Positions 1 through 64,000 of a stretch of 64,000 bases of DNA are shown here, piece by piece. This stretch comes from Candidatus Latescibacterota bacterium. GTDB lineage: Bacteria; Latescibacterota; UBA2968; UBA8231. Position numbers and translations under genes: made by a program. The stretch covers positions 960,001 to 1,024,000 of the forward strand of contig OZ242005.1 in assembly GCA_965204725.1 (NCBI GenBank), read 5' to 3'. The number at the start of each line of letters is the position of its first letter. The stretch's first letter is position 1. Under the pieces are notes generated by a model. The model searched no databases. It saw nothing but the letters and a program-made list of their open reading frames with translations, and was not told where the DNA came from.

Positions 1-10
1 GCGAGCGGCG

Positions 11-2464
11 TTGGGCGAGATTGCGCAGACGCCCGACGAGCTAGACGATCTGTTTGTCCGGCACACGTACCTAAGCATGGTCATCGGCATGGTGGTACAG
101 GCGTACTTTGGCATGGATATTCGGCAACGGGCCGCTAATGATCCAACGGATTTGCTCTACGGACGGCAGTTCCGCGATGACACCGGCCTACAAGACATTA
201 TTGAGTCCGATTTTTTTGCGTGGCCGGCCGAAGTGGGTGGGGAGCCGCTCATTGCGAGGATGGCTGAGCACGTAGCCCGCTTTAACTGGAAGGAAGCCCC
301 CGCCGACATCGCCGCAACTTTATATGAAGCGATTATTCCGCCAGATGAACGCCGCCAGTTGGGTGAGTATTATACCCCAGAATGGCTGGCGCAGGCGATG
401 GTGCAGGAGGTCGTAACGGACCCGCTCGGCCAGCGGGTTCTCGACCCGTCTTGTGGCTCCGGCACGTTTATCGCCGTTGCGGTGCGCCACTTTGTCGAAG
501 CGGCCACACAAGAGATGATGGATCCCAAAGAGGCGTTGAAGCGGCTGCGAGAGGCGGTGATGGGTATTGACGTGCATCCGGTGGCGGTACGGCTGGCTCG
601 CACGGCTTGGGTAATGGCAGCGCGGCCCCTCCTCGAAGCGGCCACCAACGCTGGGTATGCGGGAAACGTAGCGATACCTGTGTATTTGGGGGACGCCTTG
701 CAGTTGCACTACCAAACTGGCGACTTGTTTATCAGCGGCGATATAGGCATTGAGGTGGAGGGCGATGAGTTCGACAAAAGGCTAATTTTCCCGATTCGTT
801 TGGTGGAACAAGCCGACACGTTTGATCGGCTGATGAGCGACATTGCCGATGCGATTGAGCGCGGCCACGATCCGCTCGTTGCGCTGGACGATCACGGGAT
901 TACGGACCCGAACCAGCGACAGACGCTGGCGACGACGATCGGGATCATGCAGGAGCTACACGCCGAAGGGCGCAATCATATATGGGCGTATTACACGCGC
1001 AACTTGGTCCGTCCGGTGGCGTTGAGCCGGCGCAAGGTCGATGTGATTGTCGGCAACCCGCCGTGGCTGAACTATCGCAATACCGCTAGCGTGTTGCGCG
1101 ACAAGCTGGTGCAGCAGAGCAAGGAGCTATATCACATCTGGCAGGGGGGCCGCTATGCAACGCATCAAGATGTCGCCGGACTTTTCTTTGCCCGTAGCGT
1201 CGCGCTCTACCTGAGAACTGGCGGCATCATCGCCATGGTGTTGCCGCACAGTGCGCTGCAAACTGGGCAGTACGCCAAGTGGCGCACGGGACAATGGGGC
1301 GATTTGGCGGTGAATTTCGGCTACAAACCGGCGTGGGATCTGGAAAAACTTGAACCGAACACGTTCTTTCCGGTTGCATCGTGTGTCGCGTTTGCCGAGT
1401 GGATGGGTGAAAATGCCAAAGCGACGCCCTTGAGCGACGAGGTTGAGCAATGGCAGGGGACGACTGGGGCGGAGGATGTGCGGCGGGAGCGGATGGCTAT
1501 TACGGATACGTCGGTTGGTGGAACATCGCCATACGCGGATCGCTTTCGGCAGGGTGCTTCCATTGTGCCGCGCTGTCTTTTCTTTGTCCATGAGGTCGAG
1601 GGCACCACCCTTGTTCGCGCCGCGCAAACCGTTAAGGTGGAGCCGCGCCGAGGCAGCAACGACAAAGCACCGTGGAAGACGCTCGATCTTACTGTTATCA
1701 CCGAGCAGACGATAGAGAAAACGCACTTGTTTGACGTTCACTTAGGAGAGACGGTGGTGCCCTACGCGACGTTGACTCCGCTGAAAGCTCTTTTGCCCTT
1801 AAAACGAAACGACGCTGAACTGCCTGTGGATGCTAATGGAACGGGAAGCATTCATCTCGGTGGGTTGGAACAGCGGATGCGGGGGCGGTGGCAGAAAGTT
1901 AGTACGCTATGGGAGCAGAATAAGGGGGCTAATACCTCTGAGAACTTGCTACAGTGGTTGGACTATCATGGCAAACTCTCGGCGCAACTCGAATGGCGAA
2001 AGAATGACAAGAATGCTCCCATTCGCGTGGTGTACACCGCTTCAGGGCAACCTACGGCGGCGATTATCGAGGCCCATGATACTATAGTTGACTACACGTT
2101 ATTCTGGACACTTTGCAGGGACAATCAAGAGGCCCATTACGTACTCGCCATCATCAATAGTCGCGCCCTGTATGAAACGGCGAAACCATTGATGGCCAAG
2201 GGACAATTCGGGGCGCGCCATTTACAAAAGCACCTGTGGAAATTGTCGATACCGGAATACGATACAACGAACCGTTTGCATCAGAAGATAGCGACCGCCG
2301 GCCAAGCGGCGGCAAGCGGTGCGGCGCAGCAGTTGAATGCACTACGCCAAGAGCGTGGCGCAGCGGTCAGCACGACCATTGCCCGCCGCGAATTGCGTAG
2401 GTGGCTCGCCCAATCGGACGAAGGCAAGCAAGTAGAGACGTTGGTAAAGCAGCTATTGGCGTAA
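11..2464 (+). CDS. N6-adenine DNA methyltransferase / type IIG-like restriction-modification enzyme (5' end probably outside the window)
   Basis: GEYYTP, motif I VLDPSCGSGTF and motif IV IVGNPPW in gamma-class order, then a long C-terminal TRD-like region; frame is open back to the window start. Confidence 0.85.
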   Translation: MGEIAQTPDELDDLFVRHTYLSMVIGMVVQAYFGMDIRQRAANDPTDLLYGRQFRDDTGLQDIIESDFFAWPAEVGGEPLIARMAEHVARFNWKEAPADIAATLYEAIIPPDERRQLGEYYTPEWLAQAMVQEVVTDPLGQRVLDPSCGSGTFIAVAVRHFVEAATQEMMDPKEALKRLREAVMGIDVHPVAVRLARTAWVMAARPLLEAATNAGYAGNVAIPVYLGDALQLHYQTGDLFISGDIGIEVEGDEFDKRLIFPIRLVEQADTFDRLMSDIADAIERGHDPLVALDDHGITDPNQRQTLATTIGIMQELHAEGRNHIWAYYTRNLVRPVALSRRKVDVIVGNPPWLNYRNTASVLRDKLVQQSKELYHIWQGGRYATHQDVAGLFFARSVALYLRTGGIIAMVLPHSALQTGQYAKWRTGQWGDLAVNFGYKPAWDLEKLEPNTFFPVASCVAFAEWMGENAKATPLSDEVEQWQGTTGAEDVRRERMAITDTSVGGTSPYADRFRQGASIVPRCLFFVHEVEGTTLVRAAQTVKVEPRRGSNDKAPWKTLDLTVITEQTIEKTHLFDVHLGETVVPYATLTPLKALLPLKRNDAELPVDANGTGSIHLGGLEQRMRGRWQKVSTLWEQNKGANTSENLLQWLDYHGKLSAQLEWRKNDKNAPIRVVYTASGQPTAAIIEAHDTIVDYTLFWTLCRDNQEAHYVLAIINSRALYETAKPLMAKGQFGARHLQKHLWKLSIPEYDTTNRLHQKIATAGQAAASGAAQQLNALRQERGAAVSTTIARRELRRWLAQSDEGKQVETLVKQLLA

Positions 2465-2487
2465 TCCGCTCCACAGAATAGTACTGT

Positions 2488-2596
2488 CTAAGTACGCGAC
2501 ATTTCCGCTGTGCCTGGGATCGAGGGCGTCCCGCCCTCGACGAGGGCAAGATGCCCTCGATCCCGAGAGGGTTGGCCGCGGGTGTCGTGTAGTAAG
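2488..2596 (+). mobile_element. MITE family A copy 1
   Basis: Ends CTAAGTACGCGACA...GTGTCGTGTAGTAAG (imperfect TIRs) with internal GGGATCGAGGGCGTCCCGCCCTCGACGAGGGCAAGATGCCCTCGATCCC palindrome, shared with copies at 7835, 13726 and 15166; no TSD at this copy. Confidence 0.8.
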
Positions 2597-2628
2597 GTGC
2601 TGGATCGTAGATTTGCAAAAGGAACCCC

Positions 2629-4305
2629 ATGTCCCCCACTGGAATCGACCGCAACCTAACGCACTACGCCGACCCAGGGTTTAGCCGCTACTTGCGTCGC
2701 GCTTTTCTCGCTTCGGCTGGCTACGACGAGGCGGACTTAGATCGGCCCGTCGTCGGCATTGCCGATACCTCGTCCGACTACACCACCTGCCATCGCGCCA
2801 TGCCCCAACTCGTGGACGCGGTCAAACGGGGTGTGCTGGAAGCAGGCGGGCTGCCCTTGGTCTTTCCGACCCTTTCCCTCGGCGAAATCTTCCTGTCGCC
2901 AACCGCCATGCTCTACCGCAACCTCATGGCCATGGCGACCGAGGAAATGATCGCCGCCCAGCCCATGGACTCAGTAGTGCTGCTCGGCGGCTGCGACAAA
3001 ACCCTGCCGGCCCAACTCATGGCCTCCGCTTCCGCGCCCGTGCCTGCCATCCACCTCGTCGCCGGGCCGATGCTGGCCGGGGACTGGCGGGGCGAGCGGT
3101 TGGGCGCGTGTACGGATTGCCGCCGCTACTGGGCGCAGCACCGGGCCGGCGCACTCAACGCCGCGGAAATCGCCGCGGTTGAGCAGAGCCTGTGCCCAAC
3201 GGCCGGGACCTGCATGGTCATGGGCACGGCCTCAACCATGGCCTGTGTGGCCGAAACCCTCGGGCTGATGCTGCCGGGCGCGGCCACCCCCCCGGCGGTC
3301 TCAAGCCAGCGCTTGCGGCTTGGGGTGGCCACGGGTCGCCGGGCCGTAGCCTTAGCCACTGAGGGCCGCTCGGCGCGGGACATCCTAACGCCAGCGGCCT
3401 TTGCCAACGCGCTCAAGGTGCTGGCCGCACTGAGCGGCTCGACGAATGCGGTCGTGCATCTGCTCGCCATTGCGCGTCGGGTCGGCGTAGGCTTGTCGCT
3501 AGACGACTTTCACGCGGCCGCCCAACAAGTCCCCCTGCTCGTCGATTGCAAGCCAGCGGGCACTGGGTACATGGAGGATTTTGACAAGGCCGGCGGCGTA
3601 CCCGTCCTACTCAAGGCACTGGCGCCGATGCTCGACCTCAATGCGGTGGGAGTCACCGGGCAAACGCTCGGCGCACTTTTGCAGGAGGTGGCCGCGCTCG
3701 GCGCGTGGCAGACTGCTATTCGCACCTTGGACGCGCCGCTGGGGCCAGCGTCCTCCCTCGTGGTGCTAAAAGGCTCGCTCGCGCCCGATGGAGCGGTCTT
3801 AAAAAAGGCCACCTCGTCCCCCCACCTGCACAAGCACCGAGGGCCGGCCGTCGTGTTCGACGGACCGGACGCCGCGGCGGGCGTTGACGACCCCGCGTTG
3901 GGCATTACGCCGGAGCACGTGCTGGTGTTGCGCGGGGCCGGGCCGGTGGCCCTCGGCATGCCCGAAGTCGGCTCCATGCCCTTGCCCAAGCACCTCGCCG
4001 CCCAAGGGGTCGAGGACATGGTGCGGGTCTCCGATGGGCGAATGAGCGGCACGGCGTATGGGACAGTCGCTTTGCACGTGGCACCGGAAGCGGTCATTGG
4101 GGGGCCGCTGGCGCTGGTCCGCAACGGCGATCTGATTGAGTTGGACGTAGAAGCCGGACGCTTGGATTTGCTCGTCCCGGAGGAAACCCTCGCTCGCCGG
4201 CGGGCCGAATGGACCGCGCCCTCCGCGCCCGCCCGTGGGTGGCCGCGGCTGTACGCCGAGCGCGTATTGCAGGCGAACTTGGGGGCGGATTTGGATTTCT
4301 GCTAA
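2629..4305 (+). CDS. IlvD/Edd-family dehydratase (likely sugar-acid dehydratase)
   Basis: GCDKT, GTCMVMGTASTM, LSGSTN, DGRMSGT and HVAPEA motifs. Confidence 0.9.
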   Translation: MSPTGIDRNLTHYADPGFSRYLRRAFLASAGYDEADLDRPVVGIADTSSDYTTCHRAMPQLVDAVKRGVLEAGGLPLVFPTLSLGEIFLSPTAMLYRNLMAMATEEMIAAQPMDSVVLLGGCDKTLPAQLMASASAPVPAIHLVAGPMLAGDWRGERLGACTDCRRYWAQHRAGALNAAEIAAVEQSLCPTAGTCMVMGTASTMACVAETLGLMLPGAATPPAVSSQRLRLGVATGRRAVALATEGRSARDILTPAAFANALKVLAALSGSTNAVVHLLAIARRVGVGLSLDDFHAAAQQVPLLVDCKPAGTGYMEDFDKAGGVPVLLKALAPMLDLNAVGVTGQTLGALLQEVAALGAWQTAIRTLDAPLGPASSLVVLKGSLAPDGAVLKKATSSPHLHKHRGPAVVFDGPDAAAGVDDPALGITPEHVLVLRGAGPVALGMPEVGSMPLPKHLAAQGVEDMVRVSDGRMSGTAYGTVALHVAPEAVIGGPLALVRNGDLIELDVEAGRLDLLVPEETLARRRAEWTAPSAPARGWPRLYAERVLQANLGADLDFC

Positions 4306-4324
4306 ACAACGCAAGGAGGAATAC

Positions 4325-5677
4325 ATGCTTAGCGCATTGCTCGCCGACCGCGAGCGGCAAGGCAAACCGATCCGCGTCGGCATCATCGGCGCGGGAAAAT
4401 TCGGCGGGGGGCTGGTCGCGCAGATTGCCCAAATGCAGGGCATGGTCGTCGCGGCCATTGCCGACATTGACTTGGCCCGTGCTCGCTACGCATACGCGGC
4501 GGGGTATGGAAATGTTGCAGTGGAAACGGCCGACAGCCCGCGGGCGGTGGCCGAGGCCATTGGCGCGGGGAAATTTACCGCTGTTGAAGACGGGCTGTTG
4601 GTCGCACAGGCCGCAGACTTAGACGTGGTGGTGGAAGCGACGGGATCGATCTCGGTCGGAGCCAGCATGGCCAGCGCGGCCATTGCCAGCGGCAACCACC
4701 TCGTGATGGTCAACGTCGAAACCGATGTGACGATCGGGACGCTGCTCAAGCACAAGGCCGACCGGGCGGGTGTGGTGTACTCGCTCGTCGATGGCGATCA
4801 GCCCGGGGTGGTCATGAACATGATCGAATGGGCGCGGTCCCTCGGCTTGGAGGTCGTGGCTGCGGGCCGCGGCACCGTGCTCTTGGCCGACGATCCCCAA
4901 GGCACCCCGGACGACACGGCGGCGCGGTTTGGCTTTGACGCAGAAACCCTGCAACGGCGCAACATCAGCTTGAAGATGTACAACTCCTTCCGCGACGGGA
5001 CCAAGGCCCAGGTCGAAGCCACGGCCATCGCCAACATGGCCGGGCTAGTGCCCGACATAAGGGGCATGCACGAGCCGTCGTGCAATTTGGTGGACATCCC
5101 ACAAAAATTCAGCTTGGTTGAAGAAGGGGGGCTGCTGAGCCAACGCGGGGTCGTTGAGCTCGCCAACAGCGTCGCCGAGGACGGCAAGACCCTGCTCGCC
5201 GACCCGCTGCGGATGGGCGTCTTTGTCGTCGTCCGCAGCGAGCACCCCTTTACCATAGAAGACCTCGCCGCCTATCACCTGCATCCGGGCGGCGACGGCA
5301 AAAACTTCCTCCTCTACCGCCCCTACCACTTGGTGGCGGTTGAGGCCCCGATCACCCTCGCCAAAGTCGCGCTCTACGGCCTGCCAACCGGCGCCCCGCG
5401 CCCCGTGCCTACCGCCGATGTGATCGCCGTAGCCAAGCGGGCACTCCGAGCCGGAGAGACGCTCGACGGCGGGGGCGGCTACACCGTGTTGGGACAGAGC
5501 GAAAAGGCGACTGTGGCGCGCCAAGAGGGGCTGTTGCCGTTGGGATTGTCGGATGGAGCCGTGCTCAAGCAAGACGTGCGGCAAGGCGACGCCATAGGCT
5601 ACGCCATGGTCAATTTGCCGGATTCGCTCGCATTGCAACTACGGCGCGAGCAGGACGCGATGTGCGAACAAACTTGA
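4325..5677 (+). CDS. NAD(P)-dependent oxidoreductase with C-terminal SAF domain (homoserine dehydrogenase-like, COG4091 type)
   Basis: AGGAGG RBS before ATG 4325; GIIGAGKFG Rossmann motif, NVETDVTIG, GDQPG, DGTK, RPYHL; C-terminal AKRALRAGETLDG SAF segment. Confidence 0.8.
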   Translation: MLSALLADRERQGKPIRVGIIGAGKFGGGLVAQIAQMQGMVVAAIADIDLARARYAYAAGYGNVAVETADSPRAVAEAIGAGKFTAVEDGLLVAQAADLDVVVEATGSISVGASMASAAIASGNHLVMVNVETDVTIGTLLKHKADRAGVVYSLVDGDQPGVVMNMIEWARSLGLEVVAAGRGTVLLADDPQGTPDDTAARFGFDAETLQRRNISLKMYNSFRDGTKAQVEATAIANMAGLVPDIRGMHEPSCNLVDIPQKFSLVEEGGLLSQRGVVELANSVAEDGKTLLADPLRMGVFVVVRSEHPFTIEDLAAYHLHPGGDGKNFLLYRPYHLVAVEAPITLAKVALYGLPTGAPRPVPTADVIAVAKRALRAGETLDGGGGYTVLGQSEKATVARQEGLLPLGLSDGAVLKQDVRQGDAIGYAMVNLPDSLALQLRREQDAMCEQT

Positions 5678-5713
5678 AGTGTTTGTTGCAGAGTTATCGA
5701 GGGTGCTCGGAGT

Positions 5714-5756
5714 AAAAATAAAAAAAGGGGAAGGGCCGTGCGGCCCCTCCCCTTTT
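5714..5756 (-). terminator. Rho-independent terminator of hsp20
   Basis: GC hairpin GGGGAGGGGCCGCACGGCCCTTCCCC followed by a T-run on the minus strand just after the hsp20 stop. Confidence 0.8.
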
Positions 5757-5773
5757 GCGCGTCTCAAGGCTGG

Positions 5774-6235
5774 CTAGCCGGCCTTGACTTGGACCTGTCG
5801 GACGACCTTTTTGGCCTCCTCCTTTTTGGGGAGGTGGATGGCCAAGACGCCGTTTTTGAACTGGGCTTCGATCTTGTCGGCCTCCACGCCATCGGGCAGG
5901 TGGAAGGCGCGCTCGAAGCGGCCGTAGGTGCGCTCTTGGCGGAAGAACTGGCCTTCCTTCGCCTCGTGGTCGCTGCTCTTTTCACCCCGCAACACGAGGG
6001 TCCCCTCGGCGATGGACAGTTCGAGGTCCTTGTCCTCCAGCCCCGGCAGTTCGGCCGAGATTTCGTAGGAGTCGTCTTCCTCCCGGACGTCGATGCGAGG
6101 GGTGAACGCCGCGTTGCCGGACAAAACGGGCAAGCGCGAGTCGTCGCCAAAGAAGGCGTCGAAGAGGTGATCGAACGGGCTGCGCCACGGGCGATTGCTG
6201 ACGCGCACGCTGGGTAGTAAGGTTTTGACGGCCAT
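5774..6235 (-). CDS. Hsp20/alpha-crystallin small heat shock protein
   Basis: PRIDVRE, AELPG, ERTYGRFERAFHLP, AQFKNGVLAIHLPK; AAGGAG RBS. Confidence 0.95.
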   Translation of the reverse strand: MAVKTLLPSVRVSNRPWRSPFDHLFDAFFGDDSRLPVLSGNAAFTPRIDVREEDDSYEISAELPGLEDKDLELSIAEGTLVLRGEKSSDHEAKEGQFFRQERTYGRFERAFHLPDGVEADKIEAQFKNGVLAIHLPKKEEAKKVVRQVQVKAG

Positions 6236-6291
6236 GATGGTTTCTCCTTTTGTTGAGTGGTGGTTGGTTTGTATGGCCTTTGCCCATTGTA

Positions 6292-6307
6292 TGCAAAAGC
6301 CGTGCCA
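6292..6307 (-). promoter_or_regulatory. sigma54 (-24/-12) promoter of hsp20
   Basis: Minus strand TGGCAC-GGCTT-TTGCA matches TGGCAC-N5-TTGC. Confidence 0.75.
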
Positions 6308-6488
6308 ACACTTTTAGAATGTTCCATATCTCGTTGTTATACATAGAGTTGAGAATTTTTGACGCAAAGAGGCCTCGGTCCGTATTGTCAGCGCGGCTTG
6401 GAAAAATTGGCAGGCGTTGTGCATAATTGGCCGAAGTCCGTGCCGTTATTGCACGGAAGCCCTTGTCCCCTACTAGAAAGGAATTGTT

Positions 6489-7826
6489 GTGATCGACTGG
6501 GAAGCTGTGTGCGCCGAGGTGACCGGGCATTTGCAGGCTCTCATCCGCCTCGACACCACCAACCCCCCGGGCAACGAAAGCAAGGCCGCGCGCTATCTCG
6601 AAGGCGTGCTGCGGCGGGAGGGCTTTGAGCCGGTCTTCGTCGAGTCCGCGCCCGGACGGGGCAATGTCCTCGCGCGGCTAGCCGGGGGCGACGAGCCGCC
6701 GCTGATGCTATTGGGACATACAGACGTGGTGGCCGCCGAGCCGGAGCACTGGACCCACCCGCCTTTTTCTGGGGTGCTAGCCGACGGCTGCGTGTGGGGA
6801 CGGGGTGCGTTGGATATGAAGAACATGGTCGCAACGAATCTGATGGTGTTGCTCTTGTTGCAGCGAGAAGGCGTCCGGCTCAACCGCGACATCGTCTTTG
6901 CCGCCACAGCCGACGAGGAAGCGGGCAAAGGGAATCACGGGCCGGGGTGGATTATCGACCATCGGCCCGAGCTGTGGGACGCGCCCCTGATCATCACCGA
7001 GGGCGGCGGCAGCGACTTCGCAGTCGGCGAGCAGCGGTTTTACACTTGCCAGACCGGGCAAAAGGGGTTGTGTCGGCTGCGCCTGATCGCCCGCGGAACG
7101 CCCGGGCACGGGTCCATGCCGCAGGGCGACAGCGCGATTGTCAAGCTGGCGAGCGCACTGGCTGGCTTGGAAGGAGCCGCGTTCCCCGCGCATGTATCCG
7201 CGAGTGTGCGCCGCTTTGTCGAGGGGATTGCCAGCCGCTGTCCCGCCGCCGAGGCCGCCCGGTGGCAACAAGTGCTTGACGAAGCGACAGCCGATGCCGC
7301 GCTGCGCGCACTGCCCATCGGCCATACCTTGCGCCGCGAGTTGAGCGCGGTGCTGCACAACACGGCCTCAGCGACCATGGTGCAGGCTGGCTCCAAAATC
7401 AACGTGATTCCGGGCGAGGCGACCGCTTGGATCGATGGGCGCTTAGTGCCCGGGCAAACGGCCGAGAGTTTCGCGGTCGAGCTGCGCACGTTTGTCGGCG
7501 ATGAGGTCGCCATTGAGATCGATCAGTACACGCCGCCGTTGGAGGCGAGCGCGGATACGGCCCTCTTCCGCACGATCGCAGCCGTGATGCAGGAACGCGA
7601 GCCGGACGCCCCAGTACTCCCGTATCTGATGCCAGCCGGCACCGACGCCAAGCACATTGTGCCGCGCCGTCCCGAAACCCAGATCTACGGCTTTATGCCC
7701 TATCGGCAGCAGCCGGGCGAGGAGGAGCTGGAATTGATCCACGGCCACGACGAGCGCACCGCGGTGGCAGAGCTGCTCTTTGCAACGCAGGTGCTCTACG
7801 AAATCGTCTGTCGCTTCGGGAGGTAG
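6489..7826 (+). CDS. M20/M25/M40 family metallopeptidase (ArgE/DapE-like)
   Basis: LLGHTDVV, GRGALDMK, ADEE, GHGSMP, GTDAK, HGHDER. Confidence 0.9.
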   Translation: MIDWEAVCAEVTGHLQALIRLDTTNPPGNESKAARYLEGVLRREGFEPVFVESAPGRGNVLARLAGGDEPPLMLLGHTDVVAAEPEHWTHPPFSGVLADGCVWGRGALDMKNMVATNLMVLLLLQREGVRLNRDIVFAATADEEAGKGNHGPGWIIDHRPELWDAPLIITEGGGSDFAVGEQRFYTCQTGQKGLCRLRLIARGTPGHGSMPQGDSAIVKLASALAGLEGAAFPAHVSASVRRFVEGIASRCPAAEAARWQQVLDEATADAALRALPIGHTLRRELSAVLHNTASATMVQAGSKINVIPGEATAWIDGRLVPGQTAESFAVELRTFVGDEVAIEIDQYTPPLEASADTALFRTIAAVMQEREPDAPVLPYLMPAGTDAKHIVPRRPETQIYGFMPYRQQPGEEELELIHGHDERTAVAELLFATQVLYEIVCRFGR

Positions 7827-7834
7827 AGCGGCAC

Positions 7835-7950
7835 CTAAGTCCGCGACCCTTGCTTTGAGTCCGCCTTTTCTGGTGTTCCCGTTGCGTCCGGGATCGAGGG
7901 CGTCCCGCCCTCGATCCTTGGAAGGCGGAGGGCTGATGTCGTGTAGTAAA
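7835..7950 (+). mobile_element. MITE family A copy 2 with 9-bp target-site duplication
   Basis: Same ends as the other copies; flanked by GAGCGGCAC at 7826-7834 and 7951-7959. Confidence 0.85.
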
Positions 7951-7958
7951 GAGCGGCA

Positions 7959-8459
7959 CTAGCTCGGATCGACGACCGCGACTCCGTCGTCGATTTCGAG
8001 GACCAAGACCCGGTCGCCGGGGTTGAGCGGGCCTTGAGCGTCGGCCCGGCGCGCCAACAGTTCGATGGTGCGGCCTTGGACGATAGCGGAAATTTTGCCG
8101 GTGCTGCCCCGGGCGATGGGGACCGTGACTTCGGCTTCGAGGCCGATTAAGTCGTCCCCCTCCAGCGAACTATCGGCGCTCGACCCGCTCAACCGATTCA
8201 GAACCCAGTCGCCCAAGAAGGAACAGACCGCGCCGGTCCCCAGTGCTGTGAACAACGCAGCACCCGCGCCCATCAGCAGGCTGCCGAGCACCCCGGCCAG
8301 TCCGAAGAAGAAGGCAAAAAAGAACAGCAACCGCAGCCGCAAAACGGCCAGTGCCCGCAGGCCGTCGCCCAAGCCCTCGCCATCCCCGCCAACCAGCGAG
8401 GCCCCAACGGCGATTCCCCCGACTATTAAGCCGCTCCAGTACAGATACGAGAAATCCAC
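7959..8459 (-). CDS. NfeD-like membrane protein (C-terminal OB fold)
   Basis: GTG start just after the flotillin stop; hydrophobic N-terminus; LIGLEAEVTVPI...GDRVLVLEI NfeD-type C-terminus. Confidence 0.8.
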   Translation of the reverse strand: MDFSYLYWSGLIVGGIAVGASLVGGDGEGLGDGLRALAVLRLRLLFFFAFFFGLAGVLGSLLMGAGAALFTALGTGAVCSFLGDWVLNRLSGSSADSSLEGDDLIGLEAEVTVPIARGSTGKISAIVQGRTIELLARRADAQGPLNPGDRVLVLEIDDGVAVVDPS

Positions 8460-8460
8460 G

Positions 8461-9747
8461 CTACGCTTCCGCTTCCCGCGCTGGGACTGGGCCGGCGGTC
8501 GCGTCGCCGATGACAGCGGCCAGATCGACGCCGGTAGTGGCCTTGATGCTTGCAAAGAGGGCCGGAGCCAGCGAGCCGATCTGGCTGACGACCGCTGGCA
8601 GCCCGCTTTGACCGCCGTTGCCGGAATCGACGACCGCGAGATGGTCAATTTGGATGTCCTTGGCCATGGCGGTGATTTGCTCGACCAAGTTCGGCAGCAT
8701 CTGGATCAACAATAGTTCCTTGCCATTGGGGCCGGCGATGGTCCAGACCTCGTTTTTCTGCTTGAGGACCTCGATCTCGGCGAGGCCGTTTTCGAGGATG
8801 TTGGCCGCCGCGCCCTTGGCGCGCAATTCGGCCGCGTCGCGGTCGGCGCGGGCCGGCTCAATGACCTCGATCTCTAGCTGGCGCTTCTGCAGGGCCAAGC
8901 GTTCCTGCTCGACCTCCTGCTCGGCTTGGACTTCGGCTTTGCGGGCTACTTGCGCGGCGCGTTTCTCAGCGGCCGAGCCCTCGCCTTCCAACTCGGCCTT
9001 GCGAACTCGGAGCGTGTTTTGGGCATCGACGATCTGGACTTGGGCTTCGGCGTCGGCGACCTCGCCGCGGCGGCGGGCCTCGGCGGATTTCTCCTGTGAT
9101 TCAGCGCGGTTTTCGGCCTCGGCGATTTCGGCTTCCTTGAGGACGGCCGCCGTGCTCTTGCGGCCGATGGCGTCGAGATAGCCCACCTCGTCGGAGACGT
9201 TCTGGATTTTGAGCGTGTCGAGCACCAAGCCCAGCTTCTGTAGATCGACGTCCGCCTCGCCAATGAGCGATTGGGCAAATTTGAGGCGGTCTTCGTTGAC
9301 CTCTTCGGGAGTTAGGGTGGCGAGGACGCCGCGCAGGTTGCCTTCGAGGGTGTCCTTGGCAATGTCTTGGACTTGGGTGAGCTCTTTGCCCAAGAACCGC
9401 TCTAGCGCGTTGCCGAGCAGGGGCTCGTCACCGGCGATCTTGATGTTGGCGATGCCTTGCACCGACAGCGGGATCCCGCCTTTGGAGTACGCGTTGGTGA
9501 TCGCTACTTCGAGGGGGATGGTGCGCAAGTCGAGGCGATCGACCTTTTCGAGGAGCGGGATGCGGAAGGCGCGGCCTCCCTTGATGACGCGATAGCCCAC
9601 CGTGCGGCCATCGGCCGTCTGGCGTTTGCGGCCCGAGAAGATGATGACTTCGTTGGGCTGGCAGATAAAGAGATTCGTCGTGACGATGATGATGACCACG
9701 ACGAGCAACGCCGCAAAAACTAAGGCGAAGGTCAGGAGCATTTCCAT
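8461..9747 (-). CDS. Flotillin / SPFH domain protein
   Basis: N-terminal TM helix, PNEVIIFSG, TLEGNLRGVLATLTPEE, Ala/Glu-rich coiled coil. Confidence 0.9.
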   Translation of the reverse strand: MEMLLTFALVFAALLVVVIIIVTTNLFICQPNEVIIFSGRKRQTADGRTVGYRVIKGGRAFRIPLLEKVDRLDLRTIPLEVAITNAYSKGGIPLSVQGIANIKIAGDEPLLGNALERFLGKELTQVQDIAKDTLEGNLRGVLATLTPEEVNEDRLKFAQSLIGEADVDLQKLGLVLDTLKIQNVSDEVGYLDAIGRKSTAAVLKEAEIAEAENRAESQEKSAEARRRGEVADAEAQVQIVDAQNTLRVRKAELEGEGSAAEKRAAQVARKAEVQAEQEVEQERLALQKRQLEIEVIEPARADRDAAELRAKGAAANILENGLAEIEVLKQKNEVWTIAGPNGKELLLIQMLPNLVEQITAMAKDIQIDHLAVVDSGNGGQSGLPAVVSQIGSLAPALFASIKATTGVDLAAVIGDATAGPVPAREAEA

Positions 9748-9798
9748 CGGGAGCCTCCTACGGTGCTTGGGGTTCTCTACGAGCGTTTCCCCGACAAT

Positions 9799-11259
9799 TT
9801 AATACGCGCCCTTAATCCGCCCAAACCACCCGCGCAATGGGTCGCCCAAGTCCTCCATGTAGCGGTCCATCCGCCCCATCAGGTCTTGCCGCACGGCCTC
9901 GTACGCTGGATCGCCATACACGTTGTCGAGCTGATAGGGGTCGCGTTGCAAGTCGTACAGCTCGCCCGGATCGCCCGAATTAAAGGTGAACTGATGGGTG
10001 CGGGTGCGGACCATGCGCTGGTTGACGACCGTAAAATGGCGGTCGAACACGCAATAGACTTCTTCGCGGCCGTTCGCAAACGGGCGGCCCTCTATGGCCG
10101 GAAGGAAGGACGCGCCGTCGAGGCTGGTGGGCACGTTGAGGCCGGCCGCGTCGAGGGACGAGAGCATGATTTCGTGCAAATAGACGAATTCGTCGCAGGC
10201 CGTGCCGGGGGCTTGGCAGTCGGGATGGGCGATGACGAGCGGGATGCGGTAGATCTCGTCGTACATGAACTCGCCCTTCTCGATCAGCTTGTGCGCGCCG
10301 AGGCAGTCGCCGTGATCCGAGGTATAGACGATTATGGTGTCGTCGAGGACGCCTAGTTGTTCCAAGTGAGCGACCACGCGACCGACCATGTCGTCAATCA
10401 AGGTGCAATGCCCAAAGTAGCGGGCGGCAATTTCCTGAAAGCCCGCCCAACCGTACTCGCCCAATCCCCACAGCCGCTCGATCAGTTGCTGGCGATAGGG
10501 CTTTTTCGCAAAGGTCTCGGCGTACCCAGGGTGTTGGGGAATGGCCTTGGGGTCGTACATGGAAAAGTACGGCTCTGGAACCAGCGAGGGGCTGTGCGGC
10601 CCCCAAAAGTTGGCCCACAAGAAAAAGGGCTGCTCCGCGGTAGCCACTTCGGCGAGGACGCGGTTGGCCTCTTCGGCGACGAAGTACTCAATGCACGACT
10701 CGACCGGCCCTTCGTGCAATGCAAACATCTCCTGAGCTTGGTTGGAGGGGTTGGTGCCGACAAAGCGGTGCGAGACCGAGGGCGGCGGGTCAAAACCGCG
10801 CTCTTTGAGATAATCGGCGTAGGGGTTGTGCCCCCTCGGCGCGGCCCCGAATTGCAGGCCGGGGAGCAAGCCGGCCCCCGGAAAGGCGTAGCCCATAAAG
10901 TCTTGGCCGGTGAACCCGTAGCCGGTCGGGCCGGTCTGCTCATCCACGTGCCACTTGCCGGCGTAGCCGCAGCGATAGCCCGCCTCGGCCAGATAGTGAT
11001 TTAGCCCGCGCACCCCCGCACGCAGGCACTGGCCGTTGGCGGTTACGCCGTGTTTGTGCGGGTAGAGGCCCGTGTAAAAGGAGGCGCGGGCCGGCGAGCA
11101 GATTGCGGTCGGCGTGAAGGCCGAGTCGAAGCGGACGCCGCGCGCGGCCAAGGAGTCGATGTGGGGCGTCTGGCAGACCTCGTTTTGCCCGTAGCAACTC
11201 ACCGTATCGAGCCGCTGCTGGTCGGACATCAGGACGACGATGTTGGGACGCTTAGGCAT
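9799..11259 (-). CDS. Sulfatase (Cys-type)
   Basis: Start MPKRPNIVVLMSDQQR overlaps the upstream stop; CSPAR (CxPxR), GKWH, GPH, SDHG. Confidence 0.92.
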   Translation of the reverse strand: MPKRPNIVVLMSDQQRLDTVSCYGQNEVCQTPHIDSLAARGVRFDSAFTPTAICSPARASFYTGLYPHKHGVTANGQCLRAGVRGLNHYLAEAGYRCGYAGKWHVDEQTGPTGYGFTGQDFMGYAFPGAGLLPGLQFGAAPRGHNPYADYLKERGFDPPPSVSHRFVGTNPSNQAQEMFALHEGPVESCIEYFVAEEANRVLAEVATAEQPFFLWANFWGPHSPSLVPEPYFSMYDPKAIPQHPGYAETFAKKPYRQQLIERLWGLGEYGWAGFQEIAARYFGHCTLIDDMVGRVVAHLEQLGVLDDTIIVYTSDHGDCLGAHKLIEKGEFMYDEIYRIPLVIAHPDCQAPGTACDEFVYLHEIMLSSLDAAGLNVPTSLDGASFLPAIEGRPFANGREEVYCVFDRHFTVVNQRMVRTRTHQFTFNSGDPGELYDLQRDPYQLDNVYGDPAYEAVRQDLMGRMDRYMEDLGDPLRGWFGRIKGAY

Positions 11260-12227
11260 TAGCGCTCCTCCTGCCGCAAATCCAGCCACGCCATTTCCGC
11301 CGCGGTGAGCGGGTCGTCGAGGGCTTGCTCGTTGGCCGCGAGCTCCGCGCCGCTCATGCTGCGGACTAGCGCGTAGATGTTGAGCGGGTAGCTGAGCACA
11401 TAAGACAAGGCGATCTGCGGCACCGACCGCCCCTTTTCCTCGGCCAGTGCCCACGCTCGGTCGAGCCGCTTGAAGTTGTCTTCGCAGTAGTAGGACTTGG
11501 CCATGGAGCCATCGAATTGGTCGCGGACTTGCTCGGCGTTGGCGCGGGTGATTTTGCCCGAGAAGAAGCCGCGGCCCACGCTCGACCAAGTAAAGAGCGG
11601 CATGTCGCACTCCGCGTACCACGTGCGGGCGGCGGCTTGGCCCGGGCCGGCAATCGACAGGCAATCCTTCCACGGCTCGGCGATTTGATCCGCCAAGCTG
11701 AAGTTCGGGCTGGAGGCCGCAAAAGGCACGAGCCCGCGGCGGTCTGCGTATTCGTTGGCCTCGGCCAAGCGTTCCGGCGTCCAATTCGAGCCGCCAAAGG
11801 CGTGGATGCGGCCGGCCGCGCGATGCTCGTTGAGCGCCTCGACGATGGGGCCGACCGGGACCGCCGGGTCGTCGCGGTGCAGCAGGTAGAGGTCGATATA
11901 GTCGGAGCGCAGGCGCGCCAACGAGTCTGCTAGGTCCGCGGCAATATCGTACGGGGTGACGCGATTGCGGTCTTGGTTGTGGTGGGCGCCCTTGCCAATG
12001 ATGACGACTTCATCGCGGTTGCCCCGTTCCTCCATCCACAGCCCGAGTGTGCGATCGACTTCACCGCCGCCGTAGCCGTGAGCCGTGTCGTAGGCCGTGA
12101 TGCCGGCCTGCCGAGTGGCGTCGAGCAGGGCAAAGCCCTCTTCCTTGCGGCTGCGGGTGAGCATGATGCAGCCTTGCACTAAGCGCGAGATCTTTTTTGC
12201 GCTGCCTGATACGGTGCCGTATTGCAC
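11259..12227 (-). CDS. Aldo/keto reductase
   Basis: DTAHGYG, SLARLRSDYIDLYLLHRDD, GGSNW. Confidence 0.92.
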   Translation of the reverse strand: MQYGTVSGSAKKISRLVQGCIMLTRSRKEEGFALLDATRQAGITAYDTAHGYGGGEVDRTLGLWMEERGNRDEVVIIGKGAHHNQDRNRVTPYDIAADLADSLARLRSDYIDLYLLHRDDPAVPVGPIVEALNEHRAAGRIHAFGGSNWTPERLAEANEYADRRGLVPFAASSPNFSLADQIAEPWKDCLSIAGPGQAAARTWYAECDMPLFTWSSVGRGFFSGKITRANAEQVRDQFDGSMAKSYYCEDNFKRLDRAWALAEEKGRSVPQIALSYVLSYPLNIYALVRSMSGAELAANEQALDDPLTAAEMAWLDLRQEER

Positions 12228-12240
12228 GAGTGCTTTCCTT

Positions 12241-13224
12241 TCATTCCATGGGATATTTTAGGCCGATCTGGGCGCGGATTTCGTCGAGGATCCGCATCAG
12301 GGCCACGGTTTCGTCGAGCGGCATGACCGCGCTCTCGGTCCGCCCTGTGCCGAGACAGCGGGCGACTTCTTGCGCCTCGTAGTTGTAGCCATTGCCCGTC
12401 AGGGGCAATCGGACGTGTTCTGTGCGCCCCTCGGCTCTGAGCGTGGCGCTTTCGCCCTTCCACCACGAAGGGTCAATGGCAATCGTCCCCTCGCTGCCGA
12501 CGATGCGGGCCTCGTGTGGGGTCGTGGCGCGGATGGCGCAGGAGAGGTTGGCGATGGCGCCGCCGCTATAGCGGAGCACGATGCCGGTCCGCTCGTCAAC
12601 GCCGGTTGCGCCGAGGTGTGCGGTCGCGGCGATTTGGGCTGGTTGCGCCCCGAGGACCATCGCCGCAAAGGAGACGACGTAGATGCCAATGTCGAGCAGG
12701 GCACCGCCGCCCAAAGCGGGGTTGAAGAGCCGGCCGGTGGGATTGACGCCGGCGCGAAAACCAAAGTCGGCGCTGACCATGAGCGGCTCGCCGATCGCAC
12801 CGGCGGCGAGCCACCGGCGCACTTGGACCATAATGGGCAGGTAGCGGGTCCAGATGGCCTCCATCAGCAAGACGCCGTGGGCGCGGGCACAGGCGACGAC
12901 GGCGGCGGCCTCGGACGCGTTGATGGTAAACGGCTTCTCGCACAGCACGGCCTTGCCGGCTTGGAGGCCGAGGATCGAGTGGTCTTTGTGAAAGGGATGG
13001 GGAGTGGCCACGTACACCGCGTCGATGTCGGGATCAGCGCAGAGGGCTTCGTACGAGGCGTGGCGGTTGGGGGCACCGTACTGGTCGGCAAAGGCGTCGG
13101 CGCGCTGCCGGTCGCGCGAGCCAACGGCGACGAGGGCTCCTTCGGGAATGGCTTGGAGGCCAACGGCGAATTTGTGGGCAATGCTGCCCGGGCCGAGGAT
13201 CCCCCAGCGGATGGGTTTGGTCAT
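12241..13224 (-). CDS. Gfo/Idh/MocA family oxidoreductase
   Basis: GILGPGSIA, VLCEKP, GGGALLDIGIY. Confidence 0.92.
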   Translation of the reverse strand: MTKPIRWGILGPGSIAHKFAVGLQAIPEGALVAVGSRDRQRADAFADQYGAPNRHASYEALCADPDIDAVYVATPHPFHKDHSILGLQAGKAVLCEKPFTINASEAAAVVACARAHGVLLMEAIWTRYLPIMVQVRRWLAAGAIGEPLMVSADFGFRAGVNPTGRLFNPALGGGALLDIGIYVVSFAAMVLGAQPAQIAATAHLGATGVDERTGIVLRYSGGAIANLSCAIRATTPHEARIVGSEGTIAIDPSWWKGESATLRAEGRTEHVRLPLTGNGYNYEAQEVARCLGTGRTESAVMPLDETVALMRILDEIRAQIGLKYPME

Positions 13225-13530
13225 GGACGCTCCTAGCGTGGGCTGAGGTGGAAGATGGGTTGAGATATAGTTTGCCCGTAGGTAGATCGGGCGTCAAGGA
13301 CGTCCGCGGCCAAACGCGCTAAAACGTGCAGTTTTTCTTGACAAGTCGTTTTTAATTTGCGTGTATTGTAAGCCCTTTTTGGGCGGCGAATTTGGTGCCG
13401 CCGGTTAGCGGACGGATGAGACATCATGGTTGATCATTCCATATCAGACGGGGGCCTTGCTGCGAGCGCCGAGCCTCGTTGGGTGCTCGTCGATTTAATG
13501 TTTCATAAGTCATTGAAAAACAACGACTTA

Positions 13531-13546
13531 CCCCCCCCCCCCCCCC
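13531..13546. repeat. Homopolymeric C16 tract
   Basis: 16 consecutive C, preceded by the imperfect inverted repeat AAGTCATTG-AAAAA-CAACGACTT. Confidence 0.9.
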
Positions 13547-13725
13547 ACAAATTCTTCTAGATCACTAAGCACTAAACTCTCTGCTTCTCAGCATCGGCCT
13601 ACCGATCGCACGAGGCCGTTTGGCGTAGCGAGGGGCTTGCCGCACAGCCCCAAGGCCCTCGCAGTGCCAAGCGGCCTTCGTCATGTACGCCGAGTGCTGT
13701 CTAAGGCTAGCCCCACCTCTTCCCC

Positions 13726-13821
13726 TGGGATCGAGGGCATCTTGCCCTCGGCGAGGGCGGGACGCCCTCGATCCCGGCAATACCCTCGATCCCGGACGCA
13801 ACGGAAGGGTCGCGTACTAAG
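13726..13821 (-). mobile_element. MITE family A copy 3 (inverted, one end missing, internal partial duplication)
   Basis: Reverse complement reads CTTAGTACGCGACCCTTCCGTTGCGTCCGGGATCGAGGG...GCCCTCGCCGAGGGCAAGATGCCCTCGATCCCA. Confidence 0.75.
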
Positions 13822-13854
13822 CCCTTCCCCTACCCTTCGTACAAGGAGCAAAAA

Positions 13855-15084
13855 ATGCCGTCGTTGAAACAGGTAAAAATCAAGTTCGTGTTCGTCCTTT
13901 TGGGCATCGTCAGTGCTTGGATTGGCTGCTCCGACGCCCCGCCGGTAGCTCCTCGTCCTGCGGGCAAAGCCACCTGTGCCTTGTGCGATTTCTTGGGCGA
14001 CGAGAGATACACCATTGCCGACGGGCAGAGCATCCCCGAAAGCCCCGACAGCACCCAGACTGAAGCTGAAACCGATAGCACCCAGACCGAAGCCGATAGC
14101 ACCCAATCGGCCACCGTTTCGTTCGCCGACGCCAATCTGGAGCGTGCGGTGCGGGAGGCACTAAATCGCCCGCAAGGAACCCTGACCGTGGCGGATCTGG
14201 ATACACTGACCGTGCTCGACGCGAGCGATAGAAACATTCAGAGCTTGGCTGGCCTCGAACACGCGACGGCACTGCAAACGCTATATCTGCTGCGCAACGA
14301 AATTACGGATGTGAGTCCGCTGGCCGGCCTGACCAACCTGCAATCGCTGTCGTTGTGGGGGAATGAGATTGCGGACGTGCAGCCGTTGGCTAGCCTGACC
14401 AATCTGCGAAAGCTGTCGCTATGGGGTAACGAGATTACGGACATCCAGCCGTTAGCCAGCCTAACCAAACTGCAATGGCTTCAGCTAGGGAACAACGACA
14501 TTGCGGACATGCGGCCGTTAGCCAGCCTAACGAACCTCTATTGGCTGGGCGTGTTGGACAATGCCCTCAGCGGACACGCCATCAACCAACAACTCGCCGC
14601 CTTGCTAGAAAGGGGCGTCCGCATCCAAGCGGTAATAGACCGCATCCAATCCCCAGTGGAAGAAGTGGAAGAAGAGGAAGAAGAAGCAACGGAAGTCCGT
14701 TTGTTCGCCGACGCCAATCTGGAACGTGAAGTGCGAGCGGCACTGAGTCGCCCGCAGGGGACGCTTATCGCGGCGGATCTGGCTTCCCTGACCGTGCTCG
14801 AAGCGCGCAGTAAAAACATTCAGAGCTTGGCCGGCCTCCAACACGCGACAGCTCTGCAAACGCTGGACCTATACAACAACCAAATTACGGACTTGAGTCC
14901 GTTGGCCAGCCTGACCAGCTTGCAAGTGATATTTCTGCACAGCAACCAAGTTGCGGATGCGAGTCCGTTGGTCGGCCTGACCGCCCTGCAAACGCTGAAT
15001 CTGCAAAACAATCCCCTCAGCACAGCATCAATCAACACACACATCCCCGCCATACAAACAAACGGTGCCGTGGTAACCCATTGA
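13855..15084 (+). CDS. Internalin-like leucine-rich-repeat lipoprotein with two capped LRR modules
   Basis: AAGGAG RBS; signal peptide ending WIGC (lipobox-like); 22-aa LxxLxLxxNxIxDxxPLxxLT repeats; cap FADANLER occurs twice. Confidence 0.88.
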   Translation: MPSLKQVKIKFVFVLLGIVSAWIGCSDAPPVAPRPAGKATCALCDFLGDERYTIADGQSIPESPDSTQTEAETDSTQTEADSTQSATVSFADANLERAVREALNRPQGTLTVADLDTLTVLDASDRNIQSLAGLEHATALQTLYLLRNEITDVSPLAGLTNLQSLSLWGNEIADVQPLASLTNLRKLSLWGNEITDIQPLASLTKLQWLQLGNNDIADMRPLASLTNLYWLGVLDNALSGHAINQQLAALLERGVRIQAVIDRIQSPVEEVEEEEEEATEVRLFADANLEREVRAALSRPQGTLIAADLASLTVLEARSKNIQSLAGLQHATALQTLDLYNNQITDLSPLASLTSLQVIFLHSNQVADASPLVGLTALQTLNLQNNPLSTASINTHIPAIQTNGAVVTH

Positions 15085-15165
15085 GGACAGCGATTCGCTT
15101 CGCAAGGTTTTTAGTTTATCCGAGCTCTCATCGGCTTGGTATAGGACGGGAACTGAAGTAATTAC

Positions 15166-15301
15166 CTAAGTACGCGACACTTGCGTTGAGTCCGCCTTTT
15201 CTGGCGTTGCCGCTGCGCCCGGGATCGAGGGCGTCCCGCCCTCGACGAGGGCAAGATGCCCTCGATCCTTGGAAGGTTGACCGCGGGTGTCGTGTAGTAA
15301 G
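15166..15301 (+). mobile_element. MITE family A copy 4 (longest, 136 bp) with 9-bp target-site duplication
   Basis: CTAAGTACGCGACAC...GTGTCGTGTAGTAAG flanked by AGTAATTAC at 15157-15165 and 15302-15310. Confidence 0.9.
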
Positions 15302-15310
15302 AGTAATTAC

Positions 15311-15474
15311 TCAGTACTTTGTATCGATCCATTGGGCATACCTGCCCTGACAGGGATAGCCGTTCTCGTCGTTGTGTCTATTGAGAGCAGTCGTCTGCTT
15401 TCTCCGCTTAAAGTGCTTTCCGCAGAACGAACATTCATAAACATAGGTTGGGCCGCTCGGAGACGATATGGCAT
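15311..15474 (-). pseudogene. Probable frameshifted small zinc-finger protein (CxxC...H...C)
   Basis: AAAGGAG RBS + ATG at 15474; an adjacent frame reads SPSGPTYVYECSFCGKHFKRRKQTTALNRHNDENGYPCQGRYAQWIDTKY*. Confidence 0.45.
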
Positions 15475-15493
15475 AGAGGCTCTCCTTTGCTAG

Positions 15494-18400
15494 TCAGCTT
15501 GCAGCGGCAAAATCGCGGGCGTTTTGGAAGAGCTTGAGCCACGGGCCTGCTTCGCCGGTCCACTCGGCCGGACGCCAAGACAGTTGCACATTGCGGAAGA
15601 CGCGCTCGGGATGCGGCATCATGATGGTGGCGCGGCCATCGGCGCTGGTGAAGGCGGTCAGTCCTGCGGGCGACCCATTCGGATTGGACGGATAGCACTC
15701 GGCCGGGTGGCCGTAGTTATCTACGTAGCGCAGGCAGAGTTGATTTTGCCCTCGCGCCTGTTCCAAGGCTCGCTCATGGTCAAATTGGACGCGGCCCTCG
15801 CCGTGGGCTACCGCAATGGGCAGGCGCGACCCTTCCATGCCGCGCAAGAGCACCGAGCGGCTCTCCAGCACCTCTACGGTCGCCAGCCGCGCCTCAAACT
15901 GCTCGGAGCGGTTGGGGCCAAATCGCGGCCAGTTGGCCGCGCCCGGAATCAGCTCCTTGAGATGCGACAGCATCTGGCAGCCATTGCACACGCCCAAGGA
16001 AAAGGTATCCGGCCGCGCGAAGAAGGCGGCGAATTGCGCGCGCAGACGGTCGTGGAAGAGGATCGAGCGCGCCCAGCCGGCCCCGGCCCCTAACACATCG
16101 CCGTAGCTGAAGCCGCCGCAGGCCGCCAGTCCGTGGAACCCACTCAACTCGGCGCGGCCGGCCAACAAGTCGGTCATGGTCACGTCTATCGCCTCGCAGG
16201 CGGCCGCGTCAAAAGCGGCGGCCATTTCCACTTGGCCGTTGATGCCCTGCTCTCTCAGCACGGCTACGCGAGGCCGCGCCTTGCCCCTTATCGTCGGGGC
16301 GCCGTCGTGCGCCAAGTGGAAGTTCAGGCCCGGGTCTTGGCGGTCGCCGAGGGCCTCGTACTCTTCGCGGGCGCAGTCTGGGTCGTCGCGGTGGGCCTGC
16401 ATCCGATACGTCAGCTCAGCCCACGCTGCTTGGAGGTCGAGCAGGGGGGCCGCATAGACGAGCTCGCCGCTGCTGCAAACGCGCAGGTGCAAGGCGTCAA
16501 CGGGCTGGCCCACGTCGTGGACCAAATCGGCCAAGCCGTGGTCCGCAAAGACCTGATACACGGCGTGCTCATCCTCGGCGCGGTATTGAATCACGACGCC
16601 CACTTCCTCGCAAAAAAGGGCGGCGAGCGGATCGCGGCCCAGCGCGGCAATCTCCAACTCCACGCCGCAGCGGCCGGCAAAGGCCATCTCGGCCACGGCC
16701 GTGAAGAGGCCGCCGTCGGAGCGGTCGTGGTACGCGAGCACGAGCTCTTGGGCGAGCAAAGTCTGCACGGCCTCGTACAAGGAGCGAACCTCGTGCGCTT
16801 CCACATCCGGGACCTCGCAGCCGATTTGGTTGTACACTTGGGCGAGACAAGAGCCGCCAAGGCGGTTTTGTCCCCGGCCCAAGTCAACGAGCAGGAGCCG
16901 GGTGTCGCCGCGCTTTAGGTCGGGCGTGGCGTGGCGGTGGACATCTTCTACGGGCGCGAAGGCCGAGACGACCAAGCTCAAGGGAGCGACCACCTTGTGC
17001 GCTGTGCCCGCGGCGTCTTCCCACACGGCCCGCATGGACAGGGAGTCTTTGCCCACCGGGATGGATACCCCCAAGGCCGGGCAAAACTCCAACCCCACCG
17101 CACGCACGGTGTCGTACAGGGCCGCGTCCTCGCCCTCTTCGCCGCAGGCGCACATCCAGTTGCCCGACAGCTTGATGCGGTGAATCGAGCCGATGGACGC
17201 CGCGGCGATGTTGGTGATGGCCTCGGCTATGGCCACGCGCCCGGACGCCGGCGCATCAACTAAGGCGAGGGGGGTGCGCTCGCCCATGGCCATGGCCGAT
17301 CCGGTGGCTCCCTGAAAGGAGTGGCAGGTCAGGGCCAGATCGGCGACCGGCACCTGATGGGGGCCGACCATCTGATCGCGGGCGACCAAGCCGGTGACCG
17401 TGCGGTCGGCGATGGTGATGAGGAAGGTCTTGGCCGCTACGGCTGGGAAGCGGAGGACGCGCGCGGCCGCCTCGGCCACGGAGGGCGGCACCAAGGCGAG
17501 GGGCTGCAACACGGGCTGGCTGCGCGTTGCTCGGCGCAGCATCTTGGGCGGCTTGCCCAAAATGACCGCTAGGTCGAGGCGGTCAATGGGCTTGCCGCCG
17601 AGGAGCGAGTCGTCGAGGGAGAGCAGGCCATCGCCCGTGATCTCGCCGATGACCGCAAACAGGCAACGCTCGCGTGCGGCCAACTCGGCAAAGCGAGCCA
17701 AATCAGCGCGGCCCACCACCAGCACGTAGCGCTCTTGCGCCTCGTTGCTCCAAATCTGCATCGGACTCATGCCCGGGTCGTCGTTGTGAATGGCGCGCAA
17801 GTCAAAGCGCGCGCCCACGTCTGCGACCAGCTCCGGGCAGGCGTTGGACAGGCCGCCGGCCCCCACGTCGTGGATGCTGAGGATGGGGTTTTCCGCGCCG
17901 AGTGCTATGCAGCGGCTGATTAGCTCTTGGCAGCGGCGCTGCATCTCGGGGTTGTCGCGCTGCACCGAGGCAAAATCGAGGTCCTCGCTGTTGGCGCCGG
18001 TGTCCATGCTAGAGGCCGCGCCGCCGCCGAGGCCAATGAGCATGGCCGGTCCCCCGAGCTGAATGACGCAATCGCCCGCGGCCGGGGTTTTCTTGGCTAC
18101 GTGGGCGGCGTCGATGAGCCCCACGCCGCCCGCGACCATGATCGGCTTGTGATAGCCGCGCCACACTCCGGTGCTGTCGTCCTCTAAGGTGCGGAACACC
18201 CCCAAGATGTTGGGCCGGCCGAATTCATTGCCAAAGGCCGCGCCGCCGATCGGCCCTTCGGTCATAATGGCGAGCGGGGAAGCCAAGCGGTCTGGGCAGG
18301 CGGCTCGCTTGTTTTCCCACGGCTGAGCAAACCGAGGCAGGCGCAGATGCGAGGTGAAAAAGGCGCACAGGCCGGCCTGCGACCAGCCGCCCGTGCCGGC

Positions 18401-19327
18401 CGCCCCTTCGTCGCGGATCTCCCCGCCGACTCCGGTAGAGGCACCGGGATAGGGCGCGATGGCGGTGGGATGGTTGTGGGTCTCGACCTTGATCAAGACG
18501 TGGGTCTGGCGCGGGCGGTATCCATAGCGAAAGCCCTCGTCCGGGCCGAAGACCGGCACGGCAAAGCCCTCGATTACGCCGGCGTTGTCGGAATACGCCT
18601 TAACCGTGCCTTGGGGGTGGGCGGTGTGCGTGTGGCGAACCATGTCGAAGAGCGAGTGCGCTTGGTGCTGGCCGTTGATGACCCAATCGGCGTTGAAAAT
18701 TTTATGGCGGCAGTGCTCGGAGTTGACCACCGCAAACATCATCAGCTCCACGTCCGTCGGATCGCGGCCGGCAAAGGCGTGTAGCGCGTAGTCGATTTCC
18801 TCGTCTGACAGGGCCAAGCCCATCGTGCGATTGGCGGTCACGAGCGCCCGCCGCCCCTCGGCCTGCACCGGAATGTGGACTAGCGGTTTGGGTTCCACGC
18901 GGCGAAAGAGGGACGCTAAGGAATGGAGCGGCGCCTCGGTCATGCGGTCGTAGAGCAACGGCAAGACCGCGCTGGGCAAGGTATCGGCGGCCAAGGCATA
19001 GCGCGTGCCGCGCTCGACTCGGCGCACGAATTCAAGGCCGCAGTTTTTGAGGATGTCGGTGGCCTTGCTCGACCACGGGGACGTCGTGCCCGGGCGCGGG
19101 CCAATGGTGACCTCGTTGCGCGTGCGCGCTGGCAGGGCCGCATCTACGTCGAGAAGGCGCATGAGCCGTGCCCGCTCGTCGTCTGCTAGGGCGCGTGTGC
19201 ATTGCACGGCATAGAAATACGTGGCGTGCAGGTCTTCAATCTCGGGGGCGCACCGCTGGCAGTCCGCTAAAAGCGACCGACGGCGCAGGGACGACAGGGC
19301 CGGGGGGCCGACAAAGGCGAGTAGCAT
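15494..19327 (-). CDS. purL: Phosphoribosylformylglycinamidine synthase (large fused form)
   Basis: [34 protein letters not shown], glutaminase GVCNGCQM and MMPHPER. Confidence 0.97.
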
Positions 19328-19473
19328 GGGATACTTTCTAAAGGGAAAAGTGCGATAAATGTAGGAGTTGCCGCGAAAACGCTCAAGCATTGAGGCGGCT
19401 CGCCGCTCGCGTTTTGCCTCTGCGTACATACATGGCTATTTTTCCAACCCCTAGCCCATGAGTTGGAGGTTCT

Positions 19474-22281
19474 ATGTCATTTGCTACGCACAGTGAAAAC
19501 GCCGAGTACGTCGAGGGCCTTTACGCCCAGTACCAGCGCGACCCCAGTACGCTCCCAGAAGAGTGGCAGCACTTCTTCCGCGGCTTTGAATTTGGCTTCG
19601 CGCGCTCTGAGGCCGATGGCGAAGCAGCAGAAGCAGTAGAAGCCTTGCCGCAGCAGTCCCAAATAGAGGCTTTTGAGGGCCTTTTGGCTCTCGAAGGCGT
19701 CCGTGCCCTCGTGCAGGCCTATCGGCAAATGGGGCACTTCGTCGCCCGGCTCGACCCGCTGGGGGACGACCGCGAGAGCCTGCCGCTGTTGGATCTAATG
19801 GAATTTGGCCTCGCCGAAGAGGACCTCGAAAGGGCCGTGGGCAACGGCGGATTCCTCGGGCGCACGGACGGAACCTTAAAGGGGCTGTTGAGCAAGCTCA
19901 AAACCACGTATTGCCGCTCCATTGGCGTCGAATACATGGACATCCCCGACAAGGATCAGCGCGACTGGCTGCAAGAGCGGATAGAGCCTTGCCTCAACAA
20001 CCCCAATTTGTCCGCAGAAGCGGCGCGCCGCGTGCTCGCCCGGCTCATCGCCGCCGAGGAGTTTGAGCAGTTTTTGCACACGCGCTACGTCGGGCAAAAG
20101 CGCTTCTCGCTCGAAGGGGGCGAGTCCTTGGTGCCGCTCTTGGACGAGTTGGTCAACACCGGCTCCAAGCTAGGCGTCGAAGAGGTGGTCCTCGGCATGG
20201 CCCATCGCGGCCGGCTCAACGTGCTGGCGCATCTTTTGCACAAGCCCTACGAAGAGATCCTCGCCGAGTTCGAGGGCACCGACCGCACGGACCGCGACGA
20301 CGACGAGGGCGACGTCAAATACCACAAGGGCTATTCCTGCGACCACGTCACCGACGAGGGGCGCAAGGTCCACCTCTCGCTCAGTTTTAACCCCAGCCAC
20401 TTAGAGCTGGTGGATCCGGTCATCGAGGGCATCGTCTATGCCAAGCAGGCGTACTTGCGCGACGCCGAAGGGGCGCGGGTGGTGCCGGTGCTCATCCACG
20501 GCGAGGCCGCCTTTACCGGCCAAGGGATCGTCTCGGAGACGCTCAATCTCTCCGAATTGCCCGGCTACCGCACCGGCGGCACCGTCCACATCATCATCAA
20601 CAACCAACTCGGCTACACCGCTCAAGCCAACGAGACGCGCTTTACTCCCTATCCGACCGACGTAGCCAAGGAGATTCAGGCACCGGTCTTCCACGTCAAC
20701 GCCGACGATCCCGAAGCCGTAATCCAAACCGCGCAAGTGGCGATGGAGTTCCGGCACCGCTTCAAGGTGGATGTGATCATCGATTTGTGGTGTTATCGCC
20801 GCTACGGGCACAACGAGGCCGACGACCCGACCCTAACCCAACCGCTGATGTACAAGAAGATCGCCGAGCACCCGACGATCCTCCATCTGTATTCCTTCCA
20901 ACTCATGGCCCAAAACAAAATATCCCAAGAGGAAGCCGACGATATCCGCTCGCGGGTCCGCACCCGGCTCGAAGAGGCCCAGCAAATCGCCCGACGCTTA
21001 CAAGTCCAGCCCCACACGGCGTCTTTCGGGGGCGTCTGGCAGGGCCTGACTTGGGCGCCCAACGACTGGAGTGCCCACACGGCTGTCGATGCCAAGATCC
21101 TGCGGCAGATCGTCGAGCGGGCGACCCAAGTGCCCGACGGGTTCTCCCTGCACCGCACAATCCAGCGGATGGTCGAGGCGCGTCGCGCCATGGCCGCCGG
21201 TCAGACGCCCATCGATTGGGGCTGCGGCGAGGTCATGGCCTTTGGCTCGTTGCTGCGGGAGGGGGTGCCGGTGCGCCTGACCGGCCAAGACAGCCAGCGC
21301 GGCACCTTTGCCCACCGCCACGCCGTCTGGCACGACACCGAAACGGGTGCCAAGCACATCCCTTTGCAGTGCTTGGAGCGAGATCAAGCCGAGTTTGTGG
21401 TCATCAATACCATGCTATCGGAGCTGGCAGTGGTCGGTTTTGAATACGGGATCAGCTCGGCGGACCCGCGGCGCTTGGTCTTGTGGGAGGCCCAGTTCGG
21501 CGACTTCGTCAACGGCGCGCAGATGATCATTGACCAATTCCTCTCCAGCGGCGAAGCCAAGTGGCAGCGAATGAGCGGATTGGTCCTGCTGTTGCCACAC
21601 GGGTACGAAGGCATGGGGCCAGAGCACTCCAGTGCGCGGCTGGAGCGCTTTTTGCAACTATGCGCCAAAAACAACATGCAGGTGGCCTATCCGACCACGC
21701 CAGCGCAACTGTTTCACATCTTGCGGCGACAGGTCCACCGCAACTTCCGCAAGCCGCTGGTGCTCATGACCCCCAAGAGCCTCCTGCGGCACAAGCAATG
21801 CGTCTCCGATCTAGCAGAATTTTCCGCGGGGACGTTCCAGCAGGTCATCGACGACTCGGTCATCGACGATCCAGCCGCCGTCAGCCGGGTAGTGCTATGC
21901 ACCGGCAAAATTTACTACGACTTGGTAGCTGCTCGCAGCCAAGGGAAAGACGGCAATGGGGTGGCACTGCTGCGCGTTGAGGAGCTTTATCCGTTCCCAA
22001 CCGCCGAGCTCCAAGCTGCGTTCAATCGCTACCCCGCCGCTAAGCAGTTCTACTGGGTGCAGGAAGAGTCCCAGAACATGGGCGCGTGGTTTTTTGTCCA
22101 GCCGTACATAGATAAGCTGTTGCCCGCGCACTGCGAGTTGAACTACGTGGGCCGCGACGAAGCGGCCAGTCCGGCCACGGGTTCGGGACTCCTCCACCAA
22201 ACCGAGCAACGAGAAATCGTCGAGCAGGCATTAGGCCGAAGCCGCAAAATAGTGCTGCATCAGCAGCGGCAATCTGGTTAG
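19474..22281 (+). CDS. sucA: 2-oxoglutarate dehydrogenase E1
   Basis: [45 protein letters not shown]. Confidence 0.97.
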
Positions 22282-22292
22282 GAGCAGGTACA

Positions 22293-23549
22293 ATGTCAGT
22301 ACAAGTCGAAATACCGAGCATGGGCGAATCAGTCAACGAGGTCATTCTCCTCGAATGGCTCAAGGGCGATGGCGAGCGCGTTGAGCAGGACGAGCCGCTC
22401 TGCGTACTAGAGACCGACAAGGCCAACGTCGATCTGCCGTCCCCAGCCAGCGGTGCGCTCAAGCACCTACAACCTATTGAAACCACTTTGGCAATAGGAT
22501 CGATAGTCGCGGAAATAGCGGAAATAGCGGAGGGCGAAGAACCGGCCGCGCCGGCCCCGGCGTCCCAACCTTCGGCGAGTTCAGCCGAGCCGTCGAAGCC
22601 CGAACCCGTCCTAAGTCCAGCCGTGCGCCGCTTAGTCGAAGAGCACGAGCTGGACCCGGCCGCCATAGAGGGCACGGGCAAGGATGGGCGTCTAACAAAA
22701 AAGGATGTGCTCGCCCACCTAGAGGCTCTATCCGCGCCCGCCGAACCTACGCCGCCGCCGCCTACGCCTGAACCTGCACCGCCTCCACCACCTGAACCCG
22801 CTCCTCCACCTACGCCTGCGTCCCCTCCACCCCCTCCGCCCGCCGGTCCCGACCCCATTCGTCGCGAGCCGATGAGCCGGCTTCGCCAGCGCATTGCCGA
22901 GCACTTGGTCGCCGCCCAGCACAACGCGGCCATGCTGACGACCTTCAACGAAATCGACATGAGCGCGGTGATGCAGCTTCGGGCCAAGTACAAGGAGCGC
23001 TTTGCCCAAGTTCACGGCACGTCGCTGGGATTGATGTCCTTTTTCTCGCGCGCCACCGTCCTCGCCCTTGGCGAGTTTCCGGCGATCAACGCGCAAATTG
23101 ACGGCACCCACATTGTGTATCACGACTTCGTCAATTTGGGGATCGCGGTGAGCACCGAGCGCGGGCTCGTCGTGCCGGTCTTGCGCCGCGCCGATCAGAT
23201 GTCCATCGCCCAACTCGAAAGCAACATCAAGCGACTCGCGCTGAGTGCCCGCGACAACAAGCTGGCCATGGACGAGCTAAGCGGCGGCACCTTTACCATC
23301 ACCAACGGCGGAGTTTTCGGCTCGCTGCTTTCCACGCCGATTCTAAACGCGCCGCAAAGTGGAATTCTGGGGATGCACGCGATCCAAGAGCGGCCCGTGG
23401 CCGTGGAGGGCCAAGTGGCGATCAGGCCGATGATGTACACAGCCCTGTCCTACGACCATCGGCTCGTCGATGGCCAACAGTCGGTTTCGTTTTTAGTGCG
23501 AATAAAGGAACTGTTGGAAGATCCGGCGCGCCTGATACTAGAGGTATAG
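22293..23549 (+). CDS. sucB: Dihydrolipoyllysine succinyltransferase E2
   Basis: Lipoyl ETDKA, E3-binding [30 protein letters not shown]. Confidence 0.97.
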
Positions 23550-23606
23550 CGGGCGGCTGTCGCCGGTCCCAGCGGATAAACGCCGATGCCCAATTTTGTT
23601 TGGCGA

Positions 23607-23752
23607 TATAGCCATCCTACATCTTTCAAGACTGGATTCCCGCCCCGTGTCGAGGCACGGGGTGACGTTCTTTCGCGGGAATGACGCCTCAGAGGCAAAA
23701 AAGACCGTGCCGATCTACATTCCATGCTTTCAAATTATTTAGGACTGCGACA
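23607..23752 (-). mobile_element. MITE family B copy (IS630-like ends) with REP-like palindrome
   Basis: Inverted, longer homologue of 38001-38100: TATAGCCATCCTACATC...CTGGATTCCCGC...GCGGGAATGAC...ATTCCATGCTTTCAA.TATTTAGG. Confidence 0.75.
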
Positions 23753-23805
23753 TTTGGAAGTCTGTCTGACGAGAGCCAACTGCTAATCACGCAAAGAGGA
23801 AAATC

Positions 23806-25188
23806 GTGAGCGACACTGCATTCGACTTAGTAGTCATCGGCGCTGGGCCGGGCGGCTACGTAGCCGCAAGCAAGGCGGCGCAACTCGGTATGAAGGTGGC
23901 CTGCATCGACAAAAGCTACCTCGGCGGCACCTGCCTCAACGTCGGCTGCATCCCCAGCAAGGCCCTGCTGGAATCGAGTGCTTTGTTCTACAGGGTCAAG
24001 AAGGGGTTGGGGCACCACGGAATCGGGCAGGGCGAAGTGGGCTTGGACCTGCGGGCCATGATGGCGCGGAAAGAGAAAATCGTCCAGACCATGACCCAAG
24101 GCATTGAGGGGTTGTTCAAGGGCCGAGGGGTGACGCATTTCGTCGGTGCGGGCCGAGTTCTCGCCCCGGGCAGCGTGTCGGTGCAGGGTGCCGATGGAGA
24201 GCAGGTGCTGGCTACCAAGCACATTTTGCTGGCCACCGGGAGTACGCCCGTGGAACTGCCGAACCTGCCCTTTGACGGAGAGCACGTAATCAGTTCGACC
24301 GAGGCCCTAACCCTAGAAAAGGTCCCTGAGCAGCTCGTCGTCATTGGCGGCGGTGCCATTGGGCTAGAGTTGGGGTCCGTGTGGTCGCGGCTAGGTGCCC
24401 AAGTGCTCGTAGTCGAGGCCATGGAGCAGATTTTGCCGGGGATGGACCGAGAGATGGCCCAGCAGCTAGAGCGGCCGCTCAAGCGACAGGGGCTACAGTT
24501 CCTGCTCGGGGCCAAGGCTCAAGCCGCCGCGATCGCCGAGGGCCAAATTACCCTGACCATAGTGACCGGCGATCAGGAGCGCGTCGAGACGTGCGATCTG
24601 GTGCTGGTGGCCGTGGGGCGCAAACCATGCAGCGCGGGCTTGGGGCTGGAAGAGGTGGGCGTGGAGATCAACGAGCGGGGACAGGTCTTGGTTGACGCGC
24701 AGGGGCGCACCCATGTCGAGGGCATCTGGGCTATCGGCGACCTCGTGCCCGGGGCGATGTTGGCCCACAAGGCCGAGGCCGAAGGAATCGCGGTCGCCGA
24801 GCGGATGGCCGGGCGGGCGGGGCAAGTCAACCACGAGGCCATACCCGCGGTCGTGTACACCCATCCAGAACTGGCTTCTGTCGGCGCGAGCGAGGAAGAA
24901 GCCACCGCAGCCGGCCGCGAGGTCGCGGTCGGCAAGTACCCATTTCGCGGCAATGCCCGCGCCCACTGCATGGACGACACAGATGGCCTAGTCAAGGTCG
25001 TCGCCGATGCACACACCGACCAACTCTTGGGGCTGCACATCCTAGGGCCGCAGGCTTCGCACTTGATTGCCGAGGGCGTCTTGGCCCTAGAGTTCGGTGC
25101 CAGTGCCGAGGATGTGGCCCGCACTGTCCACGCACATCCGGCTTTGTCAGAGGTCGTGGGCGAGGCGGCGCGGTCGGTGGGGGAATAG
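23806..25188 (+). CDS. lpdA: Dihydrolipoyl dehydrogenase E3
   Basis: GAGPGG, GGTCLNVGCIPSK, GGGAIGLE, HPALSE. Confidence 0.97.
   Translation: MSDTAFDLVVIGAGPGGYVAASKAAQLGMKVACIDKSYLGGTCLNVGCIPSKALLESSALFYRVKKGLGHHGIGQGEVGLDLRAMMARKEKIVQTMTQGIEGLFKGRGVTHFVGAGRVLAPGSVSVQGADGEQVLATKHILLATGSTPVELPNLPFDGEHVISSTEALTLEKVPEQLVVIGGGAIGLELGSVWSRLGAQVLVVEAMEQILPGMDREMAQQLERPLKRQGLQFLLGAKAQAAAIAEGQITLTIVTGDQERVETCDLVLVAVGRKPCSAGLGLEEVGVEINERGQVLVDAQGRTHVEGIWAIGDLVPGAMLAHKAEAEGIAVAERMAGRAGQVNHEAIPAVVYTHPELASVGASEEEATAAGREVAVGKYPFRGNARAHCMDDTDGLVKVVADAHTDQLLGLHILGPQASHLIAEGVLALEFGASAEDVARTVHAHPALSEVVGEAARSVGE
25076..25173 (+). repeat. lpdA 3'-end direct repeat, copy 1
   Basis: 98 bp repeated at 26224-26321 with 8 substitutions. 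Confidence 0.92.
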
Positions 25189-25332
25189 ATCGCTTATTTT
25201 TTTGGCGATTGGCCGGACGAAGAGGCTGGTTTGGTTGAGAGGGATTTAGGCGCGGGTGGGCGCGTTTTGATTTTAGATGGGGCCGAATTACGGCCGCCCT
25301 TTCGGACATAGCCCTCGGTCAAGGGGGGGGTC

Positions 25333-25983
25333 CTACGTTGAGCGTTGGGCATCGTGCTGCTCCTGTTCTACTCCCCTATATGGGAACTCGATGTGGATGT
25401 CATCTACCTTGCGGGCGAGGTATAACAATGGGATCTCAACTTCATTCCCCTCACTGTCATAGATACAGACTTCTCTAAGTAAAAGTTCTCGCAGCTTTCC
25501 CGTTTCCGAAAACGAATCCACCCATCCGGCATAGGTGATGTTCTTTTCAAAATCCCGCAAGTGAATATACTCAACTTCGGCTCGAGAGGAGTTGAAGGTG
25601 AAGTCCCAGACATCTTCGTCTCCGTACTTTTGGGTTACTCGAATGAACTGTAGGAAGCGAGTTAGCCATTTGTAGGTGCTACCAGCGATCCAAATTATTG
25701 CTAGAAAAAACGAAACTGGTAATGACCATAAAACCTCATCGACAAAATCTCCAATCGACAGCGTTTTAGGGTCAGCTTGGCTAATCCACAGAGTCGAAAA
25801 CTCTTTTCCCAGACACGCATAGACGATATAGACTGCCGCGTATGTCATAAGACCGAATATAAAAGCTCTGATGAGAAATTCGGCTTGGCTTGGTTTGGCT
25901 TTTTGGGCATAGCGCATATCGAGCTGAGCCCAGATCAGGCCCGGCAGAAACACAATTGCAAGCTGAACAAGTAAGATATTCAT
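25333..25983 (-). CDS. Membrane protein, DUF6338-like (AT-richer cargo gene)
   Basis: Three N-terminal hydrophobic segments (IVFLPG...), DVWDFTF and YAGWVDSFSE motifs; composition AT-richer than the flanks. Confidence 0.65.
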   Translation of the reverse strand: MNILLVQLAIVFLPGLIWAQLDMRYAQKAKPSQAEFLIRAFIFGLMTYAAVYIVYACLGKEFSTLWISQADPKTLSIGDFVDEVLWSLPVSFFLAIIWIAGSTYKWLTRFLQFIRVTQKYGDEDVWDFTFNSSRAEVEYIHLRDFEKNITYAGWVDSFSETGKLRELLLREVCIYDSEGNEVEIPLLYLARKVDDIHIEFPYRGVEQEQHDAQRST

Positions 25984-26223
25984 CAATCGTCTCCCGGCGT
26001 TTCAGGCCATCCATTCGGCGCATCCCTCCCATAAAGACCGGCAGTTCCTGTGCGAATATAGCAAACGTTGGGTGTGGCGCAACGTCGTCAGGATAAGCCC
26101 GCTAGGACGAGCAGAGAAGCGGAAATCGCCTTTTGCCCTATATTTTATACGTCCCCTCTACGACGAAAGGGCCATACATGTCCAAACGAGAGAACATGAC
26201 GCACGAGGAGAGCGAAAAGGGCC

Positions 26224-26336
26224 GCGTCTTGGCCCTAGAATTCGGTGCCAGCGCCGAGGATGTCGCTCGCACCGTCCACGCACACCCGGCACTGTCAGAG
26301 GTCGTGGGCGAGGCGGCGCGGGCCGCAGTGCCATGA
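26224..26336 (+). pseudogene. Displaced lpdA 3' end (direct repeat copy 2)
   Basis: Encodes [36 protein letters not shown]; its TGA overlaps the SDR ATG (ATGA). Confidence 0.85.
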
Positions 26337-27106
26337 GGCTCGCCGACAAAGTCGTCCTCATCACCGGCGCGGGATCGGGGATTGGCCGCCAAACCGCGCT
26401 GCACTGCGCCCGTGAAGGCGCGCACGTTGCGGCCGTTGACCTCAACGCGACCACAGCGGAGCAAACGGCCGACGCCATCGCGGCCGACAACGGGCAGGCC
26501 ATGGCCATCGCGGCCGACGTGTCCCGCGCGGCCGACTGCGAGCGCATGGTGCAGCAAGCCGAAGCCGCTTATGGACGCCTCGACGTGCTGTTCAACAACG
26601 CCGGTATCTCGCACCACGCCGACGCCGACGCCATCGACACCGAAGAAGAGGTTTGGGACCTGACTATGGCGGTCAATCTCAAGGGCGTCTTTTTGGGCTG
26701 CAAATACGGCATTCCGGCCCTGCGCCGCGCCGGCCGCGGCGCGATCATCAACACCGCCTCTTTTGTCGCCTTGCTCGGAGCGGCCACGCCTCAACTGGCC
26801 TATACCGCCAGCAAGGGCGGGGTCCTCGCGCTGACGCGCGAGCTAGCCGTGGTCCACGCGCACGAAAACATCCGCGTCAACGCGCTCTGCCCCGGCCCCT
26901 TGCACACCGAGTTGCTGATGCAATATCTCGACAGCGAAGAGAAGCGCCAGCGCCGCCTGGTTCACATCCCCATGGGCCGCTTCGGCGAGGCGGAGGAAAT
27001 CGCCCGCACGGTCGTCTTCTTGGCCTCGGACGACGCCTCCTTCATCACCGGCGCGACCTTTGTCGTCGATGGGGGCATCACCGCCGCTTACGTCACCCCA
27101 GAGTGA
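26333..27106 (+). CDS. Short-chain dehydrogenase/reductase
   Basis: [19 protein letters not shown] (YxxxK), VNALCPG. Confidence 0.93.
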
Positions 27107-27207
27107 GGCCGCTCATGCGCTTTGCGGTCGCAATAACGCCGCGCTCGCCGAGCCGTTGGACTTATTGAACTTCCTGTAACCACCGCACAACTCAGAAAGG
27201 GCAAACC

Positions 27208-28521
27208 ATGAGCGAGTTTTTTAAGGGCATTGAAAAAATTGCGTACGAAGGCCCAGATTCCAAAAACCCCCTAGCCTTCAAGCACTACGACGCCAAGGCG
27301 ATGGTCGGCGACAAAACCATGGCCGAGCACCTGCGCTTCTCCGTGGCCTTTTGGCACAGCTTTAAGGGCGGGGGCATCGATCCCTTCGGCCCAACTTCGG
27401 TGTACGACCGGCCTTGGGACCGCGCCGCCGACCCCATGCAGCGCGCCGAGGACACCCTGCGCGCGGCCTTTGAGTTCATTGCCAAGTTAGGCGCGCCATT
27501 CTACTGCTGGCACGACCGCGACATCGCGCCCGAAGGCGAGACCCTCAAAGAGACCAACGACCGCCTCGACCACGTCGTGGGGCTGGCCGAGCAATTGCAA
27601 GCCGACACAGGCGTCCGCTTGCTGTGGGGCACATCCAACTGTTTCTCGCACATGCGTTTTACCCACGGGGCCGCCACCAACCCCGACGCCCACATCTTCG
27701 CTTGGGCCGCGGCTCAGATCAAGAAGGCCATGGAATGTACCCATCGGCTCGGGGGGGCCAACTACGTGTTTTGGGGGGGACGCGAGGGGTACTCCAGCTT
27801 GCTCAATACCAATATGGCCCACGAGCAGGACCAACTCGCACGCCTCTTGCGGATGGCGGTCGAACACAAAAAGGCGATTGGCTTTACCGGCACTCTGCTC
27901 GTGGAGCCCAAACCCAAAGAGCCGACCAAGCACCAATACGACTACGACGCCGCGGCCGTCTTGAGCTTTCTCCGCAAATACGACCTGTTGGACGAGTTCA
28001 AGCTCAACGTCGAAGCCAACCACGCGACCTTGGCCGGCCACACCTTTGAACACGACCTCCAACTCGCCTCGGCCGAGGGCAAACTGGGCAGCATAGACGC
28101 CAACCGCGGCGATTACCTGCTCGGCTGGGACACCGACCAATTTCCCACCGACCTCTACTCCACCACCCACGCCATGCTGGTGATTCTCAAACAGGGCGGC
28201 ATCGGCCCCGGCGGCGTCAACTTCGACGCCAAGGTGCGGCGCGGCTCCTGCGACTTGGACGATCTCTTTCACGCCCACATCGGCGGCATGGACTCGTTTG
28301 CCCGCGGGCTAACGCTGGCCCAGCGCATCCTCGACGACGGCGCGCTCGACGCTTTTGTGGAGGCGCGCTACGCCTCGTACCGCAGCGGCATCGGCGAGAA
28401 AATCATGCGCGGCGAGACCAACTTTGCCGAGCTAGAGGAATACGTTCACCTGCACGGCGAGCCGGAACGGCGCAGCGGCCGCGAGGAAATGCTGGAAAAC
28501 ATCGTCAATAGCTATTTGTGA
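27208..28521 (+). CDS. xylA: Xylose isomerase (class II)
   Basis: HLRFSVAFWH, WHDRDIAP, VFWGGREGY, EPKPKEP, GWDTDQFP, NFDAK. Confidence 0.96.
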   Translation: MSEFFKGIEKIAYEGPDSKNPLAFKHYDAKAMVGDKTMAEHLRFSVAFWHSFKGGGIDPFGPTSVYDRPWDRAADPMQRAEDTLRAAFEFIAKLGAPFYCWHDRDIAPEGETLKETNDRLDHVVGLAEQLQADTGVRLLWGTSNCFSHMRFTHGAATNPDAHIFAWAAAQIKKAMECTHRLGGANYVFWGGREGYSSLLNTNMAHEQDQLARLLRMAVEHKKAIGFTGTLLVEPKPKEPTKHQYDYDAAAVLSFLRKYDLLDEFKLNVEANHATLAGHTFEHDLQLASAEGKLGSIDANRGDYLLGWDTDQFPTDLYSTTHAMLVILKQGGIGPGGVNFDAKVRRGSCDLDDLFHAHIGGMDSFARGLTLAQRILDDGALDAFVEARYASYRSGIGEKIMRGETNFAELEEYVHLHGEPERRSGREEMLENIVNSYL

Positions 28522-28551
28522 GGGGCATAAGGAAGGAATAAATCGCGGTAG

Positions 28552-28600
28552 CTAACGTCAGCAGTAGCGCATTGGCCGGTATTGCTGACGTTAGTTTGTT
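28552..28600 (+). terminator. Stem-loop terminator after xylA
   Basis: 12-bp perfect inverted repeat CTAACGTCAGCA/TGCTGACGTTAG followed by TTTGTT. Confidence 0.65.
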
Positions 28601-28752
28601 CAATAGAAGCGACCGATTGCTGCGGCTGATCGTTCAAGCTATTTCGTTCCCAAAAGAATCTCGATCTCTTCGTTATCACAAGTGAGTGTTCTGTTCCTCG
28701 GTGCTCTTTTCTTCATACTGTTTGCTCGGCCGCGCAGCCGGATACTCTTCGC

Positions 28753-29739
28753 TCAATTGTCCCGCGGCACGGCCATCATCCGCTCCAACGCCCGCCGCGC
28801 CCCCGCAATCACCTCGTCGTCCAGCTTGATTTCGTAGCGCTCGTAGAGCAGGGAAAAGTACACGTCTTGCAGGTCGGTGATCTTCATGTAAGGGCAGTGT
28901 AGCCGGCAGCCAATGCAGCCATCGGCCGCTACGAACTCTTGGTGTGGGAAGCGCTGGCGGAGCTGGTGCAACATGCCGTTTTCTGTGGCGATGATGAAGC
29001 TCTTGGCCGCGGGGTACTTTTCTACGGCCTTGAGCATCCCCGTGGTCGAGCACACTTCGTGCGCTATTTCGACTACGTCCTCGCGGCATTCTGGGTGTGC
29101 GATGATGACGGCCTCGGGATACTCGGTGCGGGTGCGCTCGACGCTGGCGGAGCGCAGCACATCGTGCGTTGGGCAAGCACCGTCGTACACGACGATTTCT
29201 TTTTCCGGCACCTGCTCGGCCACCCAGCGGCCCAAGTTGCGATCGGGCGTAAAGAGGATCTTGTCGCTGTCGAGGCTGCGCACCACCGAGACGGCGTTGG
29301 CCGAGGTGCAGCAGATGTCGGACTCGGCCTTCACCTCGGCCGTGGAGTTGACATACGTCACCACCGCGTGATCGGGATAGTCGGCTTTCCAATCGTCGAG
29401 GCTTTCGGGGGTGATGGAGTCGGCCAGCGAACAGCCCGCGCCCAAATGGGGCAAGAACACTTGCTTGTCGGGGCTGAGGATTTTGGCCGACTCGGCCATG
29501 AAATGCACGCCGCAAAAGACGATGCGCTCGGCGTCTGCCTTGGCCGCTTCTACGGACAGCCCGAGTGAATCACCCGTGAAGTCGGCCAAGTCTTGGATCG
29601 GCGGAATCTGGTAGTTGTGCGCGAGGATGACCGCGTTTTGCTCGCGGCGCAAGCGGTCGATCTGGGCGATGAGCTCCTCGGCCGGCAGGTCGCTGTGGTA
29701 CTGCCCGGCGGCTGGGGCGAGCGTCTGTGCGTAGGTCAT
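28753..29739 (-). CDS. nadA: Quinolinate synthase
   Basis: ILAHNYQ, FCGVHFMAE, GCSLA, YVNS, HPEC, CPYM. Confidence 0.96.
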   Translation of the reverse strand: MTYAQTLAPAAGQYHSDLPAEELIAQIDRLRREQNAVILAHNYQIPPIQDLADFTGDSLGLSVEAAKADAERIVFCGVHFMAESAKILSPDKQVFLPHLGAGCSLADSITPESLDDWKADYPDHAVVTYVNSTAEVKAESDICCTSANAVSVVRSLDSDKILFTPDRNLGRWVAEQVPEKEIVVYDGACPTHDVLRSASVERTRTEYPEAVIIAHPECREDVVEIAHEVCSTTGMLKAVEKYPAAKSFIIATENGMLHQLRQRFPHQEFVAADGCIGCRLHCPYMKITDLQDVYFSLLYERYEIKLDDEVIAGARRALERMMAVPRDN

Positions 29740-29945
29740 GGCTTGACTTGCGCTCCTTCGTCGGGGGGGATGGTCTCGGTGCCGTTGGGAAAAACGCGCC
29801 AAAACTCCTTGCGAATGAGGCCGGCGATCATGGCGCTTTTGCTGCTGCCGTGATAGCGGGCAATCGCGTCGAGCATTTCGTGATCGCGGTCGGGTGCTGA
29901 AAAGGTCCGCACCTTTGCCCGGCGGCTCTGATCTTTGGCTGGCAT
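29736..29945 (-). CDS. Small ribbon-helix-helix (CopG/MetJ-like) protein
   Basis: Strand VRTFSA, helix DHEMLDAIARYHG, helix SKSAMIAGLIRKEF; stop overlaps the nadA ATG. Confidence 0.7.
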   Translation of the reverse strand: MPAKDQSRRAKVRTFSAPDRDHEMLDAIARYHGSSKSAMIAGLIRKEFWRVFPNGTETIPPDEGAQVKP

Positions 29946-29988
29946 GAAACTATTTATTTTTTATATAAATTTTAATTAACATGTATGT

Positions 29989-30017
29989 AATCTAACGAAT
30001 CGCCAGCGACCCGTCAA
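29989..30017 (-). promoter_or_regulatory. sigma70-type promoter of the RHH-nadA operon
   Basis: TTGACG-17 bp-TAGATT on the minus strand, followed by a very AT-rich leader. Confidence 0.55.
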
Positions 30018-30071
30018 TAAATATGTAACCATTTTTTAACGAAATTTTCGCAAGGGAAGGGGGACTCGGGC

Positions 30072-31298
30072 TTAGAGCTGGCTAATCCGCTCCATGGCTG
30101 CTTCGATCCGGTCGCGGTGATTGAAGGCCGACAGGCGCAAGTACCCCTCGCCAGCCGCGCCAAAACCCGCCCCCGGCGTCCCGACGATGTGGGCCTTGTC
30201 GAGCAAGTAGTCGAAATAGGCCCAACTGTCCTGCCCGTCGGGCGTGGCTACCCACAAATAGGGAGCGTGCTCGCCCCCATGCACGGTAAGCCCAGCCGCG
30301 CCCAACCGCTGGCGCATGATCGCGGCATTTTCCATGTAGAATGCAACGCGCTCGGCAATGCCCTGCTGGCCGGCCGGCGAGTACGCGGCCGCCGCACCGC
30401 GCTGCACCGGGTACGCCACGCCGTTGAACTTGGTCGAATGACGCCGCGCCCACAGCCGATGCAGGTCTAATTCCTCGCCCGAGCCCGCGCGGCCCGTAAG
30501 CTCCTTTGGCACCACAGTGTACCCACAGCGCAGGCCGGTAAAGCCGGCATTCTTGGAAAAACTGCGGAACTCGATGGCGACCTCTCGACCGCCTTCGACC
30601 TCGTAGATGGAGTGCGGGATGGACGGGTCTGTGATGTAGCTCTCGTAGGCCGCGTCGAATAGAATGACCGCCTGTTCCCGCCGAGCGTATTCGACCCAGC
30701 GGGCCAAGGAGTCGCGGGTCATGGCCGCGCCCGTGGGATTGTTGGGCGAGCACAAGTAGATCAGATCGACGTGTTCGGTGGGCAGGTCCGGGATGAAGCC
30801 GTTTGCGGCCGTACACGGCATGTAGATCAAACCGGCGTACGAACCGTGCGTGTCGGCCGGGCCGGTGCGGCCTGCCATGACATTGGAATCGCAGTACACG
30901 GGATAGACCGGATCGGTCAACGCGACCACGCAATCGCCGGCGAAAATCTCTTGCACGTTGGCCGAGTCGCACTTGGACCCGTCGGAAACAAAAATTTCGT
31001 CGCAGTGAACCGATACGCCGCGGGCGTCAAAGTCGTGCTCGGCAATGGCCGCACGCAAAAATTCTTGGCCTTGATCGGGCGGATAGCCCTGTAAGGTATC
31101 GTCGTGGGCCATTTCTTCGACGGCCTCTTTCATGGCATCGACGATGGGCCGCGGGATGCCTTTGACCACATCGCCGATCCCCAGGCGAAGCACATCGGCC
31201 TGCGGGTGCGCGGCCGCAAACGCATCGACCCGGCGGGCGATTTCTGGAAAGAGGTAACCGGCTTTGAGCTTGAGGTAGTGGTCGTTGATATGCACCAT
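30072..31298 (-). CDS. dapL: LL-diaminopimelate aminotransferase
   Basis: [40 protein letters not shown]. Confidence 0.93.
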
Positions 31299-31377
31299 GA
31301 CATTGCTTTCTTTGTTTGAGAAGGGAGTAAAAAACTTAACCATAAAACCCGCGATTTCAAGCGGAGGAGAAAAGCTC

Positions 31378-32334
31378 GTGGACCTAAGTTTTATGACCAG
31401 CACCGGCGGCGCGAACCATTGGAGCCTCGACGAATGCGCTCGTTGGGCGCGAGAGCACGATTTTGACTGCGTACGATTGAACGACTCCGGCGCGCTCGAC
31501 TCGGATCACATTCTAGCGGTCGGCCCGGATGCGGTGTTGGCGACCTTGCGCCAGCACGGCCTGTATCTCGCCGCCCTCACCGCGCACTACAACCTGCTCG
31601 ACGACGACCACACCCAAGCCCGCGCCGCCCAAGCCAAGCTGCTCAAGGCCATTGCATCGGCCCGCGCCCTCAACTGCCCAGTCGTCGTCACCAGCAGCGG
31701 CGCACCCGTGCGCAACGGCCAGTTCTACGGCATGTTCTCCTCCGAGCCGGGCAACCCCAGCGACCGTTCCGACGAATTAGTGGACCGCTTCCAAGCCATG
31801 TTTGAACCCGTGGTGCAAGCGGCCGAAGACAGCGGCGTCCGGCTCGCCCTCGACGTGGCCGTGCGCATGGGCCAGATCGGCTGCAACCCGGAGATGTGGG
31901 AAAAAATTCTCGCGGCCGTGCCCTCGAAAAACCTCGGCCTGTCCTGCGACCCTTCGCACTGGCTGTGGATGCACATCCTGCCAGTCGAAGACGTCATCCG
32001 CGACTTTGCCGGCCATTGGTACTACGCCGATGTCAAAGACTGCGAGATTAGCGAGCGGATGCTCTACCGCCAAGGCATCATTGGCAATTGGTGGTGGCAA
32101 TACCGCGTCCCCGGCCGCGGCCAGCTCAACTGGAGCACCATCATCGGCGCGCTGTGGGAATCCGGCTACGACTACGTGCTGTGCGTCGAAAACGAGGACC
32201 GCGGCTTTCCCGGGCTAGAGGGCTTTGCCTTTGGCGGCCGCCACTTACGAGGCTTGCTACCGCCCAAGGAATCGAACTTTAAGCGGCAAGGCTCCCCTTG
32301 GCAGACGAGCGGGTGGGAGCGCAGGGCTGAGTGA
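31378..32334 (+). CDS. Sugar phosphate isomerase/epimerase (xylose isomerase-like TIM barrel)
   Basis: GGAGG RBS + GTG; [26 protein letters not shown]. Confidence 0.8.
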
Positions 32335-32395
32335 CGCTTGCCGTTGGGACCGTTTGCCCTATTATTTGCCACGCGCAACCAGCCACAGAGGAGCC

Positions 32396-34069
32396 ATGAG
32401 CACAAACAAAAACCGCGACTTCATCCGCGAAGCCATTGACGCCGATCTCAAAAGCGGCCGCTACGACAAGGTCATTACCCGCTTCCCACCCGAGCCGAAC
32501 GCATACCTGCACATCGGCAGCGTCAAGGCCATCTCGATCAACTTCGGCATTGCCGCCGACTACGGAGGCCAGTGCAACCTCCGCTACGACGACACCAACC
32601 CCACGCGCGAAGAGCAAGAATACGTGGATTCCATGCAGGAGGACATTCGCTGGCTCGGCTACGACTGGGGGCCTCGGCCCTACTACGCTTCCGATTACTT
32701 CGACCAGCTCTACGACTGGGCCGTCGTGCTCATCAAAAAGGGCTTGGCATACGTGGATGACCAGACTGCGGACGCGATCCGGGAAAACCGCGGTACGCTC
32801 ACCGAGCCGGGCAAAAACAGCCCGTACCGCGACCGCTCCATCGAGCAAAACCTCCACCTTTTCGAGCAAATGAAAGCCGGCGCGTTCCCCGATGGCAGCC
32901 GCGTGTTGCGCGCCAAAATCGACATGACCGCGCCCAACATCAACCTGCGCGACCCGGTCCTGTACCGCATCATGCACACCCCCCATCACCGCACCGGCGA
33001 CGCTTGGTGCATCTATCCGCTCTACGACTGGGCCCACGGCCAGAGCGACTCCATTGAGGGCGTTACGCACTCGTTGTGCTCGGACGAATTTATCAACAAT
33101 CGCCCCCTGTACGATTGGTTCATCCAACAGCTCGGCATCTTCCCCTCGCGCCAAATCGAATTCGCCCGCGGCAACATCACGTACACGGTTTTGTCCAAGC
33201 GCTACATCCGGCAGCTCATCGAGCAAAAGCGGGTGTCTGGCTGGGACGATCCCCGGCTCTACACCTTGCGCGGCCTGCGCCGCTTGGGCTGCCCGCCCGA
33301 AGCCATCCGCCGCTTCTGGGCCGAAGCGGGCATCGCCCGCCGCGGCAACAACATCGACGTCTCGCTCCTCGAATACTGCATCCGCGACCAGCTCAACAAG
33401 ACCGCGCCGCGCCGCATGGCCGTGCTCAATCCGCTCAAGGTCGTCATTGAAAACTACCCAGCGGACCAAAGCGAAATGCTAACGGCCATCAACAACCCAG
33501 AAGACGAAAGCGCCGGCACCCGCTCCATCCCCTTTTCGCGGCACCTCTACATCGAGCGCGAAGACTTTATGGAAGACCCGCCGCGCAAGTTCTTTCGCCT
33601 CGCCCCGGGCCGCGAAATCCGCCTGCGCTACGCCTATTTCATCACCTGTACCGAGGTGGTCAAAGACGACCACGGCGAGGTCGTCGAATTGCGCTGCACG
33701 TACGACCCAGCCACTCGGGGCGGCAATGCCCCCGACGGCCGCAAGGTCAAAGCCACCCTGCACTGGGTCTCGGCCCCCCATGCGGCCCCAGCCGAGGTGC
33801 GGCTCTACGACCGGCTCTTCAAGGTCGAAAAACCGCTCGAAGCGCCGCCCGGAGGCACTTGGCTGGACAACCTCAACCCAGACTCGCTCAAAGTCCTCAA
33901 CCCCTGCTATCTAGAGCCATCCCTCGTCGAGATGGCCCCGGGGGATTCCTGCCAATTTGAGCGGCTCGGCTACTTCTGCGCCGATAGCTCGGACCACGCC
34001 CCGGACGCGCCTGTCTTTAACCGCACCGTCACCTTGCGCGACACTTGGGCGCGGCTGCAAAAGCGCTAA
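32396..34069 (+). CDS. glnS: Glutamine--tRNA ligase (atypical HIGS motif)
   Basis: [53 protein letters not shown]. Confidence 0.92.
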
Positions 34070-34085
34070 GGCCCTCCCGCCGCGC

Positions 34086-34856
34086 ATGCGGGTTTCGCGC
34101 CTCCTATCGGCCTTGCTGCTGGCGGCCCCGGTTGCCGCCGAAGAGGTCTTCGTGCCGGCCGGTCCCTTCACCATGGGCATCGACCACCCGCGCGCCACCG
34201 ACGAAAAGCCCCGCCGCCAAGTCTATCTCAGCGCCTTTTCCATCGACCGCTACGAGGTCACCAACGCCCGCTTCGCCGCCTTTGTCGCGGCGACCGGCTA
34301 CCAGACGGAGGCGGAAAAACGCGGGGTGGAAAAGGCCGATGGCATTAGCTGGCGTCAGCCCCACGGCCCCGGCGCGGCGGCCGCTCCAAACCATCCGGTC
34401 GTCTATGTTAGCTGGCGCGATGCCGAGGCGTATTGCGCTTGGCGCGGCGGTCGGCTGCCCACCGAGGCCGAGTGGGAAAAAAGTGCCCGCGGCTCCGATG
34501 GTCGGCTCTGGCCTTGGGGCGCGGCGTTTGCCGCTGGCCGCGCCAATGTTTGGGGCGCGGAAGACGGCTATGCCGGGTTGGCTCCGGTCGGCTCTTTTCC
34601 CGCCGGCGCCAGCCCGTACGGCGCACTCGATCTAGCCGGTAACGTGTGGGAGTGGTGCGCCGACTGGTACGACGCCGACTATTATGCCACAGCACCGACC
34701 CAAGACCCGCAAGGGCCAGCGACTGGCCGCTTCAAGGTCTTGCGCGGCGGCTCGTGGATCAACCGCGGCCCCACGCTGCGGAGCATCAACCGCTTCGAGG
34801 TCCTGCCCGTAGAGCGCAGCCCCTATATCGGTTTCCGCTGCGCTCGCTCTCCATGA
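34086..34856 (+). CDS. FGE-sulfatase (SUMF1/EgtB/PvdO) domain protein, secreted
   Basis: Signal peptide; YEVTN, HPVVYVSW, RLPTEAEWE, GNVWEW, RGGSW, GFRC; lacks the catalytic Cys pair. Confidence 0.88.
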   Translation: MRVSRLLSALLLAAPVAAEEVFVPAGPFTMGIDHPRATDEKPRRQVYLSAFSIDRYEVTNARFAAFVAATGYQTEAEKRGVEKADGISWRQPHGPGAAAAPNHPVVYVSWRDAEAYCAWRGGRLPTEAEWEKSARGSDGRLWPWGAAFAAGRANVWGAEDGYAGLAPVGSFPAGASPYGALDLAGNVWEWCADWYDADYYATAPTQDPQGPATGRFKVLRGGSWINRGPTLRSINRFEVLPVERSPYIGFRCARSP

Positions 34857-36511
34857 CCCTGCTCATCGCGCTCTGGGCCGCACTTTTAGCGGCCTGCGAC
34901 GCGCCGACTCCCTCGCCGGCCCCCCCGCGCTTTGCCGAAGTGACCAAAGCCGCGGGACTTCACTTTGAGATGCGTTCCGGCGGGCAGGTCAAAAACTATA
35001 TCGTTGAAGCCAAGGGCGGCGGGGGCGCGTTTTTCGACTACGATGGCGACGGTTGGCTCGACATCTACTTGGTCAACGGCTCGCGGTTGGAAGGCTATCC
35101 CGACTCGACCTCGGCCCCGACTAACGCCCTCTACCGCAACTTGGGCGACGGCACCTTTAAGGACTATACCCGCTCAGCCGGGGTTGGCGATGCGGGTTGG
35201 GGCATGGGCTGCGCGGTGGCCGATTACGACCGGGACGGCGACCTCGACCTCTACGTGACCAATTACGGCCCCAACGTCCTGTACCGGAACGAGGGCACGG
35301 GCCGGTTCCGCGACGTCGGTCAGACCGCCGGCGTCGATCTAGCGGGCTGGAGCACCGGGGCTAGCTTCGGCGATTACGACCGGGACGGTGATCTCGACCT
35401 CTACGTGGCCCAGTACTTGGACTTTGCGCCCGAGCGCGTTCCGCCCCGGGGCGGAATGTGGAAGGGGGTTCTGGTCTTTGCTGGCCCATCCGGCCTCCCC
35501 GGGGCTCAAGACGTCCTGTACCGGAACGAGGGCGATGGCCGATTCCGCGACGTCACGCGCCAAGCCGGGGTCGATCAACCGACGCCGACCTACGGCCTGA
35601 GCGTCCTTTTTTGCGATTACGACCAAGACGGCGACTCAGACCTCTACGTCGCCAATGACTCGGCCCCCAATTTTCTCTATCGGAACGAAGGAAACGGCCA
35701 ATTCCGCGACGTCGGCGTGGAAGCTGGCGCCGCTCTCAGTGCCGAGGGTGGGGCGCAAGCGGGCATGGGCATCGCGTATGGGGACTGCGATGGCGATGGC
35801 GACAGCGACCTTTTGGTCACCCACTTTGAGGACGACTACAACACCCTGTACCGCAATCGCAGCGACGGGACCTTTGCCGTGGCCAGTGCTGCGGCCGGCC
35901 TCGCCGAGCCGAGCCTGCCCCACTTGGCCTTTGGCGCGTGTTTTTTCGATTACGACAACGACCAAGACCAAGACCTCTTCGTCGCCAACGGCCACGTCTA
36001 TCCCCAAATGCGACACCTGAACCCAGACGGGTACGCCGAACCCAACCAGCTTTTTGCCAATCAGGGCTTGGCCGCTGACTACCGCTTCGCGGAAGTGGTC
36101 GCCGGGGATATAAGCCGCCCGGCCGTCAGCCGCGGCGTCGCCCAAGGGGACTATGACAACGATGGAGATGTAGATCTTTTGGTCTGCAACCTCGACGGAC
36201 CGCCGCAACTGTTGCGCAACGACGGCGGCAACCAGCGCAACTATCTGAGCCTGCTGTTGGTCGGTACTGCGTCCAATCGCGATGGCATTGGGGCGCGGGT
36301 TTCCGCCGTCAGTGGCGGGGTCGAACAGGTCGTCGAGCGGGTCAGTGGCGGCAGCTTTCTCTCGCACAGCGACGGGCGCATCCACTTGGGCTTGGGCGCG
36401 AACACCATGGCCGAGCGCGTTGAAATCCACTGGCCTTCGGGCCGCGTCCAGCGCTTAGAGGACGTGGCCGCGAATCAGTTTTTGGTGGTAGAAGAACCGG
36501 GGCCGTACTGA
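34853..36511 (+). CDS. CRTAC1-family FG-GAP + ASPIC/UnbV lipoprotein
   Basis: LLAAC lipobox; repeated DYDxDGxxDLYV; C-terminal SNRDGIGARV...HLGLG...WPSG. Confidence 0.88.
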   Translation: MTLLIALWAALLAACDAPTPSPAPPRFAEVTKAAGLHFEMRSGGQVKNYIVEAKGGGGAFFDYDGDGWLDIYLVNGSRLEGYPDSTSAPTNALYRNLGDGTFKDYTRSAGVGDAGWGMGCAVADYDRDGDLDLYVTNYGPNVLYRNEGTGRFRDVGQTAGVDLAGWSTGASFGDYDRDGDLDLYVAQYLDFAPERVPPRGGMWKGVLVFAGPSGLPGAQDVLYRNEGDGRFRDVTRQAGVDQPTPTYGLSVLFCDYDQDGDSDLYVANDSAPNFLYRNEGNGQFRDVGVEAGAALSAEGGAQAGMGIAYGDCDGDGDSDLLVTHFEDDYNTLYRNRSDGTFAVASAAAGLAEPSLPHLAFGACFFDYDNDQDQDLFVANGHVYPQMRHLNPDGYAEPNQLFANQGLAADYRFAEVVAGDISRPAVSRGVAQGDYDNDGDVDLLVCNLDGPPQLLRNDGGNQRNYLSLLLVGTASNRDGIGARVSAVSGGVEQVVERVSGGSFLSHSDGRIHLGLGANTMAERVEIHWPSGRVQRLEDVAANQFLVVEEPGPY

Positions 36512-36513
36512 TC

Positions 36514-37365
36514 TCATGGCTGCCAACACGCATCAATCCGCTGCATCTGCTCGATTGTAAAGCGCAATGCGTTGGCGATGTTTTGAATGGCCTCTATCTC
36601 GTCCAGCGAAAGCGTCCGGCCCTTGCGCGACTTGAGGTACGTGTCGAGCACTGCGTAGCCGTCAATATGAAATTCCCACACGTCCTGCGGCACCGCGGAG
36701 AAATAGTCCGTCTTGTTGATGTACAACCGCTCGTGTTTGGCGTCGTACTGTACATTTTCTACGTCGAAGTCGCCGCCCGTGACATCTACCGCCACCGCTT
36801 GCGGTATCGACTTAAACAAGTGAACTTGCAACAATTCCCAGCCGAGCGTTGACAGTTTGGCGAAAGTCTCGCGCTCATCGACAAAGGGAATGTGCGCGAA
36901 GTCCCGCTTGAGAAGCTCCCGATATTTTGTGCGGTACGTCGGACTGTGCATTACGGCGTACATATAGCCCAAGAGAACTTCTGGACTGTAGCAACATTTG
37001 TATTTCTCGTCCGCGAATTTGCGGAATTGCGGACTAAAGTTTTCAATCCGCTCTTTTCCCTCGAAAGGATCGACTTCCTCGAACAGCGTCCTCGCGGTTT
37101 GTAGCCGATCCGGTGTTTGGTAGAGGTAAAGCGGGAAGAGATAACTTATGTCGTAGCGACTGCCGGCTTTATGGGAGATGATGTGCTCGGTTGCGAGTAC
37201 GGTCCAATCGTCTTTCGTGATCCGCGTCGTAACAAGGCCGATGTTCTCTCCCGCCAGCATGTGGCGCATTGTGTCATGCACTGGCCATCCTAAAAATCCT
37301 TTTGATAGATTTGTATGATAGGTCCATCTAAAATCAAAAGGTCTGTGCAAACATATAGCGATCCG
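36514..37365 (-). pseudogene. C-terminal remnant of a type ISP-like restriction-modification enzyme
   Basis: HRPFDFRWTY, LFPLYLY, YMYAVMHSPTYR, LKRDFAHIP, VWEFHIDGYAVL; 5' part replaced by IS630 sequence. Confidence 0.75.
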
Positions 37366-38002
37366 ACCCCCAAGCGGGGATCGCACGGCGCGCCGAGATA
37401 AAAAAAACTAGCCGCGCATAAGGAGGACCTCCAAGCGGGTCGTCTCCGTGCCTTTTTTGTCGACGAGTCGCACCTACACTGGGGCGATGCCTGTGGGTAT
37501 GCTTGGGGACGGTCGGGTCAACGGCGTACGGTGTGCATTGAAAATGAACGGCAACGGCAAACCTATTATGGGGCCTTGGATGGGGTTAAGGGCACCTTCC
37601 TCATGCAAAGCTACCCGAAGGCGAATTCACAGCATACGGTGGACTTTATACGCTATATACAACAGCGTCGTCCCGGTCAGCAGGTGTTGATCTTTTGGGA
37701 TGGGGCGTCCTACCATTATCAACAGGCCATGCGGGCTTTTCTCAAAACAATCCAAGCACACCGACCGACCGATGAATGGAAGGTACGCTGTATGCGATGT
37801 AGCCCCTTATACACCACAAGAAAATCCCATCGAAGATATTTGGTTAAAAGGGAAAACCTTTGTGCGTACTCATGCGTTGTGGACCACAAGCTTTGAACAG
37901 ATCAAAGACCTATTTGTCGAGGGCATTCGACAGAAAAAATACTTCCATTTTCCTAAGTTACAGCAATATATAACATCTCTTAAATGATGTAGAATTGCTA
38001 TA
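37365..38002 (+). mobile_element. IS630-family element remnant (5'-truncated, frameshifted transposase)
   Basis: A8 slippery run near 37400; FFVDESHLHWGD, IFWDGASYH and (in a shifted frame) PQENPIEDIW DDE motifs; right end GAATTGCTATA. Confidence 0.85.
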
Positions 38003-38100
38003 TAGCCATCCTAAATGACTTGAAAGCATGGAATTTTGCCTACGAGGAGTCATTCCCGCGAACGCGGGAATCCAGTCTTGAGTGATGTATGGTTGCTATA
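38001..38100 (+). mobile_element. MITE family B copy abutting the IS630 right end
   Basis: TATAGCCATCCTAAAT...GATGTATGGTTGCTATA ends with TA borders; internal GTCATTCCCGCGAACGCGGGAATCCAG palindrome. Confidence 0.8.
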
Positions 38101-38127
38101 TCTATAACTTAAGCCGGGTGGTGAAAC

Positions 38128-40236
38128 TCACGGCAACTTCGTCGTCTTTTTCGCTTCTACCTGTCCGTCGATTTCGACCTGATAGAGATACACGCCGGCG
38201 GCCACGTCTTTGCCCGTCTCGTCGCGGCCATCCCATATCAACCGATGGCTGCCGGCCCCCAGCGGCCCCTGCCACACCTGACGCACTCGACGACCCAACA
38301 CGTCGTACACCGTCAGCGACACGCGCTCCGTGTCCTCGGCCAAATCAAGGGGCAGCACCACCGCCGGATTGAACGGATTGGGATAGCTGTCGCCCAGCCG
38401 ATGCTGCGCCGGCAGGGCTGCCGCTAGCGTCCGTACCGCTGTTAGCGGACCGCCCTGCAAACTCTTGAGCAGATGCACTCCGCCCAAGACCGGATCCAAC
38501 ACCACCAAATCGACATCGCCGTCGCCATCAACATCGCCCGGCAGCACCTGTACCCCATCGCCCGCTAAGCGATGCGTTTCCACTGCTTCTGTTGGGTTCA
38601 CGCCCCCGCCCCATTCGACGAACACCCCAAAGCCCGAAGCGCGATCGCCGCCGACAAACGCCCAATCCTCGACCCCATCGGCATTCAAGTCGCGCACCAC
38701 TACCGGCGAGCGCAAAAACAGCCGCTCATCATACAACACCTCCGCCTCCACATCGCCTCCGGGTCGGCTACGCCGTACAACCAGTCCCTTGCGTTGTTCG
38801 GTCCCGTCGTAGCGCAGGGCCGTCAGCAGCTCTATCTGCCCATCGTCATCCACATCGTTCCCATATAAAAAAAGAGGCCAACCACCCGACTCAAAAGCCA
38901 ATGGCTCGCCCGCTAGAGACGCTTCCCCCAAGCGAGTCACCTGCCATGAGTACGCGTCGCCGAAGACCGACATCCATAGACCCTCCAACATCCCGTTGCC
39001 GGTAAGGTCGCCGATCTGATAGAGGTAGAGGGGGCCGTTTTCAGGTTTCGCCAATCGCGAGGACGACCACACCCCATTTGCTACATCCCATACTTCAAAA
39101 TAGGACTCGCCGTCCGTTGGATATCCGTTTGCATCGTATTCGAGTGCTGTGGAAAAAAGTTCGACATCGCCGTCGCCATCCCAATCCGCTAGGCCCTTAA
39201 ATAAACGGTCTCTCATCTGCACGAGCTCCTCGATCGCAAGGGCTGATCCCATAGACACAACTGCTATGTCAAGCCAGCCAGCCAGCACAATCTCGTCTTG
39301 GCCGTCGCCGGTCAAATCGCCTGCGTGTATCCCTGATAAGGCTTCCGAGACCGGCATCTCCTCTGTGAGCACGGGCTTAAAGGACCCCTCACCGTCGTTG
39401 CGGGCCACAACCCAACCGGAGATAGGCCACTTCCCCGGTGGGGTATCCTCCCAAGCAGAGAAAAGGTCTAGGTCGCCATCGCCGTCCAAGTCCGTTAAAA
39501 CGCTAGCCCTATCGAAGACGAAGATCCCCCCTAAACCCGGCACAATAGGAAGAAAGACCGGCGGAGCAAAGTACTGGCCCCCTGCAAAGCGAAAGTACTC
39601 GGCTTGAGGCGGCGGTAGTTCTCCCTGTATGATCTCTTCCACGCCGGTCAACTCAATCCAGTCAATCGCCAAGCTGCCAACTTTTTCCGCCGCAGGCCGG
39701 GGCATTCCTGTTTCACTTCGATCCAAGGAAAAACTCAGCCGAATATCCCGTACCATCCCATCCCACAGAGCCTTGCGATGACTGGCAAGGTCAATTTCTA
39801 CTTCTTGCCACTCGGTCGTATAAACGAAGTCGCCTTGTACGAGAATCCCAAACCGACCTTTCGATGGCTCAGGATCCCTACCGGGAGAAGTACGGTTGTG
39901 TTCATTCGTCCAGCGGAGGGCTAAGGAACCCAAAGTAGGACTGTGATGTGCGATCCGAAATCGGACTCGGACCCGGTCGAAAAGGCGCGAATCGTAGTCT
40001 ATCGTCGGAGAGATCACTTCGACACTCGGATTGTGGTCATCGGAGCGAAAGGTCTCGATCTCCCACACGCTGTCTTTGACCACACTGGACAATAGGTGAA
40101 AGGCATGTCGGCCACCGGATGCGAGACTCTTTTTAGCAGCCCACCCTTGCGTCGTCTCTCCGTCGAAATCCCACCGGATCGCCTCGGCCGGGCTACTCCA
40201 TACCATAAAGCCTGCAACAACAGCGAGTTTCAACAC
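38128..40236 (-). CDS. Secreted CBM-like + FG-GAP repeat + FlgD/T9SS-like C-terminal domain protein (paralogue 3)
   Basis: GGAGG + GTG 40236; signal ending AEA; WDFD..GW...IDWIELT; DLDGDGDLDL repeats; SYPNPFNP...WDGRD...GVYLY. Confidence 0.85.
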   Translation of the reverse strand: MLKLAVVAGFMVWSSPAEAIRWDFDGETTQGWAAKKSLASGGRHAFHLLSSVVKDSVWEIETFRSDDHNPSVEVISPTIDYDSRLFDRVRVRFRIAHHSPTLGSLALRWTNEHNRTSPGRDPEPSKGRFGILVQGDFVYTTEWQEVEIDLASHRKALWDGMVRDIRLSFSLDRSETGMPRPAAEKVGSLAIDWIELTGVEEIIQGELPPPQAEYFRFAGGQYFAPPVFLPIVPGLGGIFVFDRASVLTDLDGDGDLDLFSAWEDTPPGKWPISGWVVARNDGEGSFKPVLTEEMPVSEALSGIHAGDLTGDGQDEIVLAGWLDIAVVSMGSALAIEELVQMRDRLFKGLADWDGDGDVELFSTALEYDANGYPTDGESYFEVWDVANGVWSSSRLAKPENGPLYLYQIGDLTGNGMLEGLWMSVFGDAYSWQVTRLGEASLAGEPLAFESGGWPLFLYGNDVDDDGQIELLTALRYDGTEQRKGLVVRRSRPGGDVEAEVLYDERLFLRSPVVVRDLNADGVEDWAFVGGDRASGFGVFVEWGGGVNPTEAVETHRLAGDGVQVLPGDVDGDGDVDLVVLDPVLGGVHLLKSLQGGPLTAVRTLAAALPAQHRLGDSYPNPFNPAVVLPLDLAEDTERVSLTVYDVLGRRVRQVWQGPLGAGSHRLIWDGRDETGKDVAAGVYLYQVEIDGQVEAKKTTKLP

Positions 40237-40298
40237 GATCGTTATACCCTCCCGGCGGTCCCGCAGCGGCGGCCCGAACAACAACATCGGCAAGCGGT

Positions 40299-42488
40299 CT
40301 AAGGCAACTTCGTCGTCTTTTTTGTTTCTATCTGTCCGTCGATTTCGACCCGATAGATGTACACACCGGCGGCCACGTCTTTGCCCGTCTCGTCGCGGCC
40401 ATCCCATATCAACCGATGGCTACCCGTCCCCAGCGGCCCGTCCCACATCTGCCGCACTCGACGACCTAGCACATCGTACACCGTCAGCGACACGCGCTCC
40501 GCGTTCTCGGCTAAATCGAGGGGCAGCACCACCGCCGGATTGAACGGATTGGGATAGCTGTCGCCCAGCCGATGCTGCGCCGGGCGTGTTGCCGTCGGCG
40601 TCAGCACGGCGGTCTGCTGCCCGCTTAGCGGATTCTTGAGCACATGCACGCCCTCTAAAGCCCGATCCAACACCACTAAATCCACATCGCTGTCACCATC
40701 CACATCGCCGGGCAGCACTGCCACGCCATTCCCCTCCAGTCCCGACGGCACATCCCCGGCTTCCAAACGCTCCACACCCGCGCCACTCAAGCGATGCCAT
40801 TCCACCACTCTATTCGGATGCAAGCCACCACCCCAGACGACGAATACGCCAAAACCCAACGCATAATCCCCGCCGATAAATGCCCAATCGTCCAAGCCGT
40901 CGGCATTCAGGTCGCGCACCACCACCGACGAGCGTAGGAACAGATACTCATCATAGAGCACCGTTTTTCTTATTCCATCGGGGCGGCTACTCCACACGGC
41001 CAACCCCTTGCGCTGCTCTTGGAAGTCCTCGCGGAAGCCCGCCAGTAAGTCCACTTGCCCATCGGCGTCGAAATCGCCGGCGCGACCGGCGAGGAGAGAA
41101 AACGGCATGATCTTTTCAAAGAGCACCCCCTGTGTCGGGTCGGCCCCGAAGCCCGTCACGCGAAACGAGATGGCTTGTTCAAACAGCTCCGTCTCCCAAA
41201 AAGCGGGTGGCCCCCACAGCACCTCCAGCACCCCATCGCCCGTAAAGTCGCCGATCTGATGCGCCCACGATAGCTCGGAAGCCGGGGCGGGAACCGGCCA
41301 CTCGGAGAACGTCCACACCCCGTTTACCAAGTCCCACCCCTCCAAAAAAGAGTCGTCCTCGTCCACAGGTTGAGCAAACACTTCCATCTGCCCATCACCA
41401 TCCCAATCGGCTAAACCTACCAATCGACGATTGGGCTTCTGCACGAGTTGCTGCAACTGGAACTCTTCTCCGACAGACCAAACTCCGAGGTCCGACCTTT
41501 CGAGGCTCATCACCATTTCGGCGCGGCCATCGCCGGTCACATCGCCGACAGATAGCCTCGGATAATACGCTGGGTCCTCCAGCGGCTCGACGCGGACGGT
41601 TTCAAACGCTCCTTCTCCGTTGTTGCGCGCTATGACCCAGCCGCCGAGTTGCTCCTCTAACCTCCAGAAGAAGGCGCACAGATCGAGGTCGCCATCGCCA
41701 TCTAAGTCAGTCAAGACCCCTTGTTGGGCGTCGCCTAAGAGACGAAATAAGCCTAAGCCTCGCGCAATCGGGTAGAACACCGGCGGCGCAAAAACCGTAG
41801 GGCCTTCAATGCCTAGGTCGAATACCGGCGGCCGAGGCAATTCGCCCTGTAGCACCTCTTCCACCCCGGTCAACTCAATCCAATCCACTTCCAAAGCCGA
41901 CACCTTCGTCGAAGCCGGCCGGTTAATCATAGACAGGGTCATATCCTCCAAGCCAAACAGCAGGCGAATGTCGTCTAACGGCCCCTCCCATAAGCGCTGA
42001 TACCCGAAGGAACTCTCCTCCATGTCAACCAACGAAAACTCAACCTCCTGCCATTCGGTCGTATATACGAACTCGCCATAGTCCTCGTTTGCCTGAAGAT
42101 AAAATCGCCCCCTCGGTAGAGGGTCACTCCCCGGAAACATGAGGTTGTGTTCATTGGTCCATTGGAGCAGTAAAGCTCCTGTTGTCGGGCTAGGATGGAC
42201 TGTGCGGAACCGCACCCGCACCCGGTCGAAAAGGTGGGAATCATGGCCGATCGTTGGAGAAATCAAGGTGACCCCTGCTCCACTGAGGCCGTCGGTGCGA
42301 AAGGCATTAATCCGCCACACCCCCGCTTCGACCGCCCCAGACAACGGGTGAAATTGATGGTCTCCCCCGGACCGAATAGGTTTCTTGGCCCCCCATCCTT
42401 GCGTCGTCCCGTCGTCGAAATCCCACCGGATCGCCATCGCCGGGCTACCCAACAGCACCATCCCCACACAAATAGAAATGAGCAACAC
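40299..42488 (-). CDS. Secreted CBM-like + FG-GAP repeat + FlgD/T9SS-like C-terminal domain protein (paralogue 2)
   Basis: GGAGG + GTG; signal ending AMA; same domain order as its neighbours. Confidence 0.85.
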   Translation of the reverse strand: MLLISICVGMVLLGSPAMAIRWDFDDGTTQGWGAKKPIRSGGDHQFHPLSGAVEAGVWRINAFRTDGLSGAGVTLISPTIGHDSHLFDRVRVRFRTVHPSPTTGALLLQWTNEHNLMFPGSDPLPRGRFYLQANEDYGEFVYTTEWQEVEFSLVDMEESSFGYQRLWEGPLDDIRLLFGLEDMTLSMINRPASTKVSALEVDWIELTGVEEVLQGELPRPPVFDLGIEGPTVFAPPVFYPIARGLGLFRLLGDAQQGVLTDLDGDGDLDLCAFFWRLEEQLGGWVIARNNGEGAFETVRVEPLEDPAYYPRLSVGDVTGDGRAEMVMSLERSDLGVWSVGEEFQLQQLVQKPNRRLVGLADWDGDGQMEVFAQPVDEDDSFLEGWDLVNGVWTFSEWPVPAPASELSWAHQIGDFTGDGVLEVLWGPPAFWETELFEQAISFRVTGFGADPTQGVLFEKIMPFSLLAGRAGDFDADGQVDLLAGFREDFQEQRKGLAVWSSRPDGIRKTVLYDEYLFLRSSVVVRDLNADGLDDWAFIGGDYALGFGVFVVWGGGLHPNRVVEWHRLSGAGVERLEAGDVPSGLEGNGVAVLPGDVDGDSDVDLVVLDRALEGVHVLKNPLSGQQTAVLTPTATRPAQHRLGDSYPNPFNPAVVLPLDLAENAERVSLTVYDVLGRRVRQMWDGPLGTGSHRLIWDGRDETGKDVAAGVYIYRVEIDGQIETKKTTKLP

Positions 42489-42527
42489 GACAGCACCTCC
42501 TATCCATAATTTGAGTTGGTGTGAAAC

Positions 42528-44663
42528 TCACGGCAGCTTGGTCGTCTTTTTCGCTTCCACCTGTCCGTCGATTTCGACCTGATAGAGATACACGCCGGCG
42601 GCCACGTCTTTACCCGTCTCGTCGCGGCCATCCCATATCAACCGATGGCTGCCCGCCCCCAACGGCCCCTGCCACACCTGACGCACTCGACGACCTAGCA
42701 CATCGTACACCGTCAGCGACACTCGCTCCGCGTCCGTTGCCAAATCAAGGGGCAGCACAACCGTCGGATTGAACGGATTGGGATAGCTGTCACCCAGCCG
42801 ATGCTGCGCCGGGCTCGCTGCTGTCGGCGTCATCACCGCTGTCAGCGGACCGCCCTGCAAACTCTTGAGCAGATGCACTCCGCCCAAAACCGGATCCAAC
42901 ACCACCAAATCGACCGCACCGTCGCCATCGACATCCCCGGGCAGCACCTGGACCCCATCGCCCGCTAAGCGATGCGTTTCCACTGCTTCTGTGGGGTTCA
43001 CACCCCCGCCCCATTCGACGAACACCCCAAAGCCCGAGGCGCGATCCCCGCCGACAAACGCCCAATCCTCGACCCCATCGGCATTCAAGTCGCGCACCAC
43101 CACCGGCGAGCGCAAAAACAGCCGTTCATCATACAGCACCTCCGCCTCCACATCGCCGCCGGGTCGGCTACGCCGCACAACCAGTCCCTTGCGTTGTTCG
43201 GCACCGTCGTAGCGCAGGGCCGTCAGCAGTTCTACTTGCCCATCGGCATCAAAATCGCCCGTGCCCAAAAAAGTAGATGAAGCGAGGCTACGGTCTGCCC
43301 CGAAAGCAAATAGGGTGCCTTCCGCAAACTCACCTCCCAACCGAGACACAACCCATGTATGGGCTTGGCCGACGATGGGGACCCACAGCACGTCCAGCCC
43401 CCCATCGCCCGTAAGATCGCCCACCTGAATGGGCACATGATCCTCCGGGAGAGCCGCCAACCGCGAAGCGGTCCATACGCCACCTGCTACATCCCAGACC
43501 TCGAAATAGGACTCGCCGGCCACGGAATAACCTTCTGCATTGTAGGAGACCGCAGAAACGTCCGTGGAAAAGAGTTCGACATCGCCGTCGCCGTCCCAAT
43601 CCGCCAAGTTTACGAACTCGCGGTTAGGTATCTCCGTCATCACCTCGATCTGGCGGTCCGGCCCCATAGACCAAACCGCTACCTGACTGTTTATAGCCAA
43701 CGCGAGCTCGGAGGTGCCATCGCCGGTTATATCGCCTAGATCCACCTTGAGATAAGCAGGTTCTCCCACCGCTTCAGTCCATGCGGTTTCAAAGACCCCT
43801 TCGCCGTTGTTGAGGGCCATGACCCAACCAGAGGTGTACAAATTCCGTGGTGGGAGGTGCTGCCAAATAGAGAAAAGGTCTAAATCGCCATCGCGGTCCA
43901 AGTCCGTCAATACACCCGCCCGCTCGTTTCCGAGAACCAACCTAGCTCCTGTGCCCGGCACAATGGGATGGAAAACGGGTGACGCAAAGTGCCGACCCCT
44001 GTCAAAGCGAAAATAGTCGGCTTGGGGAGGCGGTAATTCCCCCTGTAGCTTCTCCTCTACGCCGGTCAACTCGATCCAGTCGATCGCCAAGCGGCCTACC
44101 TTTTCCTCGGCCGGACGCGGCACTCCTATTTCGCCCTGATCCAAGTAAAAATTCAGCCGAATATCCCGTAACGCACCGGCCCAGATAATCTCATCGTGGT
44201 CCACAATGGGGATTTCTACTTCTTGCCACTCGGTCGTGTAAACAAAGTCGCGGGGGCCGGGGATCAAAAAGCGTCTTTGTTTAGGCCATTCAGGATCATG
44301 ACCCGGCAGCGTGAGGTTGTGTTCATTGGTCCATTTGACGTTGAAAAAACCTAACGTAGGGCTGTGATGGACGGTGCGGAACCGCACGCGCACCCGGTCG
44401 AACAGAGCCGAATCGTAGCCCAAGGTGGGAGCAATCACTTCGACACTCGGATTGTGGTCATCGGAGCGAAAGGTCTCGATCACCCACACGCCCTCTGCAA
44501 CCACCCCAGACAATAGGTGGAACTCGTGAAAGCCACCCGATGAGGCGGCCTTTTTCGCAGCCCACCCTTGCGTCGTCTCTCCGTCGAAATCCCAAGTGAC
44601 TGCCGCCGCAGGACTACTCCATAGCACAATGCCTACAACAATGGAGCACTTCAACTTCAACAT
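42528..44663 (-). CDS. Secreted CBM-like + FG-GAP repeat + FlgD/T9SS-like C-terminal domain protein (paralogue 1)
   Basis: ATG 44663, MLKLKCSIVVGIVLWSSPAAA signal; same domain order. Confidence 0.85.
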   Translation of the reverse strand: MLKLKCSIVVGIVLWSSPAAAVTWDFDGETTQGWAAKKAASSGGFHEFHLLSGVVAEGVWVIETFRSDDHNPSVEVIAPTLGYDSALFDRVRVRFRTVHHSPTLGFFNVKWTNEHNLTLPGHDPEWPKQRRFLIPGPRDFVYTTEWQEVEIPIVDHDEIIWAGALRDIRLNFYLDQGEIGVPRPAEEKVGRLAIDWIELTGVEEKLQGELPPPQADYFRFDRGRHFASPVFHPIVPGTGARLVLGNERAGVLTDLDRDGDLDLFSIWQHLPPRNLYTSGWVMALNNGEGVFETAWTEAVGEPAYLKVDLGDITGDGTSELALAINSQVAVWSMGPDRQIEVMTEIPNREFVNLADWDGDGDVELFSTDVSAVSYNAEGYSVAGESYFEVWDVAGGVWTASRLAALPEDHVPIQVGDLTGDGGLDVLWVPIVGQAHTWVVSRLGGEFAEGTLFAFGADRSLASSTFLGTGDFDADGQVELLTALRYDGAEQRKGLVVRRSRPGGDVEAEVLYDERLFLRSPVVVRDLNADGVEDWAFVGGDRASGFGVFVEWGGGVNPTEAVETHRLAGDGVQVLPGDVDGDGAVDLVVLDPVLGGVHLLKSLQGGPLTAVMTPTAASPAQHRLGDSYPNPFNPTVVLPLDLATDAERVSLTVYDVLGRRVRQVWQGPLGAGSHRLIWDGRDETGKDVAAGVYLYQVEIDGQVEAKKTTKLP

Positions 44664-44705
44664 GACTAGTAACCTTCTCAGGAGATATACGATACAGTAA
44701 AACGA

Positions 44706-44745
44706 CAAGGGAGCGGTACGAGAATTGCGCCACACCGCTCCCTTG
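44706..44745 (-). promoter_or_regulatory. Intercistronic stem-loop between the peptide gene and the FG-GAP genes
   Basis: 12-bp perfect inverted repeat CAAGGGAGCGGT/ACCGCTCCCTTG with 16-nt loop. Confidence 0.7.
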
Positions 44746-44807
44746 ATAAGCTAAAAGGCAAATGCGCCCTGTGTTGCACCTCTATGCTCAATAGCTATAC
44801 AGGATCT

Positions 44808-45077
44808 TCAAAGGGTACAAACCCAGTTTACATATATACGACTACAGTCCGAACGTTGATGAACCAACCAGCAGCCGATCGGCTTGTCAACCGGGCAGTC
44901 CGGGTCGTAAGTGCAGCCAACATATCGAGGTCCCGATGTGCAGCCGGCTTCGGCCTCCTTGCCTCCGAGCAGGACTGCGATCCACGTGAGGGCGCTGATG
45001 ACCCAACCGAGGGCCAGCCCCTGCCGAGCCGGCACCAAGCCGCTCGACGACATGAAGAATTCCCTCAAGCTCTGCAT
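44808..45077 (-). CDS. Small secreted six-cysteine peptide (89 aa precursor)
   Basis: AGGAG RBS 8 nt before ATG; hydrophobic leader ending AEA; 45-aa tail with 6 Cys; lies downstream of a consensus sigma54 promoter. Confidence 0.72.
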   Translation of the reverse strand: MQSLREFFMSSSGLVPARQGLALGWVISALTWIAVLLGGKEAEAGCTSGPRYVGCTYDPDCPVDKPIGCWLVHQRSDCSRIYVNWVCTL

Positions 45078-45214
45078 GATCTCTTCTCCTAAGTTGCCCA
45101 GTACGCCAGCGGCCCGATACCACTACGCGACTGGAAGTGAGGTTGAAAAATGACCGATACGAATTCGTATCTCCTCCTTTCTGTTCTATCGGCCTCGTTT
45201 CTACGGATTATATA

Positions 45215-45230
45215 TGCAAATTTCGTGCCA
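45215..45230 (-). promoter_or_regulatory. sigma54 (-24/-12) promoter of the peptide/FG-GAP operon
   Basis: Minus strand TGGCAC-GAAAT-TTGCA. Confidence 0.75.
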
Positions 45231-45353
45231 AAAAGCAGGACACGTACAAAAAAATCCTTTAGGATTACCCTAAAGGATTGAAAAACATAGAAGTTATAAA
45301 ATCGTGATTTTCTTCTTATAGGATCTATGGGTTCAATAGAACATATAAAATTC

Positions 45354-45417
45354 GTTCAAAAGTTGTTCAAAAGTTGTTGAGAATGAACAGATTTTGAACA
45401 GATTTTGAACAACTTTT
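45354..45417. repeat. Inverted pair of 11-bp tandem repeat arrays (candidate enhancer)
   Basis: GTTCAAAAGTT x2, then GAACAGATTTT x2 + GAACAACTTTT. Confidence 0.75.
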
Positions 45418-45744
45418 CATCCACGGCGCGGACACCGGGTAGGCACGCAGTCCACGCGCTGTACGAGGACATTTTGCGTTAGGGCTGCTTGGGAAGCCCT
45501 CGGCCAAGCATGTCAACGCCGCCGACCGGCGCACCAGTGCGGTTGCGCGCCACGAGCCCCACATCGTACCCGGCGGCCAAAATTTTGCACTCGCGGCGAA
45601 AGATGCAGTTGTCAAAGGGGTTGTAGAAGGAGGTGAACTAGGCGCGGCTAATCCCATCAGCACACGCGACGCCCGGTTGCATAAATGACGAAAATTTAAT
45701 AAGATAAGATACGTTTTAACACTGTTTTCTACCGCCGGATTCCC

Positions 45745-46884
45745 ATGCTCATCGCCGTTTTTTGGGCCGCTTTATTCCTCGTCGTCTATACCTACCTAAT
45801 CTACCCAGTTTTGCTCTGGCTCTTGGCGGCCGGCCGCAAGATGCCCGAGTACGCGCCGCTCGGCGAATGGCCCACGGCGTCGCTGATTATTGCCGCACAC
45901 AACGAAGAAGCCGTATTGCGCGCCAAGCTAGAAAACGCGCTGGCCATGGAGTACCCGCCCGAGCGGCTCGACATCATCGTCGTCTCAGACGCCTCAACCG
46001 ATGGCACTGACCGCATTGCCGCCGAATTTGCCGAGCGCGGAGTGCGCCTGCACCGGCAGGAAGTCCGCGGCGGCAAGACCGAGGCGCAAAACGCGGGGGT
46101 GCGCTTGGCGCGGGGGCAGTTTCTCGCGTTCTCAGACGCCAACAGCATGTACGCGCCCAATGCGCTCAAGCGGCTGTTGGCGCCCTTTGCCGACGAGCGG
46201 GTCGGCTGCGTCTGCGGCGAGTTGCAATACGCCAATCCAGACGACCAAGGCGCTGGCAAGGGCGAAGGCCTGTACTGGCGCTACGAGCAATTTCTCAAGC
46301 GCCGCGAGAGCCTGCTCAGCTCTACGTTGGGGGCCAATGGGGCCATCTACGCGCTCCGGCGCGAGCTGTTCGTCGAGCTGGGCGGCGACATTATCAGCGA
46401 TTTTGTCGCGCCTTTGGGCGCGTGGCGGCGCGGCTTTCGCATTGCGTATGAGCCAAAGGCCGTTGCCACCGAGTACAGCAGCGGGTGCTTCGGCGACGAG
46501 TTCTACCGCCGGCGCCGCATTGTCTCGCGCTCGCTCTACGGGCTGTGGACCGAGGCCGGGGTGCTCAATCCGTGCGCCCACTTTTTTTTTGCGTTTCAGA
46601 TGTTTTCCCACAAGCTGCTCCGCTGGCTCGTGCCGGTGTGGCTGTTGGTGGTGCTCGCGGTCAATGTTCCGTTGGCCACGAGCGCGTTCTACGGCCTCTT
46701 GCTCGCGCTGCAAGTCGCTTTCTACGGCTTGGCCGCCTTGGGCCTCTTGCTGCCGACGCGGCTCGGGCGGTATTGGTTCTTCTACGTGCCGGCCTATTTT
46801 GCCGCGACCAATTTGGGCACCTTGCTGGGAGTGCTGAGCTTCCTAACGGGTCGCCGCGACCGCGTCTGGCAGCCCGCGAGGTAG
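45745..46884 (+). CDS. Glycosyltransferase family 2 (membrane-associated)
   Basis: IIAAHNEE, SDASTDGT, GKTEAQN, FSDAN, GANGAIYA; C-terminal TM helices. Confidence 0.92.
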   Translation: MLIAVFWAALFLVVYTYLIYPVLLWLLAAGRKMPEYAPLGEWPTASLIIAAHNEEAVLRAKLENALAMEYPPERLDIIVVSDASTDGTDRIAAEFAERGVRLHRQEVRGGKTEAQNAGVRLARGQFLAFSDANSMYAPNALKRLLAPFADERVGCVCGELQYANPDDQGAGKGEGLYWRYEQFLKRRESLLSSTLGANGAIYALRRELFVELGGDIISDFVAPLGAWRRGFRIAYEPKAVATEYSSGCFGDEFYRRRRIVSRSLYGLWTEAGVLNPCAHFFFAFQMFSHKLLRWLVPVWLLVVLAVNVPLATSAFYGLLLALQVAFYGLAALGLLLPTRLGRYWFFYVPAYFAATNLGTLLGVLSFLTGRRDRVWQPAR

Positions 46885-46891
46885 AGCGTTT

Positions 46892-48346
46892 ATGTCGCCC
46901 CTGAAACGCATCGTCCTGCTGCTGTTGAGCGATATAGCGGCCGTCAGTTTGGCGTCGGTTTTCTTTTTGTGGATGAAGTTGGCCGGCGGTGGGCTGGAGA
47001 TCGTCCGCCACACCTACGAGCGGCTCTATCCCGACGCCGTGGAAGGGCCGACCTTCTGGTATGCGCTGGGCTATTACTCGGACGTGTTGCCGCTGATAAG
47101 CGGCTGCTGGCTGCTGCTGTTCCTGTTCTTTGGCTTCTACCAATCCTCGCTTTCTAGCTCGCGCTTTGACGAGATTTTCGAGGTCACCAAGGTCGTCACC
47201 TTGGGCCTCTTGCTGGCCATGGTCGCCACCTTCGACCGCGACATCCGCCTCACTCGGCTGCTGGTCTTGTTCTACTGGCTGGGCATGGTCGCGCTGGTGG
47301 CGGGCGGGCGGGTGCTGGTGCGCAGCTTTGAGCGGCAACTCTTGTTGCGCGGCATCGGCCTCCGGCGCACGGCTATCGTGGGCGTGAATGCGCGCGGCAT
47401 GCGGCTTTTGCACGCGCTGCACACAGCGCCGGCGCAGGGATATGAGGTTGTGGGCTTTGTGCGGGCGCGCGGCGAGAAAGCAAGCGGGACGATTGACGGC
47501 TTGCCCGTGCTCGGCGAAGTGAGCGATCTGCGAGCCATCCTCGAGCCCGAGGGCATTGAGGCCGTGCTCATCGCCTTGCAATCCAATTCGCACGAAGAGA
47601 TCATGCAGATCGTCGAGGAGGCCGAGGGGTTGCCGGTCTCCTTCGGCATCACGCCCGACCTGTACGACATTGTGACCGGCCACGTGCGCACGACGCAGAT
47701 TTACGGCGTGCCCCTGATGGAGCTCAAGCCCGAGCTGATGCCGGCTTGGCAGCGGACGGTCAAGCGGCTCATCGACGTGGTGGTGGCGGCTGGTGTGCTG
47801 GCGGGTTTGGCCCCGTTGTGGCTGTTGGTGGCCGCGGCGATTAAGTTGACCTCCAAGGGGCCGGTGTTCTTTCGCCAAGATCGCGTCGGCGAGGGCGGCC
47901 AGACCTTTTCGATGCTCAAATTTCGCTCAATGTACGTAGATGCCGAGGAGAATACCGGCCCGGTGTGGGCCACGGGTGCGGACCCTCGGGTAACTCCGGT
48001 AGGTCGGGTGCTGCGCGCCCTGCACTTAGACGAAATTCCCCAGTGCATCAACTTCCTGCGCGGCGACATGAGCTTGGTCGGCCCCCGGCCCGAGCGCCCG
48101 TTTTTCGTCGAGCAGTTCAAGAAGCAGATTCCCTTGTACATGCGGCGTTTTAACGTCAAGCCCGGCCTGTTGGGCTGGGCGCAGTCCAAGCACGAGTTCG
48201 ATCTCGATTCCAAGGACGTGGTGGGCATTGCCCGCGAGCGGCTGGAGTACGATTTCTACTACATCGAGAACATGTCGCTCAAGCTAGACTTCAAGATCAT
48301 GCTGCAAACAGTGTGGTTCGTGCTGACGGGCAAGAGTACGCGCTGA
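46892..48346 (+). CDS. Polyprenyl glycosylphosphotransferase (WcaJ-like priming sugar transferase)
   Basis: KRLIDV, KFRSM, DPRVT, LDEIPQ, GDMSLVGPRPE, VKPG. Confidence 0.93.
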   Translation: MSPLKRIVLLLLSDIAAVSLASVFFLWMKLAGGGLEIVRHTYERLYPDAVEGPTFWYALGYYSDVLPLISGCWLLLFLFFGFYQSSLSSSRFDEIFEVTKVVTLGLLLAMVATFDRDIRLTRLLVLFYWLGMVALVAGGRVLVRSFERQLLLRGIGLRRTAIVGVNARGMRLLHALHTAPAQGYEVVGFVRARGEKASGTIDGLPVLGEVSDLRAILEPEGIEAVLIALQSNSHEEIMQIVEEAEGLPVSFGITPDLYDIVTGHVRTTQIYGVPLMELKPELMPAWQRTVKRLIDVVVAAGVLAGLAPLWLLVAAAIKLTSKGPVFFRQDRVGEGGQTFSMLKFRSMYVDAEENTGPVWATGADPRVTPVGRVLRALHLDEIPQCINFLRGDMSLVGPRPERPFFVEQFKKQIPLYMRRFNVKPGLLGWAQSKHEFDLDSKDVVGIARERLEYDFYYIENMSLKLDFKIMLQTVWFVLTGKSTR

Positions 48347-48457
48347 CCTATCCCCGAGGGCCTGATCTGTTCCGCGGATAAGCGTTGATGAGGAGCTTGA
48401 CCGCGTCCCCCGTTTGCGGTCAATTTATGTGTAACGGTAGGTGTCGGAGGTAACACA

Positions 48458-48658
48458 ATGGCGACCAACTTGGCGATAGATCCCAAGCTGCTCGACAAGG
48501 CGCTTGAAGTCGGCGGCGAGAAGACGAAAAAGGCGACCGTCAACCGGGCCTTGCGGGAGTTCGTTGCACGCCGAGAGCAGGAACGGCTCTTGGAGCTTTT
48601 TGGCAAATTCGACTGGGACGACGGCTTTGACTACAAACGAAAACGGAGTCGTAGGTGA
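48458..48658 (+). CDS. VapB-type antitoxin
   Basis: MATNLAIDPKLL...TKKATVNRALREF; overlaps the PIN toxin start (GTGA). Confidence 0.85.
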   Translation: MATNLAIDPKLLDKALEVGGEKTKKATVNRALREFVARREQERLLELFGKFDWDDGFDYKRKRSRR

Positions 48659-49062
48659 GGCTATTTGTGGACACGAGCGTCTGGTCGCTGGCCTTGCGAC
48701 GAGATGCGGTCCCCGAAGGACCCGAAGTCCAGTGTCTGCGGGAGGCACTCAGTAGTGGCGAATTGATTTACACAACCGGAATCGTCTTGCAGGAGCTATT
48801 GCAAGGCTTTCGAGGGCCGAAAGCCAAAACGCAGATCGTCGAAAGGTTCGAGGCTCTCACTCTGATCGCGCCCGTGCGTGAAGACTATATTGACGCAGCC
48901 GAGTTGCACAACGAATGCCGCCGGCACGGCATTCAGGTTGGAACCATTGACGCGCTACTCGCCCAGATCTGTATTCGTCATAAGCTAATTATGTTGACGA
49001 CCGACCTCGATTTCAGCCAGATGACAAAGTGGACGCCGCTTCAACTCTGGCGCGCCCGATGA
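48655..49062 (+). CDS. VapC PIN-domain toxin
   Basis: VDTSVWS, ELLQG, TIDALLAQ, TTDLDF. Confidence 0.9.
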   Translation: MRLFVDTSVWSLALRRDAVPEGPEVQCLREALSSGELIYTTGIVLQELLQGFRGPKAKTQIVERFEALTLIAPVREDYIDAAELHNECRRHGIQVGTIDALLAQICIRHKLIMLTTDLDFSQMTKWTPLQLWRAR

Positions 49063-49069
49063 TTCGTCT

Positions 49070-49843
49070 TCACGATCCGTGCGGATTGGCGCGCAGGGTT
49101 TTGAGGTGGCTGTCGAGGACCTGTACGCCGTAGCGAAGGGCGTTGCCGACGTTGAGGAAGCGATACCCCCAGCGAACCTTTTCTTGGAGTTGGTCTAATT
49201 CCGATAGCGTAGTGCCCACGGCGATTCCGGTGTCGGCTAGCTGTTGGGGCACGTCGCGCATGATCTGCTGCACGGGCTGCGACTCGGTATTGGTGATGGT
49301 CCCCACGGTGGCCGACAGGTCCAACGGCCCGACGAAAAGCACGTCAATGCCGGGGACGCGCTTGATTTCGTCCAAGTTGTCGTAGGCCCGCTGGCTTTCT
49401 AGCTGGAGGACGACGAGCGTCTCTTCGTTGGCGGTTTTGATGACCTCGTTCCAGTCTGCGCCCGCGATTTGGGTCCACATGGGCGAGAGGCCACGCCGGC
49501 CTTCGGGTGCGTAGCGGGCGGCCTCAACCGCTTGGGCCGCTTCGGCCGCCGTATCGACTTGGGGCACCATCACGGCCACTGCGCCCGCATCGTACGCCTT
49601 TTTGATCAGGGCCGGGTCGTTCCACGCGACGCGCACCATGGGGGCGACGCCGCGCATCCGCGCCAGCACCAAAATGGAGTCGAGTGCTTCGACGGCATGG
49701 GGCATGTGCTCGGTGTCGGCCCAGAGGAAATCGGGCTTTGTGTCAAGGACTGACCCGGCCACGTGTGGGGTGGGGGCCGGCAGGCTGGTGCCGAAGATGA
49801 GTTCGCCGCTACGCAGCCGCGCTTTTAGGTTGTTGGGATACAT
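49070..49843 (-). CDS. HpcH/HpaI aldolase family protein
   Basis: DTEH, VRV, DAGA, PQV, QLES, FVGPLDLS. Confidence 0.9.
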   Translation of the reverse strand: MYPNNLKARLRSGELIFGTSLPAPTPHVAGSVLDTKPDFLWADTEHMPHAVEALDSILVLARMRGVAPMVRVAWNDPALIKKAYDAGAVAVMVPQVDTAAEAAQAVEAARYAPEGRRGLSPMWTQIAGADWNEVIKTANEETLVVLQLESQRAYDNLDEIKRVPGIDVLFVGPLDLSATVGTITNTESQPVQQIMRDVPQQLADTGIAVGTTLSELDQLQEKVRWGYRFLNVGNALRYGVQVLDSHLKTLRANPHGS

Positions 49844-49860
49844 GGATAGCTCCGTTGGAA

Positions 49861-50670
49861 TTAGCCGTACAGCGAGTAGAAGATGGCGCCGCCGAGCAGG
49901 ATGCGATAGACGGCAAACGAGTGGGTTCCGCGGCGCTGGAGGAAGCGGAGGAGGAAGCCGATGGACAGGTAGCCGCTAACCGCCGCGGCAAAGACGCCTA
50001 CCCCCAAATTTAGCAGCCCGGCACCGCCTACGCCCCCTTTGAGCAGTGCGAATAATTGCAGGAGGCCGCTGGCGCCAATGGCCGGCAGGCCGAGCAAAAA
50101 GGAAAAGCGGGCGGCATCTTGGCGCTGGAGGCCAACGAAAAGCCCGCCCATGATGGTCGAACCAGACCGCGAACACCCGGGAATCAGGGCGAGGGCTTGG
50201 CACAGGCCAATGAACTGAATCGACCAGAAGCCGAGTTCCGGCATGGTGCGCTCGCGCCGCCCCACGCGCTCGGCCACCAGCAAAAACAGCGCGAGGACGA
50301 TCAAGCTCGCGGCGATGAGGGGAAGCTGGCGAGCCTCGGTCTCGATAAAGTCGCGTCCCCCGAGGCCGAGCACGGCAATGGGCACGGTGCCCACGGCAAT
50401 CGACCACGCCATGCGGCAGTCTGCGCTGTGGTTGAAGTTGCGATGGATCACCCCTTGCAGCGCGGCGGCGGTCAGCCGTTTGACATCGGTCGTAAAATAC
50501 GCGAATACGGCCGCGAGCGTCCCCAGTTGGATTACCGCGGAAAACGCCGCGCCTGGGTCGTCCCAGCCGAGGAAGTGGGGCACCACCCGCAGGTGGGCCG
50601 TGCTGCTGATGGGCAGGAATTCGGTTAGCCCTTGGACTATGCCCAAGATGAGTGCTTGTAGCCAGTGCAT
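49861..50670 (-). CDS. uppP: Undecaprenyl-diphosphatase
   Basis: GIVQGLTEFLPISSTAH, PGCSRSGST, ARFSFLL. Confidence 0.95.
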   Translation of the reverse strand: MHWLQALILGIVQGLTEFLPISSTAHLRVVPHFLGWDDPGAAFSAVIQLGTLAAVFAYFTTDVKRLTAAALQGVIHRNFNHSADCRMAWSIAVGTVPIAVLGLGGRDFIETEARQLPLIAASLIVLALFLLVAERVGRRERTMPELGFWSIQFIGLCQALALIPGCSRSGSTIMGGLFVGLQRQDAARFSFLLGLPAIGASGLLQLFALLKGGVGGAGLLNLGVGVFAAAVSGYLSIGFLLRFLQRRGTHSFAVYRILLGGAIFYSLYG

Positions 50671-50786
50671 GGGAGGGATTAAGCTAACCGCCGCCGCCCG
50701 CCCGGACAAGGAGGCGCGTCCCTTGACAAAAACGCGGGCCGATGTGCAGAATACCCCCTGATTTTCACCGACGACAAGGAGGCTCC

Positions 50787-51986
50787 ATGCCCGTTCTAAT
50801 TAAAGACGTTCAAGTCATTCTCACCCAACCGGCCGGCTCCCGCTTGGTCATCGTCAAGATCATCACTTCGGACGACGGCTTGTACGGACTCGGTTGCGCG
50901 ACCTTTACCCAGCGCTTCCACGCCGTGCATGCCGCCATTGACCAGCACCTCAAGCCCTTCCTCATCGGCCGGGAGGTCGATCGCATTGAGGAGACTTGGC
51001 AGATGTTGATGGTCAACGGCTATTGGCGCAACGGCCCGGTCCTCAACAACGCCATCTCTGGAGTGGATCAGGCGCTGTGGGACATCAAGGGCAAGCAGGC
51101 CGGGATGCCGCTCTATCAGCTCTTGGGCGGCAAGTGCCGCGAGGGGGCCGCGGTATACGGCCACGCGGGTGGCGACACCCCCGAGGCCGTCGTCGATAGC
51201 ATCCGCCAGTTCCAAGCGCAGGGCTACCGCTACATCCGCTGCCAGATGGGCGGGTACGGCGGCAAGGCATCGACCTTGGTCAAACCCGAGGGCGCGCCCG
51301 AAGGCGCGTATTACAATCGCAAAGAGTACATGATGAACCACCTGCGGATGTTCGAGCACATCCGCGCCGAACTGGGCTTTGAGGTCGAGCTGCTGCACGA
51401 CATCCACGAGCGGCTACACCCGATTGAGGCGGTAGGTTTTGCCAAGGATGTGGAGGAGTTCAAGCTGTTCTTCCTAGAGGACGCGCTCGCGCCCGAAGAC
51501 ATCGAGTGGTTCCGCCACATCCGCCAGCAGTGCGCGACGCCCCAAGCCATGGGCGAGTTGTTCAACCATCCGCACGAGTGGACGCCGCTCATCGAGGGGC
51601 GCTTAATCGACTTTATGCGCATGCACGTCAGCCAGATGGGCGGGATTACGCCGGCGCGCAATGTGGCGGCCTTCGGGCAGATGTACGGGGTGCGCACGGC
51701 TTGGCACGGGCCGGGCGACACCTCGCCGGTGGGGCACGCGGCCAACCTGCACTTGGACCTGTGGGCCCCCAACTTCGGGATCCAAGAGTGGTGCCGGTTT
51801 CCAGAGCACGTGTACGAGATATTTCCGGGGCTGCCCGAGGTGCGCAACGGGTACATGTATCCGAGCGATGGACCGGGGTTGGGCATTGACATCGACGAGG
51901 GTTTGGCGGCCCAATATCCTTGTGCGGACGAGGTCATTGGGTGGACGCAGACGCGCTTGCCCGACGGCAGCCCGGCCCGGCCCTAA
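50787..51986 (+). CDS. Enolase-superfamily RspA/ManD-like sugar-acid dehydratase
   Basis: YWRNGPV, LHDIHER, FFLED, GELF, HGPGD, NFGIQE. Confidence 0.9.
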   Translation: MPVLIKDVQVILTQPAGSRLVIVKIITSDDGLYGLGCATFTQRFHAVHAAIDQHLKPFLIGREVDRIEETWQMLMVNGYWRNGPVLNNAISGVDQALWDIKGKQAGMPLYQLLGGKCREGAAVYGHAGGDTPEAVVDSIRQFQAQGYRYIRCQMGGYGGKASTLVKPEGAPEGAYYNRKEYMMNHLRMFEHIRAELGFEVELLHDIHERLHPIEAVGFAKDVEEFKLFFLEDALAPEDIEWFRHIRQQCATPQAMGELFNHPHEWTPLIEGRLIDFMRMHVSQMGGITPARNVAAFGQMYGVRTAWHGPGDTSPVGHAANLHLDLWAPNFGIQEWCRFPEHVYEIFPGLPEVRNGYMYPSDGPGLGIDIDEGLAAQYPCADEVIGWTQTRLPDGSPARP

Positions 51987-51987
51987 G

Positions 51988-53199
51988 ATGAAAATCCTAG
52001 TTTCCAATCTCGGCAGCACCTCGTTTAAGTACAAGGTCTTTGCCATGCCCGAAGAAGTGGTCTTGGCGCGGGGCGGCATAGACCGGATCGGCGGCCAAGG
52101 CTCGGTTCACACCTTCCAGATCGGCGGGGCCGACGAGGTTGAGCGGGCCGTGGACTTGCCCGACCACGCCGGCGCGATTGACGAGGCCCTCGCCCGCTTG
52201 GCCGAGGGCGGGGTGTTGGGGTCTGTGGAGGCGCTCGACGCGGTGGGGTTTAAGGCCGTCCACGCCCGCGCTATCTCCGGGGTGGTCGAATTCGACGAGG
52301 ACGTGGTCGGGCGGATGGAGGATTTTTATCCGCTGGCGCCGGCGCACAATCCCGCTTATGTCGCGGCGATCCGGCAGTTTGCGCGGGTGGTTCCCACGGC
52401 GCGGCGGGTCGGGTGCTTTGAGACGGCGTTCCACGGCGCGATGCCGCAGCGGCGCAAAATGTACGCCGTGCCCTACGCTTGGTACGAACAGTACGGCATC
52501 CAGCGCTACGGCTTCCACGGGGCCAGCCACCGCTACGCCGCTGAGAAGGTCGCCGAACTGACGGGCCGCGCCGATCTCAAACACGTGAACATGCACTTGG
52601 GCGGCTCCTCGTCGCTGTGCGCGATAAAGGCCGGGGTTTCGCAGGGGGCGTCGCACGGGCTTAGCCCGCAGGGCGGCCTGCCGCAAAACAACCGCATTGG
52701 CGACTTGGATCCTTATGCGCTGGACTTGGTGATGCGCAACGAGGGCCGGCTGTGGGACGAGGTGTTGGCGCAGTGTGCCAGCGAGGGCGGCTTGGTGGGG
52801 CTTTGCGGGCACAGCGACATGCGCGACATTGAAGCGGGCGCGGCAAGCGGTGACGAGCGTTGTGCGTTGGCTATTGCCGTGCTGGCGACGTCGGCGCGCG
52901 ACTGGCTGGGGGCTTTTGTGGTGGAGATGGGCGGGCTGGACGCGATCAGCTTTACCGGCGGCATTGGCGAGTACTCGGCGGTCGTGCGCGGCGAAATCCT
53001 GCGCGACTTGGAATTTTTGGGGGTGGTGATGGATGCGGCCAAAAACGAGAATGTCCGGGGCGAGGGCCGCCTACACTCGGCGGCGAGCCGCGTGCAAATC
53101 CACGCGCTACGCACCGACGAGGAGCTGGTGGTGGCGCGGCAGACGTGGGAGTTTGTGCGGGGAGACGGGGGAAGCGTAGCAGAAGTTGCTACAAGGTAA
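51988..53199 (+). CDS. ackA: Acetate/propionate kinase
   Basis: NLGSTSFK, APAHNP, ETAFH, YGFHGASH, HLG, FTGGIGE, TDEE. Confidence 0.9.
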   Translation: MKILVSNLGSTSFKYKVFAMPEEVVLARGGIDRIGGQGSVHTFQIGGADEVERAVDLPDHAGAIDEALARLAEGGVLGSVEALDAVGFKAVHARAISGVVEFDEDVVGRMEDFYPLAPAHNPAYVAAIRQFARVVPTARRVGCFETAFHGAMPQRRKMYAVPYAWYEQYGIQRYGFHGASHRYAAEKVAELTGRADLKHVNMHLGGSSSLCAIKAGVSQGASHGLSPQGGLPQNNRIGDLDPYALDLVMRNEGRLWDEVLAQCASEGGLVGLCGHSDMRDIEAGAASGDERCALAIAVLATSARDWLGAFVVEMGGLDAISFTGGIGEYSAVVRGEILRDLEFLGVVMDAAKNENVRGEGRLHSAASRVQIHALRTDEELVVARQTWEFVRGDGGSVAEVATR

Positions 53200-53212
53200 A
53201 GGAGGTGCGCTC

Positions 53213-53707
53213 GTGAAGCTGAAATCTGTGGAGATTGAAAACTACCGCGCCATTGAGAAACTCTCATTGACGCTCGACCCGTCGCTGACGGTATTGCACG
53301 GCGACAATGGGTACGGCAAGACGAGCGTTTTGAGCGCGATTGCGGTAGGGTTGGGGAGTAGGGATATATTCGGACCATTTCTCGATACATTCATTGATTT
53401 TTGCGAGGAGGATTGGCGCGAGGACGCCGGGAAGCCGCGGGTATTGCTCACTGACATGAACGGAAAGCCTTGGGAACGACAAGGGACTAGGTCGGTGGTT
53501 GAGCGGGAGAAGAGAGAGCAAAGTGTGGTTGTCCGATCGGGAATATCAGGAGAAGATATTGGAACGATCGGTCGTACTTCGGCCCACTCGCCGAGCGCGT
53601 CCTCGCACAACAGCCGCAAGGGTGGATATGAAGGATGCCCTCATAGTCAACGCAGGCGACCGATTGCCGCGCTGACAGTACGCAAAAACCATATACGAAG
53701 GATATAA
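53213..53707 (+). pseudogene. Truncated AAA/ABC-type ATPase (N-terminal Walker A part only)
   Basis: GGAGG + GTG; KLKSVEIENYRAI...LHGDNGYGKTSVLSAI; no Walker B or signature motif follows. Confidence 0.7.
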
Positions 53708-53711
53708 CCTC

Positions 53712-54428
53712 ATGTTCGGAATCATTCGCAACCCGTCCGGCGAAGTGCTGGACTACACTTTTCACGCCGGCGCGGAGGGATCACGGCACATCGCTGTCTT
53801 GGGGCACGGGGTGACCGGCAACAAGGACCGCCCGTTTGTCGTAGCACTGGCCGAGGGATTGGCGGTCGCTGGCATCCACGCGCTGCGCTTTTCCTTTGCT
53901 GGCAACGGCGCGTCTGAGGGCCGCTTTGCCGACGCGACCCTCTCCAAAGAGGTCGCAGATCTCGGCTCGGTTCTCAGTGCCTTGGACGGCTACTCGGTCT
54001 GCTATGTCGGCCACAGCATGGGGGGCGCGGTCGGCGTCTTGAGCCGCGACGAGCGCATCCGCCTGCTCGTCTCCTTGGCGGGCATGGTGCATACGCGCGC
54101 CTTTGCCGAGCGCGAGTTCGGCGCGGAGGTCCCCGATGAAGGCTGCATGTGGGACGACCCAGCCTGCCCGCTCTCGCAAGCGTACATGGACGACATGGCT
54201 CAGATCGACACCGTGGTCGAGCGCGGGGCCGAAATCGCCGTGCCTTGGCTGCTGATTCACGGTCGCGAGGACGACGTGGTGCCGATTGCCGACTCGCACG
54301 ACATCCTCGCCCGCGCCGGCGACAACGCCGAACTCGTCGTCATCAACGGGGCCGACCACGTCTTTAGCGAGCAGGTGCCGGCGATGGTCGAAACGGTGGT
54401 TGGCTGGCTACAAAGGCAGTGGGCATGA
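53712..54428 (+). CDS. Alpha/beta hydrolase
   Basis: GHG, GHSMG nucleophile elbow, HGREDDVV, GADH. Confidence 0.9.
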   Translation: MFGIIRNPSGEVLDYTFHAGAEGSRHIAVLGHGVTGNKDRPFVVALAEGLAVAGIHALRFSFAGNGASEGRFADATLSKEVADLGSVLSALDGYSVCYVGHSMGGAVGVLSRDERIRLLVSLAGMVHTRAFAEREFGAEVPDEGCMWDDPACPLSQAYMDDMAQIDTVVERGAEIAVPWLLIHGREDDVVPIADSHDILARAGDNAELVVINGADHVFSEQVPAMVETVVGWLQRQWA

Positions 54429-54510
54429 GCCGCGCCCGTCCCGCCCGTCTGTTCCTATCTTTAAGACGCCCGGCAATTCCGCTGGCTGGGTGCGCTTTTC
54501 CAACGAAGCC

Positions 54511-57396
54511 ATGCAAAAGAAAACCCCGAGTCGCCTGAGTGCGCGCCAGCAACGGGCTTTGCTGCTGGTGGTGGCCTTGGGCGTCTTCATGGTCGCCGAT
54601 ACGCTCTATTTGCTGACCAACCGGCTGGCCGACGCCCTCGATTTTGCCTATTTCGCCGTCACCGACATCTCGCTGCCCAAGTTTTACCAAGGCATGGTGC
54701 TGTCGCACACGGGCGTCGGGCTGGTGCTGGTGGTCTTGGCGATGGGCTTTGTGGCTTGGCATTTACCGGCCGTTTGGCGCAAAAGCCGCAAGCGGGCCAT
54801 CTACACTGGCATCGCCACCCTGACGCTGGGCATCGTCTTGGCCGTCAGCGGGTTGTTCATCCTCAGCGCGGCGAGCAACCGCGGCAACCCGGTGGCCTAT
54901 TGGAGCCACGTGGCCGCGGCGGTTTTGGTTCCCCTCTTTTACTTGGCACACCGCCGCCTCTCGCTGTGGAAGCCGGCCGCGCGGACCTATCGCGTCGTGC
55001 CCTTAGCGGTGGTCGGGCTGCTCGCGCTCGCCGTGGTGCTACACGGGGTGACCTATCGCGGCGAGCAGTACACGTCGGCGGCCGAGCAGGCCTTTGCCGC
55101 TGGCAAGCACACCGGCCCGGGCGCCAAGGCGCGGCAGGTTGCCGACTACGCGCCGGCCGACTTTGTCCCCGCCAATTTCGTCCCGGCCGAAAGCCCCTTT
55201 TTCCCGGCCGCTACGACGACGACCACCGGCGACGTGCTGCCCTCGCGGATCATCACGCGCGGCGATCTGTCGCAGCCGGAGAAACTCGCTGGGGACCTCG
55301 ACGAGTATGGCTTTGTGGTCAACGAGCCAATCGGCTCGGAGACGTGTGCCCGCTGTCACGCGGCCATCGTCGAGCAATGGGCGACGTCCGCGCACCGCTT
55401 TGCCTCGTTCAACAACCCCTTCTACGAGGCGACGATCAACCACATGCGCCGCAACTCGACGGAGAGCAATGCAGAGGTCGCCGCCCACATCGCCTATTAC
55501 GAAGACGAAGGCTTGGAGGGCGAGGAGGGCAAAGTCAAGTCCAAGTGGTGTTCGGGGTGCCACGATCCGGCGCTGATGCTGGCCGGCAAAATGACCGAAG
55601 TGATCGACCGCGCCTCCCCCCAAGCCCAAGCGGGACTGACCTGCCTAAGCTGCCACGCCATCGACGCAATTCACGACCAGACTGGCAACGGCAATTACAA
55701 CATCGCCGACGAGCAGGAGGATCCCTATCTGTTCGCCGAGGCCAAAGAAGGCGCGGGCCGCTTCTTGCACGACACTGCGCTGAAGGCGCGGCCCATCGTC
55801 CACAAGAAGCAGATGCTCAAGCCCTTCTTCCGCACCTCTGAATTTTGCGCCACCTGCCACAAGGTCAGCCTCGACGCGCGCGTCAATGGCTACCGCTGGC
55901 TGCGCGGCCAAGACGAATACGACAATTGGCACGACAGCGGCGTGGCGCTCAACGCTTCTAGAACCTTCTACCTGCCGGCCGCCAAGCAAGTCTGCCAAGA
56001 CTGCCACATGCCGCTGGAGGAAGCGGTCGCCGGCGACGTGTCGGCGCGGGATGGGTACGTCAAGTCGCACCGCTTTTTGGCGGTCAATACGGCCCTGCCT
56101 TACATCCGCGGCGACGAGGAAACCATCGCGCGGATCGAGAAATTTCTGCAAGACGAAAAACTCAGCGTCGATGTGTTCGCGCTACGCCACCAAAGCGCGG
56201 CGCACTACGCGCTGGATAAGAGCCAGCCCGCGCTGGTGCCCGGCGGCGAGTACGCCTTCGACGTGGTGGTGCGCAACAAGGGCGTCGGGCACACCTTCCC
56301 GGGCGGGACCAACGATTCCAACGAGGGCTGGCTAGAGGTCTCGGTGGTGGGCGACGATGGCGCGGTGCTCGCGTTGAACGGGGCGGTGCAAGACGACGGG
56401 CACGTCGATGTAGAGGCGCACTTTTACAAGGCGCTGATGGTCGATGCAAGCGGCCAAGCCATCCATCGGCGCAACGCCCAAGACATTGTCACCGCCGTGT
56501 ACGTCCGCACCATTGGCCCGGGTGCGGCGGACGTGGCCCACTACAGTTTTCGGGTGCCCGCCGATTACGCGGGAAGCAAGCTGACGCTGCGGGCGCGGCT
56601 GTTGTGGCGCAAGTTCGACCGCGCTTATACGGAATTTGCCTTCCACAGCAACCGCGCCGGGTTCCGCCGCTTCGACCAAGTGCCGGAGTTGCCGGTGACG
56701 GAGATCGCCCGCAGCGAGGTGGAACTGGCGGTGGGGACAGCGTCCGCAACGGGTGCTCCCGATGCGGCGGACTGGACGCGCTTCAACGACTACGGCATTG
56801 GCTTGCTGCTCCAAGACGATACCCAAGGGGCCGCCCGGGCCTTTGCGACGGTGGAACAGCTCGCACCCGAGCGCTTGGATGGCTGCCGCAACTTGGCTCG
56901 GGTGGCCGTGCGCGACGGCCACTTGGAGCGAGCCTACGAGCATTTGCAGGACTGCGAGGCGTTGGCGAGCGGCGACGGGCAGACGGCGTGGGTCTGGGGC
57001 GTGGTGTTGCAAGAGGACGGTCGCTACGAGGCCGCGGCCCAGGCGTATCGCCGGGTGTTGCGCGACTTTCCCGAGGATCGGGCGGCGTGGCGCAACTTGG
57101 GCCGGGTGCTCTATCTCGATGGCCGCAACGAGGAGGCTTTGGCCGCTCTTGACAGCGTGTTGGTCATTGATCCAGAAGATCGCGTCGCGCACTACCACCG
57201 GATGCTCTCGTTGCGCGCCCTAGGCCGCGAGGACGAAGCCCTCGTCGCTGAGCAGGCGTACCAGTACTACCAGATTGACGAGTCGGCGCAAGAGCTGACG
57301 CGCCGCTACCGGCTAGCGCACCCGCACGACAACCGCGAGGCGCTCAAAATCCACGTTCATCCGCTGGGGGAAGGGGGTTCGGAGGGGGACCGTTGA
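54511..57396 (+). CDS. Membrane-anchored multiheme c-type cytochrome with C-terminal TPRs
   Basis: About 5 N-terminal TM helices; five CxxCH (CARCH, CSGCH, CLSCH, CATCH, CQDCH); GHTFPGG; TPR repeats. Confidence 0.85.
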   Translation: MQKKTPSRLSARQQRALLLVVALGVFMVADTLYLLTNRLADALDFAYFAVTDISLPKFYQGMVLSHTGVGLVLVVLAMGFVAWHLPAVWRKSRKRAIYTGIATLTLGIVLAVSGLFILSAASNRGNPVAYWSHVAAAVLVPLFYLAHRRLSLWKPAARTYRVVPLAVVGLLALAVVLHGVTYRGEQYTSAAEQAFAAGKHTGPGAKARQVADYAPADFVPANFVPAESPFFPAATTTTTGDVLPSRIITRGDLSQPEKLAGDLDEYGFVVNEPIGSETCARCHAAIVEQWATSAHRFASFNNPFYEATINHMRRNSTESNAEVAAHIAYYEDEGLEGEEGKVKSKWCSGCHDPALMLAGKMTEVIDRASPQAQAGLTCLSCHAIDAIHDQTGNGNYNIADEQEDPYLFAEAKEGAGRFLHDTALKARPIVHKKQMLKPFFRTSEFCATCHKVSLDARVNGYRWLRGQDEYDNWHDSGVALNASRTFYLPAAKQVCQDCHMPLEEAVAGDVSARDGYVKSHRFLAVNTALPYIRGDEETIARIEKFLQDEKLSVDVFALRHQSAAHYALDKSQPALVPGGEYAFDVVVRNKGVGHTFPGGTNDSNEGWLEVSVVGDDGAVLALNGAVQDDGHVDVEAHFYKALMVDASGQAIHRRNAQDIVTAVYVRTIGPGAADVAHYSFRVPADYAGSKLTLRARLLWRKFDRAYTEFAFHSNRAGFRRFDQVPELPVTEIARSEVELAVGTASATGAPDAADWTRFNDYGIGLLLQDDTQGAARAFATVEQLAPERLDGCRNLARVAVRDGHLERAYEHLQDCEALASGDGQTAWVWGVVLQEDGRYEAAAQAYRRVLRDFPEDRAAWRNLGRVLYLDGRNEEALAALDSVLVIDPEDRVAHYHRMLSLRALGREDEALVAEQAYQYYQIDESAQELTRRYRLAHPHDNREALKIHVHPLGEGGSEGDR

Positions 57397-57608
57397 GGGC
57401 GCACGTGGAGAATTTCCTCCATGCCGAGTGCCCGCACTTGGTCAGCCTCTAGGGTGAGGACAGCTTGGTTGGGAAACTCCACCTCGTACGCGACCCCGCC
57501 GCCGTGAATGAGGACCACGACTCCGACATCGCCGGCGATTAGCTCGGCTTCGGGTTGATCGGCCGTTAGGACCGCTTGCCGGTGTTCGGCTAAGGTATTC
57601 GTATTCAT
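57357..57608 (-). CDS. DUF4926-like small protein (putative antitoxin/immunity)
   Basis: EH..VLT.D.PE..L.AGDVGVVV.IH....YEVEF. Confidence 0.75.
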   Translation of the reverse strand: MNTNTLAEHRQAVLTADQPEAELIAGDVGVVVLIHGGGVAYEVEFPNQAVLTLEADQVRALGMEEILHVRPQRSPSEPPSPSG

Positions 57609-57611
57609 GGG

Positions 57612-57923
57612 CTAACTCCTTTGTGGAACGGCTGTTACAAAACGCAGTGCGGTCTCGCCTTGGCGGATAAACCACACGGTGCGTACATGGAAGAGGCCGT
57701 ATGAAGGGGTGTCAATATACCCAAGGATAATGTATTTGGTGCCGTACTCAGTTGCAATGCGTTCAGCAAGCGGTTGCGTCGCGGCGATGACTAGCAGACC
57801 TCTGCGTAAATGTTCGACATTGTGGTCGCCATAGCCCAGTATGGCGAATAGATCGCGCTTGCTGCGGTTGTGCAACAGATAAGCCAATTTTGCATCGGCG
57901 ATATAGGCTTCTTTGCGGTTCAT
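57612..57923 (-). CDS. DUF6883-like small protein (putative nuclease/toxin)
   Basis: KL.YLL, LGY, TEYGTKY, VRTVW, RFVTA; adjacent to a DUF4926-like gene. Confidence 0.7.
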   Translation of the reverse strand: MNRKEAYIADAKLAYLLHNRSKRDLFAILGYGDHNVEHLRRGLLVIAATQPLAERIATEYGTKYIILGYIDTPSYGLFHVRTVWFIRQGETALRFVTAVPQRS

Positions 57924-58053
57924 ATCGAGCTAGGCCGATTGCATTCTTTTAGGGTGTCGGTTACTCTAGCAAACACCTGTGTATCAACCTTTCACATTGC
58001 AGGGCTTGAAGGAAAGAGTATGACGAAGAAGTACACCATAGGGTGCAAATTGT

Positions 58054-59823
58054 ATGCCAACGTCTCCTAGCGCGATCTGGCGACTGGGGGTCGGCGCGTT
58101 GCTGTGGGCCGCCTGCGGGCCGGAAGAGCCTTCGGCACCGGTGCCCGCGCCCGAGTACGCCAAAGCACCGTCGGCCGAATACGCGGTGGGGCGCGGGCGG
58201 AAAGAGGCCCCGGCCGTGCGCTTCGTGGATGTGACGCAGGAGGCGGGTCTTGAATTTGAGCACGAGACCGGGGCGCGCGGCGACAAGTGGATGCCAGAAA
58301 CCATGGGCAGCGGCTGCGCGCTCTTCGACTACGATGGGGACGGCTGGCTCGACGTGTTCTTGGTCAACAGCGAAGGCTGGCGCGGCGAAAAGACCCCCGG
58401 CAAGCTCTACCGCAACCTCGGCAACGGCACCTTTGCCGACGCAACGGCCCGCACGGGCCTAGACTTTTCAGTCTATGGCATGGGCGCGACGATTGCCGAC
58501 TACGACGCCGATGACGACCCGGATATATACCTGACGACCTTGGGGCCGAACTTGCTCTTGCGCAACGACGCGGGTCGCTTTGTCGATGTGGCGCGGGAAG
58601 CGGGCGTGGCCGGCGCGGTCTGGCGCGACGACGCCGGTCACGAGAGTCCCGAGTGGTCAACGGGCGCGGCTTGGGTGGATGTGGATGGAGATGGCTGGCT
58701 GGATTTGTTGGTCACCAACTACGTGCGCTGGTCGCCCAGCACCGACATATACACCACGCTCGACGGCAGGGAAAAGTCCTACGCCACGCCCCAGCAGTAC
58801 CCCGGCTCAACGCCCCGGCTCTATCGGAATCTGGGCGAGGGCCGCTTCCGGGAGATAACCCAAGAAGCGGGCCTGCTGTTGCCCGAAGGCAAGTCCATGG
58901 GCGTAGCCATGACCGACTTTGATGACGACGGCCGCATCGACTTGGTCGTCACCAACGACACCCAGCCCAATTTCCTATTGCACAACTTAGGTGGGGGCCG
59001 CTTTGCGGAGCGGGGGCTCGCCGCGGGCATTGGCTACGACGAAACCGGCCGGGCGCGTGCTGGGATGGGCGTAGATATTGCCTCGGTTGCCAACGACGGC
59101 GTGCTTTCCATCGCCATTGGCAACTTCAGCCGCGAGGCGCTCTCGCTCTACAGCCAAGCCGGCGGCGCGGTCTTCGTCGATGCTGCGGGCCGAGCGCGGC
59201 TGATGCAGGCGACGCTGCGGCCGCTGACCTTTGGGCTGCGCTTTTTCGACTGCGATCTCGACGGCTATCAGGACCTAATCTTGGCCAATGGACACATCGA
59301 GCCAGAAATCAACTCGACGCAGAAGGAAATCGAGTACCAGCAGACGCCGCAGTTGTTTTGGAACGATGGCGACGGGCGGATGGTCGAGGTGTCCGAGCAG
59401 GCGGGCGGACTGTTCCGCAAGCCGCTGGTGGCGCGCGGGCTGGCGGTCGGCGATATCGACGCCGACCACGACTTGGATGTGCTGCTGACGACCAATGGCG
59501 GTCCGGCCTATCTATTGCGCAACGAAGGGCCGACCGGCCGCGCGGTGGCACTCGACCTGACGGGCAAGGCGCCCAACCGAGACGCCATCGGCGCCAAGGT
59601 GACCGCGCAGGTGGGCGAGCAGACGCAGGTCTTTATGGTGCGCACGGGGTCTTCCTATCTGAGCCACAGCCCTGCTACGCTGACCGTTGGCTTGGGCGAG
59701 GCCGAGCAGATTGACCGCTTGGAGATTCGCTGGCCGGATGGGACGGTGGAAACCCTTGAACAGCTCGCGGCTGGGACGCGCTACGCAATCGCGCAGGGTG
59801 CGGGCATTGTGGAGGCTGAGTAG
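58054..59823 (+). CDS. CRTAC1-family FG-GAP + ASPIC/UnbV lipoprotein
   Basis: LWAAC lipobox; ETMGSG, DYDGDGWLD repeats; NRDAIGAKV...GLG...RWPDG. Confidence 0.88.
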   Translation: MPTSPSAIWRLGVGALLWAACGPEEPSAPVPAPEYAKAPSAEYAVGRGRKEAPAVRFVDVTQEAGLEFEHETGARGDKWMPETMGSGCALFDYDGDGWLDVFLVNSEGWRGEKTPGKLYRNLGNGTFADATARTGLDFSVYGMGATIADYDADDDPDIYLTTLGPNLLLRNDAGRFVDVAREAGVAGAVWRDDAGHESPEWSTGAAWVDVDGDGWLDLLVTNYVRWSPSTDIYTTLDGREKSYATPQQYPGSTPRLYRNLGEGRFREITQEAGLLLPEGKSMGVAMTDFDDDGRIDLVVTNDTQPNFLLHNLGGGRFAERGLAAGIGYDETGRARAGMGVDIASVANDGVLSIAIGNFSREALSLYSQAGGAVFVDAAGRARLMQATLRPLTFGLRFFDCDLDGYQDLILANGHIEPEINSTQKEIEYQQTPQLFWNDGDGRMVEVSEQAGGLFRKPLVARGLAVGDIDADHDLDVLLTTNGGPAYLLRNEGPTGRAVALDLTGKAPNRDAIGAKVTAQVGEQTQVFMVRTGSSYLSHSPATLTVGLGEAEQIDRLEIRWPDGTVETLEQLAAGTRYAIAQGAGIVEAE

Positions 59824-59829
59824 AACGGA

Positions 59830-61452
59830 TTGGCACAGCAACTGCGCGCAGTGAATACGACCGACATCGGCGACGCCATCCGCTTGGGGTGCCAAGCCAT
59901 GGGCCGGGCTTTCAACGCCGATGACGCCGATCTGCCCTACGGCGGAGCGCAGGTGCGGCCCCAAGCCTTTTTGGCCGGCAGCATGGAAGGCCATATCCCG
60001 GGCCGCCACTTGAACGCGTTGCTGGCGGCTGAAGACGCTGTGGGCTTGGACTTGGACGAAGCGGTGATCGACAAGCACGCCCGCGCGGCCTTTTTCTCGT
60101 ACAGCCGAGCACCCCTGCCCTTGCAGCGCATCGGCCCGCACACTAAGGGCGAAGGGGATCCCATTGAACTGCAAGAGCACAATTTGCGCGAAGGCTTTCA
60201 CGCCCTCTACGCCTTGGCCGCTTTCCGCGGGTCGGAGCGGGCCATGGAGTTGGCCGCGGCCAGCATTGAGTTGCTCTTCGATTATTGGGTGCCCAACGAG
60301 CAATGGGATCGCGCTCGTCTCACACGCGACACGCCGGTGCGCCTCCGCGATGGCGGCGAGGCGACCTTCATCCAAGGGCCGGCGCGCGCCATTGGGCCGC
60401 TGGTCAAATTGTACCAAGCCACCGGGCACCGGCCGGCCTTGGAGTTGGCCTCCGTGCTCAAGGACAAGGCCGTGCGCGAGTTCTTTCTCGACGATGGCGG
60501 CACCGAGCACTTTGGCTCGCACGTGCATTCGACCACCTGCGTGTTGTCGTCGCTGGCTCAGCTCGCCGAATGCACTGGGGACGCCGGCTTGATGCAGCGA
60601 GTTAAGCGGTTCTACGATGGTGAGTTGTGGGATTTGCGCGATCAGATCGGCTGGTCCATTGAGGTCTCGACCCGACCCACGCGCTGCCGCCGGGGCGAGG
60701 CCAACAATACCGGCGACATTATCGAGACCGCGCTCATTTTGGGGCGCTGGGGCCACCCCGAGTACTATGCCGATGCCGAGCGCATGTTGCGCAGCCACTT
60801 GCTGCCGTCGCAGTTACGAGATGTCTCGTTTATCGTCGAGCCCGATAATCCCGAAGGGGTGGATGGCAAGCGCGAGGTGGCGCACCGGCTGCGCGGCGGC
60901 TTTGGTTTTCCGGCGCCCTATGGGCACGAGCCGCTGGGGATCTGGCAATCGAACAAGCCGCGCATTGGCTTCAATACCGACATTGTCGGCGGGGCCGTCG
61001 GCTCACTCGCTGCGGCGTATCGGGCTGTGGTGCGCCGCGATGGAGAGGGGCATTGGGTCGATATGTTGTTCGATTGCGAGACCGATGGCCTTGCCGTGCA
61101 GTCGCCTTATACGCATCCGCGTTTGGCGGTTAAGGTCAAGCGGGCGGGGGCTTTGCGGGTGCGGGTGCCGCCTTGGGTTGGGGGGAGGGGGCCACAAGAG
61201 GCACAGAGGGAGGGGAATTGGGGGGGTGGGCCACAAGAGGCACAAAAGGCACAAGAGGCGCAAAGCGGGGGGTATGTGGTGATTGAGGAGCCGCCGGTGG
61301 GGGGCTGGATCGGCTTTGGGTTTGATTTGCCGATCCATGAGACGACCCTGACTTGGCGCGACAGTGCCATCCGCACCCGGCTGCGGGGCGACGAGGTGGT
61401 AGCGATGGATAACTTTGGCACGGACCTGACCTTTTTCCCGCCGTTTGATTGA
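59830..61452 (+). CDS. Hypothetical protein, possibly alpha/alpha-toroid glycoside hydrolase-like (GH127-like)
   Basis: Long ORF with genome-typical codon use; HIPGR.LNALL, HVHS, GEAN, YY.DAER..R, LRVRVPPW beta-domain; start codon uncertain (TTG). Confidence 0.5.
   Translation: MAQQLRAVNTTDIGDAIRLGCQAMGRAFNADDADLPYGGAQVRPQAFLAGSMEGHIPGRHLNALLAAEDAVGLDLDEAVIDKHARAAFFSYSRAPLPLQRIGPHTKGEGDPIELQEHNLREGFHALYALAAFRGSERAMELAAASIELLFDYWVPNEQWDRARLTRDTPVRLRDGGEATFIQGPARAIGPLVKLYQATGHRPALELASVLKDKAVREFFLDDGGTEHFGSHVHSTTCVLSSLAQLAECTGDAGLMQRVKRFYDGELWDLRDQIGWSIEVSTRPTRCRRGEANNTGDIIETALILGRWGHPEYYADAERMLRSHLLPSQLRDVSFIVEPDNPEGVDGKREVAHRLRGGFGFPAPYGHEPLGIWQSNKPRIGFNTDIVGGAVGSLAAAYRAVVRRDGEGHWVDMLFDCETDGLAVQSPYTHPRLAVKVKRAGALRVRVPPWVGGRGPQEAQREGNWGGGPQEAQKAQEAQSGGYVVIEEPPVGGWIGFGFDLPIHETTLTWRDSAIRTRLRGDEVVAMDNFGTDLTFFPPFD
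61178..61266 (+). repeat. In-frame low-complexity repeat insertion (CCACAAGAGGCACA units)
   Basis: Two units TTGGGGGG...GGCCACAAGAGGCACA; the second has extra 9-bp (A/G)AGGCACAA-type repeats. Confidence 0.75.
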
Positions 61453-61469
61453 GCCGACCCCAGCCGGTA

Positions 61470-62549
61470 CTAGTCGGCTAGTTCGCTGCCTCGGCGGTTG
61501 GCGATGGAGCGCGGTGTCAAGTCGAAGAGGGTCTCGTGCCCGTGGAAGAAGCGGTCGAACTCATCGACCATGAGCGTAAAAAAGCGCGGGTAGCTCTGCT
61601 CGGTCACGCCGGCGATGTGCGGCGTGAGAAAGACGTTTTCGAGGTGGAGAATCTCCCGGTCGCCATACGCATTGTCCGCGCCCGCATCCGGGTCGAACAC
61701 GTCTAGACCGGCGACGATGTCGCCCCGCTTGAGCCGCCGTACTAGCGCATCCGAATCAACCACCTTACCCCGCGATACATTGACGAACACCGCGCCCGGC
61801 CGGATCAGGTCTAGCTCCCGTTGCCCAATCATGCGCTCGGTGCGCGGGGTGTGCGGGGCTAGGCAGACGATGGCGTCGCACTGAGCCATTACGTTGTCCA
61901 ACGAGGTTTTGAGGAAGCCGACGGCGTCGGCCATCTCCCGCGCCAGATAGGGGTCGCACACCCACACTTCCGTATGAAAGGGGCGCAAAAACTGGATCAG
62001 CCGCCGGCCAATGTGCCCGCAGCCGATCAGGCCGACTCGCTTCCCGGTCAGGTCGCCGTGGATAAAGCCAAAGTCGGTGTGTGGACGGGGGCGCACGTCG
62101 CCGGCGATGAGGCGGCGGAATTGCGCCCCGGCGTTGCGCAGGGCAATGAGGATGAGGGCCAAGGCCCACTCGGCCACCGGATACGACGAGCCGTTGGTCG
62201 TATCCACCGTGCAGACGCCCCGCGCCCAAGCGGCTTCGACATCAATGCGGCTGGCAAAGCGGTCGCCCTCTAGCTCGCCGATGATCTTCAGGTCGGGCGC
62301 TCGGTCCAAGAGCGCGGCATCGACGGTTGGGCAGCCGTGGCAGACGACCAATCCGTCGCAATGACCTAGCCGCTCGCCCAGCACTTGGGCGGTGGCGGGG
62401 TCTGCGTTGGTGTTGTAAATGTCGCCGCCTTCGCATTCAAACCAATCCCAATCGGCAAAGGCTTTGAGGCGGTCGAGATCGGCCGCGGCGAGGTATTGCT
62501 CGCGGACGTGCTTGTTGCAGGCGATGATTATTTGCGGGCGGGTGTGCAT
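61470..62549 (-). CDS. D-isomer-specific 2-hydroxyacid dehydrogenase family protein
   Basis: GLIGCGHIG, VNVSRG, GLDVF, LTPHIAG. Confidence 0.9.
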   Translation of the reverse strand: MHTRPQIIIACNKHVREQYLAAADLDRLKAFADWDWFECEGGDIYNTNADPATAQVLGERLGHCDGLVVCHGCPTVDAALLDRAPDLKIIGELEGDRFASRIDVEAAWARGVCTVDTTNGSSYPVAEWALALILIALRNAGAQFRRLIAGDVRPRPHTDFGFIHGDLTGKRVGLIGCGHIGRRLIQFLRPFHTEVWVCDPYLAREMADAVGFLKTSLDNVMAQCDAIVCLAPHTPRTERMIGQRELDLIRPGAVFVNVSRGKVVDSDALVRRLKRGDIVAGLDVFDPDAGADNAYGDREILHLENVFLTPHIAGVTEQSYPRFFTLMVDEFDRFFHGHETLFDLTPRSIANRRGSELAD

Positions 62550-62650
62550 GGTGTAAGTCCCTCTCGTTTGAGATAGCAACCATTACGTCTGAGATGCCGT
62601 AGAAAAGCTCCTCTTTTCACTGGACAATGTGATTCAGTGTGGGCATGGGC

Positions 62651-62935
62651 TTACGAGGGCCAGAATCGCAAAACGATATTGAGTAGAGCTAAACCGGAGG
62701 TCATCGCTACAACCAGAATTTTGACGCTGCCCTTGAGTTCGGCCATTTCGGCCTGCAATCGCGCAATGTCATCTTTGAGACCGCTCTCAACGCGCGTAAT
62801 CTCGGCCTGCAATCGCGCAATATCATCCTTTAAGACCGATCTCAACTCAGCAAGGTCTGCCTTGGAAGCGAGGTGATCGTACACGCCTTCGAGCCTTGCT
62901 AGACGCTCTTCAATAGTGGGGGGCACGGTAGCCAT
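62651..62935 (-). CDS. Small coiled-coil protein with C-terminal TM helix (DUF1640/CCDC90-like)
   Basis: AAGGAG RBS; HLASKADL; duplicated LKDDIARLQAE; hydrophobic C-terminus. Confidence 0.7.
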   Translation of the reverse strand: MATVPPTIEERLARLEGVYDHLASKADLAELRSVLKDDIARLQAEITRVESGLKDDIARLQAEMAELKGSVKILVVAMTSGLALLNIVLRFWPS

Positions 62936-63105
62936 CGTCGGTGCGCTCCTTTCGTGGAGTGGGGGTGGGAGGGTGTGCTATGAACATACAGGACGAGATT
63001 GAGCCGCGTCAATGAGAAATCGGTAGTGGTCTTGTCGCCTTATCGGGGCTGAGACTTTCAAACAGACTCACTACCGGATTGCCGACGGACCGCTATCCGT
63101 CGCTT

Positions 63106-63146
63106 AACCTTGTAAAATCACCATCTGATGGGTAATATACAAGGTT
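63106..63146 (+). promoter_or_regulatory. Palindromic operator overlapping a sigma70-like promoter
   Basis: AACCTTGTA...CCATCTGATGG...TACAAGGTT; contains TTGTAA-17-TAATAT. Confidence 0.55.
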
Positions 63147-63174
63147 GTTGTGAGCCAATCTGGAAAGGTGCCTC

Positions 63175-64000
63175 ATGGCCATCCCCCGTTCTGCCCAAAA
63201 CAGTGTGCTTGCGGCACTGGCGCAGTTCCCGGCTGTTGCTTTGGTCGGCCCGCGGCAGTGCGGAAAAACAACCTTGGCCCGCATGCTTGACCCATCGCCC
63301 GCGCCCGTTTTTTTCGACTTAGAGGACCCGCGGGACCGGCTGGTCTTGGAAGACCCCTTGCGGGCGTTGCAGGTCGGCGAACTCGTCGTCATTGACGAAG
63401 CGCAGCGCATGCCGGAGTTGTTCCCCGTTTTGCGGGTGCTCATCGACCGGAACCGTCGCCCCGGGCAGTTCCTCCTGCTGGGTTCGGCCACGCCCGATCT
63501 TCGTCGGCAGAGTGCCGAAAGTCTGGCCGGTCGGTTGCTGACCCTAGAGCTTACGCCGTTCACCGCCCAAGAGGTGGTCCCCAACCGCTTCTCGTTGGAA
63601 GTGCTGTGGGAACGAGGCGGCTTTCCCCTGTCGCTGCTAGCCACCACGAGCGAGCAGAGCGTTCTGTGGCGTCAGCAGTATGTGCGCGACATAACCGAAC
63701 GCGATTTGCGGCTCTTGGGATTTGATCTGCCGCCGGCGAGAATGTATCGCTTCCTGCAAATGCTGGCCCACAACCACGGCCAACTTTGGAATGCCAGCCA
63801 ACTGGCGCGCAGTCTCGAAGTAGGCGCCACGACCGCCGGGCGCTATCTCGACGTCATCCAGCAAACTTACCTCGTGCGGTGTCTGCCGCCTTACCTGCGG
63901 AATACGGGAAAACGCCTTACCAAATCCCCCAAGGTGTACATCCGCGACTCGGGCATCCTCCATTCCCTGCTCGCCCTGCAAAGCCGCGAACAGGTGCTTG
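63175..64000 (+). CDS. AAA_14/DUF4143 (COG1373-like) ATPase, 3' end outside the window
   Basis: Translated by hand from ATG 63175: VALVGPRQCGKTT, VIDEAQ, LLGSA, ESLAGR, GGFP, KRLTKSPKVYIRDSG; missing from the ORF track because no stop falls in the window. Confidence 0.88.
   Translation, partial: MAIPRSAQNSVLAALAQFPAVALVGPRQCGKTTLARMLDPSPAPVFFDLEDPRDRLVLEDPLRALQVGELVVIDEAQRMPELFPVLRVLIDRNRRPGQFLLLGSATPDLRRQSAESLAGRLLTLELTPFTAQEVVPNRFSLEVLWERGGFPLSLLATTSEQSVLWRQQYVRDITERDLRLLGFDLPPARMYRFLQMLAHNHGQLWNASQLARSLEVGATTAGRYLDVIQQTYLVRCLPPYLRNTGKRLTKSPKVYIRDSGILHSLLALQSREQVL

Follow-up and report, generated by a model that had tools for sequence, protein, structure and literature searches.

Known surface systems and the layout of the locus

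Class III signal proteins, which are processed by A24 prepilin peptidases, include the type IV pilins and the sugar-binding proteins of the Sulfolobus bindosome. Their signal is a hydrophilic stretch of 6-26 residues ending in Gly, followed by about 21 hydrophobic residues, and no residues for class I cleavage come after this hydrophobic part (PMC4471445). The system described here resembles these proteins in its leader layout, its conserved N-terminus, its variable disulfide-bonded head and a linked A24 gene. It differs from type IV pilins in that no assembly ATPase or platform was detected in its genome, that Trp replaces Glu5 and that an AxA motif follows the helix. The head is short, with about 45 residues of which 6-10 are Cys; a sorting domain of the type IX secretion system (T9SS) is present in some members, and the partner gene encodes a T9SS propeller protein.

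Sublancin is a disulfide-containing ribosomal peptide with its own thiol-disulfide oxidoreductases, BdbA and BdbB. As in this system, and as for MauD of methylamine dehydrogenase, a Cys-rich product is here combined with dedicated membrane-anchored CxxC proteins of the thioredoxin fold. In contrast to disulfide bacteriocin systems, the peptidase belongs to the A24 type, not to C39 or any other kind of bacteriocin leader peptidase. As with T9SS type A cargo of the Bacteroidota/FCB, a sorting domain forms the C-terminus of the large proteins of the locus and of the fused Cys-module proteins, and SprA is encoded. Unlike in such cargo, a small gene without sorting domain precedes the cargo gene, and its product is predicted to dock on the cargo. 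To our knowledge no two-part T9SS cargo of this kind is known, and literature searches for one found none.

Control of exported surface proteins by sigma54 and its enhancer-binding proteins (bEBPs) is described for PEP-CTERM proteins with PrsR, and sigma54 has been regarded as a controller of the cell exterior (PMC1569441, PMC3162934). As under PEP-CTERM/PrsR control, genes for secreted or surface products here have a sigma54 promoter preceded by an activator site, and the activator gene is often adjacent. The present locus is unlike that control in that the activator has a cytoplasmic Reg_prop/Y_Y_Y sensor and no receiver domain, and in that a hairpin and a 135-nt leader, both conserved, are part of the promoter module.

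The window analysed comprises 64,000 nt from the 94% complete genome of a sponge-associated Latescibacterota bacterium, and the system lies on the minus strand. All elements of the sequence-only reading are found at or close to where it had placed them, and the order of promoter, hairpin and FG-GAP genes that it claimed is kept across related loci. We credit the following features because they are conserved across loci, rather than arising by chance.

45347..45417, minus strand: upstream activator site, an inverted array of 11-nt units (TTGTTCAAAA type), found by repeat search
45253..45279, minus strand: 11-bp inverted repeat with T run, about 22 nt upstream of the -24 element
45215..45230, minus strand: sigma54-type promoter TGGCAC-N5-TTGCA, TGGCACGAAATTTGCA, an exact consensus match
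45078..45214, minus strand: candidate mRNA 5' leader of about 135 nt, conserved in alignments
44808..45077, minus strand: small ORF of 89 aa, with AGGAG 9-13 nt before the ATG
45018..45077, minus strand: hydrophilic leader, codons 1-20, LREFFxSSSGLxPARQG, with invariant Gly20 at its end (alignment)
44946..45017, minus strand: hydrophobic helix LALGWVISALTWIAVLLGG followed by KEAEA, codons 21-44 (alignment; AF2 helix 24-41)
44808..44945, minus strand: six-Cys mature domain, codons 45-89 and stop (AF2)
44706..44745, minus strand: intergenic stem-loop with a perfect 12-bp stem, -25.5 kcal/mol, tail TCGTTTT
42528..44663, minus strand: FG-GAP1, with putative signal peptide, N-terminal beta domain, propeller and T9SS type A sorting domain
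40299..42488, minus strand: FG-GAP2, a paralogue with the architecture of FG-GAP1
38128..40236, minus strand: FG-GAP3, a paralogue of FG-GAP1

The locus represents a genuine and apparently undescribed system. Literature searches gave no description of a small Cys-rich protein with an adjacent secreted propeller and an A24 cassette. The sequence-only reading likewise knew of no system with its layout of peptide and propeller genes, and its interpretation is supported in part. Our preferred reading, to which we give a probability of roughly one half as a whole, is a paired, cassette-matured and T9SS-exported surface unit under sigma54 control. The window would then contain one unit of a lineage-specific cell-surface system that belongs mainly to one Latescibacterota genus.

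The peptide family and its predicted propeller partners

The 89-aa ORF with its ribosome-binding site is a true gene, as had been proposed, and belongs to a conserved family that counts 80 clusters in a large protein set and 67 representatives among 1.84 billion. Neither Pfam nor NCBIfam contains a match for this family. The leader is constrained at the protein level (synonymous codon identity of 0.67 vs 0.72 for the sorting domain), and the tail of six to ten Cys varies. The Cys pattern first seen in the single sequence was checked and is a framework common to the family. For the mature domain, the AF2 model (pLDDT 84-89 for residues 50-89) places strands at residues 49-57, 67-74 and 80-88, which predicts a three-stranded beta mini-protein. 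In a fold comparison of the mature peptide with VIA-align no chain reaches Z 5. The weak matches include laterosporulin3 (Z 3.0, rmsd 4.7, 43 residues aligned), which is within noise, and archaeal pilins at Z 2.0-2.1. Peptide genes also occur in tandem, with three copies in locus L057 and two each in L032 and L034. In addition, fused forms exist that combine the leader, two to three Cys modules and a T9SS sorting domain in one protein; the Cys module is therefore an exported domain. With regard to a RiPP, the membrane-spanning leader and these fused T9SS-cargo forms argue for export before maturation.

These family features also bear on a possible role as a toxin, in which the secreted peptide, matured by the cassette, would be bacteriocin-like and act on microbes or on the host, and the FG-GAP proteins would be unrelated co-regulated surface proteins, carriers or immunity proteins. 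In favour of a toxin, the leader is conserved, the Cys-rich tail varies and the genes often stand in tandem; dedicated thiol-disulfide oxidoreductases are present, and there is the faint likeness, within noise, to laterosporulin3, a defensin-like bacteriocin. A MacB_PCD/FtsX permease identified with Pfam adjoins the peptide genes in L056 and L057, and L050 has a similar 831-aa ORF, as judged from its N-terminus alone. However, neither a permease nor an immunity-like small gene nor a lysis gene was seen in the window or in the genus-level loci. In the fused forms the module is part of a T9SS-anchored protein, more in keeping with a surface domain than with a diffusible toxin, and the predicted docking described below would assign the FG-GAP protein a direct role. 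We consider a toxin unlikely.

The three FG-GAP paralogues are arranged in tandem with a period of about 2.2 kb. The likely true start of FG-GAP1 is 44663 (MLKLKC...), and that of FG-GAP3 is the GTG at 40236 after GGGAGG. All three carry FG-GAP_3 (E 8.9e-18 to 1.3e-23) and FlgD_ig above the Pfam cut-off, and their repeats contain DxDxDG loops. In the AF2 model (pLDDT 77.7) repeated four-strand units extend across residues 230-600. Best Foldseek matches are galactose oxidase (E 1.4e-10), sialidases, CRTAC1 and the integrin alpha5 headpiece, with TM-scores of 0.3-0.36 over the whole model and sequence identities of 10-14%. The modelled propeller thus resembles the propellers of integrin alpha, of CRTAC1/ASPIC and of the CBM-plus-propeller enzymes galactose oxidase and sialidase in its FG-GAP_3 repeats with DxDxDG loops and in these matches. 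It differs from integrin alpha, CRTAC1 and galactose oxidase by the low TM-scores, the low identity and an N-terminal domain that has no match in Pfam and is specific to the family. Of the domains initially assigned to the paralogues, the FG-GAP propeller and the C-terminal sorting domain stand, whereas the domain called CBM-like has no Pfam match and shows resemblance in AF2 and Foldseek only. The putative signal peptides (for example MLKLKCSIVVGIVLWSSPAAA) were judged by eye. FG-GAP1 passes TIGR04183, the model for the T9SS type A sorting domain, with 30.5 bits vs a cut-off of 23; Por_Secre_tail of Pfam stays under its cut-off on the paralogues (19.3-21.1 vs 27). The T9SS translocon SprA (TIGR04189) is encoded in the genome with 485 bits, or 612 together with a same-frame neighbour.

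An FG-GAP/T9SS gene follows the peptide gene at a short distance in 25 of 27 related, non-duplicate Latescibacterota loci, and this order is found at six places in the genome of the window itself. The idea that a short Cys-rich ORF precedes the FG-GAP genes thus holds for the loci defined by the peptide, but it does not extend to the FG-GAP family as a whole: ten of 27 FG-GAP-positive genomes lack a peptide match, one of them with 10 FG-GAP copies. In peptide-less genomes and in some units of the own genome, the sigma54 promoter appears to drive the FG-GAP gene directly. Conversely, locus L008 kept the peptide gene and lost the FG-GAP genes, and two families (f2 and f3) contain peptide and cassette with no match to the FG-GAP N-domain. 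The pairing is therefore facultative, the FG-GAP family being found without the peptide as well.

For one cognate pair, the mature peptide and FG-GAP1, complex prediction yields an ipSAE of 0.78 (0.79, 0.78 and 0.78 in the individual runs), and the best of three controls reaches 0.00. The runs have at least 76% of contacts in common, with a partner pLDDT no lower than 77. In the calibration of the tool, 58 of 80 solved complexes and 2 of 110 mismatched pairs came up to the mark, counts that are only rough because own alignments were used. According to this model, the mature peptide is predicted to dock on the variable propeller face of the adjacent FG-GAP1. The 50 contact residues are the most variable positions of the FG-GAP family, with a mean entropy of 2.37 bits vs 1.18 in the other 535. 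At the contact positions FG-GAP2 is 26% identical to FG-GAP1 compared to 54% elsewhere, and FG-GAP3 is 36% identical compared to 71% elsewhere. The C-terminal 230 residues of FG-GAP3 are 96-97% identical to FG-GAP1. The paralogue comparison confirms the diversification of the propellers that had been noticed at the outset, and the predicted complex with its clean controls, together with the hypervariable predicted contacts, lends some weight to the proposed cognate partner. Loops on the propeller face vary in many families, regardless of ligand. Peptide similarity is correlated with that of the N-domain and the variable half of the propeller in the neighbouring FG-GAP protein (r 0.57) and hardly with that of the sorting domain (r 0.16), a correlation that does not require binding because linked genes share their history. 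For the contact positions r is 0.46 and does not exceed the 0.49 ± 0.06 of other positions drawn at random.

In the predicted complex the peptide covers the propeller face, as would also be expected of a plug or folding helper that acts in the periplasm only, closing the ligand site of the propeller until export and not being exported itself. The peptide gene is the first of the unit and its product is probably made in excess owing to the hairpin, and the peptide has no sorting domain. However, fused relatives take the same module outside, peptide-less FG-GAP genes exist, and a helper is expected to be conserved, yet the peptide is as variable as the surface that it covers. We therefore regard a purely periplasmic role as improbable.

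The precursor leader and a probable maturation cassette

The leader had been read as a stretch of 44 residues ending in AEA. The AxA motif is indeed conserved, but the layout of the leader is of the prepilin type (class III) rather than that of a plain Sec signal. The precursor has a hydrophilic leader of 20 residues, Gly20 and the hydrophobic segment listed above. Gly20 is invariant in 49 sequences, and distant relatives have the same layout with Gly or Ala at this position, which makes it a candidate cleavage site of an A24 peptidase. Two properties depart from class III signals. A near-invariant Trp is found five places past Gly20, where class III signals have Glu at mature position 5, and the AxA after the helix is kept in the peptide family (AEA, AAA, AQA, ADA or AYA before the Cys-rich part, and AxA also in distant relatives). 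The motif at KEAEA resembles a conserved site for signal peptidase I, and it argues for ordinary signal-peptidase cleavage. Glu5 of mature pilins is often absent in archaea.

The sequence-only reading had noted that no modifying enzyme is adjacent. This is true for the window; elsewhere in the genome, at C1:4874328-4877349, a cassette with the same promoter type encodes an A24 peptidase, two CxxC thioredoxins and an FMN-binding-like protein (p218). The A24 peptidase is the only such match in the genome. The PF01478 scores are 26.9, 27.4, 30.0 and 31.1 bits vs a cut-off of 26.5, and the sequences contain YTDIxxRxIP and GxGDAKL, which we take to hold the catalytic Asp residues. The cassette thioredoxins were compared with the ResA and MauD models and reach 40-48 bits against cut-offs of 170-189; membership in either family is ruled out, since these scores are far under the cut-offs.

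The four genes, that is p218, A24 and both thioredoxins, are retained together in 10 of 11 A24-bearing loci, and the cassette adjoins peptide genes in distant lineages. Among the distant loci L050-L057, thioredoxin genes are present in 8/8 and p218 in 7/8. A24 and peptide genes are direct neighbours in L050, L051, L056 and L057, and no more than about 3.5 kb separates them in L052, L053 and L054; in L055 an A24 gene is not in range. Across genomes, 16 of 19 peptide-positive ones contain an A24 gene. The other three hold only fused-length frames or a fragment, and because genomes with fused forms only are without A24, the peptidase is dispensable for some members. From this linkage, the A24 peptidase with its thioredoxin helpers probably matures the mini-protein by cleavage and oxidation.

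A dedicated A24 peptidase linked to the peptide genes also raises the question of pilin-like small proteins, cut by A24 after Gly20 with the helix kept, that would form, or anchor, a short filament or membrane array holding the FG-GAP proteins. The 20-residue hydrophilic leader, the invariant Gly and about 20 hydrophobic residues agree with the class III definition, and a conserved N-terminus with a variable disulfide-bonded beta head is the fashion of pilins, archaeal representatives of which are among the weak fold matches. Against filaments, PF00437 (T2SSE ATPase) and PF00482 (T2SSF platform) have 0 matches in the own genome, and T2SSE over the cut-off is absent in nine of the ten peptide-and-A24-positive genomes of the family sample. 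Trp in place of Glu5 and the conserved AxA after the helix do not fit pilins either, and the fused forms must leave the membrane for T9SS use. We hold such an array to be very unlikely. A specific form of our preferred reading, which we advance only tentatively and rate as possible but doubtful, is an as yet undescribed, pilus-free pathway in which A24 peptidase, an extracytoplasmic FMN-binding protein and two thioredoxins mature disulfide-rich mini-proteins. These would have multiplied in one genus of sponge-associated Latescibacterota as hypervariable small subunits, each plugging the variable face of its own propeller, with T9SS co-export, to give polymorphic two-part receptors at the surface under sigma54 control.

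Promoter, transcript and proposed surface export

The sigma54 promoter was identified with the consensus TGGCAC-N5-TTGCW, comprising the -24 GG and the -12 GC element. The promoter proposed at 45215-45230 is present and its position is kept across loci, although the motif alone is within chance in the window: with at most one mismatch there are 5 matches vs 2.56 ± 1.73 in shuffled sequence, and 12 of 100 shuffles reach 5. The motif carries weight because its position is conserved across loci; in 35 of 55 leader-bearing ORFs it precedes the ATG by 120-162 nt, with a match at 9 or more of its 11 positions. The own genome encodes rpoN (Sigma54_DBD, 199.9 bits), and bEBPs with Sigma54_activat adjoin such promoters. 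A promoter module of the same architecture is found at six places in the genome.

Upstream, the repeat array consists of 32-nt imperfect inverted arms (45347-45378 and 45386-45417) of 11-nt tandem units and is likely the site bound by a Reg_prop/sigma54 enhancer-binding protein. At other loci the repeat type co-varies with the HTH of the adjoining bEBP (5/5 and 8/8), and the bEBP that may serve the window was assigned from repeat similarity. The arms of the inverted repeat (45253-45263 and 45269-45279) form a perfect 11 bp with a T run after it. Its sequence is near-identical between loci, and L014 has a different, GC-rich hairpin with a T run at the equivalent position. Candidate readings are a terminator-like insulator or a protein-bending site. 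The candidate 5' leader of about 135 nt contains GAAAGGAGG and two stems with weak support, and no Rfam model reached its gathering score on it. Among sequencing runs, no RNA run contains this DNA.

The 12-bp stem-loop reported after the peptide gene is present. Its arms at 44706-44717 and 44734-44745 extend to 16 pairs, and it is intergenic because the likely start of FG-GAP1 is 44663. Hairpins of -20 kcal/mol or lower within 130 nt of the stop are kept in 27 of 34 peptide genes, compared to 1 of 34 for the shuffle means. The stem-loop is a candidate partial terminator or RNA-stabilising hairpin.

That gene order reflects co-regulation only, with independent members of one sigma54 regulon and a false-positive docking, is a remote prospect: units with either partner missing, the families f2 and f3, the lack of extra correlation at contact positions and the two mismatched pairs that reached the mark would all allow it, but peptide and FG-GAP genes are adjacent at short gaps in nearly all loci, the complex is concordant in three runs with all three controls at 0.00, and its contacts coincide with the most variable residues.

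In the preferred reading of a paired and exported surface unit, an enhancer-binding protein with a Reg_prop/Y_Y_Y sensor would bind the repeat array and activate the sigma54 promoter. One transcript would then encode the small precursor and three T9SS cargo proteins, and the hairpin after the small gene would probably hold a short transcript in excess. The precursor would enter the inner membrane through its conserved leader. Cleavage would fall to the single A24-type aspartyl peptidase (at Gly20), to signal peptidase I (at AEA) or to the two in combination, and the two membrane-anchored CxxC thioredoxins, together with the FMN-binding-like protein, would oxidise the six cysteines. The 45-residue beta mini-protein could then dock on the variable top face of the propeller, against the N-terminal domain of the FG-GAP protein from the neighbouring gene. 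Because it is without a sorting domain of its own, the mini-protein would exit the cell as a passenger of the FG-GAP T9SS cargo; relatives with their own sorting domain would be exported alone. We know of no precedent for a passenger that crosses the T9SS bound to cargo. Peptide and FG-GAP protein together may represent a polymorphic surface recognition or adhesion unit.

If this holds, an A24 prepilin-type peptidase would have non-filament substrates, in genomes in which no filament ATPase or platform was detected, and a diderm bacterium would have a gene set of its own, for a peptidase, two thioredoxins and a flavin-binding protein, dedicated to the production of small disulfide-rich proteins. 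It would also mean that a T9SS cargo takes along a passenger encoded by a separate gene. Protein engineering could likewise profit from a small, stable and variable Cys-rich scaffold for which a matching partner exists. Since the units are many per genome, vary at the predicted contacts and occur in sponge symbionts, they are candidates for host or kin recognition. Genomes contain up to 12 peptide matches and up to 21 matches to the FG-GAP N-domain, and near-identical DNA is found in sequencing runs labelled sponge metagenome.

The unit in the window and its peptide family

The operon is best read as a sigma54-controlled unit that would make a small disulfide-rich subunit together with a T9SS propeller protein as its predicted docking partner. 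Maturation of the subunit would be carried out by a cassette of an A24 peptidase and thioredoxins. The peptide would then be exported as a passenger of the propeller protein, or alone in members that carry a fused sorting domain. The minus-strand features picked out in the sequence-only reading (array, inverted repeat, promoter motif, ORF, stem-loop and three paralogues) are all present:

45347-45417, minus strand: inverted array of 11-nt units (repeat search)
45253-45279, minus strand: perfect 11-bp inverted repeat with a T run (repeat search)
45215-45230, minus strand: sigma54 promoter motif TGGCACGAAATTTGCA (motif scan)
44808-45077, minus strand: 89-aa ORF with AGGAG ahead of its ATG
44706-44745, minus strand: stem-loop with a perfect 12-bp stem (16 pairs counting wobble)
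42528-44663, 40299-42488 and 38128-40236, minus strand: three tandem paralogues (FG-GAP1, FG-GAP2, FG-GAP3), each of ~700 aa with FG-GAP_3 repeats and a FlgD_ig-type C-terminal domain

We take the ATG at 45077 as the start codon of the peptide. A longer upstream ORF, open in several relatives, is cut off in the window by a stop codon 16 codons before this ATG (by eye). FG-GAP1 likely starts at 44663 and FG-GAP3 at 40236, which makes the stem-loop intergenic and leaves gaps of 39-62 nt between genes. FG-GAP1 scores above the cut-off of the T9SS type A sorting-domain model.

The genome that holds the window (5.43 Mb, 60% GC, 94% complete) encodes five more small copies, and four longer forms with the same leader. 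The peptide has no match in Pfam or NCBIfam. Its family forms 80 clusters in a large protein collection, none of them with a name or Pfam domain, and a profile search of 1.84 billion representatives recovers 67 members; the ESM Atlas gives two unnamed clusters at 0.85-0.86, at most a lead. All 28 loci found in species-representative genomes lie in Latescibacterota MAGs. Among 151 sampled genomes of the phylum the family is present in 19, of which 15, the window's own genome counted, belong to the window's genus. A published description of the layout was not found in the literature searched (supplementary gene lists lay outside its scope), and a term search of the main text of one Latescibacterota sponge paper, PMC12993501, found no mention of FG-GAP, T9SS or bacteriocins.

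Residues 1-44 of the precursor are almost invariant (LREFFxSSSGLxPARQGLxLGWVIS...LLGAKEAEA). The tail is variable, yet it retains a framework of 6-10 Cys, in recognisable classes common to several species. Synonymous sites vary similarly in the leader (0.67) and in the conserved sorting domain (0.72), so the constraint on the leader acts at the protein level, and nucleotide-level conservation or gene conversion is ruled out as its cause. These sequence comparisons mark the small ORF as a real gene, one of a conserved family.

Leader, fused forms and a proposed maturation cassette

The class III signal, as defined in PMC4471445, consists of a hydrophilic leader of 6-26 residues with Gly last, followed by ~21 hydrophobic residues, usually with Glu5; class I cleavage residues are absent past the hydrophobic tract. 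The peptide family fits this description in its Gly-ended hydrophilic leader and hydrophobic tract, but has Trp where Glu5 is expected and retains AxA even in its most distant members. We read the leader as a putative hybrid, with a candidate A24 site at Gly20 on the cytoplasmic side and a candidate signal peptidase I site at AEA (42-44) on the outer side, either or both of which may be used. A lipobox was ruled out by eye: Glu is at -3 and Cys is absent there in most relatives.

In fused proteins of 225-330 aa, the same leader is combined with a T9SS sorting domain and with 2-3 tandem Cys modules joined by SE(A/D)EQ-like linkers. This shows the Cys module to be a domain that is exported and directed to the surface, and it makes cytoplasmic RiPP-type maturation unlikely. 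For the Cys domain to leave the membrane the helix must be removed, and the fused forms have to do so. Two other roles for the small peptide can be set beside these fused forms: a bacteriocin-like activity, which we consider unlikely, and a periplasmic plug, which we hold to be equally doubtful.

The largest cluster in the window's own genome contains, in order, an activator, the promoter module, a 381-aa polytopic protein, a 218-aa protein (p218), proteins of 196 and 234 aa, a peptide gene and an FG-GAP gene; the four proteins between module and peptide form the cassette at C1:4874328-4877349. The 381-aa protein and its orthologues score above the Peptidase_A24 cut-off (26.9-31.1 bits vs 26.5) and carry the motifs YTDIxxRxIP and GxGDAKL; some relatives are named A24 family or prepilin peptidase in public sources. 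The 196- and 234-aa proteins have AhpC-TSA/Redoxin folds with a membrane anchor, carry CSAC and CPYC, and weakly resemble ResA and MauD; p218 matches FMN_bind/RnfG weakly and contains an SGAT motif.

Within the genus, 10 of 11 loci with an A24 gene keep the four cassette genes together. At eight loci from other genera and families (L050-L057), the thioredoxin genes are present in all eight and p218 in seven; the A24 and peptide genes are immediate neighbours in four and ~3.5 kb or less apart in three, and in one the A24 gene is out of range. Three tandem peptide genes occur at one of these loci, a MacB_PCD/FtsX permease (Pfam) at two and ApbE at one.

The A24 gene is found in 16 of the 19 peptide-positive genomes, and the other three hold only fused-length frames or a fragment. 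Exactly one A24 match exists in the window's own genome, where neither a T2SSE ATPase nor a T2SSF platform was found (94% complete); in the family sample, T2SSE above the cut-off is absent from 9 of 10 genomes positive for both peptide and A24. The leader and the A24 gene invite comparison with pilins, and beside these T2SS results a pilin-like anchor appears improbable.

At L056 and L057 the cassette and 1-3 peptide genes adjoin a 775-776-aa MacB_PCD/FtsX permease (Pfam). L050 has an 831-aa ORF similar to this permease, a likeness read from its N-terminus. At L056 an ApbE flavin transferase is adjacent, and an FG-GAP family gene was not found nearby. The permease-linked form at L050, L056 and L057 (families f2 and f3) may be an older version of the system with pump-based export.

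Promoter module, activator and transcript elements

The sigma54 promoter claimed in the sequence-only reading is an exact site. On its own it is not beyond chance in 64 kb, and its support comes from comparison with other loci. Of 55 leader-bearing ORFs, 35 are preceded by a motif that agrees with the consensus at 9 or more of its 11 positions and stands 120-162 nt ahead of the ATG; the remaining 20 are genes inside units, second genes in tandem pairs, or fused forms. The upstream region is alignable throughout, from the repeat array over an AT-rich spacer, the inverted repeat with its T run and the promoter to the ~135-nt leader, and this module occurs six times in the window's own genome, which also encodes rpoN. 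At L014 the inverted repeat is replaced by another GC-rich hairpin with a T run, which favours a terminator-like insulator; an IHF-like site (one mismatch, by eye) is a possible alternative.

In 15 of 28 loci an activator of ~1050 aa (Reg_prop, Y_Y_Y, Sigma54_activat) is encoded no more than 10 kb away, mostly directly upstream. Its C-terminal helix-turn-helix pairs with the type of repeat: LRSRMR[VH]YGL with TCGTAT-type repeats (5/5) and LRYRM[QK]KYGL with CCACG...CGTGG-type repeats (8/8). The units in the window, TTGTTCAAAA, are most like the units TTGTGCAAAA beside the activator at C1:4870764-4873949, and from this likeness we infer that it is the likely regulator of the window's operon. 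The sixth copy of the module (C1:4637702-4639852) immediately precedes a 667-aa protein with a sigma54-activator C-terminus, possibly a self-regulated activator.

The ~135-nt 5' leader (45078-45212, minus strand) is kept in sequence across species, with the same stretch in the related loci L009-L035. It contains an internal Shine-Dalgarno-like GAAAGGAGG and the palindrome GATACGAAyTCGTATC. In Rfam the array and inverted repeat resemble microRNA and PyrR families below threshold only, and the 5' leader has no match. The consensus fold of 18 5' leaders has 19 pairs with compensatory change in 1, and we do not claim a structured RNA; the conserved stretch may be a regulatory leader of some kind.

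Behind the peptide gene, a fold of -20 kcal/mol or lower (50-nt) is found inside 130 nt past the stop in 27 of 34 cases, compared with 1 of 34 shuffle means (mean energy -24.6 observed, -15.6 shuffled). The stem sequences vary from locus to locus. The hairpin would fit a partial terminator or a stabilising 3' end, with the short message kept in excess.

Linkage and predicted docking of peptide and propeller

The idea that a short Cys-rich ORF always precedes this FG-GAP family stands as a strong linkage and fails as a rule. An FG-GAP family gene follows the index peptide gene in 25 of 27 non-duplicate loci (exceptions L008 and L018), and six units of the window's own genome begin with a small peptide gene. 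The FG-GAP N-domain occurs in 27 of 151 genomes, 17 with the peptide and 10 without, one of these 10 being closed with 10 copies. In the peptide-less genomes and at C1:2184306 a sigma54 promoter lies directly ahead of the FG-GAP gene; the sigma54-controlled propeller family is thus the wider module, to part of which the peptide has been added.

For FG-GAP1, the AF2 model (pLDDT 77.7, pTM 0.76) combines an N-domain rich in beta strands with a propeller and a C-terminal domain modelled at lower confidence. Foldseek relates it to galactose oxidase, sialidases, CRTAC1 and integrin alpha, with low TM-scores. The peptide is modelled with a helix at 24-41 and a mature part of three strands (pLDDT 84-89), with no match at Z >=5 among solved folds. 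Docking of the peptide on the propeller is predicted: the complex of FG-GAP1 21-605 with peptide 45-89 reaches an ipSAE of 0.78 (0.79, 0.78, 0.78), and none of three controls exceeds 0.00. In all three runs 76% or more of the contacts are shared, and the partner pLDDT is 77 or higher. In calibration, 58 of 80 solved complexes pass the ipSAE mark, as do 2 of 110 mismatched pairs, counts that are approximate with our own alignments. Contacts on FG-GAP1 involve loops across the entire propeller (241-490) and residues 38-46, 70-73, 106, 126-127 and 173 of the N-domain, which would place the peptide on one propeller face, against the N-domain.

Variability in the family is highest at the 50 contact residues (2.37 vs 1.18 bits, Mann-Whitney p 1e-13). 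In the window's other two paralogues, identity to FG-GAP1 is 54% and 71% outside the contact positions and 26% and 36% at them. Peptide similarity correlates with that of the adjacent FG-GAP N-domain and variable propeller half at r 0.57, and with that of the sorting domain at r 0.16; linked genes share history, so the higher value does not require binding. Contact positions alone give r 0.46; random sets drawn from the other positions do as well (0.49 +/- 0.06). Merely co-regulated peptide and FG-GAP genes are compatible with this correlation; next to the predicted complex we give this explanation little chance.

At L008, the closest relative, a deletion has left the remnant of a second promoter behind. 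Its peptide gene (10260-10480) is 93% identical with an altered C-terminus, and is followed by the second-module remnant and, beyond it, by an unrelated gene; recombination between modules appears to have deleted the FG-GAP genes. DNA runs that contain the stretch are labelled sponge or marine metagenome (no RNA run among the 23 listed), and contigs from two of them carry the peptide gene nearly unchanged (413 nt with 0 and 412 nt with 2 differences). On 38100-45450, contigs of four DNA runs (X3, X4, X6, X12) are short and end at shared modules, on which depth is also highest. Some contigs fuse the promoter leader straight to an FG-GAP2-like start (joint 42523 to 45188, X6 and X12). Joints and depth peaks fit cassette shuffling between units, or paralogous loci of other strains.

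At three loci of peptide-less genomes (L039, L043 and L047, in G122, G132 and G124), proteins of ~650-750 aa alternate with FG-GAP genes and carry a thioredoxin-like stretch scoring 33-39 bits to the 234-aa thioredoxin. Recurring neighbours of the units at L029, L019 and C1:2169239-2170648, 2187674-2189011 and 4882861-4884243 are a DUF4159 protein of ~445-470 aa, a TPR protein of 401 aa, a WD40 protein of 365 aa, a 551-aa F5/8 type C protein with a T9SS domain, and family-less proteins of 810-899 aa.

In the window, a second exact sigma54 consensus, TGGCACGGCTTTTGCA, lies at 6292-6307, and a sigma54-like site with one mismatch at 58044-58059 (both minus strand). About 60 nt past the FG-GAP3 stop, a GC-rich 9-bp hairpin without a T run (ATTCCCGCG-TT-CGCGGGAAT, 38046-38066, minus strand) is possibly the transcript end or a REP-like element. 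Directly downstream of FG-GAP3, 36514-37987 holds a 290-aa fragment that matches only the C-terminal part of the Type ISP restriction enzyme specificity domain, and short ORFs resembling pieces of a DDE transposase (by eye); it is probably decayed mobile DNA at the end of the unit. Beyond it, 34646-36511 (plus strand) encodes a separate FG-GAP/ASPIC-UnbV protein with 7 FG-GAP_3 stretches and no T9SS domain, of a different family from the three paralogues.
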